Part shown: piece by piece, positions 1-64,000 of the stretch
Layout of the letters: each line of letters opens with the position of its first letter
Position numbering within the stretch: the first letter of the stretch is position 1
Origin: Dudresnaya verticillata
Lineage: Eukaryota
NCBI GenBank assembly: GCA_977862235.1
Contig: OZ374564.1
Coordinates: 1-64,000, forward strand
Length of the DNA: 64,000 nucleotides
Reading direction: 5' to 3'
Translations under genes and position numbers: made by a program
The notes under the pieces: generated by a model
What the model was told of the DNA's origin: nothing
Database searches by the model: none
Seen by the model: only the letters and a program-made list of their open reading frames with translations

Positions 1-3
1 GAG

Positions 4-1535
4 TCCTAAACCCCTAAACCCCTAAAACCCCTAAACCCCTAAACCCCTAAACCCCTAAAACCCCCTAAACCCCTAAACCCCTCCCCTAAACCCCTAAACC
101 CCTAAACCCTAAAACCCCTAAACCCCTAAAACCCCTAAAACCCCTAACCCCTAAACCCCTAAACCCCTAAACCCTAAAACCCCTAAACCCCTAAACCCCT
201 AAACCCCTAAACCCCTAAAACCCCTAAACCCCTAAAACCCCTAAACCCCTAAACCCCTAAACCCTAAACCCCTAAACCCCTAAACCCCTAAACCCCTAAA
301 CCCCTAAACCCCTAAACCCCTAAACCCCTAAACCCCTAAACCCCTAAACCCCTAAACCCCTAAACCCCTAAACCCCTAAACCCCTAAACCCCTAAACCCC
401 TAAACCCCTAAACCCCTAAACCCCTAAACCCCTAAACCCCTAAACCCCTAAACCCCTAAACCCCTAAACCCCTAAACCCCTAAACCCCTAAACCCCTAAA
501 CCCCTAAACCCCTAAACCCCTAAACCCCTAAACCCCTAAACCCCTAAACCCCTAAACCCCTAAACCCCTAAACCCCTAAACCCCTAAACCCCTAAACCCC
601 TAAACCCCTAAACCCCTAAACCCCTAAACCCCTAAACCCCTAAACCCCTAAACCCCTAAACCCCTAAACCCCTAAACCCCTAAACCCCTAAACCCCTAAA
701 CCCCTAAACCCCTAAACCCCTAAACCCCTAAACCCCTAAACCCCTAAACCCCTAAACCCCTAAACCCCTAAACCCTAAACCCCTAAAACCCCTAAACCCC
801 TAAACCCCTAAACCCCTAAACCCCTAAAACCCCTAAACCCCTAAACCCCTAAACCCCTAAACCCCTAAACCCTCTAAACCCCTAAACCCCTTAAACCCCT
901 AAAGCCCTAAAACCCCTAAACCCCTAAACCCCTAAACCCCTAAACCCCTAAACCCCTAAAACCCCTAAACCCCTAAACCCCTAAAAACCCCTAAAAACCC
1001 CTAAAACCCCTAAACCCCTAAACCCCTAAAACCCCTAAACCCCTAAACCCCTAAACCCCTAAACCCCTAAACCCCTAAACCCCTAAAACCCCTAAACCCC
1101 TAAACCCCTAAAACCCCTAAAACCCCTAAACCCTAAACCCCTAAACCCCTAAACCCCTAAACCCCTAAACCCCTAAACCCCTAAACCCCTAAAACCCCTA
1201 AACCCCTAAAACCCCTAAACCCCTAAACCCCTAAAACCCCTAAACCCTAAACCCCTAAACCCCTAAACCCCTAAAACCCCTAAAACCCCTAAAACCCCTA
1301 AACCCTAAACCCCTAAAACCCCTAAACCCCTAAACCCCTAAACCCCTAAACCCCTAAAACCCCTAAAACCTAAACCCCTAAACCCCTAAACCCCTAAAAC
1401 CCCTAAACCCCTAAACCCCTAAACCCCTAAAAACCCCTAAACCCCTAAAACCCCTAAACCCCTAAACCCCTAAACCCCTAAACCCCTAAAACCCCTAAAC
1501 CCCTAAACCCCTAAAACCCCTATAAACCCCTAAAC
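4..1535. repeat. Terminal telomeric array (CCCCTAAA)n = TTTAGGGG on the minus strand; left chromosome end
   Basis: About 1.5 kb of tandem 8-mer with the C-rich strand at the 5' end. Homogeneous from ~290 to 770; 7-mer and 9-mer variants (CCCTAAA, CCCCTAAAA) elsewhere. Confidence 0.97.
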
Positions 1536-1573
1536 TTACTACTTTCAGCACCTCAACCCCATCACGCACGATA

Positions 1574-1621
1574 CCTAAAACCCCTAAACCCCTAAACCCC
1601 TAAACCCCTAAACCCCTAAAC
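1574..1621. repeat. Internal telomeric tract 1
   Basis: About 6 CCCCTAAA units, separated from the terminal array by 38 bp of unique sequence (1536-1573). Confidence 0.95.
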
Positions 1622-1952
1622 GTGACCTTATCAGCCACGACATAGCTGGTTCACGGAAATCTATGTCACAGTTGCATTGCCGTAGAAGCGCGACACATCC
1701 CGAGAGCCACCCGCTGACTAAACCATCTCCGAGACAACCTTTGGTACCGACACACTCGGCGCCGTTGAAAGAGAAGGTAACATTTTTTCCTACGCCGGCA
1801 TGCATCGTTCTGTGCCCAACATAATGGCACTTTCTGTTCAGACACCAAACCATGCCTTCTCCAACTCTTTGAAACCTCCGGGCCAGACGACGACGAACTG
1901 ATCCTGTTCCAACGCTTACGCGCCGCGCTCCACATCGACTACAAGCACGCAT
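1621..1952 (-). pseudogene. Telomere-truncated ORF with an N-terminal CxxC (MRACSRCG...), unknown product
   Basis: ATG at 1952; the frame stays open until it enters the telomeric tract, which supplies the stop. Confidence 0.35.
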
Positions 1953-2104
1953 GATCGTAGAAGCTCAGTTCTCTTCCTCTCTCCCTCTCCATCCCCTCAG
2001 CTGAGTGAGAATATAGACCACTCGAGCAGACCTTTAGAGCTGAACTCCGAGACCAAGGTTGTGCGAATCGTGTCCATGCTGTAGTGCTAGCAACTGCGCC
2101 TCAA

Positions 2105-2376
2105 TGAAGCAGCCAATTAAAAACCCCGTTCATCCGGGAACCCTGTTATGAACAGGCTTTCTGATTGGTGCGATTAGGGGCTAACCGTATGCTCGTGGCG
2201 CCCCACTGAAGCAGCCAATTAAAAATCCCGTTCATCCGGGAACCCTGTTATGAACAGGCTTTCTAATTGGTGCGATTAGGGGCCAGCCGTATGCTCGTGG
2301 CGCCCCACTGAAGCAGCCAATTAAAAATCCCGTTCATCCGGGAACCCTGTTATGAACAGACCTTCTGATTGGCGCG
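2105..2376. repeat. 102-bp tandem repeat, ~2.7 copies, with internal hairpin potential
   Basis: TGAAGCAGCCAATTAAAAA.CCCGTTCATCCGGGAACCCTGTTATGAACAG recurs at 2105, 2207 and 2309. Confidence 0.9.
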
Positions 2377-2731
2377 TCCCACAGCCGCCTAAACCTTATT
2401 GTCGTCCTCTATGTCGCAACATAAGTTATCTGCGATAATGCAACCGAGAAGTCAGCTCTGCTCCTGGACAAGGTGGAGTAGGTAGAACGCAAGCGCGCAA
2501 AGCCCGAAAGATATTTTCGCTCACACTGCAGGCGTTGTCGCCGTTGTCGCCACGTCTGCCGCCACAACGACTGCGCGTAAATACGGGGGGCAATATGGCG
2601 GTAGAGAAGTGTAGCTTTATCCACGAAATGCAACTATAATCACCAAGCATCGCGGCCTTTGCCGGCGGGAGAAGCGCAAGTGGCCCTTTTTTCACTTGTT
2701 TTGCAAGGATGGCTACGGCATACCTTGAGAG

Positions 2732-3691
2732 CTAATTACCTGGTCCCTCCTGGTCCTCACAAGACATGGTTCCATCAATTTCTGCAATCTTCTTCCGCAT
2801 TTCCGCCTCGAAAAACGGATCATTCGCTATGGTCCGTGCTCTCTTGAAGTGCCTCTTGGCGGAATTAAGATCCTTCTCGCATCCCTGGCCCTTGAAGTAC
2901 ATCTCCCCTAACTTATTGCAAGCGTCGTATAAGTCCGCACGAGGGAGCGCCCGAGCATCAAGCTCCACAAGGAGCTCGAGTATTTTCTTGGCACGGAGAT
3001 AGTCCGGAGCATCAATCCCCTCGCCCTCGTACACCATGAAGGCCAGTGTTTTCAGAGGTTGAAAGTCTCGCTTGCCTGAAAAACCCCTTAGCTCTGCGGC
3101 TATCTCGTAGAGTGGTAGTGCTCGAGCCGTGTCCTTGGGACAGCAGTGTGTTCCCCTGTGAAAGCTCTTCGCCAGCATCAGACTTGCGTGGTACCTCTCC
3201 TCGCCCTCACCGCTCCTGATCACGCGTTGAAGGAGGGCAGTTCGATCTGTGAGTGGATGCGCTATCGAGCCAAACTTGTTTTCATCCGAGAAGTGCACAT
3301 AAGCGACAGTAGCCTTCAAGTCACCACGGTCGAGTCCATCCGCCAACAGTCGAATACCTCGGATCAATTCCGTCTTCCCGAATTTGTTGTCGCGGTTCTG
3401 AACATACAGATTGGCAAGGGCATGTGCAGCTAACAACTCCTGCGGATGCTCTTGAAGGACATTTTCGAGAATCCCTGCAGCGCGTCTGGGATCCAGGTGC
3501 TCGCCATATGCCAGTACGAGAGCAACATTGAGGTCAACTTCCTTCTTCTCCATATGGTCCTCTGCCAAATATGTAAGGAAGTCGCTCTCTGAACAAGGTA
3601 TGGACGGGGTCTCGATCGGTAGGCTGCAAATCGCCATCTCACAGACCCAAGTCTTACGGAAAGCGCAATTACGGAACTGAGCCAAAGACAT
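2732..3691 (-). CDS. Sel1-like (SLR/TPR) repeat protein
   Basis: Intronless ORF (open to 3751, first ATG 3691). Sel1 motifs LAKSFHRGTHCCPKDTARALPLY, LAFMVYEGEGIDAPDYLRAKKIL and ACNKLGEMYFKGQGCEKDLNSAKRHFKRA. Confidence 0.75.
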   Translation of the reverse strand: MSLAQFRNCAFRKTWVCEMAICSLPIETPSIPCSESDFLTYLAEDHMEKKEVDLNVALVLAYGEHLDPRRAAGILENVLQEHPQELLAAHALANLYVQNRDNKFGKTELIRGIRLLADGLDRGDLKATVAYVHFSDENKFGSIAHPLTDRTALLQRVIRSGEGEERYHASLMLAKSFHRGTHCCPKDTARALPLYEIAAELRGFSGKRDFQPLKTLAFMVYEGEGIDAPDYLRAKKILELLVELDARALPRADLYDACNKLGEMYFKGQGCEKDLNSAKRHFKRARTIANDPFFEAEMRKKIAEIDGTMSCEDQEGPGN

Positions 3692-4051
3692 ATTGTGGTC
3701 GAACCGAGGATACCGCGATAGTAGTAGCAGCTGAGAGTGGAGTCGATGCAATACAACAGTTCACTGATGACTTGTTGCGCGGGTATTTGTACGACATGCG
3801 CAGCAGCGGGGGCACCGGACGCGAACTAAAGTTGCGAAATTGGCGGCACGGTCGTCGGGAGCGGACGAGGATTGACGCCATTTCGATTCGAAAACAATGC
3901 CATAGTGAATATCCAAAAAAAAGATATATTTACGAGCGCCAGGACCGCCAGTAACAGGTTCTATATGTTTCTAGTCCTACATTTGTAGTCCATTCACAAC
4001 AACAGTTACAAGGCTTTCGAGGACGCAAGGACGCCTCGATGCTCTACGATA

Positions 4052-5248
4052 TTACGTCTTCTGCACCTTTTGAGGCAAGTTCTGAGCTGATCTCGGCAGT
4101 TCGCGAGGACCAAGGACGGATTCCAACGATGTAGCTGGTAGTCGGAGAACGTTCTCAAGAACCACCTCGTTCAGGACCGCGGCATTGCAGCTTTGGTCTC
4201 CTCGCCGCCTGTTCAGCCAACTTACTCTCTGAGTTGAGCTCTTAGGCAACGAATTGTTCGGGCCAATGGCACTTATCTTCAGCATACTGCTAATGATGAA
4301 TACCGGGACCTCAAGTATGGCACCTGCGAAGCCCCACGACACGCTATTCTTGTGCTCGTCCATCGGAGAACACAAGCACATGTCCATACTCATTCGGAGC
4401 TCATTCCTGCCCATTCGATGCCCAACGGACAATTCTAACACGCTTTCTCCCTCATTACACAGCACGACCGTAGGGCTACCTCTTCGGTCGTCTTCAACTA
4501 CCCCAAGATAGAAACCGGCCAGAACTGGACTGTATACCTCTCTAATCTTCTGCCGCTGCGCAACATTGAGATTATTCTCGTGAAGGAACTTGAGCCAACT
4601 TCGAAGGTCTCGAGGAACGCCAGAAGGGTACCAGACCCAGCACATTGAAGTACTGCCCAACTCCCCACAGACGCCCAGTGCTTCCTGCTTATTTAAGCTA
4701 AGTGCGTTCAGATTCACACCAGGTTCCAACATACACTTGAATAGCAGCTGGGTAGTTGTGCAGTGGCGATAAGCAAGCGCGGCAACCCAACGCATGCACT
4801 CCAATCCTTTCCTTGTGATCGGGTCTTCTGATTCACGCAAATTGACCCAGCGAACCGTTGTAGTGTGCCCGCTCTTGCACAAAAGCGGCACGGCGTCCGG
4901 TAAACCCTCGGAGGATGCCTTTGCGAGAACCCTTCTGTTTTCTTCTTCATGACAGGTTCCTCTGTAGCGCCACTGCCCTGCTCTAGTGTTGATGAAAACG
5001 GTGTTTCCTTTCACGACGAGGGCACCCGAAAGAACCAAGGGAATTTCCCCTTCCTTGAACGGCCCAATTATTGTCACAAGCGGTAATAACCCTGTTCTTC
5101 GGTACGTTTCGACGTCATGCTTCAACCGCACTGCATCTGGTAGCGATTCACAGTTCGGGAGAGCCCCTACTGTGCCTGGATTTGAATAGTGTGTGACCAG
5201 GACATGTACCGGCTCGTCCTTTGAAGGGGCTTTGAAAACGCAAAACAT
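4052..5248 (-). CDS. Hypothetical protein (398 aa)
   Basis: Long ATG-initiated intronless ORF, co-oriented with its neighbours; no motif recognised. Confidence 0.6.
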   Translation of the reverse strand: MFCVFKAPSKDEPVHVLVTHYSNPGTVGALPNCESLPDAVRLKHDVETYRRTGLLPLVTIIGPFKEGEIPLVLSGALVVKGNTVFINTRAGQWRYRGTCHEEENRRVLAKASSEGLPDAVPLLCKSGHTTTVRWVNLRESEDPITRKGLECMRWVAALAYRHCTTTQLLFKCMLEPGVNLNALSLNKQEALGVCGELGSTSMCWVWYPSGVPRDLRSWLKFLHENNLNVAQRQKIREVYSPVLAGFYLGVVEDDRRGSPTVVLCNEGESVLELSVGHRMGRNELRMSMDMCLCSPMDEHKNSVSWGFAGAILEVPVFIISSMLKISAIGPNNSLPKSSTQRVSWLNRRRGDQSCNAAVLNEVVLENVLRLPATSLESVLGPRELPRSAQNLPQKVQKT

Positions 5249-5540
5249 GGCCCGGGTGTGTCCAGCAGACGGTCACAGGGTGGGTGGCGCTACTATAGGT
5301 GTGCACGTGCCGTCTGTGGTCTGCGGTCAGTGGGTTTCGCAGCGCGGATAGTAGAGATTGTTGAAATAGGCGGAGCAAGTAGGAATTATAGCGGGAAAAG
5401 TATATTTTTTCCGTCTACCAACGGGCGCGGGGGACAAACTATATTACAACTATGATCTACCAGTACCAACTACTCCCTATCAGGCAGGGGGCGCCCGTTG
5501 CCGCCAGTCATGCACACTCCAGCCCTGCGCGCGCGAACCC

Positions 5541-7085
5541 CTAATTCTTCTTAGAGACGACGAAGAAGAGCTGCATACCGGGTATGCGCAATGATACTCG
5601 ACGAGTCGTAGATTTGAACGCGTCGTCGAGGCTGTTTCTCATCATTCGACCTTCGTTTTGCATCCCGTCATGCAAATAGACCACATCCTGTCCTCGACAA
5701 AGCCCAGTTACAAAATGCTGCTTCCTGGTCGAGAAACTTATCATTGCGGCTATGTCACCCTTCCATGTCGAATCCTCCGCCGCCAATCCTTTACAGAGCG
5801 CATTCCTCACCATGGCCTCATTTTGAACATGAGTAGGTATAGATACAAAGGCCAAACACGGTTTTTCCTTCAAGTGATCAGAAGTGACCAGCTTCTCCAG
5901 GATATAAGAAGCCAGGCCTTTATGATTCGGCCTCCCAAGAACCATCAGTGCTTCCTGGTCCAGAACATCAACTCGGACGCTTCCGCGCGCGATCTCACGG
6001 CTACATCGCGACCCTGTTGATCTCGCCAATATCAACGGGCTGAGTAGCGAGTGACATATGTCCCCAATATCGAGGAATGGCTGTTCACGACTTCTCGCTG
6101 ACCACAGATTTCTTGCATCCCAGTCATGAATGTCACAATAGAACCCGCAAAGGTCGTACAGTAGATCACGTGCTGCTGTTGAGATTGCCATCTGTTCCTT
6201 TGTGCTTTCCGCAATATTGATGATGCGCATTGCGGCAAACAAACTGGCTAAAGGGGATGTATATGTAGGCGAGAGAACCAGATCCTCACCCTGTCTGTAC
6301 ATTCCGTGATCGAAACAGGCTTGAATCAGGCGAGGCACTACCATTAGAACTGCATCAAGAGCACAGGAGTTGTTTTGCCAGCGGATCCATTTTCGGCCGG
6401 TGTCAAATGACTCTGCTGGGTCACGGACTAGGTGCTCAACGGCTGAGAGACCTCGCTGCCGGAGTACTCTCATCTGCTCCCGTACAAAAGCAGTCTGGCA
6501 ACGGCCAATGATCTCAGTGAACCTTCCCTCATCTTCCTGCCTAAGCTCCTCCAAAACCGTATCCGGAATCATCCACTCATGCGCTTTGCGGCCCAGCTTC
6601 TCGAGAAACTCCTCCTTTATCCACATCCATTGATACAATCCCATTCGAGGTGATAGCAGAAACCAGAGATCGGAAGCAGACCCGGTTCCGTACCCACGCT
6701 TGAATAATTTTCCCGCTTCCTCCTTTGCATGAAGGAAAAACGGATTCCTACCGAGCCTGGAAAGAATTGCAGATGCAGTACTACTTCCCGATACATGCTT
6801 TCTCTGGTACTTGGACGTTTTGTGTCCCTTGAAGCGCTGACGCTCCACACGACCAGCCCGATTCGCCTTCGGCTGGCGCTTAGCCTGCACACGACCAGCT
6901 TGACTCGCCTTCGCCTCTACCAGTGCGGCTTCTAGTTCACTTCTCCTCTTCTCTGCAGCCTCCTCAACCCATTTTCGGCCGAATAGCAGCTCACACTGTT
7001 CAGGATGAACAATTGTTCCTTTCGCATACACATGAAGCACTGCCAGCAACGCAGGGTCCAGACCCTGGACATTCTCCAGCTCCAT
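5541..7085 (-). CDS. USP-like (papain-fold) cysteine protease with a basic N-terminus
   Basis: Cys-box-like WQNNSCALDAVL and His-box-like QHFVTG...VYLHDGM. ORF is open to 7109, first ATG at 7085. Confidence 0.6.
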   Translation of the reverse strand: MELENVQGLDPALLAVLHVYAKGTIVHPEQCELLFGRKWVEEAAEKRRSELEAALVEAKASQAGRVQAKRQPKANRAGRVERQRFKGHKTSKYQRKHVSGSSTASAILSRLGRNPFFLHAKEEAGKLFKRGYGTGSASDLWFLLSPRMGLYQWMWIKEEFLEKLGRKAHEWMIPDTVLEELRQEDEGRFTEIIGRCQTAFVREQMRVLRQRGLSAVEHLVRDPAESFDTGRKWIRWQNNSCALDAVLMVVPRLIQACFDHGMYRQGEDLVLSPTYTSPLASLFAAMRIINIAESTKEQMAISTAARDLLYDLCGFYCDIHDWDARNLWSARSREQPFLDIGDICHSLLSPLILARSTGSRCSREIARGSVRVDVLDQEALMVLGRPNHKGLASYILEKLVTSDHLKEKPCLAFVSIPTHVQNEAMVRNALCKGLAAEDSTWKGDIAAMISFSTRKQHFVTGLCRGQDVVYLHDGMQNEGRMMRNSLDDAFKSTTRRVSLRIPGMQLFFVVSKKN

Positions 7086-7611
7086 GGCGTGAGTTTCTAA
7101 TGTGAACAACGGGCTAGGAGAGGGGAGGCGGGAAACGGCGATGTGAGGGGGGGGCAGGGCAGGGTGATGGCGATTCTCCGTCTGTTCGTTTCCTCTTTCC
7201 CGGCGGTGTCTCTCTGACCGACCATTTAAATACGGCCCTTTCTCTCACACGGCAAAACAATTCGGGAAACTTCCAACTGCGTGTCAGTCACGTACTACGG
7301 TATAACAACGCAATTTGGCATAACTTTTAATTTTTTGCGGGGTACACCGCAGCCGGTCCAGAATTTCATTATCCTCGGTTGCGATGCAGAATCCCGGCAT
7401 CTCGCCCTGCCATGGCCCTCGCTCCCTTACCGTAACGGATTGGTATTAATGGCTGCGTACATCACGAATGAACCCTCAGCAGCAAAGCAAAAATCCCACA
7501 TCACACTTCAGTCCCGGAAAGCACCATATTCCACCAATTCTGTAGTTACGGATAATCCACCATTCATGTAGTTAAGCCCCAGGGCAAATTACTAACGTTT
7601 CCTCTCAAATC

Positions 7612-8205
7612 GCCTTCCCGATTCCGGCTTTCGCACAATGACCCTCTTAGCACATTCCTAAGCCCCATGCCTCACACTGAACGCCCGAGACTGTACAAAA
7701 AGTCGAACAACCCTTAGAAACCCTCCCAGGAGCCCCGAAACGATCCCGCAGTCCCCGCTTCGTTTACGCTTACTCCCCAATTCCGTTCCTTCACATCCAA
7801 ATAGGCTAGTGCCCGCCTTCGCATTTCTAAGCCCCATGCCTCACGCTGAACGCCTAAAAACCCGCCTTCGCAGTTCTGAAGCCCGTGCCCCACGCTGAGC
7901 GCCCGAGACTGCACAAGAAGTTGAACAACCCTTAGAAACCGCCCCAGGAGCCCCGAAACGACCCCGCAGCCCCGTTTCGTTCACGCGTACTCCCCAATTC
8001 CATTCCTTCACATTCAAATAGCCTAGTACCCGCCTTCCCAATTCCGGGTTTCGCACCATGACCCTCTTAGCGCATTTCTACGCCCCATCCCTCACGCTGC
8101 ACACCCAACACTCTACAAGAAGCTTATCAACCCTGAGAAACCCTCCCAGGAGCCCGGAAACGATTCCGCACCACCCAGTTCGCTCGCAATGACTCCACAA
8201 TTACG
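7612..8205. repeat. Degenerate ~210-bp tandem repeat, 3 copies
   Basis: CCCTTAGAAACC.(C)CCCAGGAGCCC.GAAACGA recurs at ~7711, 7929 and 8131. Confidence 0.8.
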
Positions 8206-8751
8206 TAACGCGATCCATAAGCCTCTGAGAGCATTCCATACTGTACATACGGTTTCCATTACCCCGGTAAAGTCCCACGTCTCTTCATCTTACAACGTAA
8301 ACCCCTCAAACAGCCAACGCGCAGTTCCTTGCCGCCATTCCACGTGATCCTCTCCTTGACGGCACCACCGTTCCAACGAAGTCTCATTATCGCAAGTGGC
8401 GGACTCGCAACACTCACGCAAACGTTCCGCCTAGCGAAGGAAGTACCGAGCACTACAACACGGTCAACCTAAACCACTTCCGAAAAAAAAACCGTCCGCG
8501 TATCCAGAACCCCGCAAGCCTTTACAAACCTTGCAAGACTGTTTGCTAGGCCAGGCGTCTGTCAGACCCCATGAGGGTTCCCCTCAAGCGGCAACCAAGG
8601 CCCAGTCTAGCCCCATTTCAGCCAGCCAATCACATCGCAGAACATTTACAGTGGTTTGGGGGTGCTTACAGGCCGCCCCGACTGATTTGCGGCCAAGTAA
8701 AAAATCGTGCACAAAATCCCCCCCCCACCAAATCCCCCAAGGAGGGGTAAT

Positions 8752-8780
8752 TAAACCCCTAAACCCCTAAACCCCTAAAC
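8752..8780. repeat. Internal telomeric tract 2
   Basis: TAAACCCCTAAACCCCTAAACCCCTAAAC directly abutting the truncated duplicated block. Confidence 0.95.
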
Positions 8781-10017
8781 ACTCGGATTCTCCACCGAGG
8801 TCTCCACCGAGGTCAAACAACTCTGCTTTTCCACCTCATTTTCACCGTCCGGCCTCGATTGCAACCTTGCAATCTCGGCCGGCACCGTCGGTTCCTCCGC
8901 TAGACTCGATGTCTGCACTGTCTTCTCTATCTCCATGCATACATCCGGCCTCGGCCCCACACCTACAACCTTGGCGAGCGCCATCGCCGTGGTTGTTCGG
9001 ATGTGTTCGGGCACTGGCGGAAAAGAAGATACGTCCGCTGATTCTCGTCTCTTCGTCGGTTTCGGTTGCTCGTTCTCAACCAGGCCAGGAACTTTCGCGG
9101 CACCACTTCTCCTCATGTTCTTCGCCTTTCTTGGGTCCTTTTCTGCACAAGTCTTCCCAATTCGGCGCTTCCTCAGTTTCTTCTTCTTCTCGTACACTGG
9201 AGCCTCATCTTCAGCTGACTGAGCGGCTCTTGTGCGCCTTGACACTCATTTCCGCAGCTTTCTGAATGCTGATCCCAAGCTCCTTCAGTTTCAAATCCGC
9301 CCGTGTGTCAAATGCAAAGTTTCCCATCGCACTCAACCGCGGCTCCTGCGAAAGAACGGAGACTTTTCTCTCCTCCTCAACATCTTCAAGGCAGTGGATG
9401 ATTCCTTGGGCAACACTGTTGGCCACGTCGGATGTAGATCTACTCCCTTCATCACCTTCTTCTCGCACCAGGAAGTATTGTCCAACTTTTTTGAATAGTT
9501 TCTGAGCCTTCACCGGTCGTACTTCTTTTCGAAGATCGGACAAGGTAACGTTCTCCATTGATTGCACGTGCTTCTCGCGGTAATGCTGGTACAGACCCCG
9601 AATGGTAGGGCTGCTATGATGGCATACGCGACACGGGTACACCTCAACCACAGGGAGAAATGACAGTGACCGTACTCTTCCTCTGCATTCATCATTTTTC
9701 ACGGTGGAAAAGTAATGCTCACGTTCCGTCTCGGTGCAGCTCGGTACCACGGAGGCCTTCACCTTCTGCAGGGAAGTGAACAGACCTCGAATTTTCTTCC
9801 CTTCGGCAAGCTTTTCGCATCTCCGAATATGATTGCGAAAGTGTTTTAATTGCTCTTTCCCAAGGTATATCCCAGACCTGCACCTGCGGCAAAATGGATG
9901 TGAGATCTCAGGTATGATGACAACCCCACTTTCCGACAGTCCTTCTTCCGCCTTTCTAAGTTCAGAAACGGACTCAGCTGTTACATCAGCTTCCGATGCA
10001 GTCATCTGGAAGGGCAA
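8781..10017 (-). pseudogene. Truncated copy of the OrsD-like Zn-finger/RecQ (TLH-like) gene; helicase part removed by the telomere tract
   Basis: ORFs 9211-10017 and 8775-9245 match 16135-16941 and the 5' part of 14403-16169. Confidence 0.8.
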
Positions 10018-12416
10018 AGAATTGCGGATGCAATGTTCGTACTCGGTTTCCGTGTACTTCTGCCGGTCGGCCTGGATTGCAGACTTGCAATCGAAGCCGG
10101 GTCTTCGGATTCGGTAGTACTCTGTCGCTCAAGTCCGACTCTGCCTCCGTTCTTCTGCCGGTCGGCCTCGATTGCAAACTTGCAATCGAAGCCGGGTCCT
10201 CGGATTCGGTACTACTCTGCCGTTCAAGCCCAACAGCCTCCTTTCTTGTGCCGGTCGGCCTCAGTTGCAAACTGGCAATTGAAGCTGGTTGCCTCACAAG
10301 TTCACAAAGAATATCCGCTTCTCCTTAGAGTTCAAAACGGGCTCTTTTGCAAGCTAGCAACTGTGTTCGTCCCTAAGGAATGGCCAGGGCTCTGTTGTAA
10401 GCTTAAAATGTGCCCGGTTTTCAAACTCTCGTGGAGACAAGGTCGATGATTGCCAGTACCTACGCAGACAATTACAATTACAAGTCGACGCGGGCAATTG
10501 GACGATGCAGTGGATCCGACGGTGCGCTTGCCAACGGAATAGTTCTGCGTTGCTCGCGTCACGTCGGACGCGCAGAAAGGAAGGGAAGAAGGCTCTGTGC
10601 AGGGCAGAATGTCAAGGAAAGAGGTTTGCGGTCGCAAATCGAAATGTTCGGCACTTCGAGGGTCGAAAAAGAAGCTATAGTTGAGCGGCTTAGGGTCAGG
10701 GGGGTGATTGTCTGGATCGTGGGGAGGCCATGGGCCTCTCAACTGTCTGTCGCACTTATGCACAACTGCCGTCGATATTTTGGCGGGAAACCGAAACAGG
10801 GCCAGCTTGCTCTCCTGTATGTGAGATCCCTGTCTGGCGGGAATCTTGCGCAACCTCGCTCTCCTGACAAGTGTTTCAATTACGGTGCCGAATAGCAGTT
10901 TGCGACCAATGCCTGGTGATTCTTCACACCTATCGTATCAATGCGTTTTGGTACGTTTGGAAACTGCCGCCAGACTCACGCCATCAGACTTAAACCCCAC
11001 ACTCCAGTCGGTGGTCGTCCCCTCCCCCTCCCCCTCTCTCCAGAGACACCGACCCTAGCCCAAAGTTCAACACCTCCCCGCAGCTTCCCCGACAGAGTCA
11101 CACCGGAGCTGGCCTGCTTCCCTGCCCCATCCGATTGGCAGCGTCGCCGTCGGGCGCAGCCGTGCGCACTAACCTAATCCATAGCGATCCAATTCGGATA
11201 TGATCTAGTTCTTCTGTTTGGATCCCATTCGGATCCAATTAGAGAAGCAGATCATATCCGGCCTAGGTTGCAAACTTGCAATCGAGGCCGGATGGGAAAA
11301 TCCGAGGCAGAATGTACGTACTATCCCCCTCACTTCGCGATCTCTTCGTCACGACTTACATTTCCCGCTCAATAGAGTTCGCAAGGGGCCTGTGCCAGCC
11401 CCTTCACACCCTCCGGCCACGATTGCAAGCTTGCACCCTAGGCCGCAAGGCCCATTGGGCTGTGTGGAGCATGCTTTCCATCCGGCCTGCATTGCCAACT
11501 TTCAATCGAGGCCAAGAGGGTTGGAGTGCGTTCGAGTGCGCTGTGTGGAGCATTCTTTCTATCCGGCCTGCATTGCCAACTTTCAATTGAGGCCGGGAGG
11601 GTTGAAACAGGCTGTATGGAGCATTCTTTCCATCCGGTCACGTTCAGTAATCGGGATAATACGTAGACATTAGTCCACGTATTCTCCCGCTCACTACACG
11701 ATCTTTGCTAGTAAAGGACTTCCTTCATCAGTGTTGTCGCTGGTATTTCGATACCAAGACAATGGGTGCCTTACTGACTCGTATAGCCACACCTGGTTGC
11801 CTACAAACCTGCGGGTGGTAGAGTTAGCATTCACCACACTTGTTTCCTTCCCTGGAGCTGTTGCACATTGCATGTCTACAAGTAAGGAACTGAATGTGCT
11901 GAATGCTTCGTATGGTTGTCGGTCTAACAGTGCATGCGGGCCGGTGCCACGCGCCCCGTTGCATTGTGTGCGCCCAACCCAATGACACACTCCCCACAGA
12001 GTTTGTTTCCGGTAGGCTTACAGGTTTATTTGCGAGCGCGCGCGCTTTTTCCGCTCTCGATTTTGTATTTCGTATTTTCAACCGCATGGATGCAGCATGC
12101 GCGCGCACGCAAATCGATACCAGCACTGCGTGCTCGACACGTGCACTGCGCCTGCTGTGTTGGTTGGCCGAAAGCAGCACGGCACCGTGTGCGCTCCGTG
12201 CTTCACAGTGTGTATTCGCCGTTAAGCATGAAGTCGGCCCTCACGGGGTCAGGAAGGCCGATATTAAGCTTGGAGTCGAAACGAATCGGCCAATGCTGGC
12301 CTACAGCGATACCCCCTCACAGTAGTTCGTATTGCGCGACTCGGTCCTTAACGGAATGTTGATTTGTCATTAATCTGGGCGTTTCGTCTCCATGCTTAAC
12401 CCCGGATTACATATAG
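8781..12416. repeat. Segmental duplication of 15705-19343, flanked by telomeric tracts on both sides
   Basis: Near-identical sequence at offset 6924, shifting to 6927 after a 3-bp indel; the ORF set is duplicated. Confidence 0.97.
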
Positions 12417-12513
12417 CCCCTAAACCCCTAAACCCCTAAAAACCCCTAAACCCCTAAAACCCCTAAAAACCCCTAAACCCCTAAACCCCTAAAACCCCTA
12501 AACCCCTAAAACC
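12417..12513. repeat. Internal telomeric tract 3
   Basis: About 11 CCCCTAAA(A) units in the same orientation as the terminal array. Confidence 0.95.
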
Positions 12514-12606
12514 ATCATGGAGCGGTTTGTGCGTCTTCCGCACCAGAGCTCTGCGCTTCGTCCCACGCTTGGCCTCACGCACTTGCTTTCTTACACTCCT
12601 CGTCAT
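12513..12606 (-). pseudogene. Start of a basic-N-terminus ORF cut off by the telomere tract
   Basis: Manual translation: ATG at 12606 gives MTRSVRKQVREAKRGTKRRALVRKTHKPLHDG, then reads into TTTAGGGG repeats. Confidence 0.35.
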
Positions 12607-13429
12607 GTTGATCCCGGAGATCGGGGGTATGGGAAAGACAGGGAACACAGTTGGTCGAGCGAGGGACTAGGGGCAGCTCCAAAACGTCTTCTTTAAGCGG
12701 GAGCACTTGGCCAGGTAACAGTTGAGGGCAGGAAGCGAAAGAGATGCAGCGCACGGCGGCAGAGAGCCGAGTAGTGGCGCTTGCAAAGGAGCACGAGGGC
12801 GGTGGTAGGGTGAAGTAGCGGCGCGCAGCGGAACGAATACGTACAGGAGCGCGGCGGTGGTGGATTCTCACGGACGGAGGAACGCAATCACAAGAGCGGG
12901 GCGGCAGTGGCGGAACGCGGGGCAGAGCAAACGCGCAGAGAGCAGGATATCGTGGGGACTGAGCTGTCGCTTTGGGTAGGGTTGGGGCAGAGGTGGTCAT
13001 TGGGAGCGACGACAATACCGCCGTGGGCGAGAATATCTACGAAAATTGTCGGATCCAAATCTGATCCAATGCGGCGACGACGGCGAGGGAAAGAAATTAC
13101 CCTACATGCAATTGCCGAATTACCCTAGATGACATTTCCTAATTCCCCGGAAATAAACGGGAGCTGTAATTCAGAGCACGCTTGTTGATGGGCGAGCAGC
13201 AGTGCTGTAATGCAGTAGGTACAGTTGCACAGTAACTCGCACGATTGTGGGACTGCAGCGCTCACATATGAGCTAAACCTATTGTCAGTTAGGCCATTAA
13301 ACCTCTTTCTTTCCTGCAAATTGTAAACTTGTTAATGGCGGTCAACCCGCTCATGAGCTTTACCGAAACGTATTTGAGCCCGGTGACTAGTAATGTCCCC
13401 GTCTGCTGGCCTCAATGGAACTACAATAA

Positions 13430-14230
13430 GGTGCGGAATAATCCTGTCATCCACTGAACCCGGTGGCATTTATACACGGTGACCGCGAAAATCAGTGATA
13501 CTTAAGTGCAATGACGGTAGAACTCTCATATAATAAATGTAGTGGTACTTAAAAACGCGGAGGGGTACTCCCCTCATGATGCGCTAAGCTCAGTCGCATT
13601 TAAAAGCGGTGATGGTTAAACCCAGTGGCGCTTAAATGGAATGGCTTCTTAAACTCCAGACTTCCTAAAGCCAGTAGAACTTAAATGCTTAAATACCGGG
13701 AAGGTTAATCCCCTCATAAATTTCAACCAGTTGCACTTAAATACCGCTTCTATTAATCTCCCCATGCAGAAAACGCAGTGGAACGTAAATACCGTTACTG
13801 TTAGACTCCCATTCCTTAAATCCAGTGGTAGTTAAGTACCGTCACAGTTAATCCCTTCATGCGTTAAACCCATTGGTAATTATATACCGTGATTGTTAAT
13901 CCCATCATGCGCTAAACCCATCGATAATTATATATGGAGACTGTTAATCCCTTCATGTGCTAAACCCAATTGGTAAATATATAGGGGGACTGTTAACCCC
14001 TTCCTGTGCCAAACCAAATGGTAATTACATACAGTCAATGTTAATCCCAACACTGTTAATTCCTCCATGCGCTAAACCCATGGGTTGTTATATTTGGTCA
14101 CATTTAATCCTTTCATACGGTAAACCCATTCGTAACTACATACGGTCACTGTTAAACCCTTCATGCGCTAGACCCAGTGGTATTTATATATGCTGACTGT
14201 TAAACCCATACTCCATTAAATACAACTCTT
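13430..14230. repeat. Degenerate 48-bp minisatellite with telomere-like cores (GTTAATCCC / CTAAACCC)
   Basis: Unit starts at 13847, 13895, 13943, 13992 and 14040; more diverged units on both sides. Confidence 0.85.
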
Positions 14231-14388
14231 GCTAGATTTCATCTCAGTTACTCCCATAACCCGTTAAACCAAGTACCTACGCATCTATCTACCTTACTCC
14301 CCAGCTTCCACTTAAACCGTAGCTCCCTTACATACAAACCATCCTTGCTCCCAAACTACCTAGTCCGTTACTATATAATATAGAAGTA

Positions 14389-14406
14389 TAACCCCTAAAC
14401 CCCTAA
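14389..14406. repeat. Internal telomeric tract 4 (~2 units)
   Basis: TAACCCCTAAACCCCTAA exactly at the point where the RecQ ORF is cut. Confidence 0.8.
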
Positions 14407-16169
14407 GACCGGTAGTGCGCAGACTGTATTATTATATGCGCTTCATCCACCACAAATCGGGAGAGCAACCTTCTTGCGTACAATTTCCCGACAACTTCCA
14501 CGTATTTCTTCGAATTTACAGCTTCAGGCTGCAGAAGCAAAATGCCGCGTTCCAAAGATGATCCCGTCTCTCGGTATCGGAGATCATTGAGCGTGTGAAA
14601 GACGAGCTCAGCTTCCCGGCACCTCTTCTCAATCTCTTTAGAGAGGGATTTCAATGGCGAAATGAATACTGTCACGCCTGCCTCGTTGGCGAAGGGTCCA
14701 AATATAACGGCTGTCTTGCCACCTCCCGTCCTCAACACGATCAAGGCGTCCAGAACACCCTGAGCAACAACCTCCATCGCTCGTCGCTGTTCCGGACTTC
14801 GAAACTGCGCTTCTGGTGTCCTCAGCACCTTTCGGAGGTGTTCTTCTACGTCAACATCTCGCTGGAACGGGAATCGGATCTCGTTCTCTGCATTCATATC
14901 TTCCTCATTTTCTGTGCTCCCTTGACTTCCAATGCTCATCAACTCGTCTTGATCTTCCGCACTACCCGCGACTTCATACCTTGGTTCCCCACCCACGCCA
15001 CTTCCGGACGATGGACCCGCATTGTTGGTACCAGGGGATTCGCCACGGCCGGGTTCCCGTGGACTACTTGGCGAGGTCAACGGCGCCATGCCCTTCTGCT
15101 CTTTCGCCTCCACTCCCAGGGCCGGTCCCTCTTCCACACTTGCAACACTGTTCGGAACCACTGGATCCATTGAAGGACTTGGCTCCTCCGTGGGCACCAT
15201 GGATGCCTTCTTGTCTGACCTCAGATGTACATTTTCAACCATGTCGGAGGCTGTTCCACTACCATTTCCATCTGGTTCGCTACTCGGACCTGGTTCGCTA
15301 CTCGGACCACAGTCCTCCGTCTCCATTCGATCCATTGCCCACAAATGCAACCTTTCGAAAATGTCCATTTCTCGAATTGACCTCCTTCCGTACAGCAACC
15401 GCTGAAAGCTCAAACAAGTCTGTTCACCTACCTCTTCTCCCCCTTCCGGCCTCGATTGCAAGCTTGCAATCTGGGCCGGCACTATCGCCTCCTCCGCTAG
15501 GCTCGGATTCTCCACCGAGGTCAAACATGTCTGCTTTTCCACCTCTTTTTCACAGCTGGCAACCTCGGCCAGCACCATCGCTTCCCCCACTAGACTCGGA
15601 TTCTCCACCGAGGTGAAACAACTCTGCTCTTCCACCTCATTTTCATCGTCCGGACTCGATTGCAAGTTTGCAATCGAGGCCGGCAACATCGGTTCCTCCA
15701 CTACACTCGGATTCTCCACCGAGGTCTCCACCGAGGTCAAACAAGTCTGCTTTTCCACCTCATTTTCACCGTCCGGCCTCGATTGCAACCTTGCAATCTC
15801 GGCCGGCACCATCGGTTCCTCCGCTAGACTCGATGTCTGCACTGTCTTCTCTATCTCCATGCATACATCCGGCCTCGGCCCCACACCTACAACCTTGGCG
15901 AGCGCCATCGCCGTGGTTGTTCGGATGTGTTCGGGCACTGGCGGAAAAGAAGATACGTCCGCTGATTCTCGTCTCTTCGTCGGCTTCGGTTGCTCGTTCT
16001 CAACCAGGCCAGGAACTTTCGCGGCACCACTTCTCCTCATCTTCTTCGCCTTTCTTGGGTCCTTTTCTGCACAAGTCTTCCCAATTCGGCGCTTCCTCAG
16101 TTTCTTCTTCTTCTCGTACACTGGAGCCTCATCTTCAGCTGACTGAGCGGCTCTTGTGCGCCTTGACAC
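14403..16169 (-). pseudogene. RecQ-family (SF2) helicase, telomere-linked-helicase-like, truncated just after motif II
   Basis: FRSPEQRRAM (Q motif), LRTGGGKT (motif I), VFISPLKSL (Ia), FVVDEAH (II). Stop codon is supplied by the telomere tract. Long acidic, repetitive N-terminal linker. Confidence 0.85.
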
Positions 16170-16941
16170 TCATTTCCGCAGCTTTCTGAATGCTGATCCC
16201 AAGCTCCTTCAGTTTCAAATCCGCCCGTGTGTCAAATGCAAAGTTTCCCATCGCACTCAACCGCGGCTCCTGCGAAAGAACGGAGACTTTTCTCTCCTCC
16301 TCAACATCTTCAAGGCAGTGGATGATTCCTTGGGCAACACTGTTGGCCACGTCGGATGTAGATCTACTCCCTTCATCACCTTCTTCTCGCACCAGGAAGT
16401 ATTGTCCAACTTTTTTGAATAGTTTCTGAGCCTTCACCGGTCGTACTTCTTTTCGAAGATCGGACAAGGTAACGTTCTCCATTGATTGCACGTGCTTCTC
16501 GCGGTAATGCTGGTACAGACCCCGAATGGTAGGGCTGCTATGATGGCATACGCGACACGGGTACACCTCAACCACAGGGAGAAATGACAGTGACCGTACT
16601 CTTCCTCTGCATTCATCATTTTTCACGGTGGAAAAGTAATGCTCACGTTCCGTCTCGGTGCAGCTCGGTACCACGGAGGCCTTCACCTTCTGCAGGGAAG
16701 TGAACAGACCTCGAATTTTCTTCCCTTCGGCAAGCTTTTCGCATCTCCGAATATGATTGCGAAAGTGTTTTAATTGCTCTTTCCCAAGGTATATCCCAGA
16801 CCTGCACCTGCGGCAAAATGGATGTGAGATCTCAGGTATGATGACAACCCCACTTTCCGACAGTCCTTCTTCCGCCTTTCTAAGTTCAGAAACGGACTCA
16901 GCTGTTACATCAGCTTCCGATGCAGTCATCTGGAAGGGCAA
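16135..16941 (-). CDS. OrsD/DUF3505-like zinc-binding protein; probable N-terminal part of the TLH-like helicase (out of frame with it)
   Basis: CRRC...H, LPVVEVYPCRVC...QHYREKH and VKAQKLF...QYFLV match the OrsD-like pattern found N-terminal in fungal TLH proteins. Overlaps the helicase ORF by 35 nt. Confidence 0.6.
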   Translation of the reverse strand: MPFQMTASEADVTAESVSELRKAEEGLSESGVVIIPEISHPFCRRCRSGIYLGKEQLKHFRNHIRRCEKLAEGKKIRGLFTSLQKVKASVVPSCTETEREHYFSTVKNDECRGRVRSLSFLPVVEVYPCRVCHHSSPTIRGLYQHYREKHVQSMENVTLSDLRKEVRPVKAQKLFKKVGQYFLVREEGDEGSRSTSDVANSVAQGIIHCLEDVEEERKVSVLSQEPRLSAMGNFAFDTRADLKLKELGISIQKAAEMSVKAHKSRSVS

Positions 16942-19452
16942 AGAATTGCGGATGCAATGTTCGTACTCGGTTTCCGTGTACTTCTGCCGGTCGGCCTGGA
17001 TTGCAGACTTGCAATCGAAGCCGGGTCTTCGGATTCGGTAGTACTCTGTCGCTCAAGTCCGACTCTGCCTCCGTTCTTCTGCCGGTCGGCCTCGATTGCA
17101 AACTTGCAATCGAAGCCGGGTCCTCGGATTCGGTACTACTCTGCCGTTCAAGCCCAACAGCCTCCTTTCTTGTGCCGGTCGGCCTCAGTTGCAAACTGGC
17201 AATTGAAGCTGGTTGCCTCACAAGTTCACAAAGAATATCCGCTTCTCCTTAGAGTTCAAAACGGGCTCTTTTGCAAGCTAACAACTGTGTTCGTCCCCAA
17301 GGAATGGCCAGGGCTCTGTTGTAAGCTTAAAATGTGCCCGGTTTTCAAACTCTCGTGGAGACAAGGTCGATGATTGCCAGTACCTACGCAGACAATTAGA
17401 ATTACAAGTCAACTCGGGCAATTGGACGATGCAGTGGATCCGACGGTGCGCTTGCCAACGGAATAGTTCTGCGTTGCTCGCGTCACGTCAGACGCGCAGA
17501 AAGGAAGGGAAGAAGGCTCTGTGCAGGGCAGAACGTCAAGGAAAGAGGTTTGCGGTCGCAAATCGAAATGTTCGGCACGTCGAGGGTCGAAAAAGAAGCT
17601 ATAGTTGAGCGGCTTAGGGTCAGGGGGGTGATTGTCTGGATCGTGGGGAGGCCATGGGCCTCTCAACTGTCTGTCGCACTTATGCACAACTGCCGTCGAT
17701 ATTTTGGCGGGAAACCGAAACAGGGCCAGCTTGCTCTCCTGTATGTGAGATCCCTGTCTGGCGGGAATCTTGCGCAACCTCGCTCTCCTGACAAGTGTTT
17801 CAATTACGGTGCCGAATAGCAGTTTGCGACCAATGCCTGGTGATTCTTCACACCTATCGTATCAATGCGTTTTGGTACGTTTGGAAACTGCCGCCAGACT
17901 CACGCCATCAGACTTAAACCCCACACTCCAGTCGGTGGTCGTCCCCTCCCCCTCCCCCTCTCTCCAGAGACACCGACCCTAGCCCAAAGTTCAACACCTC
18001 CCCGCAGCTTCCCCGACAGAGTCACACCGGAGCTGGCCTGCTTCCCTGCCCCATCCGATTGCCAACGTCGCCGTCGGGCGCAGCCGTGCGCACTAACCTA
18101 ATCCACAGCGATCCAATTCGGATATTATCTAGTTCTTCTGTTTGGATCCCATTCGGATCCAATTAGAGAAGCAGATCATATCCGGCCTAGGTTGCAAACT
18201 TGCAATCGAGGCCGGATGGGAAAATCCGAGGCATAATGTACGTATTATCCCCCTCACTTCACGATCTCTTCGTCACGACTTACATTTCCCGCTCAATAGA
18301 GTTCGCAAGGGGCCTGTGCCAGCCCCTTCACACCCTCCGGCCACGATTGCAAGCTTGCACCCTAGGCCGCAAGGCCCATTGGGCTGTGTGGAGCATGCTT
18401 TCCATCCGGCCTGCATTGCAAACTTTCAATCGAGGCCAAGAGGGTTGGAGTGCGTTCGAGTGCGCTGTGTGGAGCATTCTTTCTATCCGGCCTGCATTGC
18501 CAACTTTCAATTGAGGCCGGGAGGGTTGAAACAGGCTGTATGGAGCATTCTTTCCATCCGGTCACGTTCAGTAATCGGGATAATACGTAGACATTAGTCC
18601 ACGTATTCTCCCGCTCACTACACGATCTTTGCTAGTAAAGGACTTCCTTTCTCAGTGTTGTCGCTGGTGTTTCGATACCCAGACAATGGATGCCTTACTG
18701 ACTCGTTGTATGCCCACACCTGGTTGCCTGCAAACCTGCGGGTGGTAGAGTTAGCATTCACCACACTTGTTTCCTTCCCTGGACTTGTTGCGCATTACAT
18801 GTCTACAAGTACGGAACTGAATGTGCTGAATGCTTCGTATGGTCGTCGGTCTAACAGTGCATGCGGGCCGGTGCCACGCGCCTCGTTGCATTGTGTGCGC
18901 CAAACCCAATGACAAACTCCCCACAGAGTTTGTTTCCGGTAGGCTTACAGGTTTATTTGCGAGCGCGCGCCCTTTTTCCGCTCTCGATTTTGTATTTCGT
19001 ATTTTGAACCGCATGGATGCAGCATGCGCGCGCACGCAAATCGATACCAGCACTGCGTGCTCGACACGTGCACTGCGCCTGCTGTGTTGGTTGGCCGAAA
19101 GCAGCACGGCACCGTGTGCGCTCCGTGCTTCACAGTGTGTATTCGCCGTTAAGCATGAAGTCGGCCCTCACGGGGTCAGGAAGGCTGTTATTAAGCATGG
19201 AGTCGAAACGAATCGGCCAATGCTGGCCTATAGCGATACCCTCTCACAGTAGTTCGTATTGCGCGACTCGGTCCTTAACGGAATGTTGATTTGTCATTAA
19301 TCTGGGCGTTTCGTCTCCATGCTTAACCCCGGATTACATATAGATAGTGGATCTCACGCTCTCAGTAGTGACCGCGGCGCCTCTACCCTTCCATACAGCA
19401 GTGTGAAGTGGTCTAGGGGGCTTCTACTAGTACATCATTACTTCAAGGCCCT

Positions 19453-22400
19453 GTGGATGCGAGCACCCTAACAGGAGCCCCTGGGAGAGACAGGTCTGAA
19501 TGTGTGGACATTGTCTCAAATTGTGGATTTAGTGAGGAGGAGGTGAGGGAGGTATTGAAGGATTTTGCAGAAGAAGCACATGGGGGTACGGCGTTACCTG
19601 ACCGTATCGGTACGACGACATATATGTATGAGAGGTATCTTTCAGACCCGAGGGGAAGCATGTCGTACCACGACTTGCTTCTACGGCCTGACCTGGGCCT
19701 TGTTAGGCCGCGGTATCAGAATCGGACAGGGAGTGGTCATTCGCTAGGAAGACGTGCTAGGAGACAGGTTGATTTCATTAGAATGGCGTACGCCTTGCAA
19801 AGCAAAGCCTTGCTTTGCCGCTTCATTGCAACAATTCCTAGCGACGGACAGGAAGAGGTTGCAAATCAATTTCTACAGTACCTTGAAGTTACTGCAAGGA
19901 CTGGCTCAATTGGACAAAGTTCCAATTCGAGGACAATTAGCTCTGCAGAGTTGGGGGGTCGACTTGCCGCTCTCCTCGAAAGCCATTCTAGACGGAAAGA
20001 GAGAAACAATGGTTTGGAGCTACTTTTCGGTCCAGTTATTGGTATATGCGTACGGTTCTCTACATCAACAAAAACTATTCCCTCAGGAGGTCAGGGAGTT
20101 GCATCCAAGTCTAGAGAACACCACACGTGTTGTACATGGATAGACAAAGCGGGGTCCATTCGCTGTACTTGCATTGGGTATACCGATTATCGTGTTAGAA
20201 CGAATCTGGATGCCTTCAAAGATCCGTGCTGTCATCATACTCGAGCATTTACATCTCTACTGGACGAGATATCAACCGGTTTGTCAGGCTATCTACCTAC
20301 CACACGCATGGAATGCGCACTGGCGTTAATTGAAATGTGCAAAAGTAAGTTTGGCGATGTGGAATGTGCTGTATTCATGGTCGACCTTCCTCATCTGTGG
20401 AACCACCATGGAACAGCAATATCTGTAATTGCTAGGGCGGATCCACTCTCTCCAGATGAGCTTCTATACATTCCGATAAGGCGTACGATGCGGAATGGGG
20501 AGCACAGGATATGCGCCTTCTGCGATTTGTCAAAGACGACTAGTTGTGAGCACGTCACTTTATTCCATTCACTAGATACTCATGGAGGGCCGTTGAACGG
20601 TACTGAAGGGTCTGGACCACAACAGCGTCCGAGAACTATGCAACACGGGCCGGACTGGAATCCCATGCTCGACCTACAATCAGTATCCTATTTCCCACTT
20701 CCAATTGTCAACTGCACAAGGAGCATTCGAGTTGACCGGGAAGTATTGCAGCTATCGCAGAAGTGTGCCGCATTTCTCGTCAAGGCTCCAAAGATATGTA
20801 TGGTATGCCACAGTCTACGTTCCGAAAGCAGTAGGAAACTTCAGGAGGGCATTCTCTTATTCTCGGCTGGATCTTGCCGAATGCATATAGAGATATTCGA
20901 GTGCAGCAGCCTGTCTTGCAATGCGAAGATTCATTCTGAAGGGTGGGACCATGGTATATTACTCCTGACACTATCTTCTGCAGCTACACATGTGGTACTA
21001 CGAGACATATTGACAGGTGTGTCTTTGACGAATGGAACTGTTAGCGGGCGCATACAGCAGTTCCACTCCACAATGCTCTCTAACATAAGTGCAGATTTAA
21101 TCCCAGGGATTTGGTTGCAGCGCGACTCTACGTTGACACCAGAGCAGCAGTTCCAGAAACAAGTTGACGAGAATGTCCGAGACGGACTTTTCGATTTAGA
21201 AGGATATGATGCCCCCGCATCCCAATCGATTCAGGATGCACATGATGATTCATCGCATCCCCCCGGGGCAGGAGGGCAGCATGCACCACCTCCTGTTAGA
21301 AATGTCTGGTCCGAAAGGAGTCCGAGAACGACGTCTGATGACGCGGGATTGTTGCAAAGCCAGCATGGGTGGCGTTCTGCAAGGTTGATTCAGAAACTGT
21401 GTGTGGTTATGTGTCAAGTTAATGGTTGCTGCCCCACCGCGAAGTTTATTTCAGTGCAACGCATGCGAGGCGACTGGACGGATGCATGCAATTTGCGCGG
21501 ATGGCATATGGAGTGGGTATCAGAAAAGGTTGCGAAGGAAGTTTACAAACGCGTCCCAACCTTGCGAGGCCCTACACGTGTCTAGGGCAGTCTCCCGGAA
21601 TGCTACGAGAAAGCGTCCGCTTCCCGGACTGCTTCGCCGGGAACGGACCGCGCTCCTACTGATCTCTGCTATAGAGGGCTCCTCAATTACCATTACTGGC
21701 CAAACGGTTTCAGCATGTGCTTCAGTAGTTCGTCTCATCAACCCCTCTGTTCTTCCAACCAGCTACTTCCAGGAGTCCATATGTGGTAGAAACGGTGGTG
21801 ACTGTAGCGATGACATAGGCGAATGCGTACTGAAGAGGATTCGGGAGCTCACAACTTTCATTTTTACTGAGGAGGTGTTGCTTCTACGTCTGTGTAGGGC
21901 GCTTCTGAAGTACCTTGTGAAGGTATGTCAGCGCAACAACAGGAATGCGCTGACAGCTGCGCATGAAGGAGTTAAGGAAACTGTCACGGCATATATTTCA
22001 AGGGATAGCGTTGCTAGTATAGCGGATACTCAAGGTTTGCCGTGGAACAGTAGCTTCACATCAGATCGAGACGAGGAAGAAGAAGTCCTAAGGGACTGCC
22101 GACATGACTTGTTCATACTTTTTAAGGCATTAGTGCAGGCCCCATGTACTCAGTTTGTGACGAAGAAGCAGCTGCAAAGTCTATCTACTATAGCTAACGC
22201 TTGCATGGCAGGAATTGAAGGAGTTAAAGAACAACTGAAGGAGACAACTGTTCCGATTGCACAGAGGAGTCAGACCTAAAACTATAATGTGCTAAGGTTT
22301 CTACGGATACTGCGCGGAGAACTCTCCGCGACGTTGTACTTCGAAAACGTGTGCGAAGTTTTGCTGCAACATATAGGGAAATCGCTTCATGATGTGGCGA

Positions 22401-23245
22401 GACGGGTGAGGGGCTTTTATGAATTCTATGTTACATTGCTACCGGGAGTCTGCAAAGCTTCCAGTTTCGCAAAAGACTGGAGAAGTGATGAATTTGAATC
22501 ACTGCGAGCCAAGTACTTGGGAATTAACCTTGCCAGTAGGCTTGAAGCGAATATTGACAATCAGTACGCATCTGCTTGTAGAACCGGAGTTTTCTTCCCC
22601 GCCCACCCACAAGTGCGTCCGATGCCGTTTAATGACGAGTTAAAGGGTATATCTCAGGACGATTTCTTCGGTGTCTGCTCCAAGAGTTACCTGCAGAAGA
22701 ATAAGAGTTACACTCCAGGCGCGTTGACATTCTGCTGCTCTTGTTCATCTCCTATTATCATGGGGTTCAAGGTGCTGGAGAAGAATGAAGGGCCGAGGTC
22801 TGTACTGGATGCCATCGTGTCGCGGTTTCCCCGTCTACCTCGGCATATTATCTACGACTTTGCCTGCGGACTGTACAACAGCGCAGCGCATACTCTTTGG
22901 TGGGCCATTGAGGACACAAAGATAACTTCTGATTCCCTTCATGCTCTAAATCACAATTGCTCGCCGAGTTACGTCCCTACCTCGCACGATAACCTCAACA
23001 TGTCCAACACGGTCGCCCATGAACAGAGGAATCGCGCAATTTCGGAAATCGAGAAGAGTCTCCGCTACTGTTCCCAGGAGTTCTACATAGCTCTACTGGC
23101 ATATCAAGTCTGTATTCTAAACTTGAAGGCCAAAGCGAAATCATCGTCAATGTACAACAGCAGGCCAATGCATGTTTCTGAAGCAGATCTTCACTGGACG
23201 TACTTCAGTTGCCTCGAACTGAAATGTCCGTGTTGTTCAGAGTAG
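19453..23245 (+). mobile_element. KDZ (Kyakuja-Dileera-Zisupton) superfamily transposase gene, inactivated
   Basis: SWIM-like CTC...CCHH, CxC-type Cys cluster, CADG, and catalytic-region motifs TPGALTFCC, IIYDFAC, DSLHALNHNC and NTVAHEQRN. Frameshift near 21410 and in-frame TAA at 22277. Confidence 0.8.
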
Positions 23246-24556
23246 TTTTCTGTAGGAGCGTGCGTGCAGGACCACTAAACCCGTTTTGTAAGCTTTGTGA
23301 TTGCATAGTAGAATGTCTTGACTAATTGTCTGTGAACTTATGTTCGCAAGGCGTTTTGGATCAGAAAACTACTTCGGTTACTCCGGGCCTCAGAATTTCA
23401 TTTCGGAGCCCTTAGTAACCAAAAGACTATTCCAAAGACCAGTAACTTCAGGACAGAGTATTTTCGGACTTCGTGGTTCCGAAAATAATATGTTCAGATT
23501 TATTGCTCCAGAAACGAATGTTATCAGACCTATTGCTTCACAAATGTTATGAAACAGAACCGTATGATTCAGTAATAAGTAGTTATCTCTGTCAGTTGAG
23601 GGCAAAGAGTAAATAGTCACTACGTGCACATAGTGGCATGCTAGAGCTCTACACGCCAAATCCAGCTGGATTGAGCAGTCACTAGTGCACTACAGTCCAG
23701 ACTGGTCCAAAATTCTAATGGAGGATGTATCGCGCCTTGCGGCACACGCGCGCTTTTCGACTAGTACCGTATTCTGTAATGTATACTCGTCACCTCCCCT
23801 ACGCAACTTTTCTGCCATTTTGTGCTTCTAGCCAAAAAGTTAACTGCGAATCACACGGAAATGAAAATGCCATCGCAGGCATACCCGGGTATTCCGCAGG
23901 GCCCCGCGGGGCCCCGCGGAGGGCCTCTCGAAGGGGTTTTCGTCACTGAAGGAATGGTTTTGGTATTGCGTAAAGCTGCGCTTGGGAAACAACGTTCCCA
24001 GCGCTGCTTGGATGAGAACTCTCCTCATTTTTGCACTTGGTACAGGAAATCATTTTCTGGGCTTGCTGCATGCAGCCGTGCCCATTCTCATCCTTCGAAA
24101 AATTTGCAAAAAATCTAACTTTTAAACACGGTTCAGTCCCGCAAATCAAGGGGCACGGGGCTGCATTGCTACATCTCGATTGCGGGTGTCAGAGAAGACG
24201 TCTGGAAAACGTGCGCGTTCATGATCCTATGCCCCCGGCGTTGCAACCAGTCCTCATCCCCACCCTCGCAGCAGTTATCTGTCTTGTTTCCATACGGTGA
24301 TCGCCGTCTTCAAGACTTCCTGTTGTTGAACGGCCTAGGCTACTGATGCTCCAGACGTCTGCGCGCAGGAATTTCATATGCGCAACGTCCCGATACTGCT
24401 AATCTAGAGGTATCTGCAGACTTATTTCTTATATATTTCGGCTTTCATGCTACAGATTGGGTCAACCAAAACAAGATTGCGCTACTGTTCTTGCATCTAT
24501 TTATCTCACGCGTGAGATATTGCTGTCCACACTGACTGCTCCCCGCATTTCGCTTT

Positions 24557-26764
24557 GTGTGTTGTGCTGCTATAGCTAACATTACTGTTTTGTCTGCGTC
24601 TCTTGCGCGCTGCAGCAGCAAACACCCCCGGAAATTCTTACCTTTCTTTCACGTGAAGTTCGGCTGCGCAGCGGTTACGAAGGAGTTTACGTACGACCGC
24701 CCGGATATGAGTGTACTGGAAATCTTATTGCCGTGTCTACGGCGGATGTGTGGAAATGATTGCAGCGACGGTGTTCCTGCTAGTTTATCGCCAGTTGTTT
24801 CCACATTAACAACTATAATTGAGTGTGCGAGATGGGTGGAAGATGTCAGTAAGAGCAAGGCAGGAATCGGTAAATTGAAGGTTCTCGTGTGCGTGAAAGC
24901 ATATAGTCCGACTGATGGCGGAGAGTTCGAGACGGGACGTAGACCTAATGCAGCATTAGGGAAGATCTTTCGCATCTGGGGAGCACCTGGTACTGCTGCT
25001 CCCTACATGCAGGCACCTGCACGTGTGCCTGGCACAAGTCGTGAGGAGGGGGCGACTAGGCATGGAGAGCGTAACGAAACACGGCCCACCGAGGGTGAAC
25101 GGAGCCAACCAGGAAGACCGCAACTACCGATGGGGAACTCCCGGCTTGACAGTCATGGAGACGGACCGCCAAGCCTACAGTGACGCAATGTGGACAATGC
25201 AAAGTCGAAAAGCACACCTCGGCATCCCACGAAACGCTCAAGGAAAGAAAGGTCCAGAACGACTGTGAATGACGGAAGTACTTCGAACTCGTGTGTAACG
25301 ACAGGCCATGGAGAGCCTTCGCCTTCTTCAGCTTCAATTGGAAACGGTCTTGAGAAGAATACGTCGGTAAACGATCGTTTCGATCCGCCGGCGGAAAAGG
25401 AGGCATCTCACCAATCTTGGTTTGATGTGGAGGTTCCGATAGAATTTTCTGCCCAGTGTACGTCTCTGCTACTGGATGGTGGAGGTCACATCACACACCC
25501 GATTCGGACTAAGTACTACAGCTACAAGGACCTGCATGTGAATGAGTTGGTTTGGGCTGTGCAAAAGTTACGGGACATAGAAGTGAGGCACGTAGCGCAG
25601 AACGCTACGGGGACTGATTTAGGCGATACGATTGCTGCGCCAGATCAAATCAATACGGTTGGCGAGCTTTTTTACAACTCTCTAATCCCGGAGAACGTTC
25701 GTGGGAAAGTAGTTACAGTTAGAACGGTTTCTTTCGCACCTTGGATTGGAAGTGACGGGGAGATACGAGACTATGAGGAACTTGAAACGCTCTACGTGAA
25801 GATGGATATCAAGAAGCCGGACAGGAATACGAAGACCCAGAATTTTGCTGCCCTTTGCACGAATCTGATGACGACTGGAATGGAGGGAAGTGCTGGCAAG
25901 GCGTTACTTGAGATAGCAAAGCAAGGAATTGTCTTCCAGAAGTCGTGCAGGGTTTGGAGGATTTACACGAAGCGGGCAAGGGTAAAGCACAAGGGTTCTC
26001 CGAAGGAGTCAGAGAGAAGGAATAGTGATACTAATGATACTAATCGGAGGGTGAGAAAGAAGGCGACCCGCGGGGAGACGAGCACCAATGACATGCAGTG
26101 CGTATGTGGAGGTCCCGAGAGGTGCGCGTTCGACCAACGCCCGGCATGCTCATTCATTTCGAAGGTGGATGGCAGGGACATCGAGGTTGGTAAAGGATCA
26201 GTCCACCCAGAAATTCGATTCTTCAAGGGAGGGAAGGTCGCGGAAGGCGACATTGTTACTCGGTTCGCAAGTGTATCGCAGGTGGCCACGGATGCGGCTC
26301 CTGACTCCCTGCACGACTGTGAATCTGAGGTTGTTTTATGGAAGAAAGATACTATCAAAACGGTCTTAGTTAAAGGTCCATACGCATACACAGAAGAATC
26401 TGGTACGGCTGGAAGTTTTGTAGGCACAGCCATTATGGTGGATGATAGACCTTGGGAGGAACCTGATGTTGAAAGTTTTGCGCTCGGAAGGAAGAAAAGA
26501 AGATCCAGCGCTGCCCGGACATCTCAGATGAATATTGCAAGGGCAGTAACTCTGTGTGATTTCCGAATGAATCCAGAAACGCCTGGAGGTGCCACTTCTC
26601 ACTACCCGTACTCGGATTGGTATGAGCTTCCTTCCTGCCAGCATTTACTTGGCCATCACTTTTTGCAGAAGATTGTTCCTGCGAAGCTTGAGGATCTTTC
26701 AGCTCCAACAGTTGTTCAGTTCCTTTGGGACGCTGGACAGATCTCAGACGGTGAAGACCCGTGA
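24557..26764 (+). pseudogene. Unknown gene with an in-frame TGA at 25181; possible degenerate SET-like C-terminal region
   Basis: ORFs 24557-25183 and 25190-26764 share a frame. An intron-like GTGAGA...GCTAAC...TGCAG at ~24512-24615 suggests the true 5' end is spliced. Confidence 0.5.
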
Positions 26765-28104
26765 TCACAGGTGACGGAAGGTCAACTACTATACTGGCTG
26801 TACTATTTCCGGAAACAAGGCCGTGAAAAATACTTGGTGCACAGACGTTTACGAACACGAAAGCGAATCTGCAGGCATTCATGCGCGTGGACTTACTTCC
26901 ACAGCTGCAGTGTCTGTGAAATTGTGTTCGAGGTCACGATGGCTGTGAAACTGTTACTCATAGACTTGGCAACCCAGAACCGTATTTCCCAGACCTGTTT
27001 CCTGTGAATTCATATTTCACAGGCGTCGCGATCATGGAAATTTGTTTCGGAGACAGGCTATTTCGGAAGGCGGCAAGCAAACTCAAGAAATGACGGGCTA
27101 TTCCGGACCATATCGAAACCGAGGTTTCGTACACGCAATTCTTGGTCACGGTAGGATACGTAAGCAACAAAAACGCGGATGTGCTGCAGGAGTAATCGTA
27201 TCCGGATATATAGTGCTATCAACAAGTCTGTCGGCTCTTCTCCCCTTACGCTGGAAAACACATGCAATTGTACACACGTACGTATCCTATGATGCCGGCA
27301 GACATACCATGGCAGTGCACTATCTGGTTTGGTGCGCCACACCTTCTTGTGTGCGTAAAGGGTGGGGAAAATCATGACTTGACTTACATACTGTGGGACA
27401 GATACTCTTTGCGATATTTTGCGACATGCGGAATTCAGCGAGGGATTTGCGATGAAAGAAGTTTGTAAGGTACGAGGAATGCATTTACTTCAAGCTAGCG
27501 CTCGATTTGAGACATTACTTTAACAGATTTTTTGCGTCTGCGCGCGCAGCGGCGGCAAACACTCCTTGACTACTTGTGGACTCTTGTGGGCTACTACTGC
27601 ACCACTACAGAATTTGAGACGCTCCTTGCCTGAGCAAAGGGCCTCTTACGATTGAAGCGGCCGATGCTGGCGGGAAATATTTGTGAGCTTGGAGCTTCAC
27701 ACACAGCTGCAAATGTCTACCGGACGGTTTAAATTGGTGGAGAATTGGTTGATACTAAGAATTAGTTGATACCAAGCTGGGCGGCAGCTCCAACATAGCT
27801 GCCGCCTAGCTTACAGCAGATTTGATATCACATCTGTTGTGCCGTCACATGTCATCCCCGAGCAGCTCAGATTAGAGACACCCATCAGTTCTGAAGATGC
27901 TGATATTTTCAACTGAAAATTTGCACCATTTTGCGCCGTGCTTCCCGCGGGAACGAGCTTCTCCGAGACGGCCTGAACTACCCGGAGCCCGTCTCCCGGA
28001 CTGTATGTACCTTGGACCCCTGCTTAAGCTTGAGCCCAGTCTAGTCTATCTAGAAACGGTGGCAACAGCAGCTGGGACCAATCCTCTTCTAATACTTCAG
28101 TATC

Positions 28105-29799
28105 ATGGAGGTTTATCCGGTCAGCGCGACAGGACTTGATCGCTCGCAGACCAATGCTATCAAGGCCTTTCAGAAGGGAAAGAGTGTGGCTATTTTAGGC
28201 GGGGCGGGGTCTGGAAAGACTCATGTTTTGAAAGAAATTGTGAGACGCACACGGTCTAGTTCCAGTCGTCACCAGCAAGTTGCGGTTTGTGCACTGAGCA
28301 ATATTGCTGCGTCCAATCTCAATGGATGTACGATGCACTCCCTGTTTTCCGTTCATTGTTCATGGGGATGGTCAAAGAGACATCTTTGGGAGAAGGTATC
28401 CGGAAATGAACGACTATGCGGTATTTTGAGGGAGATCAAGTGCTTACTCATTGATGAGATTTCTCTCATGAAAAGGAACGAAATTGAAGCAATCGACTAT
28501 GTCCTACGTCGACTTACGTCGCGGGAGGAGGACGCCGCATTGCTTATGGGTGGAAGACAGCTCATAACCGCTGGTGATCCCTTTCAGCTGGAACCCTCTG
28601 GTGTTGAGGACACAAAGTGTTACTTTGAAACTTTCTTCCAATCTCGAGTTTGGTTTCTACTATTCACAGGGTATGGAAATGGAGCTGTTGTTTTGCTAGA
28701 CCATAACCATCGTCAGAGGGAGGACAGTGTATTCTACTCTATACTACAGAGATTTCGGTACGCCTCGCCCCGGGACTCTGATATTGTTGAGCTAAATACA
28801 ACAAGCGCGCAATCACACAATGCTCCGCCCAACGGTTCCACGCGTCTATGCCTAAAGAAGGTAGAGGTTGCCGGTGTCAATGGAAGAGAGATGGAGAAAC
28901 TAGAGGGCCATGATTTTGTTTGCATTGGTGCGGGCACATACGGCAGGCAACCATCAGACTCAGTGGCGAAGCGTTTGGAAGAAGTTGCCCCAGTAAGGTT
29001 GGTAATAGGGAAGAACTGTTTAGTCGTGCTGACCCGAAAATATGGGGACTTCAACCCAGGATCTCGATTTATGGTCACGGATGTCGTCACCATGGCGGCG
29101 AGCTCGCCTATATACGGACGTGACAGTAGAAGACAGTTCGATGCGAAGCATGTATCCGTCACTCTAGCGCCGCTCTCTCACTCGTCCTCGCAAACGTCGA
29201 CGCTATCGCGTCTGGCGGGTGCACGGACTATCTGCGTGCGACCGATGAGCTTCACGGTGCACAACTACGATACTAGCGTTGCTGGAACTAGGGTACAACT
29301 TCCCATTCTTGTCGCGTATGCGATGACAATCCATCGCAGTCAAGGAATAAGTCTCGAAAGCGTAGCGGTTGACTTTTCTGGAATGGGAGCATGGAGGCCG
29401 AATGGGATGGTGTATGTCGCACTCTCAAGATGCATTAGGAAGGATGCTTTGTAGATAAAGGGGCTGTCAGGAGACCATGTGAGAATAAGTGAAAGAGCTA
29501 AGGTGGCCATGTCGGGCATAATTTTCTTTCCGGGGAGCTATCCGCAACGATTTATTGGGGAGAAAGCGTTGAAGCAGTACATGACGGATATTAGTAAGTG
29601 CAATGTACGATCGAGTCGACTTGGAGGACAAACTGCGACAAGTGAGGAAGACGAGAAGGATGAAATAGACCAAGCAGTATGTCCAGAAGGTGTGAAGAGA
29701 AAAAGACCAGACACTGGAAACCATATCTCGAGGAAGGAGGACATGAACCCTAATGTCATGAGATCCTCGAAGCGACGTCATCCACAGCAACTGCGCTAG
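28105..29799 (+). pseudogene. PIF1: PIF1-family SF1B helicase with a premature TAG at 29452
   Basis: GGAGSGKT, LIDEISL, GDPFQL, HRQRED, QLPILVAYAMTIHRSQG, VYVALSR. The same frame continues after the TAG (L*IKGL) to 29799. Confidence 0.88.
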
Positions 29800-30502
29800 A
29801 TAAGTTGTAGGACTGATAAGATAGCTACAGAGTAATGGTAGAATCGATAAACGAAACAGACGTACGCTTAAGCAGAATGTCTTAAGAAATACAACATCAT
29901 GAGGGTATATTTGGAGATCTCCAGTCCGGTGATGGATGTTAGTTCCGAGTCTGGGAAATATAATTCACTGACAAAGATGTCTGTGTAATGCACTTTCCAG
30001 ACGTGAAACCTGTGAAACAAATTTCACAGGCATTCTTATTCGTGAAATAAAGTTTTGAGACAATCTGATCGTTGGAATGTATTTCACAGACTTTCGTACC
30101 TTGAAACATTGTTTCACAAGCAGGGGAGCTGTGAATCTCGTTTCAGAGGCTCACGAATAGTTAAATAGTACTGCAGATACGTAGGGAAGTAAAACAGAAA
30201 CGAATGAAATGTGGTACAGACACACGCCCAGAAATTAACATTGTTCTAATCCGGATTATCGACCGATAATCGAGGAATACTAGAAAAGGGACTTAACAAT
30301 TGTACTTGCGTTTCACGAAAAAGTCGGAAACATGGTTCAGAAGGTTTACTTAGGCAGCGCTGACATACTGCAGTGTAGTGTAATATATGCAGTACATGTA
30401 GATATGGAGATATGTAGAGAAAAATAAATGTTGAGAAAATACAGCGCAAAATGTAATTTGCAGTACCAAATGGCTCAAAAGGGCAATTCACAGACACTGC
30501 TG

Positions 30503-30956
30503 CTCCAGAAATTCACTTCTAGAATCGCTGTTTGGGACTCGCATAGGCCGCCGAAACAAAACAGCCGGACATCGGGCCATGAAAAAATATTTCTAGACCG
30601 CCGAAACGAAAGGGCTGGGCACCAGCGGGGGAACGGAATGTTTCGGCCCATGAAAAAATATATTTCTAGGCCGCCGAAACATCACGGCTTGCAATTTGTT
30701 TCGTCCTCTGCTTTCAATTAGCCGTAATTAAATACGCATATGTGGCAACAGGGGACAAAACATTTACAAGCCGTAATGTTTCGGCGGCCTAGAAATATAT
30801 TTTTTCATGGGCAGAAACATTCCGTTCCCCCGCTGGTGCCCAGCCCTTTCGTTTCGGCGGCCTAGAAATATTTTTTTTCATGGCCCGATGTCCGGCTGTT
30901 TTGTTTCGGCGGCCTATGCGAGTCCCAAACAGCGATTCTAGAAGTGAATTTCGGAG
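30503..30956. mobile_element. Foldback/MITE-like element with ~200-bp inverted arms
   Basis: 30503-30710 is the near-perfect reverse complement of 30750-30956. Internal GGCCGCCGAAAC-type motif is repeated 3 times per arm. Confidence 0.85.
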
Positions 30957-31862
30957 GGGATGTGACCTGCTAATGAAATTCTGCGCAATCTAGGTCTGTG
31001 AAATTCATATTACAGCCCCAATGCTGCAGCTGCATGCAGACAGACATGAGGCACATTCTGTAGGCAGTCTTTTCTGCATGCTGAGGGGAGATCTTTATCA
31101 GGGGCTACTGCAGAAGGGTTTACTAGAGGCATTGCGACTAGTGGCGCAGAAGGGAACCCAGAAAAGGGGGTGCTGCCCTGGAGCTTTCAGAAGGAGCTCC
31201 CCTAATTATGACTATTATGAAGGGGTCTCTGTTCAGTACTGTAGGGAGGCCCTGCCATTCCGTGCTGCGCTGGAGGGCCCTTTTTCTGGGCAATAGGGAG
31301 GGGGCATCCGCATACCGCAATAGGGAGGGGGCCTCCGCATACCCGAATAGGAAGGCTCATCTATTGTGGCACCAATAAAGGGGGTGGGTCGCCGTCGTGC
31401 GGTGCCGTCACATGCTACCCACGAAAGCATAACGCATAACGCGTAACGTCTCACTAGCTGTAATGCCACAGAGGCATGTTCGATGATGGACACGCCAGCA
31501 GAGTCTGTGGGGCTCTGAGAAGGTAGCAGAGGGGGGCACGTCCCCACGGCGCGCGAGGTGCTTGGGGGGACGAAACATTAAATGTTTGTTTTCCGTTTAC
31601 TTTTACAACCCTTCTCATAAACCGTTCGTCGGCCTATACAACCCCATTTCGCAACACTCCCTTTTCGTTTCGGCCCCTCGAACTTCAATAGTTCCTTCGA
31701 ATGTACGGTTATCCTTATCAGAGTGGCGACGTGCTGCATCTGACGGGAGTTCATCACCCAATCCTATAATATTATCGCTTTCCTTCTTCTCGGTGTGCCG
31801 CTTTTCGTCCTCGTAAGCCTTCTTTCTCTGCTCCGATTCCGAGATTGTCGCCAAACACTTCC

Positions 31863-32300
31863 TTAATAGATCAGCCATCTCGACCACCCTATCCTTATAC
31901 GGCTTCCCCCCTGCCCAACCAACACCGCCTCCTTGAGTCGCGCGTCCTGTTCAATTGTGCAGACATACCGCGCTCCACGTCGCTCCGTTACGTGCAACAC
32001 CTGCCCATTCTTATCGCAGGCCACAATGGCCATACTATACCTATTGTTGATATAGCCTAGCGGCCAGAACGTTATTGCGTCTACGCGCAGCAAGGGATAC
32101 ATCGTGGCCGCTTCAAGCGTGCCAGGCCCTGCAATAGCAACCATCTTGAGATCCTGCTGCGCAATCGGAATCGCCGCGCTAGAAGCCTCTGGCTCCGACT
32201 TGGTCTGCGACGTCCTCAGCTGTGACGGCGTGCTCCACTCGGTGCAGGACGTGGTCGAGCACCGGGACGGGTTGGCGAAAGAAGTAGACGACGACGTGTG
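31863..32300 (-). CDS. Hypothetical protein, possibly frameshifting into 31615-31887
   Basis: Protein-like segment FWPLGYINNRYSMAIVACD...GARYV...GQ; start codon uncertain. Confidence 0.35.
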   Translation of the reverse strand, partial: HTSSSTSFANPSRCSTTSCTEWSTPSQLRTSQTKSEPEASSAAIPIAQQDLKMVAIAGPGTLEAATMYPLLRVDAITFWPLGYINNRYSMAIVACDKNGQVLHVTERRGARYVCTIEQDARLKEAVLVGQGGSRIRIGWSRWLIY

Positions 32301-32564
32301 GTGTGGCGGGGTTATTAGCAATTCATTGAACGGCGGCTCTGTCTGACAGGCTCCGCGTTGGATTGTACAGTAGTTGGTGCATTGCGCAAACAATGAAGAG
32401 CGGATTTTGCCACGTGGGAGGTGCCGCAGTGCTGCGGAGCCGCGCAGTTACAGTACAACAAAGATGCGAGGCCGACATGGCCATATGATTGGGGAGAGCG
32501 GAAGCGTTCCGATGGTGCAGCTGTATTTGTTACTTGTGCGGACACTCGCCCCCTGCCCATCGCC

Positions 32565-33257
32565 ATGTCTCAAGCGCCTCACCCTAACACTTCCTCACAC
32601 AACTCCGGTACCATGGTCGCCTCGCTCAGAACAATCTTGCGCGATGCCACAAACCACTCGAGCTATTTCGTCAAGCTCGCGCACGCGCTCCTCCTCCTCC
32701 TCCTCCTCCTCTTCACGCTCCTGCTAACCGTGATAACCTGGCACATCAGCTGTTTCATCTCGCTCGCAATCCTCGCTGTCGCCTTGTACCAAGCACTCAC
32801 CATCACCTCCAAGAAAGACACGCTCCTCACCAACCTGCACCAACTGCACGAAGAAGCCATAATCCGTTGTGAAACAGCCTGTGGCGCCCGGCCATTGAAC
32901 AGACCAATGCTAATTGTGTTCAACAAAGTCGTCGACAATGCGCAGAAGAAGGGTGTCATATCCCCTTGGGTTGCCGCTCTCATTACCTCCGGCTTCCTTG
33001 CAGATGTGCTTAGCACAGAACGTCGGCCGCAGTCGCCTGCGCGACGCCTTGTCAATGACACTTTTGCTTGCGTGGAGAGCTTGTCCTGGGTGCCACACGC
33101 TTTTGCCGCCATTGCGTTGTTGGCATACAAATGCGGTTATTACCGTGTTTCCCGTCTCTCTGCGGTGCTTGCTTGGCTTGTGTTTTCTGTATTGCTCAAA
33201 GGGTATGGAAGCGCTGGCTGTCGGATGCGCAAGGTATTGGAGGGGTTGATTGCTTAA
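32565..33257 (+). CDS. Putative multi-pass membrane protein
   Basis: ATG at 32565 in a GCC-ATG context; about 4 hydrophobic segments; followed by a (TG)n tract. Confidence 0.5.
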   Translation: MSQAPHPNTSSHNSGTMVASLRTILRDATNHSSYFVKLAHALLLLLLLLFTLLLTVITWHISCFISLAILAVALYQALTITSKKDTLLTNLHQLHEEAIIRCETACGARPLNRPMLIVFNKVVDNAQKKGVISPWVAALITSGFLADVLSTERRPQSPARRLVNDTFACVESLSWVPHAFAAIALLAYKCGYYRVSRLSAVLAWLVFSVLLKGYGSAGCRMRKVLEGLIA

Positions 33258-33319
33258 TAGAGTGGATGGCGAGGGGCAAGGTGGGTAGCGTTTGCTTGGA
33301 GGCACGGTGTTGGAGATGG

Positions 33320-33320
<1 letters not shown>

Positions 33321-33356
<36 letters not shown>
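33321..33356. repeat. (TG)n microsatellite
   Basis: Direct reading of the sequence. Confidence 0.95.
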
Positions 33357-33357
<1 letters not shown>

Positions 33358-33951
33358 AATGTGCTAGATGATGACAACGTGGTTCCCTTCTAAATGCGGT
33401 ACGGACGGAGCACAGTGGCGTCTATCGGTGTTGTAATGGCGGCGGATCAACGCTTCCGCATTGCGCCCTTTGACTGCTCGGCCTAAGACTTGAGAAAGGT
33501 GCTTGATAACTGCAGATATGGTCTGAGTGATTGTGCCAATTGTCTCCACGGGCTAGCTCTGTTACCACCACGCATGGATGTACCTGCAAACACTTCTTTT
33601 AATGTTGAGTTCTTGACTTGGTCAAGCATTCTTGGAACGAACAATTGTTTTGATATACTGTATCTTCCTTCTTGGCGTGCAGGTGCACAAAATGTTTGTC
33701 CTCCAAGTAATGGGAGAGAGAGAGATTAAGTTTATTCACGAATATCAGAAAGCGTCATCCAGCACTTGTGATGCTGTACATACTACTCCTTCAACAGCAA
33801 CATCGAGAGCTTTCATGTTTAAGTGGCGGCATTGCCATCGTTCTACCCCAAGGCTGATTATAGTAATATAGTCAAGTGTAGTGCAAGATGCCAAAAACGA
33901 GTGCTTTACGAAGATAGTGCGAGAGCCGATTAATTCTTTTTGTGTTGTTGT

Positions 33952-35578
33952 ATTTTATTTGTTGTTTAGCGTGGTCCTGCGTGGGCGACTTTGGCCCATT
34001 TGCTGGCACACGTGCTTTCGGAGAGCAGGAAGTGGTACACTACTGGATGGGGTGGCTGTGGTCGGTGGGCAGGTCTACTGGGAGGCAGGCGGTGAGGGGT
34101 AGTCTTCGGAGCATATACTACGGATGGCCCGCAGGGCGTCACAGACGCGGTGGGCGGCAGATGGATCGGGGTCTTGAAGTGACAGGAGTGACAGGGTCTT
34201 CGCGTGCGGTCGCATCGCGAGGCGGGCAGCTTGGCAGCTGGGTGGGATCGGGAAAGTCCCAAGATGCCAGCGCGTGGCTAGCTTCCTGTCTTGGTGGTCC
34301 GGGAGTTCCAGGGCTAGAGGTAACCGGTGGTGGCTGTAAACTGGCGCCGTTCTTCTTCCTGATAGTGCCATCGTCCATTCCCTTATTGCGAGTGTTTTAG
34401 GTGACGTACCTTGGTGGGGACTCTGTTGGATGCCTGGACATCGAAAGATCGATAGCGCCGTAAGTGTCCTACGTGCCTACCATGAGGCTGGGGTGTTCTG
34501 CCGCTTGGTCAAGCGGTGCAGGCTGTGAACGAGTTTGTGTTGTAGGGATCTTTGTCGCAGTGTTGGGGGCTCCAGCCTGTACAGGGCTCGGAGTTTGCGT
34601 AAGCGAGGTGCGGTAACGACTGGTGATGCTTGGGAGATACATAGGCGGAGGAACTGTGTGTCGAGCTTGTCGAGAGCTTGGGTTAGGTCTTGTGTGCACG
34701 GGACGAGTGCTAGGCCGTGTTCAATTATTGGACGTATGAAGGCCGAGTAGACATATCGGGCGGCGGGGGCAGGCATTGTTGAGCTTAGGTGACCCATTCT
34801 CACTAGCTCGCCTACAGCACGTTGGGCTTTTCTTACGAGCTGTATAGTTGTGGCTGTCCCGATTCCAGACGTTGAGATGTCGACTCCCAGGTAGCGGACA
34901 CTTTGTTGATGCACTATTCTCTCATTGTTTAGGGTGAATGTGCAGTTGTTAGGGCGTGTGCGGTGCCGGGCCGGCATGAGGATGGCACATTTCTTGACAG
35001 ACCAACACATGCCTGTGTCTCGGGCCCACTCTTCGCCGACCTGGAGTGCTGTATGAATAAATGCAGGTGATGGTCCATGAAGGAGGCAATCATCTGCGAA
35101 CAGGCGGCCCGGCGGGTTTGACGCAGGTCGGTTCAGCCGCTCACATAATGCGTGCGCTAGAGGGTCAATGAACAAATTGAATAAAACTGGGCTTAGCGGA
35201 GATCCCTGCACGACCCCCCTTCTGACTTCTGCGCTGCAAGGCGTCGCGTCGCCCACGGTCCTTACATAAAGGGAACCCAGGGTGGAGGTTATCATCGCTG
35301 TGAGGTGCGGCGGGAGTCGCTCTTCGCATAGGGACAGAAGTTTGGGGCGGTCGACTCGATCATACGCGCTTTTGAGATCAAGAACGGCTAGGTAATCCTC
35401 TCCAGCTGTTACGGACTCCATGGTCATGGCAATTGCCATCTCTGTGCGCAAATGTTTCTGGAACCCCAGCTGCATACGGTGCGGCTTAAATACGCGTTCA
35501 ACATCATAGGCAATCGCCCTTTCCACTGCTTTGCGAAGGTGGGATAGCAGGCAGAGTGGGCGGTAGATGTCCGGATCA
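33952..35578 (-). mobile_element. 5'-truncated non-LTR (LINE-like) retrotransposon with RT pseudogene
   Basis: DPDIYRPLCLLS, LDLKSAYDRV, GVVQGSPLSPVLFNLFID, LFADD, YLG. In-frame TAG at 34477, then a C-terminal RWHLGTFP region to 34075; conserved 3' tail at ~33952-34010. Confidence 0.9.
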
Positions 35579-36845
35579 ATTGTGGTGTGAATACCTGTCG
35601 CCTGTTCGAGATGTGGTGCTTGACATTCTGTGCCGGTTTGGCATTCTAATGCGTTTGCACTCTACAGAGACGGAGGGTGATGAGCGGAAGGAGCTAGTCG
35701 GGATTCCGTCGTTGCTTCCCAAAGGTTGGGAGGGATTCCAGTGCCCTACGAAAGAAGGAGAGTGCGAAATTGTTTTGAGAACCATCTTTGACGATGCCAT
35801 TCCCCCTGGCTTGGAGGGCTACTTTGTTGCATTCCTTCATCGCATTATCAGAGGAGAGCGAACAAAGCCACCGGAACTTCGCCAAGATGCTGTAATTCTT
35901 TCTCTGAAGGGGACTTGCCGCGTTGTTGTTTGCTTCGTTCCTAAGAAAAGATGGATTGTGTGGACGATCAGGTGCGATGCCGTCTCAGGAATGAAGGTGG
36001 CTCAAGAATGTTTGAAAGCTATGGAAGATTTTTTGACAAGACCTCCGCACGGAAGCAACGCAGCTCGGAATCATTTTCTAGTTACTGATTGCCCTTCGAG
36101 CATCCAGGGGGGTTGCGGTGGCTCTAAAAGTGTGTTGTTGTCAATACCTCAGACATGGGTTTCGACTGAAGAATGTCAGGCACTCGATGAGGCAGAAGGA
36201 AAATGCTATTGCAATCAACTGTGGAACTATGGACAACTGAAGTTACATATTCTTGAGGGTGTGTCTGAGGGATCAAGCCACGATCATTTTGAACTACAAG
36301 ACTCAGTAACTCCGTATGATGTCTTTATTAGCCACGCAGGCCCGGAAAGGATATCTGTTGCCTACCCGCTACGGAATGCATTGAAAGCAATGGGATTGCG
36401 GTGTTTTTTGGATGAAGAGAGTTTGAAGGTTTCGGAACGTACAAACGAAGAGCAAATTCGAGCGGCAATTCGCGGCAGTAAGGCTGCCGCTTTCATTCTT
36501 TCGCCGTCGTTTGTGGCTCGCAAGTGGCCGATGTTAGAGCTGTCAGAATTTCTCGAACGAAAGCAGAGACCACAGTCACCTGTACTATTCCCGCTTTTCT
36601 ACCAACTGCAGGTGGAAGACTGCAAGAACAAGCAGCTTCCGTATGACGAACGGTTTCGGCGTGTATTTGAAGATAATCACTTTTTCCACCACGAACGCCA
36701 GAAGAAGGTTCCAGTGACGGAGGTAATGGAGACACTTGCGAAAGTGACAGGATATATCGGTGTTCGGAACGATGTCCGTGGAGAGACCCATACTCAGTTT
36801 GCAACAAGAGCAGCAGAAAAATTCTCTTGCGAGTTTGCAAGTTAA
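35579..36845 (+). pseudogene. 5'-truncated Roco-type COR + TIR domain gene
   Basis: COR-like LDILCRFG...IPSLLP...IPPGL. TIR motifs YDVFISHAG, CFLDEESL, FILSPSF and WPMLEL with the catalytic-position Glu. The 5' end abuts the LINE. Confidence 0.8.
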
Positions 36846-36851
36846 TACCAA

Positions 36852-36897
36852 GAGATGGAGACCTTTATGCATAGGAAAGACTACAGCCCCGTAAGGG
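36852..36897 (-). mobile_element. 46-bp retroposed terminal fragment with an 11-bp target-site duplication
   Basis: GTTAATACCAA at 36841 and 36898. The insert recurs at 52580-52626, with a related copy at ~37855-37875. Confidence 0.65.
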
Positions 36898-38099
36898 GTT
36901 AATACCAAAAAACATCTTGTACCTCGCGAGTTTGCGAGTTAAGACTATTAAAACCCTGTACGATCAAGATCTGACCGGTAGAACGAGTCGAGTGTGATTA
37001 GGTATGCGCTTCCTTTGTTGCTTGCTTTACTACCGGTAGTGTGTCTGATTTCTATTTCGTCCTTGTCTATTGACATCGAAGATCAGCTCGGTGTCCTGTC
37101 TATATTTACAAGGCTGGTTGTTGAACATTTGAGATCGTACCAAGGTGCAGGCTATACATAGAACCCAGGCGGAGTCAGGAGATGGCTTGAAAGTGCTTAC
37201 AAAACACTCTTGTTATTGTTTCCGCGTTAACACGTACTGCCTTCCGAAAAGATCTCCCCGTCGACAAACAGCAAAACGGAACATGAATCTCGTCCTTGCT
37301 GCAACCCGTATGTACCACTTTCAACCGAGGAGGAGAGACCTTTATTAAAGAACAAGAACCAACCTCGCTTCGCACTCACCTTTTTACACCAACCAGCACC
37401 CACGACCACCGCCACAGAGAAGATGGACGACACCCCCCTATCGATTGTTTCTTTTACCTCCTTGTCCCAGTATATTTTCTGTGGGGGACCGCCCGCACCC
37501 GACACACTAGTAGCTGCTCGTGCACTTGACAGCGTGCCTTCACCCGGCTGGCAACTTTCACTGAACGCCGCGGCGCGGAAAACGCGTGCCGCGACCAGCC
37601 GAAAGCGCGATGCCTCACGGACCCCTGAGCTGGCGATCACCCGTGTGGCTGCTCCTGCTGAATCAGTAGGCAGATTGTCCGCTTGCAAATTGACGGCGTG
37701 CTCCACTACGCATACGACTTTAAGAGCAGCGGCGGACGGGCCTTCTGCACGGCTTCGGTAACTCGCCCGTGGAATACTGTACACGAGAATATGTATGTAC
37801 ATCGCTCTAGCAGCATGACAGAGCTCGCTCTCAATAGCGCCCTTCGAACCCTACCATAAAGGTCCCCATCTCTTTATCTCTCAGCTCAACGTCAACTCCA
37901 CGCGCCATCCGATCATATCTGCATTACAGAGAATGACCGCACAGCAATGCATCTCGCACTGCTGGTGACGCCTTATTGGATGATTGGATGATTGGGCTGT
38001 AAGCCCAATGGTTTGTTCCATCTTTGAACTCCAAATAATTTCATTTGATTTCATTGGCCCGCGGCCAATCATGTTTTTGCGTCACTGCTCTTCTGGCAG

Positions 38100-38572
38100 T
38101 CCCATTCAGCTGCATTCCCGAAACCGAACACATCCTTCTACTGCGCCTACGGCGGCTCTCATCTTCCCGCTCCCCTAAGCTCTCCTGGGCTGCCCGCACG
38201 ACCCTAGATGCCCTCTCGCGCTCGCCTGACCACTCGCTTCGTAGCGCCGTTGCCTGTCCCAAGTCCGCGGCTGAGCGGCACGCCCTGAACCTGCAACGCT
38301 GGTACATTGACCTCCAAGGGCGACGACCTGCTCCTGTTTATACGTCTGACCGCCATCTCGCAGTCCGCTGGCATTTGGGTACATTCCCGATCCCACCCCC
38401 CGATCCCACTCTCGCCACACGCGTCCGAATCGCTTCCACAACACTGGCACTGCTGGGCCAGCCTGAACCTACCTCGGCCACGCTACGTGACGTCTCCCAG
38501 AGCATTGAAGACATTCGCCGCGTTGGCTTTCAACACAGCCAGCCTCCCGACTCGGCCCCTTCAACCCAATAG
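38100..38572 (+). mobile_element. Non-LTR retrotransposon C-terminal fragment (RWHLGTFP family)
   Basis: SWAARTTL...GRRPAPVY...RWHLGTFP aligns with the 34075-34500 region. Confidence 0.75.
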
Positions 38573-38754
38573 CACGCCTTGAAGATATACAGTCATTGTT
38601 CCTCCTTCCCATGCGATAGCGTGCTGGCTCATAGGCCTTTGTTGCCGATGCCGGTGCACTCAAAACTGTCCTATAAAGTTTAATATCACTTTACTCCTAG
38701 GACACGGTCCCCGTCTTCTTCATGTAAATTCACTACTCTGTTCGTACAGTACCA

Positions 38755-40085
38755 TTACCATAACACACTACACGGCTGCATCTCCATCTCCGCCCCTTGT
38801 ACCTTTGCCGACCCCTTCGTCCGGTGCCGGTTGCCGCGCTTAGGCCCGCTATGTATCTCCGAATGAGCCACCTTAACGTTCCTTATCCGCGGGATCAATC
38901 CCTTCAGCATCGCGATCTCACTCGCCGTGTCCGCGTCGCTCTTCTCTGGGTACTGCGCAAGAGCCCACTTGAAGTACGCAAGAAACTCCTGCCAGTCCAT
39001 CACCCCCATCCTTGTCCATGTCTATCCCGGCCAGCGCCTGCTTGGTGTCCGTGTACTGTTTACCCCTAAACTACGGCGCGAGAAACCCGTGGTAGAACGA
39101 GTCAAAGTCCAGCGCCCCATCCTGCTTCCTCGCCTTCTACGAGTCCCAAAAGTCCCACACCTTGCGGAAATCCGCAATCACCCTCTGGTGGTGAGCATCG
39201 TGCACCTGCACGCGAGCAATCTCCTTGCTCATCTTCCCCGTCATCTGCCCCCAGCACCGGTCGAACAACACCGCCAGTCCCATCGCGCTCTGGCACTCTT
39301 CCTTCCGTCCCGCATTCAGGTCCACTAGCATCTGCGCCAGCATCTTATACACCATTGCCTCGGTAAACTGCACGTCGTCATCAAACAAGTACTTGAACCT
39401 GTTCACTTCTATGTTCGGCGACGCCAGCGTCGTCATCAGGTTCGTCTCGCGCTCCCCGAAAAGCTCTGTCATGTTGAACCAGCCCCCCGCCATTCCGTCC
39501 GAGTCAAACAAAATTTACAGCACCCGCTCTCCGTACACGTACTGCTTGGGGTGCGGGTCCTTCAGTGTCGTCGGCCGCGTAACCTCGATCGCCGCCTTCC
39601 GAAACTCCTGGTACCGGTATTTGGACAGCACCTTCTTATTCCCCATCCATACAAAGTTCATCAACACCATCGTCGAGCACGCGTGCCCCATCGCCGCACC
39701 CTCCACGCACAGGCAGCTCCACTTCCCGTTGCACCATGGGCCTTTAAGTCGCCCAAGTGGGACCACCTGTAACAACCAATAAACGTTTACCATCACGTCC
39801 GGTATCACATCCCCACCGGGGTCTTCAAATACTAGCGCAAACAGACGCTTTTCATTCTGGAGCTTCGAAAGAAACTCTACAATCTTCAACAACCGCTCTG
39901 GGGTTACCTCTAGAGCCGTCAGCATTTCATGGAGGTTCAACACCAACCGTCCTTCCGGGTTGATGTTCTAGTAAACCCAAAATCCTGTACAGCAGTAGCT
40001 GGTACATATCCTCGTATAACGTAGCTCTGAAGCCCCGGTGTCTATCTATTTCACCCTCGTCAATTCTCATCAAACTTGAGCTCAA
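38755..40085 (-). pseudogene. Decayed gene with a C-terminal EF-hand (DMDKDG.MDWQEF)
   Basis: Collinear ORF pieces 39515-39946, 39137-39511 and 38755-39009 joined by in-frame stops and a frameshift. Confidence 0.55.
39731..39783 (+). mobile_element. 53-bp LINE 3'-tail micro-insertion with a CGTT target-site duplication
   Basis: Matches the reverse complement of 44224-44276. CGTT at 39727 and 39784. Confidence 0.75.
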
Positions 40086-43000
40086 TCACTTTTCTAGAGA
40101 TCGTCTAAAGAGGTGAAGAAGGGCTGCTGGGATAGGAAGGAAACAGGAGCTGTCGTTTTCTAATCTGAAGAACACAAGGCTGTTTGTTGAACGCTTGAGA
40201 TCGTAGGCGACGGGGCTATTCGAAGAAAAAGATGGGGGTATTAATCGGCCGCCTCTCACGGTCTTGGCAAAAGTGCGTGGGTCACCGTGCCTGAGCAAAG
40301 CGGTAGAAACGTCTACCATACAGTAATGCAGTTATGGTTGCTATAGACTCGTAAAGAGCCTGTGGTACAACAAGCGGTGTATACGTACATTAGGGCATCT
40401 GCTGAAACGGCATGGATGGCGGATCTATTGTTTTCGTGATTTCCTTGGTTTCAAGTCTGCGACAGGAGGCGAACGGTGAAGAAGTGGCAGGACGAGTGTG
40501 ATGGAGTACGCGATGAGGCGGAGTTTGGCCTCGGAGCAATGCGGGTGCTTCAGAGGACGGAACGGCCCCATCTAGCGAGAAGGTCTCCCTCACCCGCCTT
40601 ACCTCTTTAGTATTTCAGTGCGTCGCGGTTTCTGTTAACAGGCGCAAGCTTGTTGACCGCCGCGCTAGCAACAGAGCGTATTACACCCCCTTAAGGGAGT
40701 TACTCTGAATCTTGCGATTAAAAGGATTCTTGTCTTATTGCGGATTATGATTGTGATACTTGGGGATAGATGTGAACCGGCGCAGGGGGTGCCCGACTCG
40801 CCCGTCAGGTGGCATAGGAGGGAGACCAGCGCGCTCGCATAGGCGTACTTGGATAGCTTTGCGTGGCCAGTTGCAGAGTACTGTAGAACAAGTACAATGC
40901 AATGCCCCGGCGGGGTACAATGCGGACATAGAGACGCTTGTCCAGGTACTGTACAGATCACATAGAGAGAGAACGTTTCTAAGCAGAAGCTCAAGAGGGA
41001 CGCTAACGCTTGTTAGTCCCAGAGGATGTCTATGCTGTGACGCTCCGAGCACAGGTCCTGCAGTACTCTTGAAATGATAGGAAGGGGATAATCGTGATTA
41101 GGACGATGCAGCAGTACTGCATTCCTTGCGCAACGTAATCAGAATGAGTGCGACGTACGCGGCGGGGTTCGTGTATGGCAAGCAGAAGACGTGGAAATGT
41201 GTATGGTATGCGATCCATTCGCTGGGCGATGGGAAGGAGTGATGATAAAGTTTACTCAACAAAGTTTAGAGTGCACGGGAACGAGTGAACCGCATTGCCG
41301 TTAGTGGCAGGGCTGTCGGGAAATTAGTTGCAATTGCAATTGTTGTTGCAGTGACATTGTATATTGCAATACTGTCCCTATTGGGTCGAGTAGAAATGTT
41401 GGAAGCCCTAGTGTTAAATGCAGTATACGATACGCATATGTGCGGCTTTGTGCGCGAGCGAGATCATATATATCGTTCTGTAGGCGCGTAAAACAACATC
41501 AACGGCATTGCACAAACTTATTGCACGACGTACGCATATGTTGCAGATGTTATTGGGGCGTGATGGCTGTTATGTTGCAATACTGTATATATTGCCGAAG
41601 GGGAGAGCATTGATGCAACATATTCCTGATTATCTTTAGTAGTCATTCGTCGTCCAGAGCGATGGCTTTGTGGAGTAGAGAATTGCATTTAGTAGAATCT
41701 ATGCGTTTTGGGATAGGTTGGAAATGAAACCTATGATCTCCATTAAGGTCTCTTCGACGCCCAAGAACCCACAGGCAACGTCCTGTACTGACATAAGACA
41801 TCCACGTACGCATTTGTACACGCTGCCTTGACCTCGTGCTGCCCTCAGAGACTGAAGGATGAACGCGGCCTCTTCCCACTGTACGGACCTAGAACGACTC
41901 CCTTCGTATGTGATCTACTGTAGCACTCTTGGAGTACGTTCTCCTATCGTTCTCCTATCGACTTGAGATAGAACGCTTTCTTCGAATCATATTGCATTTG
42001 TGCGAGCAATAACTTGCAATTTTAATGCTCCTAAAACGGATAGAAACCCTTACATTCGCAATTATATCCTGTGACTGCTACCCCATAAGCCCTATTATTG
42101 TTTCCGCGTTGCCGACCTTAGCAAAGCTGGCATTAAAGCAACAGAACCTCTCTAGAGAGGCCAAACAAAAAGGTTATTTTTGGCCTCGTTTGGTTTGTGG
42201 ATGGGTGGGAATGTTTGAACGTCGAATGAGAGAGAGGAGTGAAGCCTTGGGTGGTACGACGTGGTTGTGCTAATACGATTTTGGTCCGCTACCGGATTTT
42301 GTAACAGTTTTCCTCCATTTGTCGGGTTTGGTATGGAGGTTGTGGATAGTCTTCAAAAATTATTGCATGAGGAAAGGCTCTCATTTCGTTTCAAACGAGT
42401 TGACTGCAAACGAGTTGAGTACATACGAGTTGGGTGGAAAGTCGGTGAGTCGCGTTACCAGTTGGCAGCATCCGAAATGACTAAAATACTTCACGACATT
42501 ACTTACTCGGCTTACACATCCAGCTCCTGGTCTATGGAACTGCTTAGTTCTGGGAAAATTCAGTTTTGTTCTTCGGGAAGCCAGTATGGCGAGAAATGGC
42601 GAACGCAGGTGGAGCTAACGGTCCGCGAAGACATGTACACTTTGTTACGGCTCATCGCTGTATGGGTGAAAACTACGTAAGAATGCTGCGGTAGAAAGAA
42701 TGCTGAGAGGTTTTTGTAGAACCCTGCCGCGATGATAGTTTTGGACGGCTAGAGCGAGCGACGTTTGGCGTGCTGTTTGGTGGAGGAATGGAGAACGGTA
42801 TCCGACACCATTACCTTCACCTGCATCCGCCGCCTTACCTTTGCCGCATCCGCCGCCATTACACCATCGATAGACCTGACTGTGCTTCCGGATGCAGTAC
42901 CGTTTCGTGCTAGTCGGACTGTTGTCTGGCGTATGCGGAGTGACCATGCGCATATGCGTACAGTCTGGTGCATACAGTAGGCTACGCATCCGCTAACCGA

Positions 43001-44222
43001 TTATCAAAGTACTGTATTGTACTGACTGTCTGTAGTAAAGGCAGCGCGACCCGACCAGACGGTAAGCTCCCAGAGGGGAGAGGAAAGCGACCTTGCCACT
43101 ATCGAGCCCGAGCAAAAATCCTTCAACCGCGTTACCAGGGTCCGACAGCTCAAGAACCGGAGTTTGCCACATTTTGCAGACATGTTATGACCCTCCTCTA
43201 CCGAACTCTTAAGGCCGCGGGTGCTCGAAAGCGATACCACCTGCGGGTACTGGCTACTGACAACACCTACATCTGCGGAGCGGTGCTACCTCACCGTCGC
43301 TACCGACGGTGCCGCTTCTCTCGCCCTGACCGTTTGTTCTACTAATGGCTAAGCGGCGGGGCATCAACCAATCTCACTAACTGCTCCGCCTGTGTATCGT
43401 TCACAGCCTGATAGGCTATATACGGAAGCGTCGCTTGTCGATTTGTGGACCATCACGATCGAGCGAGCGAAGACGCGGGCGCTAGTCGACACTGCCGGCA
43501 GCTGCGGCACAGGGCTGTAGATGAAGCTGGAGACCGGGGTAACCGAGTCTTACGACTGGGGAGGCGTGCGGATTTGCGGAAAAGGGATTGCGGGAACAGG
43601 ACAAAGTCCGGACATATTGGCAGCGAAGCCGGCAGTAGCACCGTGTGTATTCTTGGGCTCGGTGGGTCCGTCCTTCCCGACGCAAAATGAGTGATGAGAT
43701 TTCGTACCACCGGTTGTACTGTTCCTCAACTTGCCGATGTTGCTGCGAGACGCAGAAAACGCAGGCGTCGGTGGGCAGGTTGCTGGTGACGTTTGCTTTG
43801 TTGCACAGCGGAGCAAGCGGAAGTCCGATATCGCACTACGATGCAGTTCTGATATGGGATCCATTCCGTTTGCACTTCGATATCGTTGGCTTGCTCAATT
43901 GTGCGCTCAGTTGTGCTCGGATGCAGAACCCCATCAGTGGCAATCCCGCAAGTTTGAGATTAAGCTTTACGAGATGATTCAAACTGAGGTTTGTAGCTGC
44001 CTGCGAACTTGCTGCGCTATAATTTGCTCATGATGCAGTTTGAGGAACTTATGGTATTGAAATCTGTTTGCGGTAGTGGTAGGCTTTGGCGCGGTGGGGA
44101 TGTGGGTCACATTTGGACGGGTGTTGGAGTAGGCTGTGACGTGACATGGGTGCACTGCATGTAGTGAGGGATTGTGGGTGCGCGGGGGTGGTAGCGTTGA
44201 GGGAGCAGAAGTGATGGTAAAC

Positions 44223-44772
44223 TTTTAATGGTTGTTTTAGGTGGTCCCGCTCGGGCGACTTAAAGGCCCATGTGCAGGCACACCAGGATCAGCTACAGTG
44301 GAAGAGGGCTGTCACTGTAGTGTACCCCGGGAAGGAAAAAAGGACAGCGGTGGTGTGTCTATGATTGGGAGGATGGCGGCGTGTTCAGAGAGGGAAACTC
44401 GGCAGAGCACAGGGTGCGGATGGCGGCGATCGTACTGGCAATGGTGTGTAGATCGTCTGGGGTGGCGTCTGGCTTGGAGAGCAGATGGAGGGCTTGGGTG
44501 TGGGTTCGAAGGGTTGCACGTTTGGTAGGGCAGGAAGGGAGGATGGGGAAGGTACCCAAATGCCACCGGATGGCCAGCAGTCTGTCGCGGTAGTCGTGCC
44601 TTAGGAGAATGCTGAGAATGTGGCTGGCGCGTTGTGTAGGAGGAGGGATTTTGCTGGTTTGGCGTCTCCACCCCGCCGTGCGGGGTCCCCATTTGGTACT
44701 GGGCGCTGGTACTGTCAACCAGGGGGAGGTCGCTTTATCATAGAGATAATAACAACCGAGTAGCCCCTATCC
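44223..44772 (-). mobile_element. Non-LTR retrotransposon 3' fragment (RWHLGTFP family) fused to the gypsy RT
   Basis: LAIRWHLGTFPIL in ORF 44359-44718; conserved tail at 44223-44280. Confidence 0.75.
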
Positions 44773-46810
44773 AATATAGGTGGAGAGATAAGGCGTCTCT
44801 TCAGTTCCTCGAAGGCTTCATATTCCGTATCGGATAATATTCCAAACTCAAAGGGTGAGCCCTTGCCGGTTTTCTTATTCAGCGGTGCTGAAATCCGAGC
44901 GAAGTTGGGTACAAAGCGACGATACACGTTGCACATTCCCAAGAAGGATCGCAATTCCGTTTGGTTAGTCGGCGGCTTCGCGACCTTAACGGATTGGATA
45001 TTCCGATTATCCACTTCTAATTTTCCGGGACGGATAACATGCCCCAGGTATTGTACAGACGCGTTGAAGAAGTCACACTTTGACAATTTCAACGTTACCC
45101 CAGCGGATCGTAAAAGCGTAAGGACTTCCTTCAGGTGGTGGAAATGTTCCGTAACGGTTTTTGAGTAGACAATTACATCGTCCAGGTAGACGAGGGCAAA
45201 TTGCCATTTAACCGTAGAAAGGATTATATCCACTGCCCGTTGGAAGGTTGCCGGTGCATTTTTCAATCCGAATGGCATTCTCCGAAAACGGTATAAGCCA
45301 AAATGGCTAGTGAAGGTAGTTTTGTCCCTTTCCTCTTCCGGAATCTCGACTTGCCAATATCCGCTATTGCAATCCAGGGTTGTAAATACAGTAGCTTCCC
45401 CAAGGGAATCTATGCACTCATCCATCCTGGGCAAGGGATATGAGTCCCTAACCGTTACGGAATTGAGCCTTCTATAGTCAACACAGAACCGCATGGTGCC
45501 GTCCTTTTTTGGAACGAAAACCACGGGGCTGGCCCACTCCGATGAGGCTGGTTCAATTACCTTAGCGGAAAGCATGCGATCGATCTCTGTCTTTTCGAGA
45601 TCTCGCTGCTTATGTCCGGCACGGTATGGGGCTTGATATACTGGCTTAGCTTCGGGAGTTAACTCGATGCGGTGCTTGGCAGCTGTAATGTTGCCAAGAT
45701 CGCCACTCCACATCGACTTATATTCCTCCAGTAGGGTTAAAATCCGTTTGCGGAGCGATGCTTCTTCTGTTCCGATCTGGACTTGATCCTTCCAGTCGGT
45801 AGTATTTGTATTTTCCGTTACGGGTTTGCTTAGTTCCTTGTCGTGAGGGGAGATGCTGCTGGCCTTTTCGGAGGTAGGGTTAGAATTAAATGATTGAATA
45901 ATTCCCCCCCCTCCTTAAATGGAGGTATACCGTCAACGGTAAAAATAGCAGAGGGGGCAGCAGTAGCGAGGCCCACGACAGTAGATTTGGGCAACCGTAC
46001 CGGCTTGTTAGAAAAATTAGAGACCCAGATCCGAAACGGTTTGTTTGGTACAACATCCATAATGCCATTAGCCATTAACGTAAGGTGCTTAAAAGCCGGC
46101 TTAGGATGATTTTGTAGAAAGCATAACCCACCCGTGGGGGGATTAACCGTTACGGTGGCTTGAGCCATAGGGGGAATAAGGGTAGATTTTGCTAAACAAA
46201 TTTTCTGAGAAACCGTAGCGGTAGAGAGAGGTGAGGGCTGTAGGGTTGCAGTGGTTCCCGTCTTCGGAATTTTGGCTTGACCAACAAGGGATACCGGTGG
46301 GTAATGATGAAAAACAACTTTCCGTAACGGAGGGAGTATTGCCTTCACGTAGCGGTCGATGAAGGTAGTTCCCAAAATACAGGGAGCCGCCAAGTTCGCG
46401 ACCACTAGAAACTGGACGCGAGCACGGAGCTCTCCGATACGGACGAAAAGTTGGATCTGACCAAGAGGGCGTATAGCGCGATTAGACGCATCCCGTAATG
46501 GAGGACTGGCGGCTGGGCGTATGAGTGGGAGCCATTGGCGCGGAAGGCGCCTGGCACTAATGAGATTGGGCCCAGCGCCAGAGTCCAAGACGGAGATTAA
46601 AGGAAGCATCACGCTATCTGTCCGTCCCACGGTAATTTGCATCTTGTAATTTTGATGTTGCATAAAGAAGATAGTATCATTGGTCTGATAAGCCAATGGG
46701 AGTTCCGTAACGGTATCTCGCCGATCCCCTGGCGGGTCCACACTCGCGAGAGGTGGAACGCCGTGAGACGGGGATGGCGGCGCCCTTACGCATCCCCCCT
46801 TGAGTTTTCC
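44773..46810 (-). pseudogene. pol: Pol (aspartic protease + RT), frameshifted and truncated
   Basis: LDSGA protease motif; WASPVVFVPKKDG, RFCVDYRRLN, MPFGLKNAPATFQ and YLDD. Frameshift at the C homopolymer ~45904-45911. Confidence 0.9.
46770..46810 (-). promoter_or_regulatory. Predicted -1 ribosomal frameshift signal between gag and pol
   Basis: Slippery G-GAA-AAC (46810-46804); a -1 shift enters the pol frame. Followed by a GGGGATG...CATCCCC stem-loop. Confidence 0.7.
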
Positions 46811-49266
46811 GAATTCAAGGTTCCACCAGTCGGATCCGCCTCCATGGGCTCGCGCAATTCTGCGAGTTCCACTCCGTCATGGTCCTCCACCGATAGTATC
46901 GGGGCATTCCGTTGCGGAGGGGGCGTTTGCGGTCTGCCCCGATTCCCTTGCGGATTCGAACTGGTTCCTACTACGAACCTGCGACCTACAGGGTAGTGCT
47001 TCTGGAAGTTGCGCTCGCGCTCTTCCATAAGCCTAACCCGATCGGAGTCATGTATCCATGGGCAAACAACGTGCTCTGGCGAAAGGCAGATGCGACAGTT
47101 ACCACTTCCGTAAAGGCGTCGGACCCGAGGATCCGACTCATCCCGTAGCGGAGGTGCTTGTTGCTGCTGTCCTCGCCCATCGTGGGCATTATTTCCGTAA
47201 CGGTGACTCGGCTGCTGTTGGGGGCCAGGAGCCGGGCGAGATCCACCATAGGGGGGACCTTGCGCGCGTGGCATCCTGGGCGGAGTAGGGTGGACGCTTT
47301 GCGGGGGCGAGGAGTACGGGGTAGAAAAGGTAACCCCCGTGCTCGTACCCGTAGCGGCACCGTGGCCTCCCTCGACGGCTAGCACTTGATTATCCGTAGC
47401 GGAAAGATTCCCTTGCGACTCATAGTGTACATCCGATACGGAATCCAGCGACAACACCTTAGACGGGCGCGCTTTAGTGCGCCCATCAAAGACGTGAGCC
47501 GGAACGGTTTGGCGTCGAGCTGCCCGATGGGACTGACCCAGGCCAGTCGCATAGCGAGTGATGGCCTGGTAATCCAACTGGGAATGCGTCGCTAGATAAT
47601 TTCTCATCTGTTGACGAGTACCCGGTAGGAGTCCTTCAACGAACAGTGACTTCAATGCCCGATCGGAAAATACTGTACCGCAACGGAGAGCCTTGGCCTT
47701 GAGCTGGTTCGAGTACTGCTCTTCCGTCATGGTGGATGTTTGCCTGAAGTTGGTGACATCCGTATAGGCTTCAGCAATCACTTCATCCTTAGCGTAGGTT
47801 CTCAATAAAAAGTTCACCACCTCGGAATATGTGCGGAGCATCTCGGCCTGCTCCACATCAACCGCCATGGTACCTCCAGCAAGCCTAGCCTGTAGAAGGG
47901 CTTCGGCCTGTCCTTTAAGGAAAAACTGGAAGCACCAGACGGCAACCCCTTCGGCGATGCCGTTGATGTTACAACCGTCACGGAACTTAGCGAGAAATCC
48001 CAAGACGGTAATAGGGTCCGTCCCATCGAATGTATGGGACGACATCTGGACGTCGAGTTTCTTCCGTATACGGCTCATGTTCTGTGAGAACTTAGAGCCG
48101 TAGGTCTTACTCCTCTTATCCAATCGGTAGGTGCGGTAGTCCAGCGCCTTGACAAACTTGTCATGTAGCGGCCGGATTACCTTAACCTTTCCGGATTTGG
48201 CACCGTGTTTTCCGGCCCGGTGCCTATTCTCCCTATCCGTTACGGAAGAACTCTCTGAGTCTGAATCCGTAGAGGTAGAGGGGTCATGCCTTTTTTCGCG
48301 TTTCCGCGATCTTCTGTTTCTCCTCTTGCGGCGGCGGTGTTGGCTATCCTCTGAGCTGCTCTCATTGGATTCCATACCGGATTGGTGGTGTCGTCGCTGG
48401 GTGTGGTCGTCCATGTGCGACCGACGGGGAGGGTCAGAGCGGGAGTGTCGGGCATCTCGTTTATGCCGACCTCGACCGGTCCTCCGACTCGGATGGGGTG
48501 AGCTGGACGCATCGCTGAGATGGTCGCTGCCTCCACCTGATCGAACCGGAACGGTATAGCGCTCTTGCTGATAGCGCCCTGGCGTAGGCACATCTACGTG
48601 TCCAGGTGAATACCGTAACGGTGGCTGAGTGTGTGTTGGTCCCGTAGGGGCGTGTTGATGTTGAGAATCCGTTACGGGAGCCGGTGGCAGTGGTCCAGAG
48701 GGTACTGTGCCCGGCGGCAATCCCATAACGGGGGGTTGTTGCGGCTGCTGCGTTCTTCCCTCGACCGGGAAGTCATTCCGTAACGGTGGTTGCTCAGTGA
48801 AAGCTTCCGTAGCGGGAGGCCTTGCCATGCCGGGAGCAATCTGGCTCTCGAGCTCGGCGGCCACCTTTTCCTGTAGGATCAAAGCTTGCACTATCCGAGG
48901 AAGGTGCTGCTCCAGATAGGAATTAACCAAAGATGGAACAGTTTCCGAGAGGGATATCTCCACCTCTTTTACCATTCCAGGTTGTACTTCCAATCGGAGA
49001 TGCTCTAGCACCCTAGGAAGGACCTCCGACAGAACCCAGTGGACCCGATGGGATTCCGGCTTGGGTTGCGGAGCTGCCTTCTTGGAGGCGTCTGATCCGA
49101 CACGGGAACGGGGAGCTTTACCAGCAACACCCTTTAGGATGTCTTCTGGGTTCTCCGCTCCGGAACGGATTTCACCTCCTTCACTGCGCAGACTGCGCGC
49201 AGCGGGGGTAGTGTCACCCGCTTTTGGTTCCGTAACGGGAGGGTCTGCGTGTTCTTCGTTCTGCAT
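46786..49266 (-). CDS. gag: Gag polyprotein (826 aa)
   Basis: Intact ORF after the LTR. Capsid-like FDGTDP...FRQ...FVEGL and a CxxC..H..C knuckle (CRICLSPEHVVC). Confidence 0.85.
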   Translation of the reverse strand: MQNEEHADPPVTEPKAGDTTPAARSLRSEGGEIRSGAENPEDILKGVAGKAPRSRVGSDASKKAAPQPKPESHRVHWVLSEVLPRVLEHLRLEVQPGMVKEVEISLSETVPSLVNSYLEQHLPRIVQALILQEKVAAELESQIAPGMARPPATEAFTEQPPLRNDFPVEGRTQQPQQPPVMGLPPGTVPSGPLPPAPVTDSQHQHAPTGPTHTQPPLRYSPGHVDVPTPGRYQQERYTVPVRSGGGSDHLSDASSSPHPSRRTGRGRHKRDARHSRSDPPRRSHMDDHTQRRHHQSGMESNESSSEDSQHRRRKRRNRRSRKREKRHDPSTSTDSDSESSSVTDRENRHRAGKHGAKSGKVKVIRPLHDKFVKALDYRTYRLDKRSKTYGSKFSQNMSRIRKKLDVQMSSHTFDGTDPITVLGFLAKFRDGCNINGIAEGVAVWCFQFFLKGQAEALLQARLAGGTMAVDVEQAEMLRTYSEVVNFLLRTYAKDEVIAEAYTDVTNFRQTSTMTEEQYSNQLKAKALRCGTVFSDRALKSLFVEGLLPGTRQQMRNYLATHSQLDYQAITRYATGLGQSHRAARRQTVPAHVFDGRTKARPSKVLSLDSVSDVHYESQGNLSATDNQVLAVEGGHGAATGTSTGVTFSTPYSSPPQSVHPTPPRMPRAQGPPYGGSRPAPGPQQQPSHRYGNNAHDGRGQQQQAPPLRDESDPRVRRLYGSGNCRICLSPEHVVCPWIHDSDRVRLMEERERNFQKHYPVGRRFVVGTSSNPQGNRGRPQTPPPQRNAPILSVEDHDGVELAELREPMEADPTGGTLNSENSRGDA

Positions 49267-49414
49267 GATACCTTAACGGAACACAACGGTTGTTCTTGCT
49301 TGTCTATCCAATATTCCGTAACGGGTTGTCGGTACAGCCGAATTCCTACCGTAGCGGATTTCGACGGCTGTTTCTTCCAACCGTGACGGTGTTCTAGGTC
49401 GGGAGACCAAAAGA

Positions 49415-50109
49415 TGTGGTGTAGTGAAAACCCACGAACTCCGAGACGGACAGCTGGCCTGACTTTCCTTAACGGACGAGAGCAACACTACCTCCACGGG
49501 GTGGTAGAGCAGTTCGCACCGAGACGGGAGAACAGCGAGCGGCTAACCGAGACGGATATTGGGAAGCAACAGACAAGGGGGTGGTACAAGTGCCGGGACG
49601 GACTCCGTAACGGTGGTGGTGGTAGACCGCAACGGGCTCGGCGCGGGGAAAACCGTAAAGGATTGGGCTAAGGTTGCTTACCCGTTTACCTTAGGAGCCG
49701 CTGCGGTGCCGCCCTGATATACAAGTCAGGGTGGCACCGATCGGTCCGGCCCGTGGGGGCCAGACCCTAGTGGTCTGGTCCTATGGTGGAATCGGCCCTG
49801 CTGGTCCCAATCTCCGACACGGACATGCGCAGCATTCTCATTGGCTGGCGCACTACTCTACATACTGTACAGATACTCACTAAAAATAAAGAATAAACAC
49901 TACAAATACTCCGGTATGGTTGGTGCGCTTCACTGCTGTACAGCAATGCGTACCGGCGCACAGCAATGCGTACCGGCGTACAGCAATGCGCACAACATCC
50001 GACACGGTTACACGTTGCCAGATCATCAGCGTGGCGTATTGCCACATCATCCGTTACGGTTGGCTCGCCGTCGGCGTGGCGCGTGCGCGCCACGGCTCAC
50101 TTCACCACA
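49415..50109 (-). repeat. 5' LTR of the gypsy element (695 bp)
   Basis: TG...CA ends with a 12-bp imperfect inverted repeat TGTGGTGTAGTG / CACTTCACCACA. A PBS-like TGGTCTCCCG follows on the minus strand. Confidence 0.8.
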
Positions 50110-50384
50110 GCAGTAACGTGAATAGATCCATTGGGATCCTGAAGGACACTAGGCGTATGAATGTGGCCTGCAGTAGAGCTGAAAAGCTGCTTGTTATCGT
50201 CGGGGATAGTTCAACCCTTGTGGAAGATGAGAAGGCGTGGAGATGGTACTGGGAGAGGTGCATTGAGCAGCATCATGGATCCGCCGTTGAAATCTGGGAA
50301 CCGAGAGAAGGACAGGTTGACTTTGTCCGCCGCGGTCGTTTGCGCTTGGCAATTGAGAACAAGAAGGTCACTTTCGACCTGTGA
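50110..50384 (+). pseudogene. C-terminal fragment of a UPF1/DNA2-like SF1 helicase interrupted by the LTR
   Basis: SNVNRSIGILKDTRRMNVACSRAEKLLVIVGDSSTL (motif VI region) begins exactly at the LTR edge. Confidence 0.75.
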
Positions 50385-50825
50385 ACAGTTTTGGACTCAG
50401 CATTGTTTCGCAAGATAAGTCGTTATCTCCGCTACCGCTCAATACACTTTGTACTATTCATGAAGTGAAGTGTAGGCGATTGTTAGGAAAAGATTGCTAG
50501 TATGAGAATCTTTGGCATTACTGGCATGTTGTTAAATGCTATTCGTGTGTGTCTTGAAGTTCATCGGGGTTTGAGAATGTCGTAGTATGTAAGTTAGTGA
50601 ACGTGTAGGGTATGCGCGATGTTTCGTCTCCATCGATGAAGGTTGGCAGCACAACTCATTGTAAGTGAAAAGACTCAGTATTTTCAGCATCATGGTGAAG
50701 TAGGCAGTTGGCGGTGGGGCACAGCGGGTGTTCTTACTGCGAAGGAGAGGAGTAGCATAGCGGTGACAGTGTGTGGAAGAAGCCACAATAGTTAGGGCGA
50801 GGTGTGCACTGAGCAGGGTGACGGG

Positions 50826-50996
50826 CCGAGAGCGCTAGATGGCGATGGTAGCAAGCATGGCTGGCGGGAGCGCTGGATGGCGGTGGTAGCGGGCATGGCT
50901 GGCGAGAACGCTAGATGGTGGTGTTTGTCGTTACAGCGGTAGCGGGCATGGTTGGTGAGAGCGCTAGATGGCGGTGGTAGTGGGCATGGCTGGGGT
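50826..50996. repeat. Short degenerate tandem repeat GAGCGCTAGATGGCGGTGGTAGCGGGCATGGCTGG, ~4 copies
   Basis: Direct reading of the sequence. Confidence 0.7.
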
Positions 50997-53240
50997 GGAG
51001 AGCCCAGGGAGGGATGAGCTGGCTGGAGCGGGAGCGAGGCATGGCGGGGGGGGAGGGGGAGGGAGGGAGAAGGCACGACCGGCTGGCGGGAACATGCATG
51101 GCTGGGTGGCCCGCGGGAGGGAAGGGGGGTGTATGTCCCGGATAAGCGAATAGGAATGCAGATGAGGATGTCCCCCTGTTGTCCGTGGGTATCCCCAGTA
51201 GCGCGCACCAATGCATTGCTGGAGAGCGTGGCGTAGCGACGTGTACATGCTGTGCGCCTGGTGGTAAGAGCCCGGCGGTGGCGCGTGGCACCCCGCGTCA
51301 ACACCGGCCCGGACCGAGGGCCACGGTCCGGTTCCTGGCCCCCGGGGGGCGGACCGGTCCCCGGAGGGCAGGGGCGCCCCCAGCGCTGCGGCGATTCCCG
51401 CTGCATAGGCCGCTGCAAGGAAGCGTGCCACCCAGGGCGTCCAATCAGGAGCACCATCTTGGCACTCGGTGGCCAATCCCAGGAGCGGGCTTGCAGCGCG
51501 GCGGCGAATACCAGAGCGACAAGTAAAATTGGACAAAAGGTTTTTGTCCATGGACAAAAGGTTGGCCCGACGCAGAGCTGGAAAACGCATGTCACGCATT
51601 ATGATACACCTTTGTTTGCTGCGTTTTGGTACAGAAACTGGACAAAAGGAATCGTCACGATCGTGCCCTACCCCCGGCTGCATCATTCCCGCAGTCGTAG
51701 ATTGTCAGCAGATTGGAACGAGTTCGTACAGTACTGTACTACTTTTGTTGCGGCAAAGTCAGGAGTGTTCGAGAGATTTCTCCGTGTCGCGCTTGCTGCA
51801 GCACGTCGCTCTGCTGCTTGGGCCCTGTTCGCTTTTCGGCATATCCATTTGCGAGAGCGGCTCGGGAACACCTTATGTTGCATCTTCGTGCAGACGTTAT
51901 GCTATGTCTTCTTTTTATGTGGCCACCGAGTGATGCTCCCAGAAATATCTCTCACCTGTATTGCAAGGGTAAAGTATTGCAGCCATCGTGATTCTTTGTA
52001 TGGTTGTAAGCAGTGCACCGAACAGGTTATCGAAGCCCGCAGCACGGTACCGCACACATTGTAACGCGCTGGTACCAAATTGGTAAAGTACAAAAACTCT
52101 GTTGTCTGGTTAAACGCTCATAACCAACGCTCGTGTCTAACGATATAATTGCTACAGATAGACGAGTCAGAAGTAGCGTCTCTGCTGCACAGTAACTATA
52201 AAGCTGAGCGAACTTCAAAATGCTTTTTGTGAGGATGGATTTGAGGACGCTGCGTCTACCACAGAACAGAAGTTGGCTCTTCGCATGAATAGACTTCTTC
52301 TTGGTAGTACTGGCAGTCTGATATTCCGTTGTTCACCGGAAAGCATGCGGGGGTCACATTCTGAAGGATTCCGTGAATTCATTCGAGTAGCTACGCGCTA
52401 ATTGCAGCCTCAAGCCTCGAAGCCTCGAGGATAGTGTTTATCAATAGTATCTCTTCATCATCCTTATGGCGTGATGCTTGAGGATGATGTTTGTTGAAAT
52501 AGCTAGCGTTAGCGAGCCTGAAAGACTTTATATTCTATAACGTTACCTCGCAGGAACAGGAGTTTGTTGCTGTATACGTGAGATGGAGACCTTTATGCAT
52601 AGGAAAGACTACAGCCCCCTAAGGGGCTTACCTAAAACTCATCTGAAAGGCGACGGTGGAAGAGAAAACAGCGGTTAACAATCACCGCGACAGATTGACG
52701 TACAAGAGAGGTGAGGTGGGTGAGAAGAGATAGTTTTTCAGATATCGGCGAAGTACCCTTCATACGTGTATTCCCCCTTTTTCATCAGAAATCTTCAAGC
52801 TCATTATGGGGCTTAGCAAGGGCTGGGCTCTAGGCGACGGTCTACCGGCTTACGCCAGATACCAGCCTCTGCGAACGCATTTTAGAACTAAAGAAGTGAG
52901 ACGAGTAAGATGGCACAGTATGTACCCATAGCTAGCACCTGAAACAACAATAAACAATAGACATCAACAGTGTTGCTCATGTAGCTCATCTATTTCCATA
53001 GTTGTGAAGACCCTCTACGACATAAGATTTGGTTTGCTCTTTGCGATTGGTTTATCTCAGACAAAGAGGCACGCTTGGAAAAAAGGACTGCACTACTAAC
53101 AGATAAGGGGAGCCTTTTCCAACATGTATGAGCTGCTGGCATGGCATCCCTACCTTGAGAATTAGCATACGAGGATGGACCTTCTGAAAACCGTAGCTGC
53201 GTGTCATGCTAGTCCAACCATGCGGATTCTCCCACTCCCC

Positions 53241-53468
53241 TTAATACAGGGGGATGCAGAAGGCATGCTTCTGGTCACAGAACGCATATCCGGACATCTG
53301 CTTGTTGCAGTCGCTATCCATCTGACACGGGTACAGCTCCTTCATGAACTTGATCATGGTCTGCAGGTTGACCTCCGGGCGCTTCGCCTCCTTCACTGCG
53401 GCACCATTAACAGCGCCGGAGACGAGGAGAACCACGAACAGCATAGCGAACATCTTGAAAAGAGCCAT
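53241..53468 (-). CDS. Small secreted cysteine-rich peptide (75 aa)
   Basis: Signal-peptide-like N-terminus, KR site and C-x5-C-x9-C-x6-C. AAAA-ATG-G start context; TATAAA ~105 bp upstream (53573-53578). Confidence 0.7.
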   Translation of the reverse strand: MALFKMFAMLFVVLLVSGAVNGAAVKEAKRPEVNLQTMIKFMKELYPCQMDSDCNKQMSGYAFCDQKHAFCIPLY

Positions 53469-54134
53469 TTTTGTGGGAGCGGGATAGAAACGTAAAGACG
53501 AGTGATGAAGGTTGTTGAAGAGGAAAGGTTGATGAGGAGGGCTTTTCGTATCGGAAGGAAAACTAGCGTAGGTTTATACATTAGTCACTACATCGTGCTC
53601 ATGAATGGAAACAGAGGTGGGCTCTGAAATGCAAGGTTGCGATCTTGCGTACGGACATGATGTAAGAGCGGTAAAGAAGCTGAATCTGCGCTCAGATACC
53701 GTGCGGGAAGTGCTCTGAGGAAGACGAGGATGCAACCTTGTCCGTTCTGGAGCACACAGCTGCTCCCGCGATCGCAGACTCTGAGGCACAGAGCGCCCCC
53801 ATATGTTCATTTCCAATGTTCACACGATGAAGATGATGATGTTCACACCCGACCATGCCAAACGATCAAAGAATGCACTTTTTTGAAGGGTTGATGCAAC
53901 TCTCTTGCAACATGAATTGTACTGAACTGTATGAGCTCGCATGCAGCCCGGCTTGCGCGTACTTGATAGTGATAGGAAGAAACGTTTCTGAATAGTGTGC
54001 GTAAGCCGGATGACTATTGATGGTCGTATTGATAGAGGATGATATCATCGTCTGAAGAGGCCCTGATGATTGTCTGATCTTTGCGGAGCCCCCTTTGTTA
54101 TGGGGCTACAGTAGTAGCATCTCGCGGAGTCAAG

Positions 54135-54137
<3 letters not shown>

Positions 54138-54167
<30 letters not shown>
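54138..54167. repeat. (CT)n microsatellite, possibly a retroelement tail
   Basis: Direct reading; preceded by a GCCCC...GGGGC hairpin. Confidence 0.85.
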
Positions 54168-54171
<4 letters not shown>

Positions 54172-56242
54172 AATCTGCCGGCATAGAAGCAACTGCAGAA
54201 ATATTTTCTCAGTAAGACGAGCTTCCGTCTTGGCGTCTCCGATGGCTATCCGTGCCCTCTAGAGGATGCCATAAGGGGGAGGGACTCCGAGGAAGGACGG
54301 GGGTGCTGACAAGGCGGCGACGGTTCACAGTACTGGCGACGTGTTGGAGTACAATCGAAACTAGACGAGCGGGGAGACAGCGCGTTGTTTTCAAGCGCGG
54401 ACCTCGACCGTAAGAGTTTTTCAGAGAGCAGGAGCTGTGGAAGGACTTGGTACTTTGTCACTTTGTGCCGGCAGAGAGCGATGCATGCGCGACCAAACAC
54501 GGTGCCAATGCCACATGCGTCCGGAGCCAAACAGACAATCGCTTGCGCAAGAGAAGAAACCTCGAGAGCTGTCACTGAACTTGTACAATATTGTTGCACG
54601 AAAATATCACGTGCTCGTCAACCAATGCGAACATGCTTCTCCTCCCTCACCGATGCAAAATTCCCTTGCCTGCCCTTCAACCTCCGAGAGAGGGCACCTG
54701 ACCCTACTTCAAAACCGCAGTTCTTCACGCTGTCCAGGTCCGTAACAGCCATTCGCCCCGTGTAGGTGCTCCCGCAGCCTGGCAAGAACAAGCGCGTGCA
54801 ATGCTGGGGCCAGCGCCACGTACACCTCGCGATCGGCTTCTGCATGCATAACTTACCGTACTGTAGCATGGCGCCGCAGGCTGGACAGGTCGGCGCGCGT
54901 GTGTGCTTGTCTTCTTACTGTACCCATACCATTTGTTATGGAAGGTGCGGCTCTGGAGCGGCGTACTGTTACTTCACTCACTCATTCGAGCAGATGTAGA
55001 AAGTGTATGAGGCTGCGCTGAGTGTGTGGTAGATACCGCGTTCTCGCATCCTCGCGGATCTCGCGGGCGTTGCGACAAGGGTGAAGATTTGGAGCTGGGC
55101 AGGGTTTGTGGTGGGTAAAAGGGCAGCCGAGAGATATGTTCTCTCTGTATTGGTGTTTGGCGTGGCTAGCATCGTCGCGTGATGAGCGTCATGATGACGC
55201 ACTTCTTCTCCGTGCCCATGGGAAGAACGGCGAAGCACTGTAGTAGGCGGTGCTTGTCATGCTTTTGTTGACGGTCTCTGTCCTAGAAGGCTCGGGGCAC
55301 ACTACTGTGAGGTTGGGAAGGGCCAGATACATTGTAATGTGCGGCAAGGAACGCAGTTGCTTATCCACTGGCGCAGCGACCTCGTCTCAGACAAGTATTG
55401 AAACAGAACAGCAGGGGTGGCGTGGAAGGCGAGTAGATAGAGGGGGAGCGCTATGATTGCCCCTGGACAGGAATCCTATTTTCCTCTCACAACCAACGTT
55501 ATTGTCACCATCACAACCGACCGGTTTTCTTCGTGGTTGAGCAGCGACCCATTCCTTTCTCTGCTTCTTCCTCTGATTGTTCCCCTCGGAGAAGAAGTCT
55601 TGCACCCGCCTCAGTGACCCGCATTGTTGCGGGCTCAGTCTGTGACTGGGAATTCATCTGACCTGTGTCACCGCCAACGCCGGGGTCGAAGTTGCACCCG
55701 CCCCGCGCAGCATACGCCTTGGCGAAACAAGGACGTGGCGCTTTCGCGGTACAGTGCCGTACTCGACCGGCGCAGCTACTGTACTGACGTGCTGACGTAA
55801 GAGGCCCTCCACAAGTACTTCACTTATACTGTGGTGGCGTGCGGACCTGGTGAGCTCTCATCAAGAACACGTAGGGAGTACGCGCAGAGCGGCTTTTCTG
55901 TCCGCCACTTTCTAGCTTTTTGGTTATTTTTGCGTTGATTTCATTCGGCCTTTTTACCTCGGCGTCGGCGATGAGTAAACGAGTTTTGTTTCACTTGGGG
56001 CATACTGGCGTCAACGACGCGAGCCCATAAACGCTTTCGGCAAGCAACCAACCAAGCGCTTTCTCTTTGAGAAAACTTCCAGAGTACGAAACAGCAACCG
56101 CAGCAACCTGTTCGCCGTCAACCGCCACTCAAAACTCCGGCTTTTAAGCCGCTTCCCACTACCGTCAAGCTCGCCAACTGCCGATTCATCACAAGACCAA
56201 ATTCCGTTGCTTCTTTCGGTTGACGTTTTTTGCCTTCACACG

Positions 56243-59200
56243 ATGGTGGACTCTGTGCTTTCTCTCCTCGAGACCAGTATCAAGGTTGTTCAGCACATTC
56301 GTAATAGTCTTGAAGCTCGCAAACAAAACGCAACATCCTTCGTGACGATAGCCAATGGCATTCAACGTATTCGCTTGGCTTATCAAGACTTTCGCAACAA
56401 CCACTACCTCTCCGCCATCCACGACGATGTCAGCAGCCACATTAGAGCAGAGTTGGAAATGGTTCAGCCCCATTTGGAGGCACTTTCGCAGCAGGTAGAC
56501 AAACGAAAGCCTTTACGCTTGTTGCTAGGCGCCATCGAAGCTCGTGAGGCGATCATAAAGGTACAATCCCTTGTGACAGGGCTAGAAAGACACTTGGATG
56601 CTTGTCGGCTCATGGTGAAACACTTTCAGATCCATGACTCCCGCCTCAGTGAAATATATGAACTGTTGCACAAGCATGTCATCAAAGAGGTTCCGAGCTC
56701 TTCCTCTGCGGGAGACGTGACGGCACAAGATGAGGTGGTCTCAATCGATGCCACTTCTGCGCGACTTCAAGGAACAGATCCGAGCAGCTCGAGTAGCCCC
56801 AGTCAGACCTCGCCCCACTCTCCAGGCCCGACAATGAGTATACAATCTGAACAGCTTGATAAGGAGGAGGAGGACGAGATCCAATTCATATCGTCGCTGC
56901 CCATGGCGATGAAGTTGATAGCGAAAAGCGATGTCCCGGAAGATGTGAAACGGAAGCTACAGCAGAAGATAGACGACTTCCAGACTCGGTGGGAGTTGAA
57001 GTTTGACGACTTGGTGTTTGAGAAAGGCAGAAGGGGAGGATGGGTCGAGTTGGGCGAAGGCGGTTTCAGCAGGGTGTACAAAGCGAAGCTCCGCCAAGGT
57101 GAAACATTCCTAGAAGTGGCAGTCAAAGAGCTAAAGGTAAAGAAGCCGGAACTGGAGAAGTTCAAGCCAAAGTTTTTGCGTGAGGTGCACGGCCTGATTC
57201 AGTACCGGCATCGCTGTATCTTGGAGGCACATGGGGCCATCTGGGCGAAGAGCGATGAGACAGAAGACGGTCACAACCCGATGATTGTTCTAGAACGCAT
57301 GACCTGCAGCCTCCACGAAGCGATTCAAGAATGCTCGGCAGCGGTGGAGGACATGGCTGTGAGAAAGGGTATCGCGCTGGATGTGGCTGCTGCGCTCGCA
57401 CATCTGCACGAGAAGAGCGTTGTTCACAGGGACGTGAAGCCTGAAAACGTGTTGCTGTGTGTTAGGAACAGCGAGGTTGTGCGGCCTGCCAAGCTGTGCG
57501 ACTTTGGCGTATCGCGAGAAGTGCAGGTGACAAAGCAGATGGAAGCGTATGCGCTGAGGAGTAGTAGAGGAGCTGCGTCAGGGACGGTTGTTTTCATGCC
57601 ACCAGAGGTGCTCAAGGACCAAAGAAAGGCGCCGACGCGTCCGTCGTGGGATGTGTGGAGCTTTGGACTACTTTTATGTTTCCTGGGGGGTGGGGCGACG
57701 TCCTTTTCGGAACTGGATTTCATTAACGCCCTGGGTCTAGCAAGAGAAGATCAGCTTGGAGCAGTCGCACGAGAATGGGCGGACTCCATTGGGGATGAGG
57801 CGATGAGGACGGCTGCGTTGCGTTGTTTACAGTCGAAGTGGAAGGAGCGTTGCACTATGGCTGATGTGGTGGCGATTATTTCGCAGGGTATACCAGCTCC
57901 GAGTGACACGGAATTTGCCAGCCTTCTTCTTGACCCACGATGGATGACCATAGATAGCAGTCCTTTGGACATCCCTGGGTGGAAGGAGAATGTGAAAGAG
58001 TTGCGGTGGGCGTGCTTGGCAAATGGGTTGGTTGGTGAAGAAGATTTCGATGCGGGCATGAAGTTGCTGCGGTCAGCAGCGCGAGAGAGCTGGCCGTTCA
58101 TTTTTCGAAACCCGAGGGAGCTGATGTTCCAGATGCAGTCGCGCTTGGTGGACTCATGCGATGAGTCATGGCTCGTGCGGCGGTACCTTGAGACGGCCAG
58201 CAAGGTGTCCCCCACACCTCGAGTTCGATCATTAACTCGGTGCTGGAACATTCCCGGTGGTCGACAAGAGATGGAAATCCCATGTGCGGACAGTGTATGG
58301 AGCTTGGCTGTGACAGGGGATGAAGGAAAAGCTGTGGCAGGCATTGGGAGCAAAGTAGTGCTCATCGACTTGGAAAGCAGTGTTGTCATCCGCGAGTACA
58401 TCGGCCACGAGAGTGCGGTGGAGTGCGTGGCGGTGACGCCAGACGGGCGGCACGTCGTGTCCGGGTCGGGCGACAAGACGTTGCGGGTGTGGGAGTTGGG
58501 GAGCGGCAAGCCCGTGGGGGAGCCGTTGCGCGGTCACACGAGTTGGGTGCGGTGCGTGGCGGTGACGCCAGACGGGCGGCACGTCGTGTCCGGGTCGGAA
58601 GACAAGACGTTGCGGGTGTGGGAGTTGGGGAGCGGCAAGCCCGTGGGGGAGCCGTTGCCCGGTCACACGAGTTCGGTGGAGTGCGTGGCGGTGACGCCAG
58701 ACGGGCGGCACGTCGTGTCCGGGTCGCGGGACAAGACGTTGCGGGTGTGGGAGTTGGGGAGCGGCAAGCCCGTGGGGGAGCCGCTGCGCGGTCACACGCG
58801 TTGGGTGTGGTCCGTGGCGGTGACGCCAGACGGGCGGCACGTCGTGTCCGGGTCGTGGGACAAGACGTTGCGGGTGTGGGAGTTGGGGAGCGGCAAGCCC
58901 GTGGGGGAGCCGTTGCGCGGTCACACAGATTGGGTGCGGTGCGTGGCAGTGACGCCAGACGGGCGGCACGTCGTGTCCGGGTCGGAAGACAAGACGTTGC
59001 GGGTGTGGGAGTTGGGGAGCGGCAAGCCCGTGGGGGAGCCGTTGCGCGGTCACACGAGTTGGGTGCGGTGCGTGGCGGTGACGCCAGAAGGGCGGCACGT
59101 CGTGTCCGCGTCGGGCGACAGGACGTTGCGGGTGTGGGAGTTGGGGAGCGGCAAGCCCGTGGGGGAGCCGTTGCCCGGTCACACGGATTGGGTGCGGTGC

Positions 59201-59800
59201 GTGGCGGTGACGCCAGACGGGCGGCACGTCGTGTCCGGGTCGGGGGACAAGACGTTGCGGGTGTGGGAGTTGGGGAGCGGCAAGCCCGTGGGGGAGCCGT
59301 TGCACGGTCACAATAATTCGGTGCGGTGCGTGGCGGTGACGCCAGACGGGCGGCACGTCGTGTCCGGGTCGTCGGACGGGACGTTGCGGGTGTGGGAGTT
59401 GGGGAGCGGAAAGCCCGTGGGGGAACCGAAAGCGTTTTCGTCATGGGTTGCGAGCGTTGAATGTTTTGGGGCGAGTACTGTGAAGGCTCGTGCTTGGAAT
59501 GGGAATGAACGTTACTATGAGGTGAGTGGAAATGGTCTGCGGGAGATTGATGCGGCTGTTGGAAGAGTTCGTGAGAATGAAGTGCTGCGCGGGAGTGGAA
59601 GCCATCGGAGCGGGTCTGCAGCGGAGGCTGTCGTACGGGTCTCGGGGCGGTCAGTGCGCCTCGGGCAGGACGGGCCGATTCTCGCGACCCTTCCGACAGC
59701 TTTGGCCGAGCCTGGGACGTGGGACTACAATGCTGCGGAAGGTCGACTGGTCGTCGGGCTTCGAGACGGACGTGTGTTGGCGTTGGAGGTGGAGACGTAA
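56243..59800 (+). CDS. MLKL-like four-helix-bundle / protein kinase / WD40-repeat protein
   Basis: Intronless ORF. Kinase motifs GEGGFSRV, VAVK, HRDVKPEN, DFG, MPPE and DVWSFG; 8 WD40 repeats; amphipathic helical N-terminal ~130 aa. Confidence 0.92.
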   Translation: MVDSVLSLLETSIKVVQHIRNSLEARKQNATSFVTIANGIQRIRLAYQDFRNNHYLSAIHDDVSSHIRAELEMVQPHLEALSQQVDKRKPLRLLLGAIEAREAIIKVQSLVTGLERHLDACRLMVKHFQIHDSRLSEIYELLHKHVIKEVPSSSSAGDVTAQDEVVSIDATSARLQGTDPSSSSSPSQTSPHSPGPTMSIQSEQLDKEEEDEIQFISSLPMAMKLIAKSDVPEDVKRKLQQKIDDFQTRWELKFDDLVFEKGRRGGWVELGEGGFSRVYKAKLRQGETFLEVAVKELKVKKPELEKFKPKFLREVHGLIQYRHRCILEAHGAIWAKSDETEDGHNPMIVLERMTCSLHEAIQECSAAVEDMAVRKGIALDVAAALAHLHEKSVVHRDVKPENVLLCVRNSEVVRPAKLCDFGVSREVQVTKQMEAYALRSSRGAASGTVVFMPPEVLKDQRKAPTRPSWDVWSFGLLLCFLGGGATSFSELDFINALGLAREDQLGAVAREWADSIGDEAMRTAALRCLQSKWKERCTMADVVAIISQGIPAPSDTEFASLLLDPRWMTIDSSPLDIPGWKENVKELRWACLANGLVGEEDFDAGMKLLRSAARESWPFIFRNPRELMFQMQSRLVDSCDESWLVRRYLETASKVSPTPRVRSLTRCWNIPGGRQEMEIPCADSVWSLAVTGDEGKAVAGIGSKVVLIDLESSVVIREYIGHESAVECVAVTPDGRHVVSGSGDKTLRVWELGSGKPVGEPLRGHTSWVRCVAVTPDGRHVVSGSEDKTLRVWELGSGKPVGEPLPGHTSSVECVAVTPDGRHVVSGSRDKTLRVWELGSGKPVGEPLRGHTRWVWSVAVTPDGRHVVSGSWDKTLRVWELGSGKPVGEPLRGHTDWVRCVAVTPDGRHVVSGSEDKTLRVWELGSGKPVGEPLRGHTSWVRCVAVTPEGRHVVSASGDRTLRVWELGSGKPVGEPLPGHTDWVRCVAVTPDGRHVVSGSGDKTLRVWELGSGKPVGEPLHGHNNSVRCVAVTPDGRHVVSGSSDGTLRVWELGSGKPVGEPKAFSSWVASVECFGASTVKARAWNGNERYYEVSGNGLREIDAAVGRVRENEVLRGSGSHRSGSAAEAVVRVSGRSVRLGQDGPILATLPTALAEPGTWDYNAAEGRLVVGLRDGRVLALEVET
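58403..59434 (+). repeat. Eight tandem 129-bp (43-aa) WD40 coding repeats
   Basis: GH...VAVTPDGRHVVSGS.D.TLRVWELGSGKPVGEP with an exact 129-nt period. Confidence 0.97.
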
Positions 59801-60407
59801 AGGAAAGCAAAGGCGATGTCGAGTGCGGAGAAAGTGTGTTGCGCCATTGCAGAGAAGAGGAAGAAACTCAGCGACGGGGAGCGCGGCGCTCTAAGAAGTG
59901 GCAGACGATGCGTTCCGCGTTCTGCGCGCTGGTTGGGCGTGCAGCGCGCGTCTGGACACGTGCGTCGTTTTGTGTGGGCCGTTGCGCGTCCCTCGTCAGA
60001 GCGCACGCGACCGCCCTTCGGCGCCACGCCTCAAGTGGGAACGGTTTAGACATTGTGACGCACAAAGGTGTTGATCCACAACACCGCTGCTGCTGCAGTT
60101 TGGATCAAGAGACTTGGTCTGCCGGACAACTATGCACAATGGCTTCGCTGTCGGTATGGATTGTTCATTGATGACTGGGCGAGTAGTGAGAATCGGTGCG
60201 CATTGGTCATACTCGACCAAGTCATTCACTGCCTATGGAAGGATTTGGGAAGCTGCCCACATACTGGAAACCGAATAAGCGACCAGACGTGTTGTACACA
60301 AATGAGCTCCATTGTGTTTGATAGCATGTGGAAAGAGCGAGGACACAGCAACTAGCACACCCACAAAGTATGCAATACTACCAGTCGGCATTATATTGTG
60401 ATGCTTG

Positions 60408-60770
60408 ATTTTAATGGTTGTTTAGGGTGGTCTTGTGCGGGCGACGATGGCCCATGGGCAAGCACACCGGCAAGCTACAGTTGTTAAGGTTATTCTTGAT
60501 GACATCCATTAAAAGTATCCTATGACCGGTAAAGGGGGTGGAGCTATCCTTCGGAAAGGGATCAGTTACGTGGGGACCGACTGGATTGTGGGTGGGAAGT
60601 AGACAGGGGAAACGCGTGGCTGCAGGCGTCCCGGATAGATGGGATTGTGTCAGAGATGGCGCAGATATCAGCGGCGAGTGGTTCTGGGAGCGACAGGGCT
60701 TGGAGAGATTGGGCGAGGGGCTGGACCTTCTGTGTTGAATTGGATTGCTTTGTTATGGTAAGGTTAGCAC
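60408..60770 (-). mobile_element. Non-LTR retrotransposon 3' fragment with the shared tail
   Basis: TTTTAATGGTTGTTTAGGGTGGTC...GGGCGAC...GGCCCAT tail. The minus-strand peptide LQALSLPEP...ISDTIPSIR resembles the other fragments. Confidence 0.65.
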
Positions 60771-63093
60771 GATTCTGGGACTCATTGTAATTCTTGTCCG
60801 TGCTATATGTGCATTTAGCTTAAATGAATGACAAATAGGGAAGCGTTGAGTATATAACATGGTCTCCAATGGATCCCGACCTGCAGGCCTCTCAAAACAA
60901 TGGGCTTTCCCTATCTTGGCTGCGCTTATCTCAAGACCAGTAGCACAGCTGTAGCACAGTACAGTTACCCATCGCACCCACAGGCACGGGCAATCGCAAA
61001 GAGCTGATTTCAGAACCTCGATTCACATTGCAGTAGCAAAAGCCTTTGTCCCCAATCTGGCGTAGCGTATAAAACACCACGGTTACGAAGCCGTTAAGAA
61101 GGATTCCAAAGTTGCTTGTTTCATGCATTTGGCCGGAGTATCACAGGTGCCAGAATAAAGCGACAGCAAACCATGCTTTGAATCGTAATTAACAAACAAA
61201 GCGCAATGCACAGTCGTCGGAGATTCACAGTTGCAATGCTCCCTCGGAATGTAATCGGGTCTCCGATACTGAAAATCTCGACATTCAAGCACGGCGGGCG
61301 AGGCGGTGGCCGAAATACGTGATGCTGTTACTGTTTTGTATTTGCGTCATGAGGAGTCTCGCAACATCGCTTACTGATGCAATGTAAAGTGTTGAGTTAC
61401 GTAAGTGTCGTGTGCTACGGAAGCATGGGGCGCGCAAGAGACACCGCACGTACAGGGAACAGACGCGTTTGCTTTGCTATAATGGCTCTTAACGAAAAAA
61501 TTAATGGAAAATTCTATCGAGTGCTCATTATTGCGAGATGATGCCTTAGACAAAAGCCCGATCATCAGACTCACTGCTGTGCCTCGGTTATCAGCAAGTA
61601 AGTGTTCAGGTCTATTCTGACCTACTGGGAGATGCGAGAGACGACCACCTCGCTGATCTTAACTCAGCTTGATCCCTCCATGGCAAGCCCAACATGCACA
61701 GGGAGGCTTCTGCGCTCGATTGTATGCGTCAACCCATCTCGGATAACCCTGGAGTACACCTGGACTCCAATCTTTCTCGCAGCAGCTTCAAGATGCTTAG
61801 TCTCTAGTCCGTATGATGTTGCCTGTTGCATTTATTCGCTGCGGGAAGCATACTCTCCTGACCCGTCCAAACTCACTCGTAAATGAATGCGTTGCATTGC
61901 TGCCAAGAGGCATACGTTGGATGGCCGGCGTCCGCCCCGTTGTACAACACGGACAGAACGTCTTGCACACGTCAATTACAAACGCGTCAAAACAGTTACC
62001 GATTTTCCAAATTACGCTCTGCCGCCGGTCGCCGAAACGAAAGTGCGCAGGTCTGTGTCTTTCGTTTCTCCGCAGCTGCCGTATGGAGCGTGGCGCGAGC
62101 ACCATGGCGCTCAAGGCTGCGTCAACACCAACCGCCACCCACCCGCGCCGAACGCCGTCCGTCGTCCGCACCAACATCTGCCACGCTGCTGCTCGTGGAG
62201 CTCAGCGGCGCCGCCTGTCGACAGCGCCCGCTAGCGGCGGACAAGCTGCGCGCGAAAGCCGCGCCTCCGGGACGCTCGCTGTGGGAACCACAAGCATGCG
62301 CAAGAAGTGTGTGCCGCAGCGTCGGGCACAAGTTGTGCCTGCCTCGCGAGAACGAGATTTGCCGGCGCGTAGTGTATTGCGCGATGGTGGACGGGGAGAT
62401 GTGTGTGCATTCAACGCAGTTGGTCCGGTTGGGTACCGTATGAAGTGCTTGCGCGAGCAATTGTTTGGTGATGCCAACAGTGCAGAACCGTCCCTGGCAA
62501 TGTCCCACCGTCAAGCGCGGAACGCCAATGGCTGACTGATTCTGCTGTGCTTGTTGTCGCTCAAGGGCTGCTTCCGCACTTATGTACTGTACAACAAGTT
62601 TGCCCGTTTGTGCTGATTCGGAGCAGTTCCGACCAATCCCGACAACCCTTTCGACCGCATTTCTTGGCTGCCCTTGCGACTCGGCTGGAGAAGTGTGCAA
62701 GCAGATGAAGTCATACAGCTTCCAGTGACCCGCTTTGTTGCGCCCCGCAGGCGAGTCTGTGACTGAGAATACATCTGAGTTGTGTGACCACGAACGGCGG
62801 TGTCGACATCACAACCGAATTTCAGAAAAACCGCGGAGAACTCACAGACTCGTACGCACCCAACCCGGGCGCACTACCCTTGGTAGACACTGGCCACGCC
62901 ACGAGCCCACAAGCGTTTTCTGCTTCACAAGAACTTTCAAAGTACGAAACAGCAACGGTCTGTTCCCCGTCAACCGCCGCCCAAACTCCGGCTTTTGAGT
63001 CGTTTCCATTATCACCAAGCTCCCCAACTGCCCGATCGAGTACAAGACCAAATTCCGTTGCTTCTTTCTGTTGACTTTTTTTGCCTTCACACG

Positions 63094-64000
63094 ATGGTGG
63101 ACTCTGTGGTTTCTCTCCTCGAGACCAGTATCAAGGTTGTTCAGCACATTCGTAATAGTCTTGAAGCTCGCAAACAAAACGCAACATCCTTCGTGACGAT
63201 AGCCGATGGCATTGAACGTATTCGCTTGGGTTATCAAGACTTTCGCAAGAACCACTACCTCTCCGCCATCCATGACGATGTCAGCAGGCACATCAGCGCA
63301 GAGTTGGAAATGGTTCAGCCCCATTTGGAGGGACTTTCGCAGCAGATAGACAATCGAAGGCCTTTCCGCTCGTTGCTAGGCAGCATCGAAGCTCGTGAGG
63401 CGATCATACAGGTAAAATCCTTTGTGACAGGGCTAGAAAGACACTTGGATGCTTGTCGGCTCATGGTGAAACACTTTCAGATCCATGACTCCCGCCTCAG
63501 TGAAATATATGAACTGTTGCACAAGCATGTCATCAAAGAGGTTCCGAGCTCTTCCTCTGCGGGAGGGGTTACGGTACAAGAAGAGGTGACGGTAATCGAC
63601 GCTACCTCTGCGCGACTTCAAGGAACAGATCCAAGCAGCTCGAGTAGTCCCAGTCAGACCTCGCCCCACTCTCCAGGCCCGACAATGAGTATACAATCTG
63701 AACAGCTTGATAAGGAGGACGAGGACGAGATCCAATTCATATCATCGCTGCCCATGGCGATGAAGTTGATAGCGAAAAGCGATGTCCCGGAAGATGTGAA
63801 ACGGACGCTACAGCAGAAGATAGACGACTTCCAGACTCGGTGGGAGTTGAAGTTTGACGACTTGGTGTTTGAGAAAGACAGAAGGGGGTGGGTCGAGTTG
63901 GGTGAAGGTGGTTTCAGCAGGGTGTACAAAGCGAAGCTCCGCCAAGGTGAAACATTCCTGGAAGTGGCAGTCAAAGAGCTAAAGGTAGAGGAGTCGGAAC
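63094..64000 (+). CDS. Tandem paralogue of the four-helix-bundle/kinase gene (partial, runs off the window)
   Basis: ATG at 63094, collinear with 56243-57150 and open to the window end; upstream homology back to ~62720. Confidence 0.9.
   Translation, partial: MVDSVVSLLETSIKVVQHIRNSLEARKQNATSFVTIADGIERIRLGYQDFRKNHYLSAIHDDVSRHISAELEMVQPHLEGLSQQIDNRRPFRSLLGSIEAREAIIQVKSFVTGLERHLDACRLMVKHFQIHDSRLSEIYELLHKHVIKEVPSSSSAGGVTVQEEVTVIDATSARLQGTDPSSSSSPSQTSPHSPGPTMSIQSEQLDKEDEDEIQFISSLPMAMKLIAKSDVPEDVKRTLQQKIDDFQTRWELKFDDLVFEKDRRGWVELGEGGFSRVYKAKLRQGETFLEVAVKELKVEESE

Follow-up and report, generated by a model that had tools for sequence, protein, structure and literature searches.

The stretch of Dudresnaya verticillata DNA analysed here (contig OZ374564.1, positions 1 to 64,000; hereafter the window, 64,000 nt) contains a gene for a protein of 1185 amino acids, in which a predicted N-terminal four-helix bundle is followed by a protein kinase domain, a short helical tail and an array of WD40 repeats (Table 1). 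Since a telomeric array lies 54.6 kb away, the gene is subtelomeric, and this subtelomere is rich in transposons and carries segmental duplications. The gene is part of a tandem duplication adjoined by TIR and Sel1 genes. Its paralog, 7 kb downstream, shows 92.5% nucleotide identity to it, approximately 190 nt of upstream sequence included, and the reading frame of this second copy, 7.5% diverged, is open across all 302 visible codons. Within the bundle the two copies differ by 18 replacement and 2 silent changes, an excess which is not significant (Fisher p 0.27). Both the paralog and the helical tail had been overlooked in an earlier note on this DNA.

Table 1. Features of the window and the evidence on which each was placed
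Feature	Position	Strand	Basis
Telomeric array, 8-nt unit, ~199 copies	1..1621	.	repeat detection
Complete ORF, 1185 aa	56243..59800	+	stop-free, intron not required; start ATG aligned with paralog and relative N-termini
Predicted four-helix bundle, MLKL/HeLo/CC-like, aa 1-~130, last helix to aa 144	56243..56674	+	AF2, fold matches, ESM Atlas, family profile
Ser/Pro-rich linker, aa ~145-205, low conservation	56675..56857	+	sequence, family alignment
Conserved pre-kinase segment, aa 206-262, MLKL/Pm13 brace position	56858..57028	+	aligned across 8 family members
Protein kinase domain, aa 263-548, all catalytic motifs	57029..57886	+	Pfam Pkinase, motif positions
Helical tail of STAND (NB-ARC/NACHT-WD40) receptors, aa 605-673	58055..58261	+	HHalign, HMM, ESM
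Divergent first propeller blade, aa ~680-720	58280..58402	+	propeller profiles begin aa 666-698; first copy in repeat family D1 68% identical
Eight 129-nt WD40 repeats, 43 aa each	58403..59434	+	tandem-repeat detection, Pfam
Divergent C-terminal region, aa 1065-1185, probably more propeller blades	59435..59797	+	sequence
Tandem paralog	62910..64000	+	ORF from 63094, leaves window within kinase N-lobe

The kinase domain was matched by the Pfam Pkinase profile over aa 269-544 (E 7.7e-36), and its motifs could be located from the Gly-loop (269-276) through VAVK (292-295), the alphaC Glu (314), HRDxKPxN (395-402) and DFG (420-422) to PPE (453-455). Judging by these intact motifs, the kinase looks active; VAVK, alphaC Glu, HRD and DFG are all retained, and it does not belong with the catalytically dead pseudokinases of animal and Arabidopsis MLKL. 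The best solved matches of the family kinase profile were BIK1, EGFR, CTR1, CDPK and IRAK4. The segment in front of the kinase (aa 206-262) had no significant Pfam match, and its position and conservation suggest that it may be helical and brace-like.

The N-terminus was modelled by AF2 as a confident four-helix bundle (pLDDT 86.3; helices 4-25, 31-51, 54-86 and 93-144); a previous model built on 2 sequences had reached a pLDDT of 47. A profile of 13 relatives from outside the window matched this region with E 1.4e-17, with M1 and L78 invariant and L114 and E115 near-invariant among the relatives. In the ESM Atlas the first matches (0.93-0.94) fell in clusters in which 16-28% of members carry PF17111 and 13-24% carry SesA, and all 10 of the 10 best family matches belonged to one clan. 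MLKL_N (PF22215) was matched by 4 of 15 family rows, more than any other Pfam family, with a best E of 1.2e-4; all of the family matches stayed under the curated cut-off. The N-terminus of the window protein itself matched none of MLKL_N, PF17111, SesA or RPW8, and a word-based homologue search with aa 1-160 among 1042 candidates gave no match. PDB profile searches returned MLKL at E 0.22 with one of three alignments and not with the other two.

Foldseek with the bundle model found no match at E<=0.001, and MLKL was absent among the matches listed. Whole-domain superpositions were obtained with the CC domains of Rx (Z 12.2, rmsd 2.3, 108 aligned) and MLA13, with the CC-R domain of NRG1.1 (Z 10.2, rmsd 3.4, 107 aligned) and, N-terminus on N-terminus, with mouse MLKL 4btf (Z 8.3, rmsd 2.6, 93 aligned), where Z values below about 13 possibly reflect just a common arrangement. 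MLKL was not among the 50 matches listed in the comparison which gave Rx and NRG1.1, and the unrelated bundles of IncA (Z 14.7 and 11.8) rank above death domains by Z. When 50 rows were compared, 4btf stood 31st by Z and first by identity to the bundle (22%; the other 49 rows, 3-15%). The model thus supports a four-helix bundle of the MLKL/HeLo/CC class at the N-terminus, and the sequence, feature and structure signals, weak but concordant, agree on an MLKL/HeLo-like domain, with which kinship by homology seems plausible. The MLKL/HeLo-like N-terminus of the earlier note holds as far as the class is concerned, but derivation from MLKL specifically is not established, as no curated threshold was reached and unrelated bundles scored higher by Z. 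The strings that the note had quoted for a K-x-N / KR-x-L-x-LL-x-A pattern are present in the protein, but are only loosely kept in the relatives.

We also modelled a complex of four bundle copies, which scored 0.39 in comparison to 0.00 for the best of three controls; the runs share at least 86% of contacts with pLDDT of at least 66, and one of three complex runs scored only 0.05. Calibration of this score had placed 21 of 30 solved homo-pairs over the mark and none of 23 single chains (17 of 29 and 0 of 30 in eukaryotes); the four-copy job does not resemble that calibration set, and a pass could reflect likeness to solved complexes. The model predicts that the bundle self-associates through its last helix, with contacts made by helices 2-4 and helix 1 uninvolved. 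Helix 1 of the window copy is amphipathic, yet less hydrophobic than that of most relatives (mean 0.70; relatives 0.45-1.81).

The gene belongs to a previously unnamed family, new here, in which the bundle and kinase are combined with swapped C-termini. We found 13 relatives, seven with a whole kinase; five of these seven end in Sel1 repeats, one in HSP70 and one in no recognised domain, and none of the 13 has a WD40 C-terminus. In a kinase tree with nine outgroups the eight family kinases group together as a separate clade (99/99), and the kinase is intact in seven of the eight aligned members. One relative, P0023, has lost HRD and DFG, its bundle and Sel1 repeats being still in place. Two short matches, possibly fragments (P0014 and P0022), carry the bundle without a kinase. 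A nuclease domain suspected in P0018 had no Pfam support. The bundle profile was searched against longer proteins of 1692-4830 aa, those of 651-2074 aa having been searched with single-sequence regions only; the sole match in the profile search, P0029, was a false one to Sel1 repeats. A metagenome scan (1/64 parts) yielded 80 loci with generic kinases, and the bundle profile matched none of 158 loci (best E 0.72).

Pfam recognised eight WD40 stretches in the C-terminal half, and the tandem array has a period of 129 nt, 7.8 copies and 93% matches. Pairwise nucleotide identity between the units is 88.6-96.1% (mean 92.8%) over 344 aa, and the array thus lies within the class of WD40 repeats with >85% internal identity over >=100 aa; repeats with such high internal conservation are described as uncommon in general (0.4-1.2%) and as over-represented among fungal NLRs (PMC4986451). 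GC3 is 0.91 in the array in comparison to 0.52-0.74 elsewhere. Variation is clustered at unit positions 3, 4, 5, 7, 23, 25 and 43: these 7 of 43 codons hold 22 of 30 extra nucleotide alleles (p ~5e-5 in comparison to a uniform scatter from which the best 7 codons are picked). Four of them, codons 5, 7, 23 and 25, account for 13 of the 30 additional nucleotide alleles and, at the amino-acid level, for 10 of the 20 additional states (binomial p 1e-6). In a register that we mapped ourselves, these codons agree with HET-E positions 7/9 and 25/27 both in spacing and in the conserved residues in the middle; the HET-E positions are reported to be under diversifying selection in Podospora (PMC1805685). 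The scaffold codons are constrained (pN 0.010, pS 0.042); at the variable sites pN is 0.40 and pS 0.21, a biased comparison since these sites were picked after the fact. All of this variation was measured between units of one gene copy and not between alleles, so the word hypervariable, used in the earlier note, applies to clustered differences among the repeats but goes beyond the evidence with respect to alleles. By homology, a ligand would bind at the top face of the propeller. The region behind the array (aa 1065-1185) had no Pfam match. To the eye the last 120 aa look like STAND C-termini, but two comparisons with shuffled sequences did not bear this out (rank 364 of ~2000).

Between the kinase and the propeller, aa 605-673 resemble the segment by which, in STAND receptors, the APAF-1 helical domain is connected to the propeller behind it (HHalign 92%, E 6.3e-7, 68 columns). 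The corresponding HMM scored 27.0 bits in comparison to a maximum of 7.3 among 2000 shuffles, and ESM gave a lead of 0.85 to an APAF1_C cluster, while no Pfam family, APAF1_C included, was matched by aa 546-696. The profile was built from eight bacterial proteins, six with NB-ARC or NACHT and four matching APAF1_C, at loci recruited by a query that itself included the tail region. An HMM from the two least query-like rows scored 6.7 bits (best shuffle 8.1), from three rows 13.8 (7.4) and from four rows 15.7 (9.0). Only the C-terminal end of the helical domain between NOD and propeller is present. The protein has no Walker A motif and only ~56 aa separate the kinase from the propeller module, thus there is no NACHT or NB-ARC; on this point, as on the complete set of kinase motifs and the WD40 array behind the kinase, the earlier note was right. 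Since aa 605-673 match the NOD-to-propeller tail, the tail and propeller were probably taken together from an NLR, with the NOD left behind; the different C-termini of the relatives also speak for such a graft.

We consider that the gene is best explained as a one-chain non-self receptor, kinase-switched and membrane-damaging, in which an MLKL/HeLo-type bundle and a kinase carry an NLR-grafted, HET-E-type WD40 array; to this explanation we give an even chance. Ligand would bind the WD40 propeller, the ligand-bound propeller would switch the kinase, and the bundle, released by this switch, would form oligomers and damage membranes. The switching role of the kinase, the membrane damage and cell death are proposed by analogy. 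The name executioner for the bundle is unproven, since Pm13 and R3AK, two plant proteins of similar build, disagree over which domain kills. It is also possible, at somewhat less than even odds, that the family as a whole consists of so far undescribed eukaryotic immune receptors with a kinase in the place of the NOD as their central switch, whose exchangeable sensors (Sel1, an HSP70 decoy, diversifying NLR-derived WD40) sit on an MLKL-like executioner with an active kinase, so that one polypeptide would provide recognition, RIPK3-like activation and MLKL-like killing.

The role of the bundle is where a receptor kinase of the Pm13 type would differ: there the propeller would sense non-self, kinase signalling would be the output, and the bundle would only autoinhibit or oligomerise. 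In Pm13 the brace and kinase are reported to kill in a kinase-dependent manner, and the bundle alone or with the brace is reported not to (PMC11297308). Such a division of labour would agree with the intact kinases of the family, unlike animal MLKL, with the conserved segment at the brace position and with the modelled self-contact, which bypasses helix 1. However, P0023 retains the bundle and Sel1 repeats without HRD and DFG, P0014 and P0022 (perhaps fragments) have the bundle and no kinase, and R3AK is arranged the opposite way, as its bundle is reported to kill via helix 1 under kinase-site control and its kinase catalytic mutant to be auto-active (10.64898/2026.08.07.743466). We regard the Pm13-type arrangement as rather unlikely. 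Given the auto-active R3AK mutant, a kinase-dead window protein, the control suggested in the earlier note, could have an effect of the opposite sign.

A role outside immunity, with a generic oligomerising bundle, a propeller docking substrates for a signalling kinase and a repeat likeness due to recent expansion and gene conversion, would fit the structural scores, which do not single out death domains, as well as the high GC3 of the array, which fits conversion-driven homogenisation, and the kinase-WD40 fusions that bacteria also have (L046, L062). It would leave aside the concentration of variation at HET-E-equivalent positions, the NLR tail on the propeller module, the C-termini swapped among repeats and HSP70, and the subtelomeric tandem duplication next to TIR and Sel1 genes, and seems improbable to us. 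Lastly, a bundle-kinase gene might by chance have acquired the 3' part of an NLR gene, giving a recombinant without selected function. The transposon-rich, segmentally duplicated subtelomere and the lack of a WD40 end in all 13 relatives would be in keeping with such an event, but the 3.5-kb frame is fully open with every catalytic motif kept, the repeat scaffold is constrained (pN below pS) and the diverged second copy is open as far as it is visible; we hold this to be very unlikely.

If the one-chain receptor is real, an NLR sensor module would be transferable onto a kinase-controlled MLKL chassis. A single chain would then unite the designs of NLRs and of necroptosis, and it could be tested directly whether a kinase can replace the NOD switch. 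The gene would also be a candidate, ready for expression, for a cell-death immune protein in a lineage for which we found no description of such an effector. According to the literature it is not known what lets MLKL-kinase receptors, Pm13 and R3AK among them, recognise their triggers, and a family with a built-in sensor would be a simpler system for this question.

Several known systems share parts of this architecture. Wheat Pm13 (MLKL-K) and R3AK have the N-terminal four-helix bundle, a segment at the brace position and a kinase with catalytic motifs, but no C-terminal repeat sensor, and R3AK depends on a separate NLR sensor; the likeness described here is one of architecture (PMC11297308; 10.64898/2026.08.07.743466). 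In Supplementary Data 9 of the Pm13 paper, all eight WD40 rows are MLKL_NTD+WD40 with no kinase label (PMC11297308). Animal MLKL (4btf, 2msv) has the same order of superposable bundle, brace and kinase fold, but its pseudokinase is switched by RIPK3 and it has no sensor domain. Podospora HET-E/HET-D (HNWD) likewise have WD40 repeats that are almost identical and vary at the same four positions of the top face, and some fungal all-in-one HeLo-like-NACHT-WD40 NLRs also have a HeLo-like N-terminus; these proteins switch via NACHT, whereas the window protein has only the post-NOD tail, and a kinase occupies the middle of the chain. Bacterial NB-ARC/NACHT-APAF1_C-WD40 STAND proteins (L015, L025, L059, L076, L035) likewise run from a helical tail into similar WD40 repeats, but keep the NOD and have TIR or other N-termini, and L046 (Bryobacteraceae) joins kinase, tail and WD40 without a NOD; it has no bundle, however, and its kinase does not group with the family. 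From fungi, HELL-kinase and HELL-pseudokinase proteins, with a HeLo-like domain joined to the kinase, and NOD-less protease-repeat sensors, with an enzyme joined directly to WD40/TPR/ANK repeats, are reported as two separate architectures rather than a single chain (PMC12881547). Our literature searches found no description of a bundle, kinase and HET-E-type sensor in combination. The earlier note's impression of an uncharacterised architecture can thus be narrowed: the half formed by bundle and active kinase is already characterised in plants, and only for its fusion to a HET-E-type sensor did we find no description.

The gene under study encodes a single chain in which Pfam recognised, over the full-length protein, a kinase domain spanning aa 269-544 (E 7.7e-36) together with eight WD40 repeats, with no significant match for aa 1-160. 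The complete set of catalytic motifs was found, which confirms the intact kinase described in the earlier note. The telomeric units at the start of the window identify it as the subtelomere of a eukaryote, here with many retroelements, helicase-like ORFs and duplications (see table). The 3.64-kb duplication, the telomere-like tracts and the DEAD-helicase ORF may form a subtelomeric mobile unit, the PIF1-like ORF is possibly part of a Helitron-type element, and the self-complementary stretch is a foldback or MITE-like element. The region ahead of the TIR domain presumably resembles the end of a COR domain; since this ORF starts beside a reverse-transcriptase ORF, it may be an insertion-cut ROCO-TIR gene.

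Features of the window around the bundle and kinase gene
Feature	Position	Strand	Remarks
Telomeric array	1-1621		8-nt unit, ~199 copies
Sel1-repeat ORF	2732-3691	-	E 1.2e-11; ~1.1 kb from telomere array
Telomere-like short tracts	8752-8780, 12417-12513		beside 3.64-kb duplication
Direct duplication	8779-12416 / 15703-19343		3.64 kb, 98.7% identity; C2H2-like zinc-finger ORF
DEAD-helicase ORF	14403-16040	-	
PIF1-like helicase ORF	28105-29454	+	E 9.8e-21
Self-complementary stretch	30503-30956		454 nt, 91.7%
Reverse-transcriptase ORF	34477-35661	-	adjoins start of TIR ORF
ORF with C-terminal TIR domain	35490-36845	+	TIR_2 E 7.7e-15, after unassigned 270-aa region
LTR-retrotransposon gag, protease-like and RT ORFs	44715-49266	-	
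Gene under study	56243-59800	+	stop-free ORF, 1185 aa
Eight WD40 units	58403-59434	+	129 nt each, 88.6-96.1% identity
Second copy (paralog) of the gene	from 63094	+	92.5% identity across 1.1 kb; leaves window
Paralogous bundles	56243-56632 / 63094-63483		18 replacement vs 2 silent differences, not significant (p 0.27)

The N-terminus had been proposed to be an MLKL/HeLo-like four-helix bundle. AlphaFold2 with a 15-row alignment modelled a four-helix bundle confidently (pLDDT 86.3, pTM 0.77). Foldseek gave this model no significant match. VIA-align placed IncA first (Z 14.7, rmsd 2.3, 135 aligned), a designed protein next and the Rx CC third (Z 12.2, rmsd 2.3, 108 aligned), with the NRG1.1 CC-R at Z 10.2 and NRC2 at Z 9.2. 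Mouse MLKL was row 31 of the wide structure search (Z 8.3, rmsd 2.6, 93 aligned, residues 7-117 on 2-117), and among the best 50 rows its identity to the bundle was 22%, versus 3-15% for the other 49. In the ESM Atlas the closest clusters were fungal, with PF17111 and SesA (0.93-0.94); PF17111 is named Helo_like_N and aligned with human MLKL by Wojciechowski et al. (10.1101/2022.03.16.484565). Within the family, MLKL_N was matched more often than any other Pfam entry (4 of 15 rows, E 1.2e-4 at best), and one of the three PDB profile searches listed human MLKL, at E 0.22. Together, the model and these signals make the predicted fold class well supported and kinship with MLKL/HeLo-like domains likely; formal membership did not hold, as the Pfam matches of the family were all below cut-off. 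Modelling of four copies gave a median score of 0.39, with 0.05 in one run and 0.00 for the best control; agreement was 86% or more and pLDDT 66 or more. With a score mark reached by 21/30 solved homo-pairs and 0/23 single chains, this supports a predicted self-association of the bundle, mainly via aa 105-142.

A search with aa 200-720 recovered two relatives, P0003 and P0004, which share the N-terminus and kinase but carry Sel1 repeats. The N-terminal profile (four sequences, run against 1.84 billion representatives) gave 13 matches at E<=0.001, including two of the query sequences, and WD40 repeats were found in none of the 13. Seven contain the whole kinase domain, followed by Sel1 repeats (five), a full HSP70 (one) or nothing recognised (one); among the remaining six, three end at the kinase start, two are short and bundle-only, and one has a tail of no recognised domain. 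In the relative P0020 the bundle and kinase are joined to a near-complete HSP70 (E 1.2e-170), a candidate integrated decoy, and in P0023 the kinase is devoid of HRD and DFG. A profile without the window rows, searched against 950 window frames, recovered the gene and its paralog with E values of about 1e-17, and eight family kinases formed one clade (99/99) against nine outgroups in a tree that carries a long-branch warning.

The stretch between kinase and repeats had no Pfam or PDB match, and its nearest ESM cluster (0.85; APAF1_C in 22% of members) is a lead only. We built a tail profile from 78 bacterial loci recovered with aa 575-806, using eight ORFs, picked by eye from 57 listed, that share one helical pre-propeller motif. 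Six of the eight contain NB-ARC or NACHT, one a kinase instead and one nothing recognised; four match APAF1_C. The profile matched aa 605-673 (92% probability, E 6.3e-7), had no other match below E 0.8 when searched against 977 window frames plus the other proteins of this analysis, and scored 27.0 bits versus at most 7.3 in 2000 shuffles, scores that are biased upward because the loci were recovered with a query containing this region. Sub-profiles of three and four rows passed the shuffle comparison, and that of two rows failed. The simplest reading is that a gene already joining bundle and kinase acquired the 3' part of an NLR gene, with the break behind the NACHT/NB-ARC switch (NOD); we infer this direction of transfer from the spread of C-termini, which is unrooted. 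A Bryobacteraceae locus (L046:2714-5755, +) encodes a Ser/Thr kinase, a STAND helical tail and 13 WD40 repeats without NOD; as its kinase falls outside the family, the combination of kinase and propeller without a NOD seems to have evolved there independently.

Between the eight WD40 units of this copy, 22 of the 30 extra nucleotide alleles lie within 7 of the 43 codons, and scaffold codons have pN 0.010 and pS 0.042. According to Paoletti et al. (PMC1805685), codons 7/9 and 25/27 of Podospora HNWD repeats are positively selected, lie on the top binding face and enclose, in both pairs, a conserved residue. In our own register, unit positions 5/7 and 23/25 are spaced like those codons, enclose an invariant Val and Asp, and carry 13/30 extra alleles (p 1e-6), with seven distinct residue combinations among eight repeats. 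Such conserved repeats occur in 0.4-1.2% of repeat proteins overall versus ~21% of fungal NLR WD domains, according to Dyrka et al. (PMC4986451).

We give about an even chance to a mechanism in which the propeller would bind a variable ligand, non-self or modified-self, this binding would alter the kinase state, and the freed bundle would oligomerise and damage the membrane. The plant precedents disagree: R3AK is described as killing through bundle helix 1, with kinase-site changes that auto-activate (10.64898/2026.08.07.743466), whereas in Pm13 the brace, the segment between bundle and kinase, kills together with the kinase and the bundle does not (PMC11297308). Hence we keep a Pm13-type kinase output in place of bundle-driven death as a rather doubtful alternative. 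A kinase without immune function is improbable and an unselected chimera highly so; both fit the repeat pattern more poorly than the sensing propeller of the preferred mechanism.

As for known systems, WD40 and Sel1 proteins are given as potential pathogen receptors in a study of a red seaweed (PMC12115072), a parallel that would bear on this gene only if it comes from a red alga. A review (PMC12881547) mentions for fungi both fusions of HELL to a kinase and, separately, enzyme-repeat sensors that lack a NOD. Grasses have MLKL_NTD+WD40 proteins, with no kinase label in any of the eight WD40 rows of Supplementary Data 9 of PMC11297308. A bundle, kinase and WD40 sensor in one chain were not described in the literature searched, mostly titles and abstract starts with few subscription papers. 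The window protein resembles an NLR in overall layout but has no NOD, and is therefore not an NLR; its front half resembles MLKL but holds no pseudokinase, and it is thus not MLKL proper.

What the first reader, a model, noticed from the sequence alone, without database searches (positions are those of the whole stretch)
58403..59434. WD40 repeats homogenised at DNA level but varied at a few predicted top-face residues
The eight 129-nt units are almost identical even at synonymous sites. Variation falls mainly at the three residues after GH (ESA, TSW, TSS, TRW, TDW, TSW, TDW, NNS), the pair after V (EC, RC, EC, WS, RC…) and the residues around SxD (G/E/R/W/E/G/G/S; K/R/G); the last residue also varies (R/P/H). 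The main sites correspond to the diversified ligand-face positions of fungal HNWD receptors. Variant motifs recur in new combinations, implying repeat shuffling or gene conversion that generates binding specificities.
Basis: partly seen in the sequence, partly recalled or inferred. Interest (0 to 1): 0.85.

Follow-up and report, generated by a model that had tools for sequence, protein, structure and literature searches.

The report
Kinase replaces ATPase in variable receptor
Eight near-identical WD40 repeats that vary mainly at a few predicted binding-face residues sit in one gene with a kinase and a leftover piece of an NLR-type immune receptor, so this is likely a fast-diversifying non-self sensor (probably of a red alga) that would signal by phosphorylation instead of the usual ATPase switch.

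Summary
Observation confirmed. 58403-59434 holds eight in-frame 129-nt WD40 units (mean 91.8% nt identity, none identical). Variation concentrates at codons 3-5, 7-8, 23 and 25. At the four codons matching the Podospora HNWD selected sites, dN/dS is about 5 (p=6e-4), against 0.12 outside the seven variable codons. Site incompatibilities and GC3 of 0.93 (0.60 in the rest of the gene) fit repeat exchange. This repeat behaviour is known: 79 of 118 related bacterial and fungal arrays vary at the same positions. The array ends a single 1185-aa ORF (56243-59800): predicted four-helix bundle, motif-intact Ser/Thr kinase, then about 115 aa homologous to the helical region that precedes WD40 in NB-ARC/STAND receptors. 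Of 23 proteins matching that region, this is the only one without a Walker A motif. It looks like an NLR sensor module whose ATPase was replaced by, or deleted behind, a kinase. A tandem paralogue starts at 63094. The window is subtelomeric; a red-algal host is inferred only. Function, ligand, allelic variation and an MLKL/HeLo identity for the bundle are untested.

The parts
56243..59800 (+). Single uninterrupted ORF, 1185 aa (P0001)
56243..56683 (+). N-terminal helical domain (aa 1-147), predicted four-helix bundle; HeLo-like/SesA resemblance is a lead only
   Evidence: AF2 helices 2-25, 31-53, 57-86, 91-128, 134-147, mean pLDDT 49; generic bundles Z up to 14; Atlas top hit 0.93 unnamed fungal cluster, PF17111 cluster 0.90, SesA cluster 0.89; no Pfam match above cut-off
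56864..57028 (+). Three predicted helices (aa 208-262) before the kinase, after a Ser/Pro-rich linker; placed like the brace of MLKL/Pm13 (inference)
   Evidence: low-confidence secondary structure
57047..57871 (+). Ser/Thr protein kinase (aa 269-543): Gly loop 271, beta-3 Lys 295, HRD 395, DFG 420, PPE for APE 453
   Evidence: Pfam Pkinase E=7.7e-36; motif positions
57911..58261 (+). Remnant (aa ~557-673) of the helical region (HD2/arm) that precedes WD40 in NB-ARC/STAND proteins
   Evidence: phmmer to P0237 E=4e-7, P0190 and P0225 2e-4, reversed best 0.38; scores 103 and 90 vs 0 of 500 shuffles, query-free profile E=1.2e-7; P0190 is NB-ARC + APAF-1-like WHD + APAF1_C, P0237 is NB-ARC
58274..58402 (+). 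One divergent WD-like blade before the array
58403..59434 (+). Eight 129-nt (43-aa) high-identity WD40 units, variable at codons 3, 4, 5, 7, 8, 23, 25 and 43
59435..59800 (+). 121-aa tail ending in three predicted strands; possibly cryptic closing blades (unverified)
   Evidence: no Pfam match, no match to tail profiles of related proteins
63094..64000 (+). Start of a tandem paralogue 6851 bp downstream, cut by the window end; 89% aa identity over the first 151 aa

Best explanation
The gene is likely an intracellular non-self sensor derived from an NB-ARC-WD40 (Apaf-1/NLR-like) receptor: it keeps the helical arm and WD40 sensor, has no ATPase, and carries a kinase in its place. Shown in sequence: domain order, intact kinase motifs, no Walker A, homogeneous repeats with excess amino-acid change at hotspot codons. 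Inferred: unequal crossing-over or gene conversion keeps the blade scaffold uniform and recombines variant codons, while selection keeps new top-face residues. Inferred further: ligand binding on the propeller would act through the arm to release the kinase (or cluster it), and the kinase would then signal defence or cell death, with the N-terminal bundle as autoinhibitor or executor as in Pm13/MLKL.
For: Repeat statistics: 11 nonsynonymous changes on 9.5 sites at the 4 prior codons vs 7 synonymous on 32 sites array-wide, ratio 5.3, p=5.6e-4; 0.12 outside the 7 variable codons, p=0.004. First and second codon positions vary in 13 of 14 cases, third positions in 2 of 7 (p=0.0055), and intervening V6 and D24 codons are invariant, which argues against a local mutation hotspot. 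Edge units are the most divergent (8 and 10 differences from the majority vs 2-6), GC3 is 40 of 43 vs 0.595 (p=8.5e-7), best tree needs 22 steps vs 15 minimum. One contig of run X1 (159 nt, depth 3) differs at 5 bases, 4 of them in codons 7, 23 and 25, giving Q7 and E25, absent from this array (p about 3e-4). Arm homology; 22 of 23 profile matches among 252 proteins have an upstream Walker A-like motif, P0001 has none. Closest arm match P0237 also has 43-aa repeats while P0190, P0138 and P0127 have 42. Tandem paralogue, with 18:2 nonsynonymous:synonymous changes in aa 1-150 vs 10:9 in aa 151-264 (Fisher p=0.014). High-identity repeats are enriched in NLRs (PMC13449251 passages).
Against: No ligand, expression, phenotype or allele series. 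Only 8 non-independent units; the dN/dS count is tree-free and uses array-wide synonymous sites, and pairwise Nei-Gojobori at the same 4 codons gave a weaker contrast (pN 0.40 vs pS 0.24; about equal for the inner six). The arm is a partial, weak match (profile covers aa 603-673) and Pfam APAF1_C does not hit P0001 directly; the profile's 10 members were picked with a motif seen in the query alignment. The N-terminal fold is low confidence, and pN/pS 2.6 there is not significantly above 1 (p=0.28). The X1 contig is single, low depth and may be a paralogue. Kinase-WD40 proteins with similar repeats exist in bacteria (8 of 120 hits start with a kinase) with no shown immune role.
Confidence: 0.6

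Rival explanations
1. Same variable sensor, but for conspecific recognition (fusion, mating, parasite-host or symbiont discrimination) or another non-defence signal rather than pathogens.
For: HET-D/E are allorecognition genes; sequence cannot separate the two roles.
Against: No partner gene identified in the window; nearby TIR and Sel1 ORFs and the subtelomeric position suit a defence repertoire.
Confidence: 0.17
2. One recent tandem amplification of a blade, followed by neutral drift at tolerant surface sites; no ongoing shuffling or selection.
For: Surface sites are the least constrained; few units; homoplasy can come from repeated mutation.
Against: Neutral sites should not exceed synonymous diversity, but these do about five-fold; third positions of the same codons are mostly fixed; raised GC3 and edge divergence.
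Confidence: 0.1
3. A chance subtelomeric chimera (kinase gene fused to the tail of an NLR) without function; the repeat signature is inherited from, or copied from, true NB-ARC-WD40 genes elsewhere in the genome.
For: Transposon-rich subtelomeric window; only part of the arm is kept; Podospora pseudogenes keep intact repeats by exchange; the paralogue's 3' part is not visible.
Against: 3.5-kb ORF without stops, kinase motifs intact, pN/pS 0.31 between paralogues in aa 151-264 (p=0.012); the arm is highly diverged from known NLRs, suggesting an old fusion.
Confidence: 0.11
4. Assembly artefact.
For: Short reads mis-assemble such arrays (PMC12222747); the source reads were not available.
Against: No indels, no identical units, differences clustered at first and second codon positions; an independent run holds a matching repeat junction. 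The copy number could still be wrong.
Confidence: 0.02

Closest known systems
Podospora anserina HNWD/NWD receptors (HET-D, HET-E, HET-R)
   Same: High-identity WD40 units, four diversified positions in the d-a loop and b-c turn, divergent flanking blades (passages of PMC1805685, PMC12222747).
   Different: No HET or NACHT domain; kinase instead; 129-nt rather than 126-nt units; 8 rather than about 11 units; host does not look fungal (inference).
NB-ARC-WD40 STAND proteins (Apaf-1-like; P0190, P0225, P0237; Pyropia NB-ARC+WD40 candidates)
   Same: Helical region directly before WD40 is homologous; P0237 shares 43-aa repeats and an N-terminal extension of similar length.
   Different: NB-ARC and winged helix are absent here; N-termini of P0001 and P0237 show no sequence similarity (336 of 500 shuffles score as high).
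MLKL and wheat Pm13 (MLKL-K); fungal HELL-kinase fusions
   Same: Order of predicted helical bundle, brace-like helices and kinase; Pm13 has an active kinase (PMC11297308 passages; PMC12881547 passage on HELL-kinase proteins).
   Different: Those lack a fused variable WD40 sensor; homology of this bundle to MLKL_NTD is not established.
Bacterial kinase-WD40 proteins (PkwA, PDB 5YZV; P0138) and highly repetitive WD40s (PDB 2YMU; Hu et al. 2017)
   Same: Kinase plus repetitive WD40 with variable hotspot residues; P0138 repeats are the closest to this array (68% over 32 columns).
   Different: P0138 was not among the arm-profile matches; the two kinase-bearing matches (P0191, P0228) keep their NTPase; kinase identity to all hits is about 24-41%.

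Membership tests
HNWD/NWD NLRs | WD40 units with >80% internal identity | tested here: met
   84.5-96.1% nt
HNWD/NWD NLRs | Diversifying selection at four top-face codons | tested here: met
   ratio 5.3, p=5.6e-4 on 8 units; positional correspondence inferred
HNWD/NWD NLRs | NACHT domain (and HET effector) | tested here: not met
   No Walker A; about 14 aa between kinase and arm; no such family among the 25 of 49 Pfam rows shown or in the segment scans
HNWD/NWD NLRs | Repeat number/order polymorphism between individuals | tested here: inconclusive
   One low-depth contig with new residues; no spanning reads
NB-ARC/STAND NLR | P-loop NTPase plus winged helix | tested here: not met
NB-ARC/STAND NLR | HD2/arm region before the sensor repeats | tested here: met
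   partial, aa ~557-673
MLKL/HeLo-like executors | N-terminal four-helix bundle homologous to MLKL_NTD/HeLo-like | tested here: inconclusive
   Atlas 0.88-0.93; low-confidence bundle; no profile match
MLKL/HeLo-like executors | Membrane permeabilisation or cell death | not testable with these tools
   needs experiment
Ser/Thr protein kinases | Gly loop, beta-3 Lys, HRD, DFG | tested here: met
   activity itself untested

The most novel reading that the evidence does not exclude
An all-in-one necroptosis-like immune receptor of red algae: an HNWD-style shuffled WD40 sensor on an NLR arm controls an active kinase that has replaced the NB-ARC switch and unleashes a fused MLKL/HeLo-like membrane-disrupting bundle, encoded as a subtelomeric tandem family that diversifies both sensor and effector.
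Probability: 0.25. Interest if true: 0.82.

Novelty: new variant of a known kind. Interest (0 to 1): 0.6.

Why it matters
The repeat behaviour alone is established for fungi and bacteria. If the architecture is functional, it shows that an NLR sensor module can be wired to a kinase with no ATPase or oligomerisation switch, linking NLRs to kinase-fusion resistance proteins and MLKL. It would also give a concrete, testable candidate for variable immune receptors in red seaweeds, where the papers read list WD40 proteins only as potential pathogen receptors.

Tried and rejected
No whole genome is held, so family size and the paralogue's array are unknown. Homologue search on aa 1-720 gave only generic kinase matches (148 of 7992 candidates, 120 listed). 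The full-library search with aa 1-253 gave one hit, a 33-fold repeat artefact. Metagenome scans found nothing. Exact protein not in the collection. No RNA holder listed; one DNA run at share 0.05, covering three short pieces of this gene at 97-99% and almost nothing of 34100-54000, too thin to infer copy number. MLKL or HeLo were not listed in Foldseek or VIA results for the low-confidence N-terminal model, which excludes nothing. N-terminal profile against N-termini of the hits was no better than reversed controls. Atlas on aa 548-690 was uninformative (best 0.76). A first, broad pre-WD40 profile (109 mixed sequences) did not match the arm; only the 10-member profile did. The idea that the tail matches HNWD-type cryptic blades was not supported. 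Codon-level four-gamete test showed only 1 of 28 incompatible pairs (low power with many alleles). Three look-ups of earlier findings returned nothing. No complex prediction was run.

Full report
Observation. The array is real and as described. TRF reports period 129, 7.8 copies, 93% matches, no indels. Mean identity is 91.8% nt and 87.2% aa, and no two units are identical. Of the first 123 columns 21 vary; 9 fall in codons 5, 7, 23 and 25 (p=3.6e-6) and 15 in codons 3, 4, 5, 7, 8, 23, 25; 3 of 23 four-fold codons outside those vary. Codons 42-43 were left out of the rate counts because unit 8 leaves the array there.

Position on the fold. The single-sequence model has pLDDT of about 74-86 over the array and matches WD40 propellers, including the repetitive 2YMU and eight-bladed Tako8. 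Strand a starts at position 6 and positions 23-26 form the b-c loop. By the V-R1-R2-V rule of Wu et al. (PMC3419727, abstract and section 10), positions 5, 7 and 23 are the top-face hotspots R1-2, R1 and D-1. Paoletti et al. (PMC1805685, passages) found selection at codons 7/9 and 25/27 flanking conserved residues in the same two loops; spacing and location match 5/7 and 23/25 here. I did not align HET-E or compute surface exposure.

Selection and exchange. Counting minimal changes per codon, with ties resolved toward synonymous, gives 11 nonsynonymous changes on 9.5 sites at the four prior codons against 7 synonymous on 32 sites array-wide (ratio 5.3, p=5.6e-4), and 0.12 outside the seven variable codons (p=0.004). 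In the seven codons, positions 1-2 vary in 13 of 14 cases and position 3 in 2 of 7. Pairwise Nei-Gojobori is weaker (pN 0.40, pS 0.24; equal for the inner six). For exchange: 26 of 55 informative pairs are incompatible, near pairs less than permuted ones (0.29 vs 0.47, p=0.025), the best tree needs 22 steps against 15, edge units diverge most, and GC3 is 40 of 43 against 0.595. Recurrent mutation cannot be excluded. One 159-nt contig of run X1 (depth 3) differs at five bases, four in codons 7, 23 and 25, implying Q7 and E25, which this array lacks; it may be an allele or a paralogue.

This pattern is not rare. Of the best 120 listed WD40 hits, 118 had six or more detectable repeats; 79 of these had internal identity above 0.65, and their diversity peaks at positions 4, 5, 7, 23, 25 (rho 0.62, inflated because six columns were fixed by the search pattern). 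Hu et al. report the same for highly repetitive WD40s, about half bacterial and a third fungal, none from animals or plants (PMC5587647, passages and section 11); Dyrka et al. and the 2026 Podospora survey report it for NLRs broadly (PMC4986451, PMC13449251, passages).

The carrier gene. The array lies in one 1185-aa ORF, 56243-59800. Pfam finds a kinase at 269-543 with the catalytic motifs present. Residues about 557-673, unassigned by Pfam, match the region directly before WD40 in STAND proteins: among 251 held proteins phmmer gives P0237 E=4e-7 and P0190 and P0225 2e-4, against 0.38 for reversed sequences; alignments beat all 500 shuffles, and a profile of 10 other proteins hits aa 603-673 at E=1.2e-7 (members chosen by a motif seen in the query alignment). 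P0190 is NB-ARC + APAF-1-like WHD + APAF1_C and P0237 is NB-ARC. Of 252 proteins, 23 match the profile at E<=1e-3 (10 are its own members; P0237 was not listed at this cut); 22 have an upstream Walker A-like motif and P0001 has none. With about 14 residues between kinase and arm there is no room for an NTPase. Two matches (P0191, P0228) carry kinase plus NTPase, so the origin may be a swap or an NTPase deletion. The N-terminal 147 aa are predicted as a four-helix bundle at low confidence. The Atlas places it near unnamed fungal clusters (0.93) and clusters partly carrying PF17111 (28%) or SesA (26%); PMC9815663 (passages) names PF17111 Helo_like_N and relates it to MLKL. No alignment-based test confirmed this.

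Context and host. The window begins with 1.6 kb of CCCCTAAA telomeric repeat and holds reverse transcriptase and PIF1 helicase ORFs, a Sel1 ORF and a TIR ORF. A paralogue begins at 63094. No call names the organism. A florideophyte red alga is my inference from intronless genes, a G4 telomere like Bostrychia TTTTTAGGGG (bioRxiv 2025.02.11.637652, passage), and C-terminal TIR as in Chondrus TPR-ROCO-TIR (PMC11378527, passage); the COR-like reading of the region before the TIR is recalled resemblance, not tested.

Mechanism and comparison. Most likely the propeller binds a variable non-self ligand, the arm relays this to the kinase, and the kinase signals, with the bundle as inhibitor (as proposed for Pm13, PMC11297308 passages) or executor (as MLKL; PMC12881547 passages). 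The role of HD2 in Apaf-1 autoinhibition is recalled; PMC4691890 was seen only in a listing. It works like an HNWD sensor but fails NLR membership (no NTPase). With 1 divergent, 8 conserved and an uncertain number of tail blades, the propeller count is unresolved; HET-E uses 11 conserved plus 3 cryptic (PMC12222747 passages).

Novelty. Nine literature searches listed no paper describing a bundle-kinase-arm-WD40 protein or high-identity WD40 arrays in red algae; Pyropia work lists NB-ARC+WD40 and TIR+kinase candidates (PMC6928737 passages) and Asparagopsis work lists WD40 proteins as potential receptors (PMC12115072 passages). No supplements were read; the Hu et al. dataset and red-algal genome supplements (Chondrus, Porphyra; recalled, not seen) may already list such genes. 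Verdict: new variant of a known kind, interest 0.6.

Noticed in passing
window 1-1621, also 8752-8780 and 12417-12513: Telomeric CCCCTAAA array at the window start plus interstitial telomere-like tracts; the gene lies about 55 kb from a chromosome end.
   Followed up: partly
window 35490-36845 (+), with 34477-35661 (-): ORF with C-terminal TIR_2 (E=7.7e-15) and two unnamed relatives at 44% and 33% identity; its 5' end abuts an opposite-strand reverse transcriptase ORF, so it may be a Roco/COR-TIR-like gene interrupted by a retroelement.
   Followed up: partly
window 2732-3760 (-): Sel1/TPR-repeat ORF close to the telomere.
   Followed up: no
window about 8779-12080 and 15703-19007: Direct duplication with 6924-bp spacing, 95-100% identical, including an identical 305-aa ORF; a DEAD/RecQ-like helicase fragment at 14403-16169.
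   Followed up: no
window 19417-23245 (+), 25184-26764 (+), 28093-29454 (+): Large Cys/His-rich ORFs without Pfam match and a PIF1-like helicase; possibly a large DNA transposon.
   Followed up: no
window 30508-30952: Long inverted repeat (83 nt at 99% plus 120 nt at 94%), MITE-like.
   Followed up: no
window 44715-49272 (-); inverted arms 39735-39817 and 44190-44272: Gypsy-like gag, protease and RT ORFs in successive frames, and an 83-nt inverted pair 4.4 kb apart.
   Followed up: no
window 56243-56692 vs 63094-63543: Paralogue differences in the N-terminal bundle are 18 nonsynonymous to 2 synonymous, mostly aa 38-110, unlike the linker (10:9); possible diversification of the effector end.
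   Followed up: partly
P0237 (Logan protein, 2060 aa): Unnamed N-terminal extension + NB-ARC + arm + long 43-aa WD40 array; the closest arm relative found and a possible full NLR of a related lineage.
   Followed up: partly
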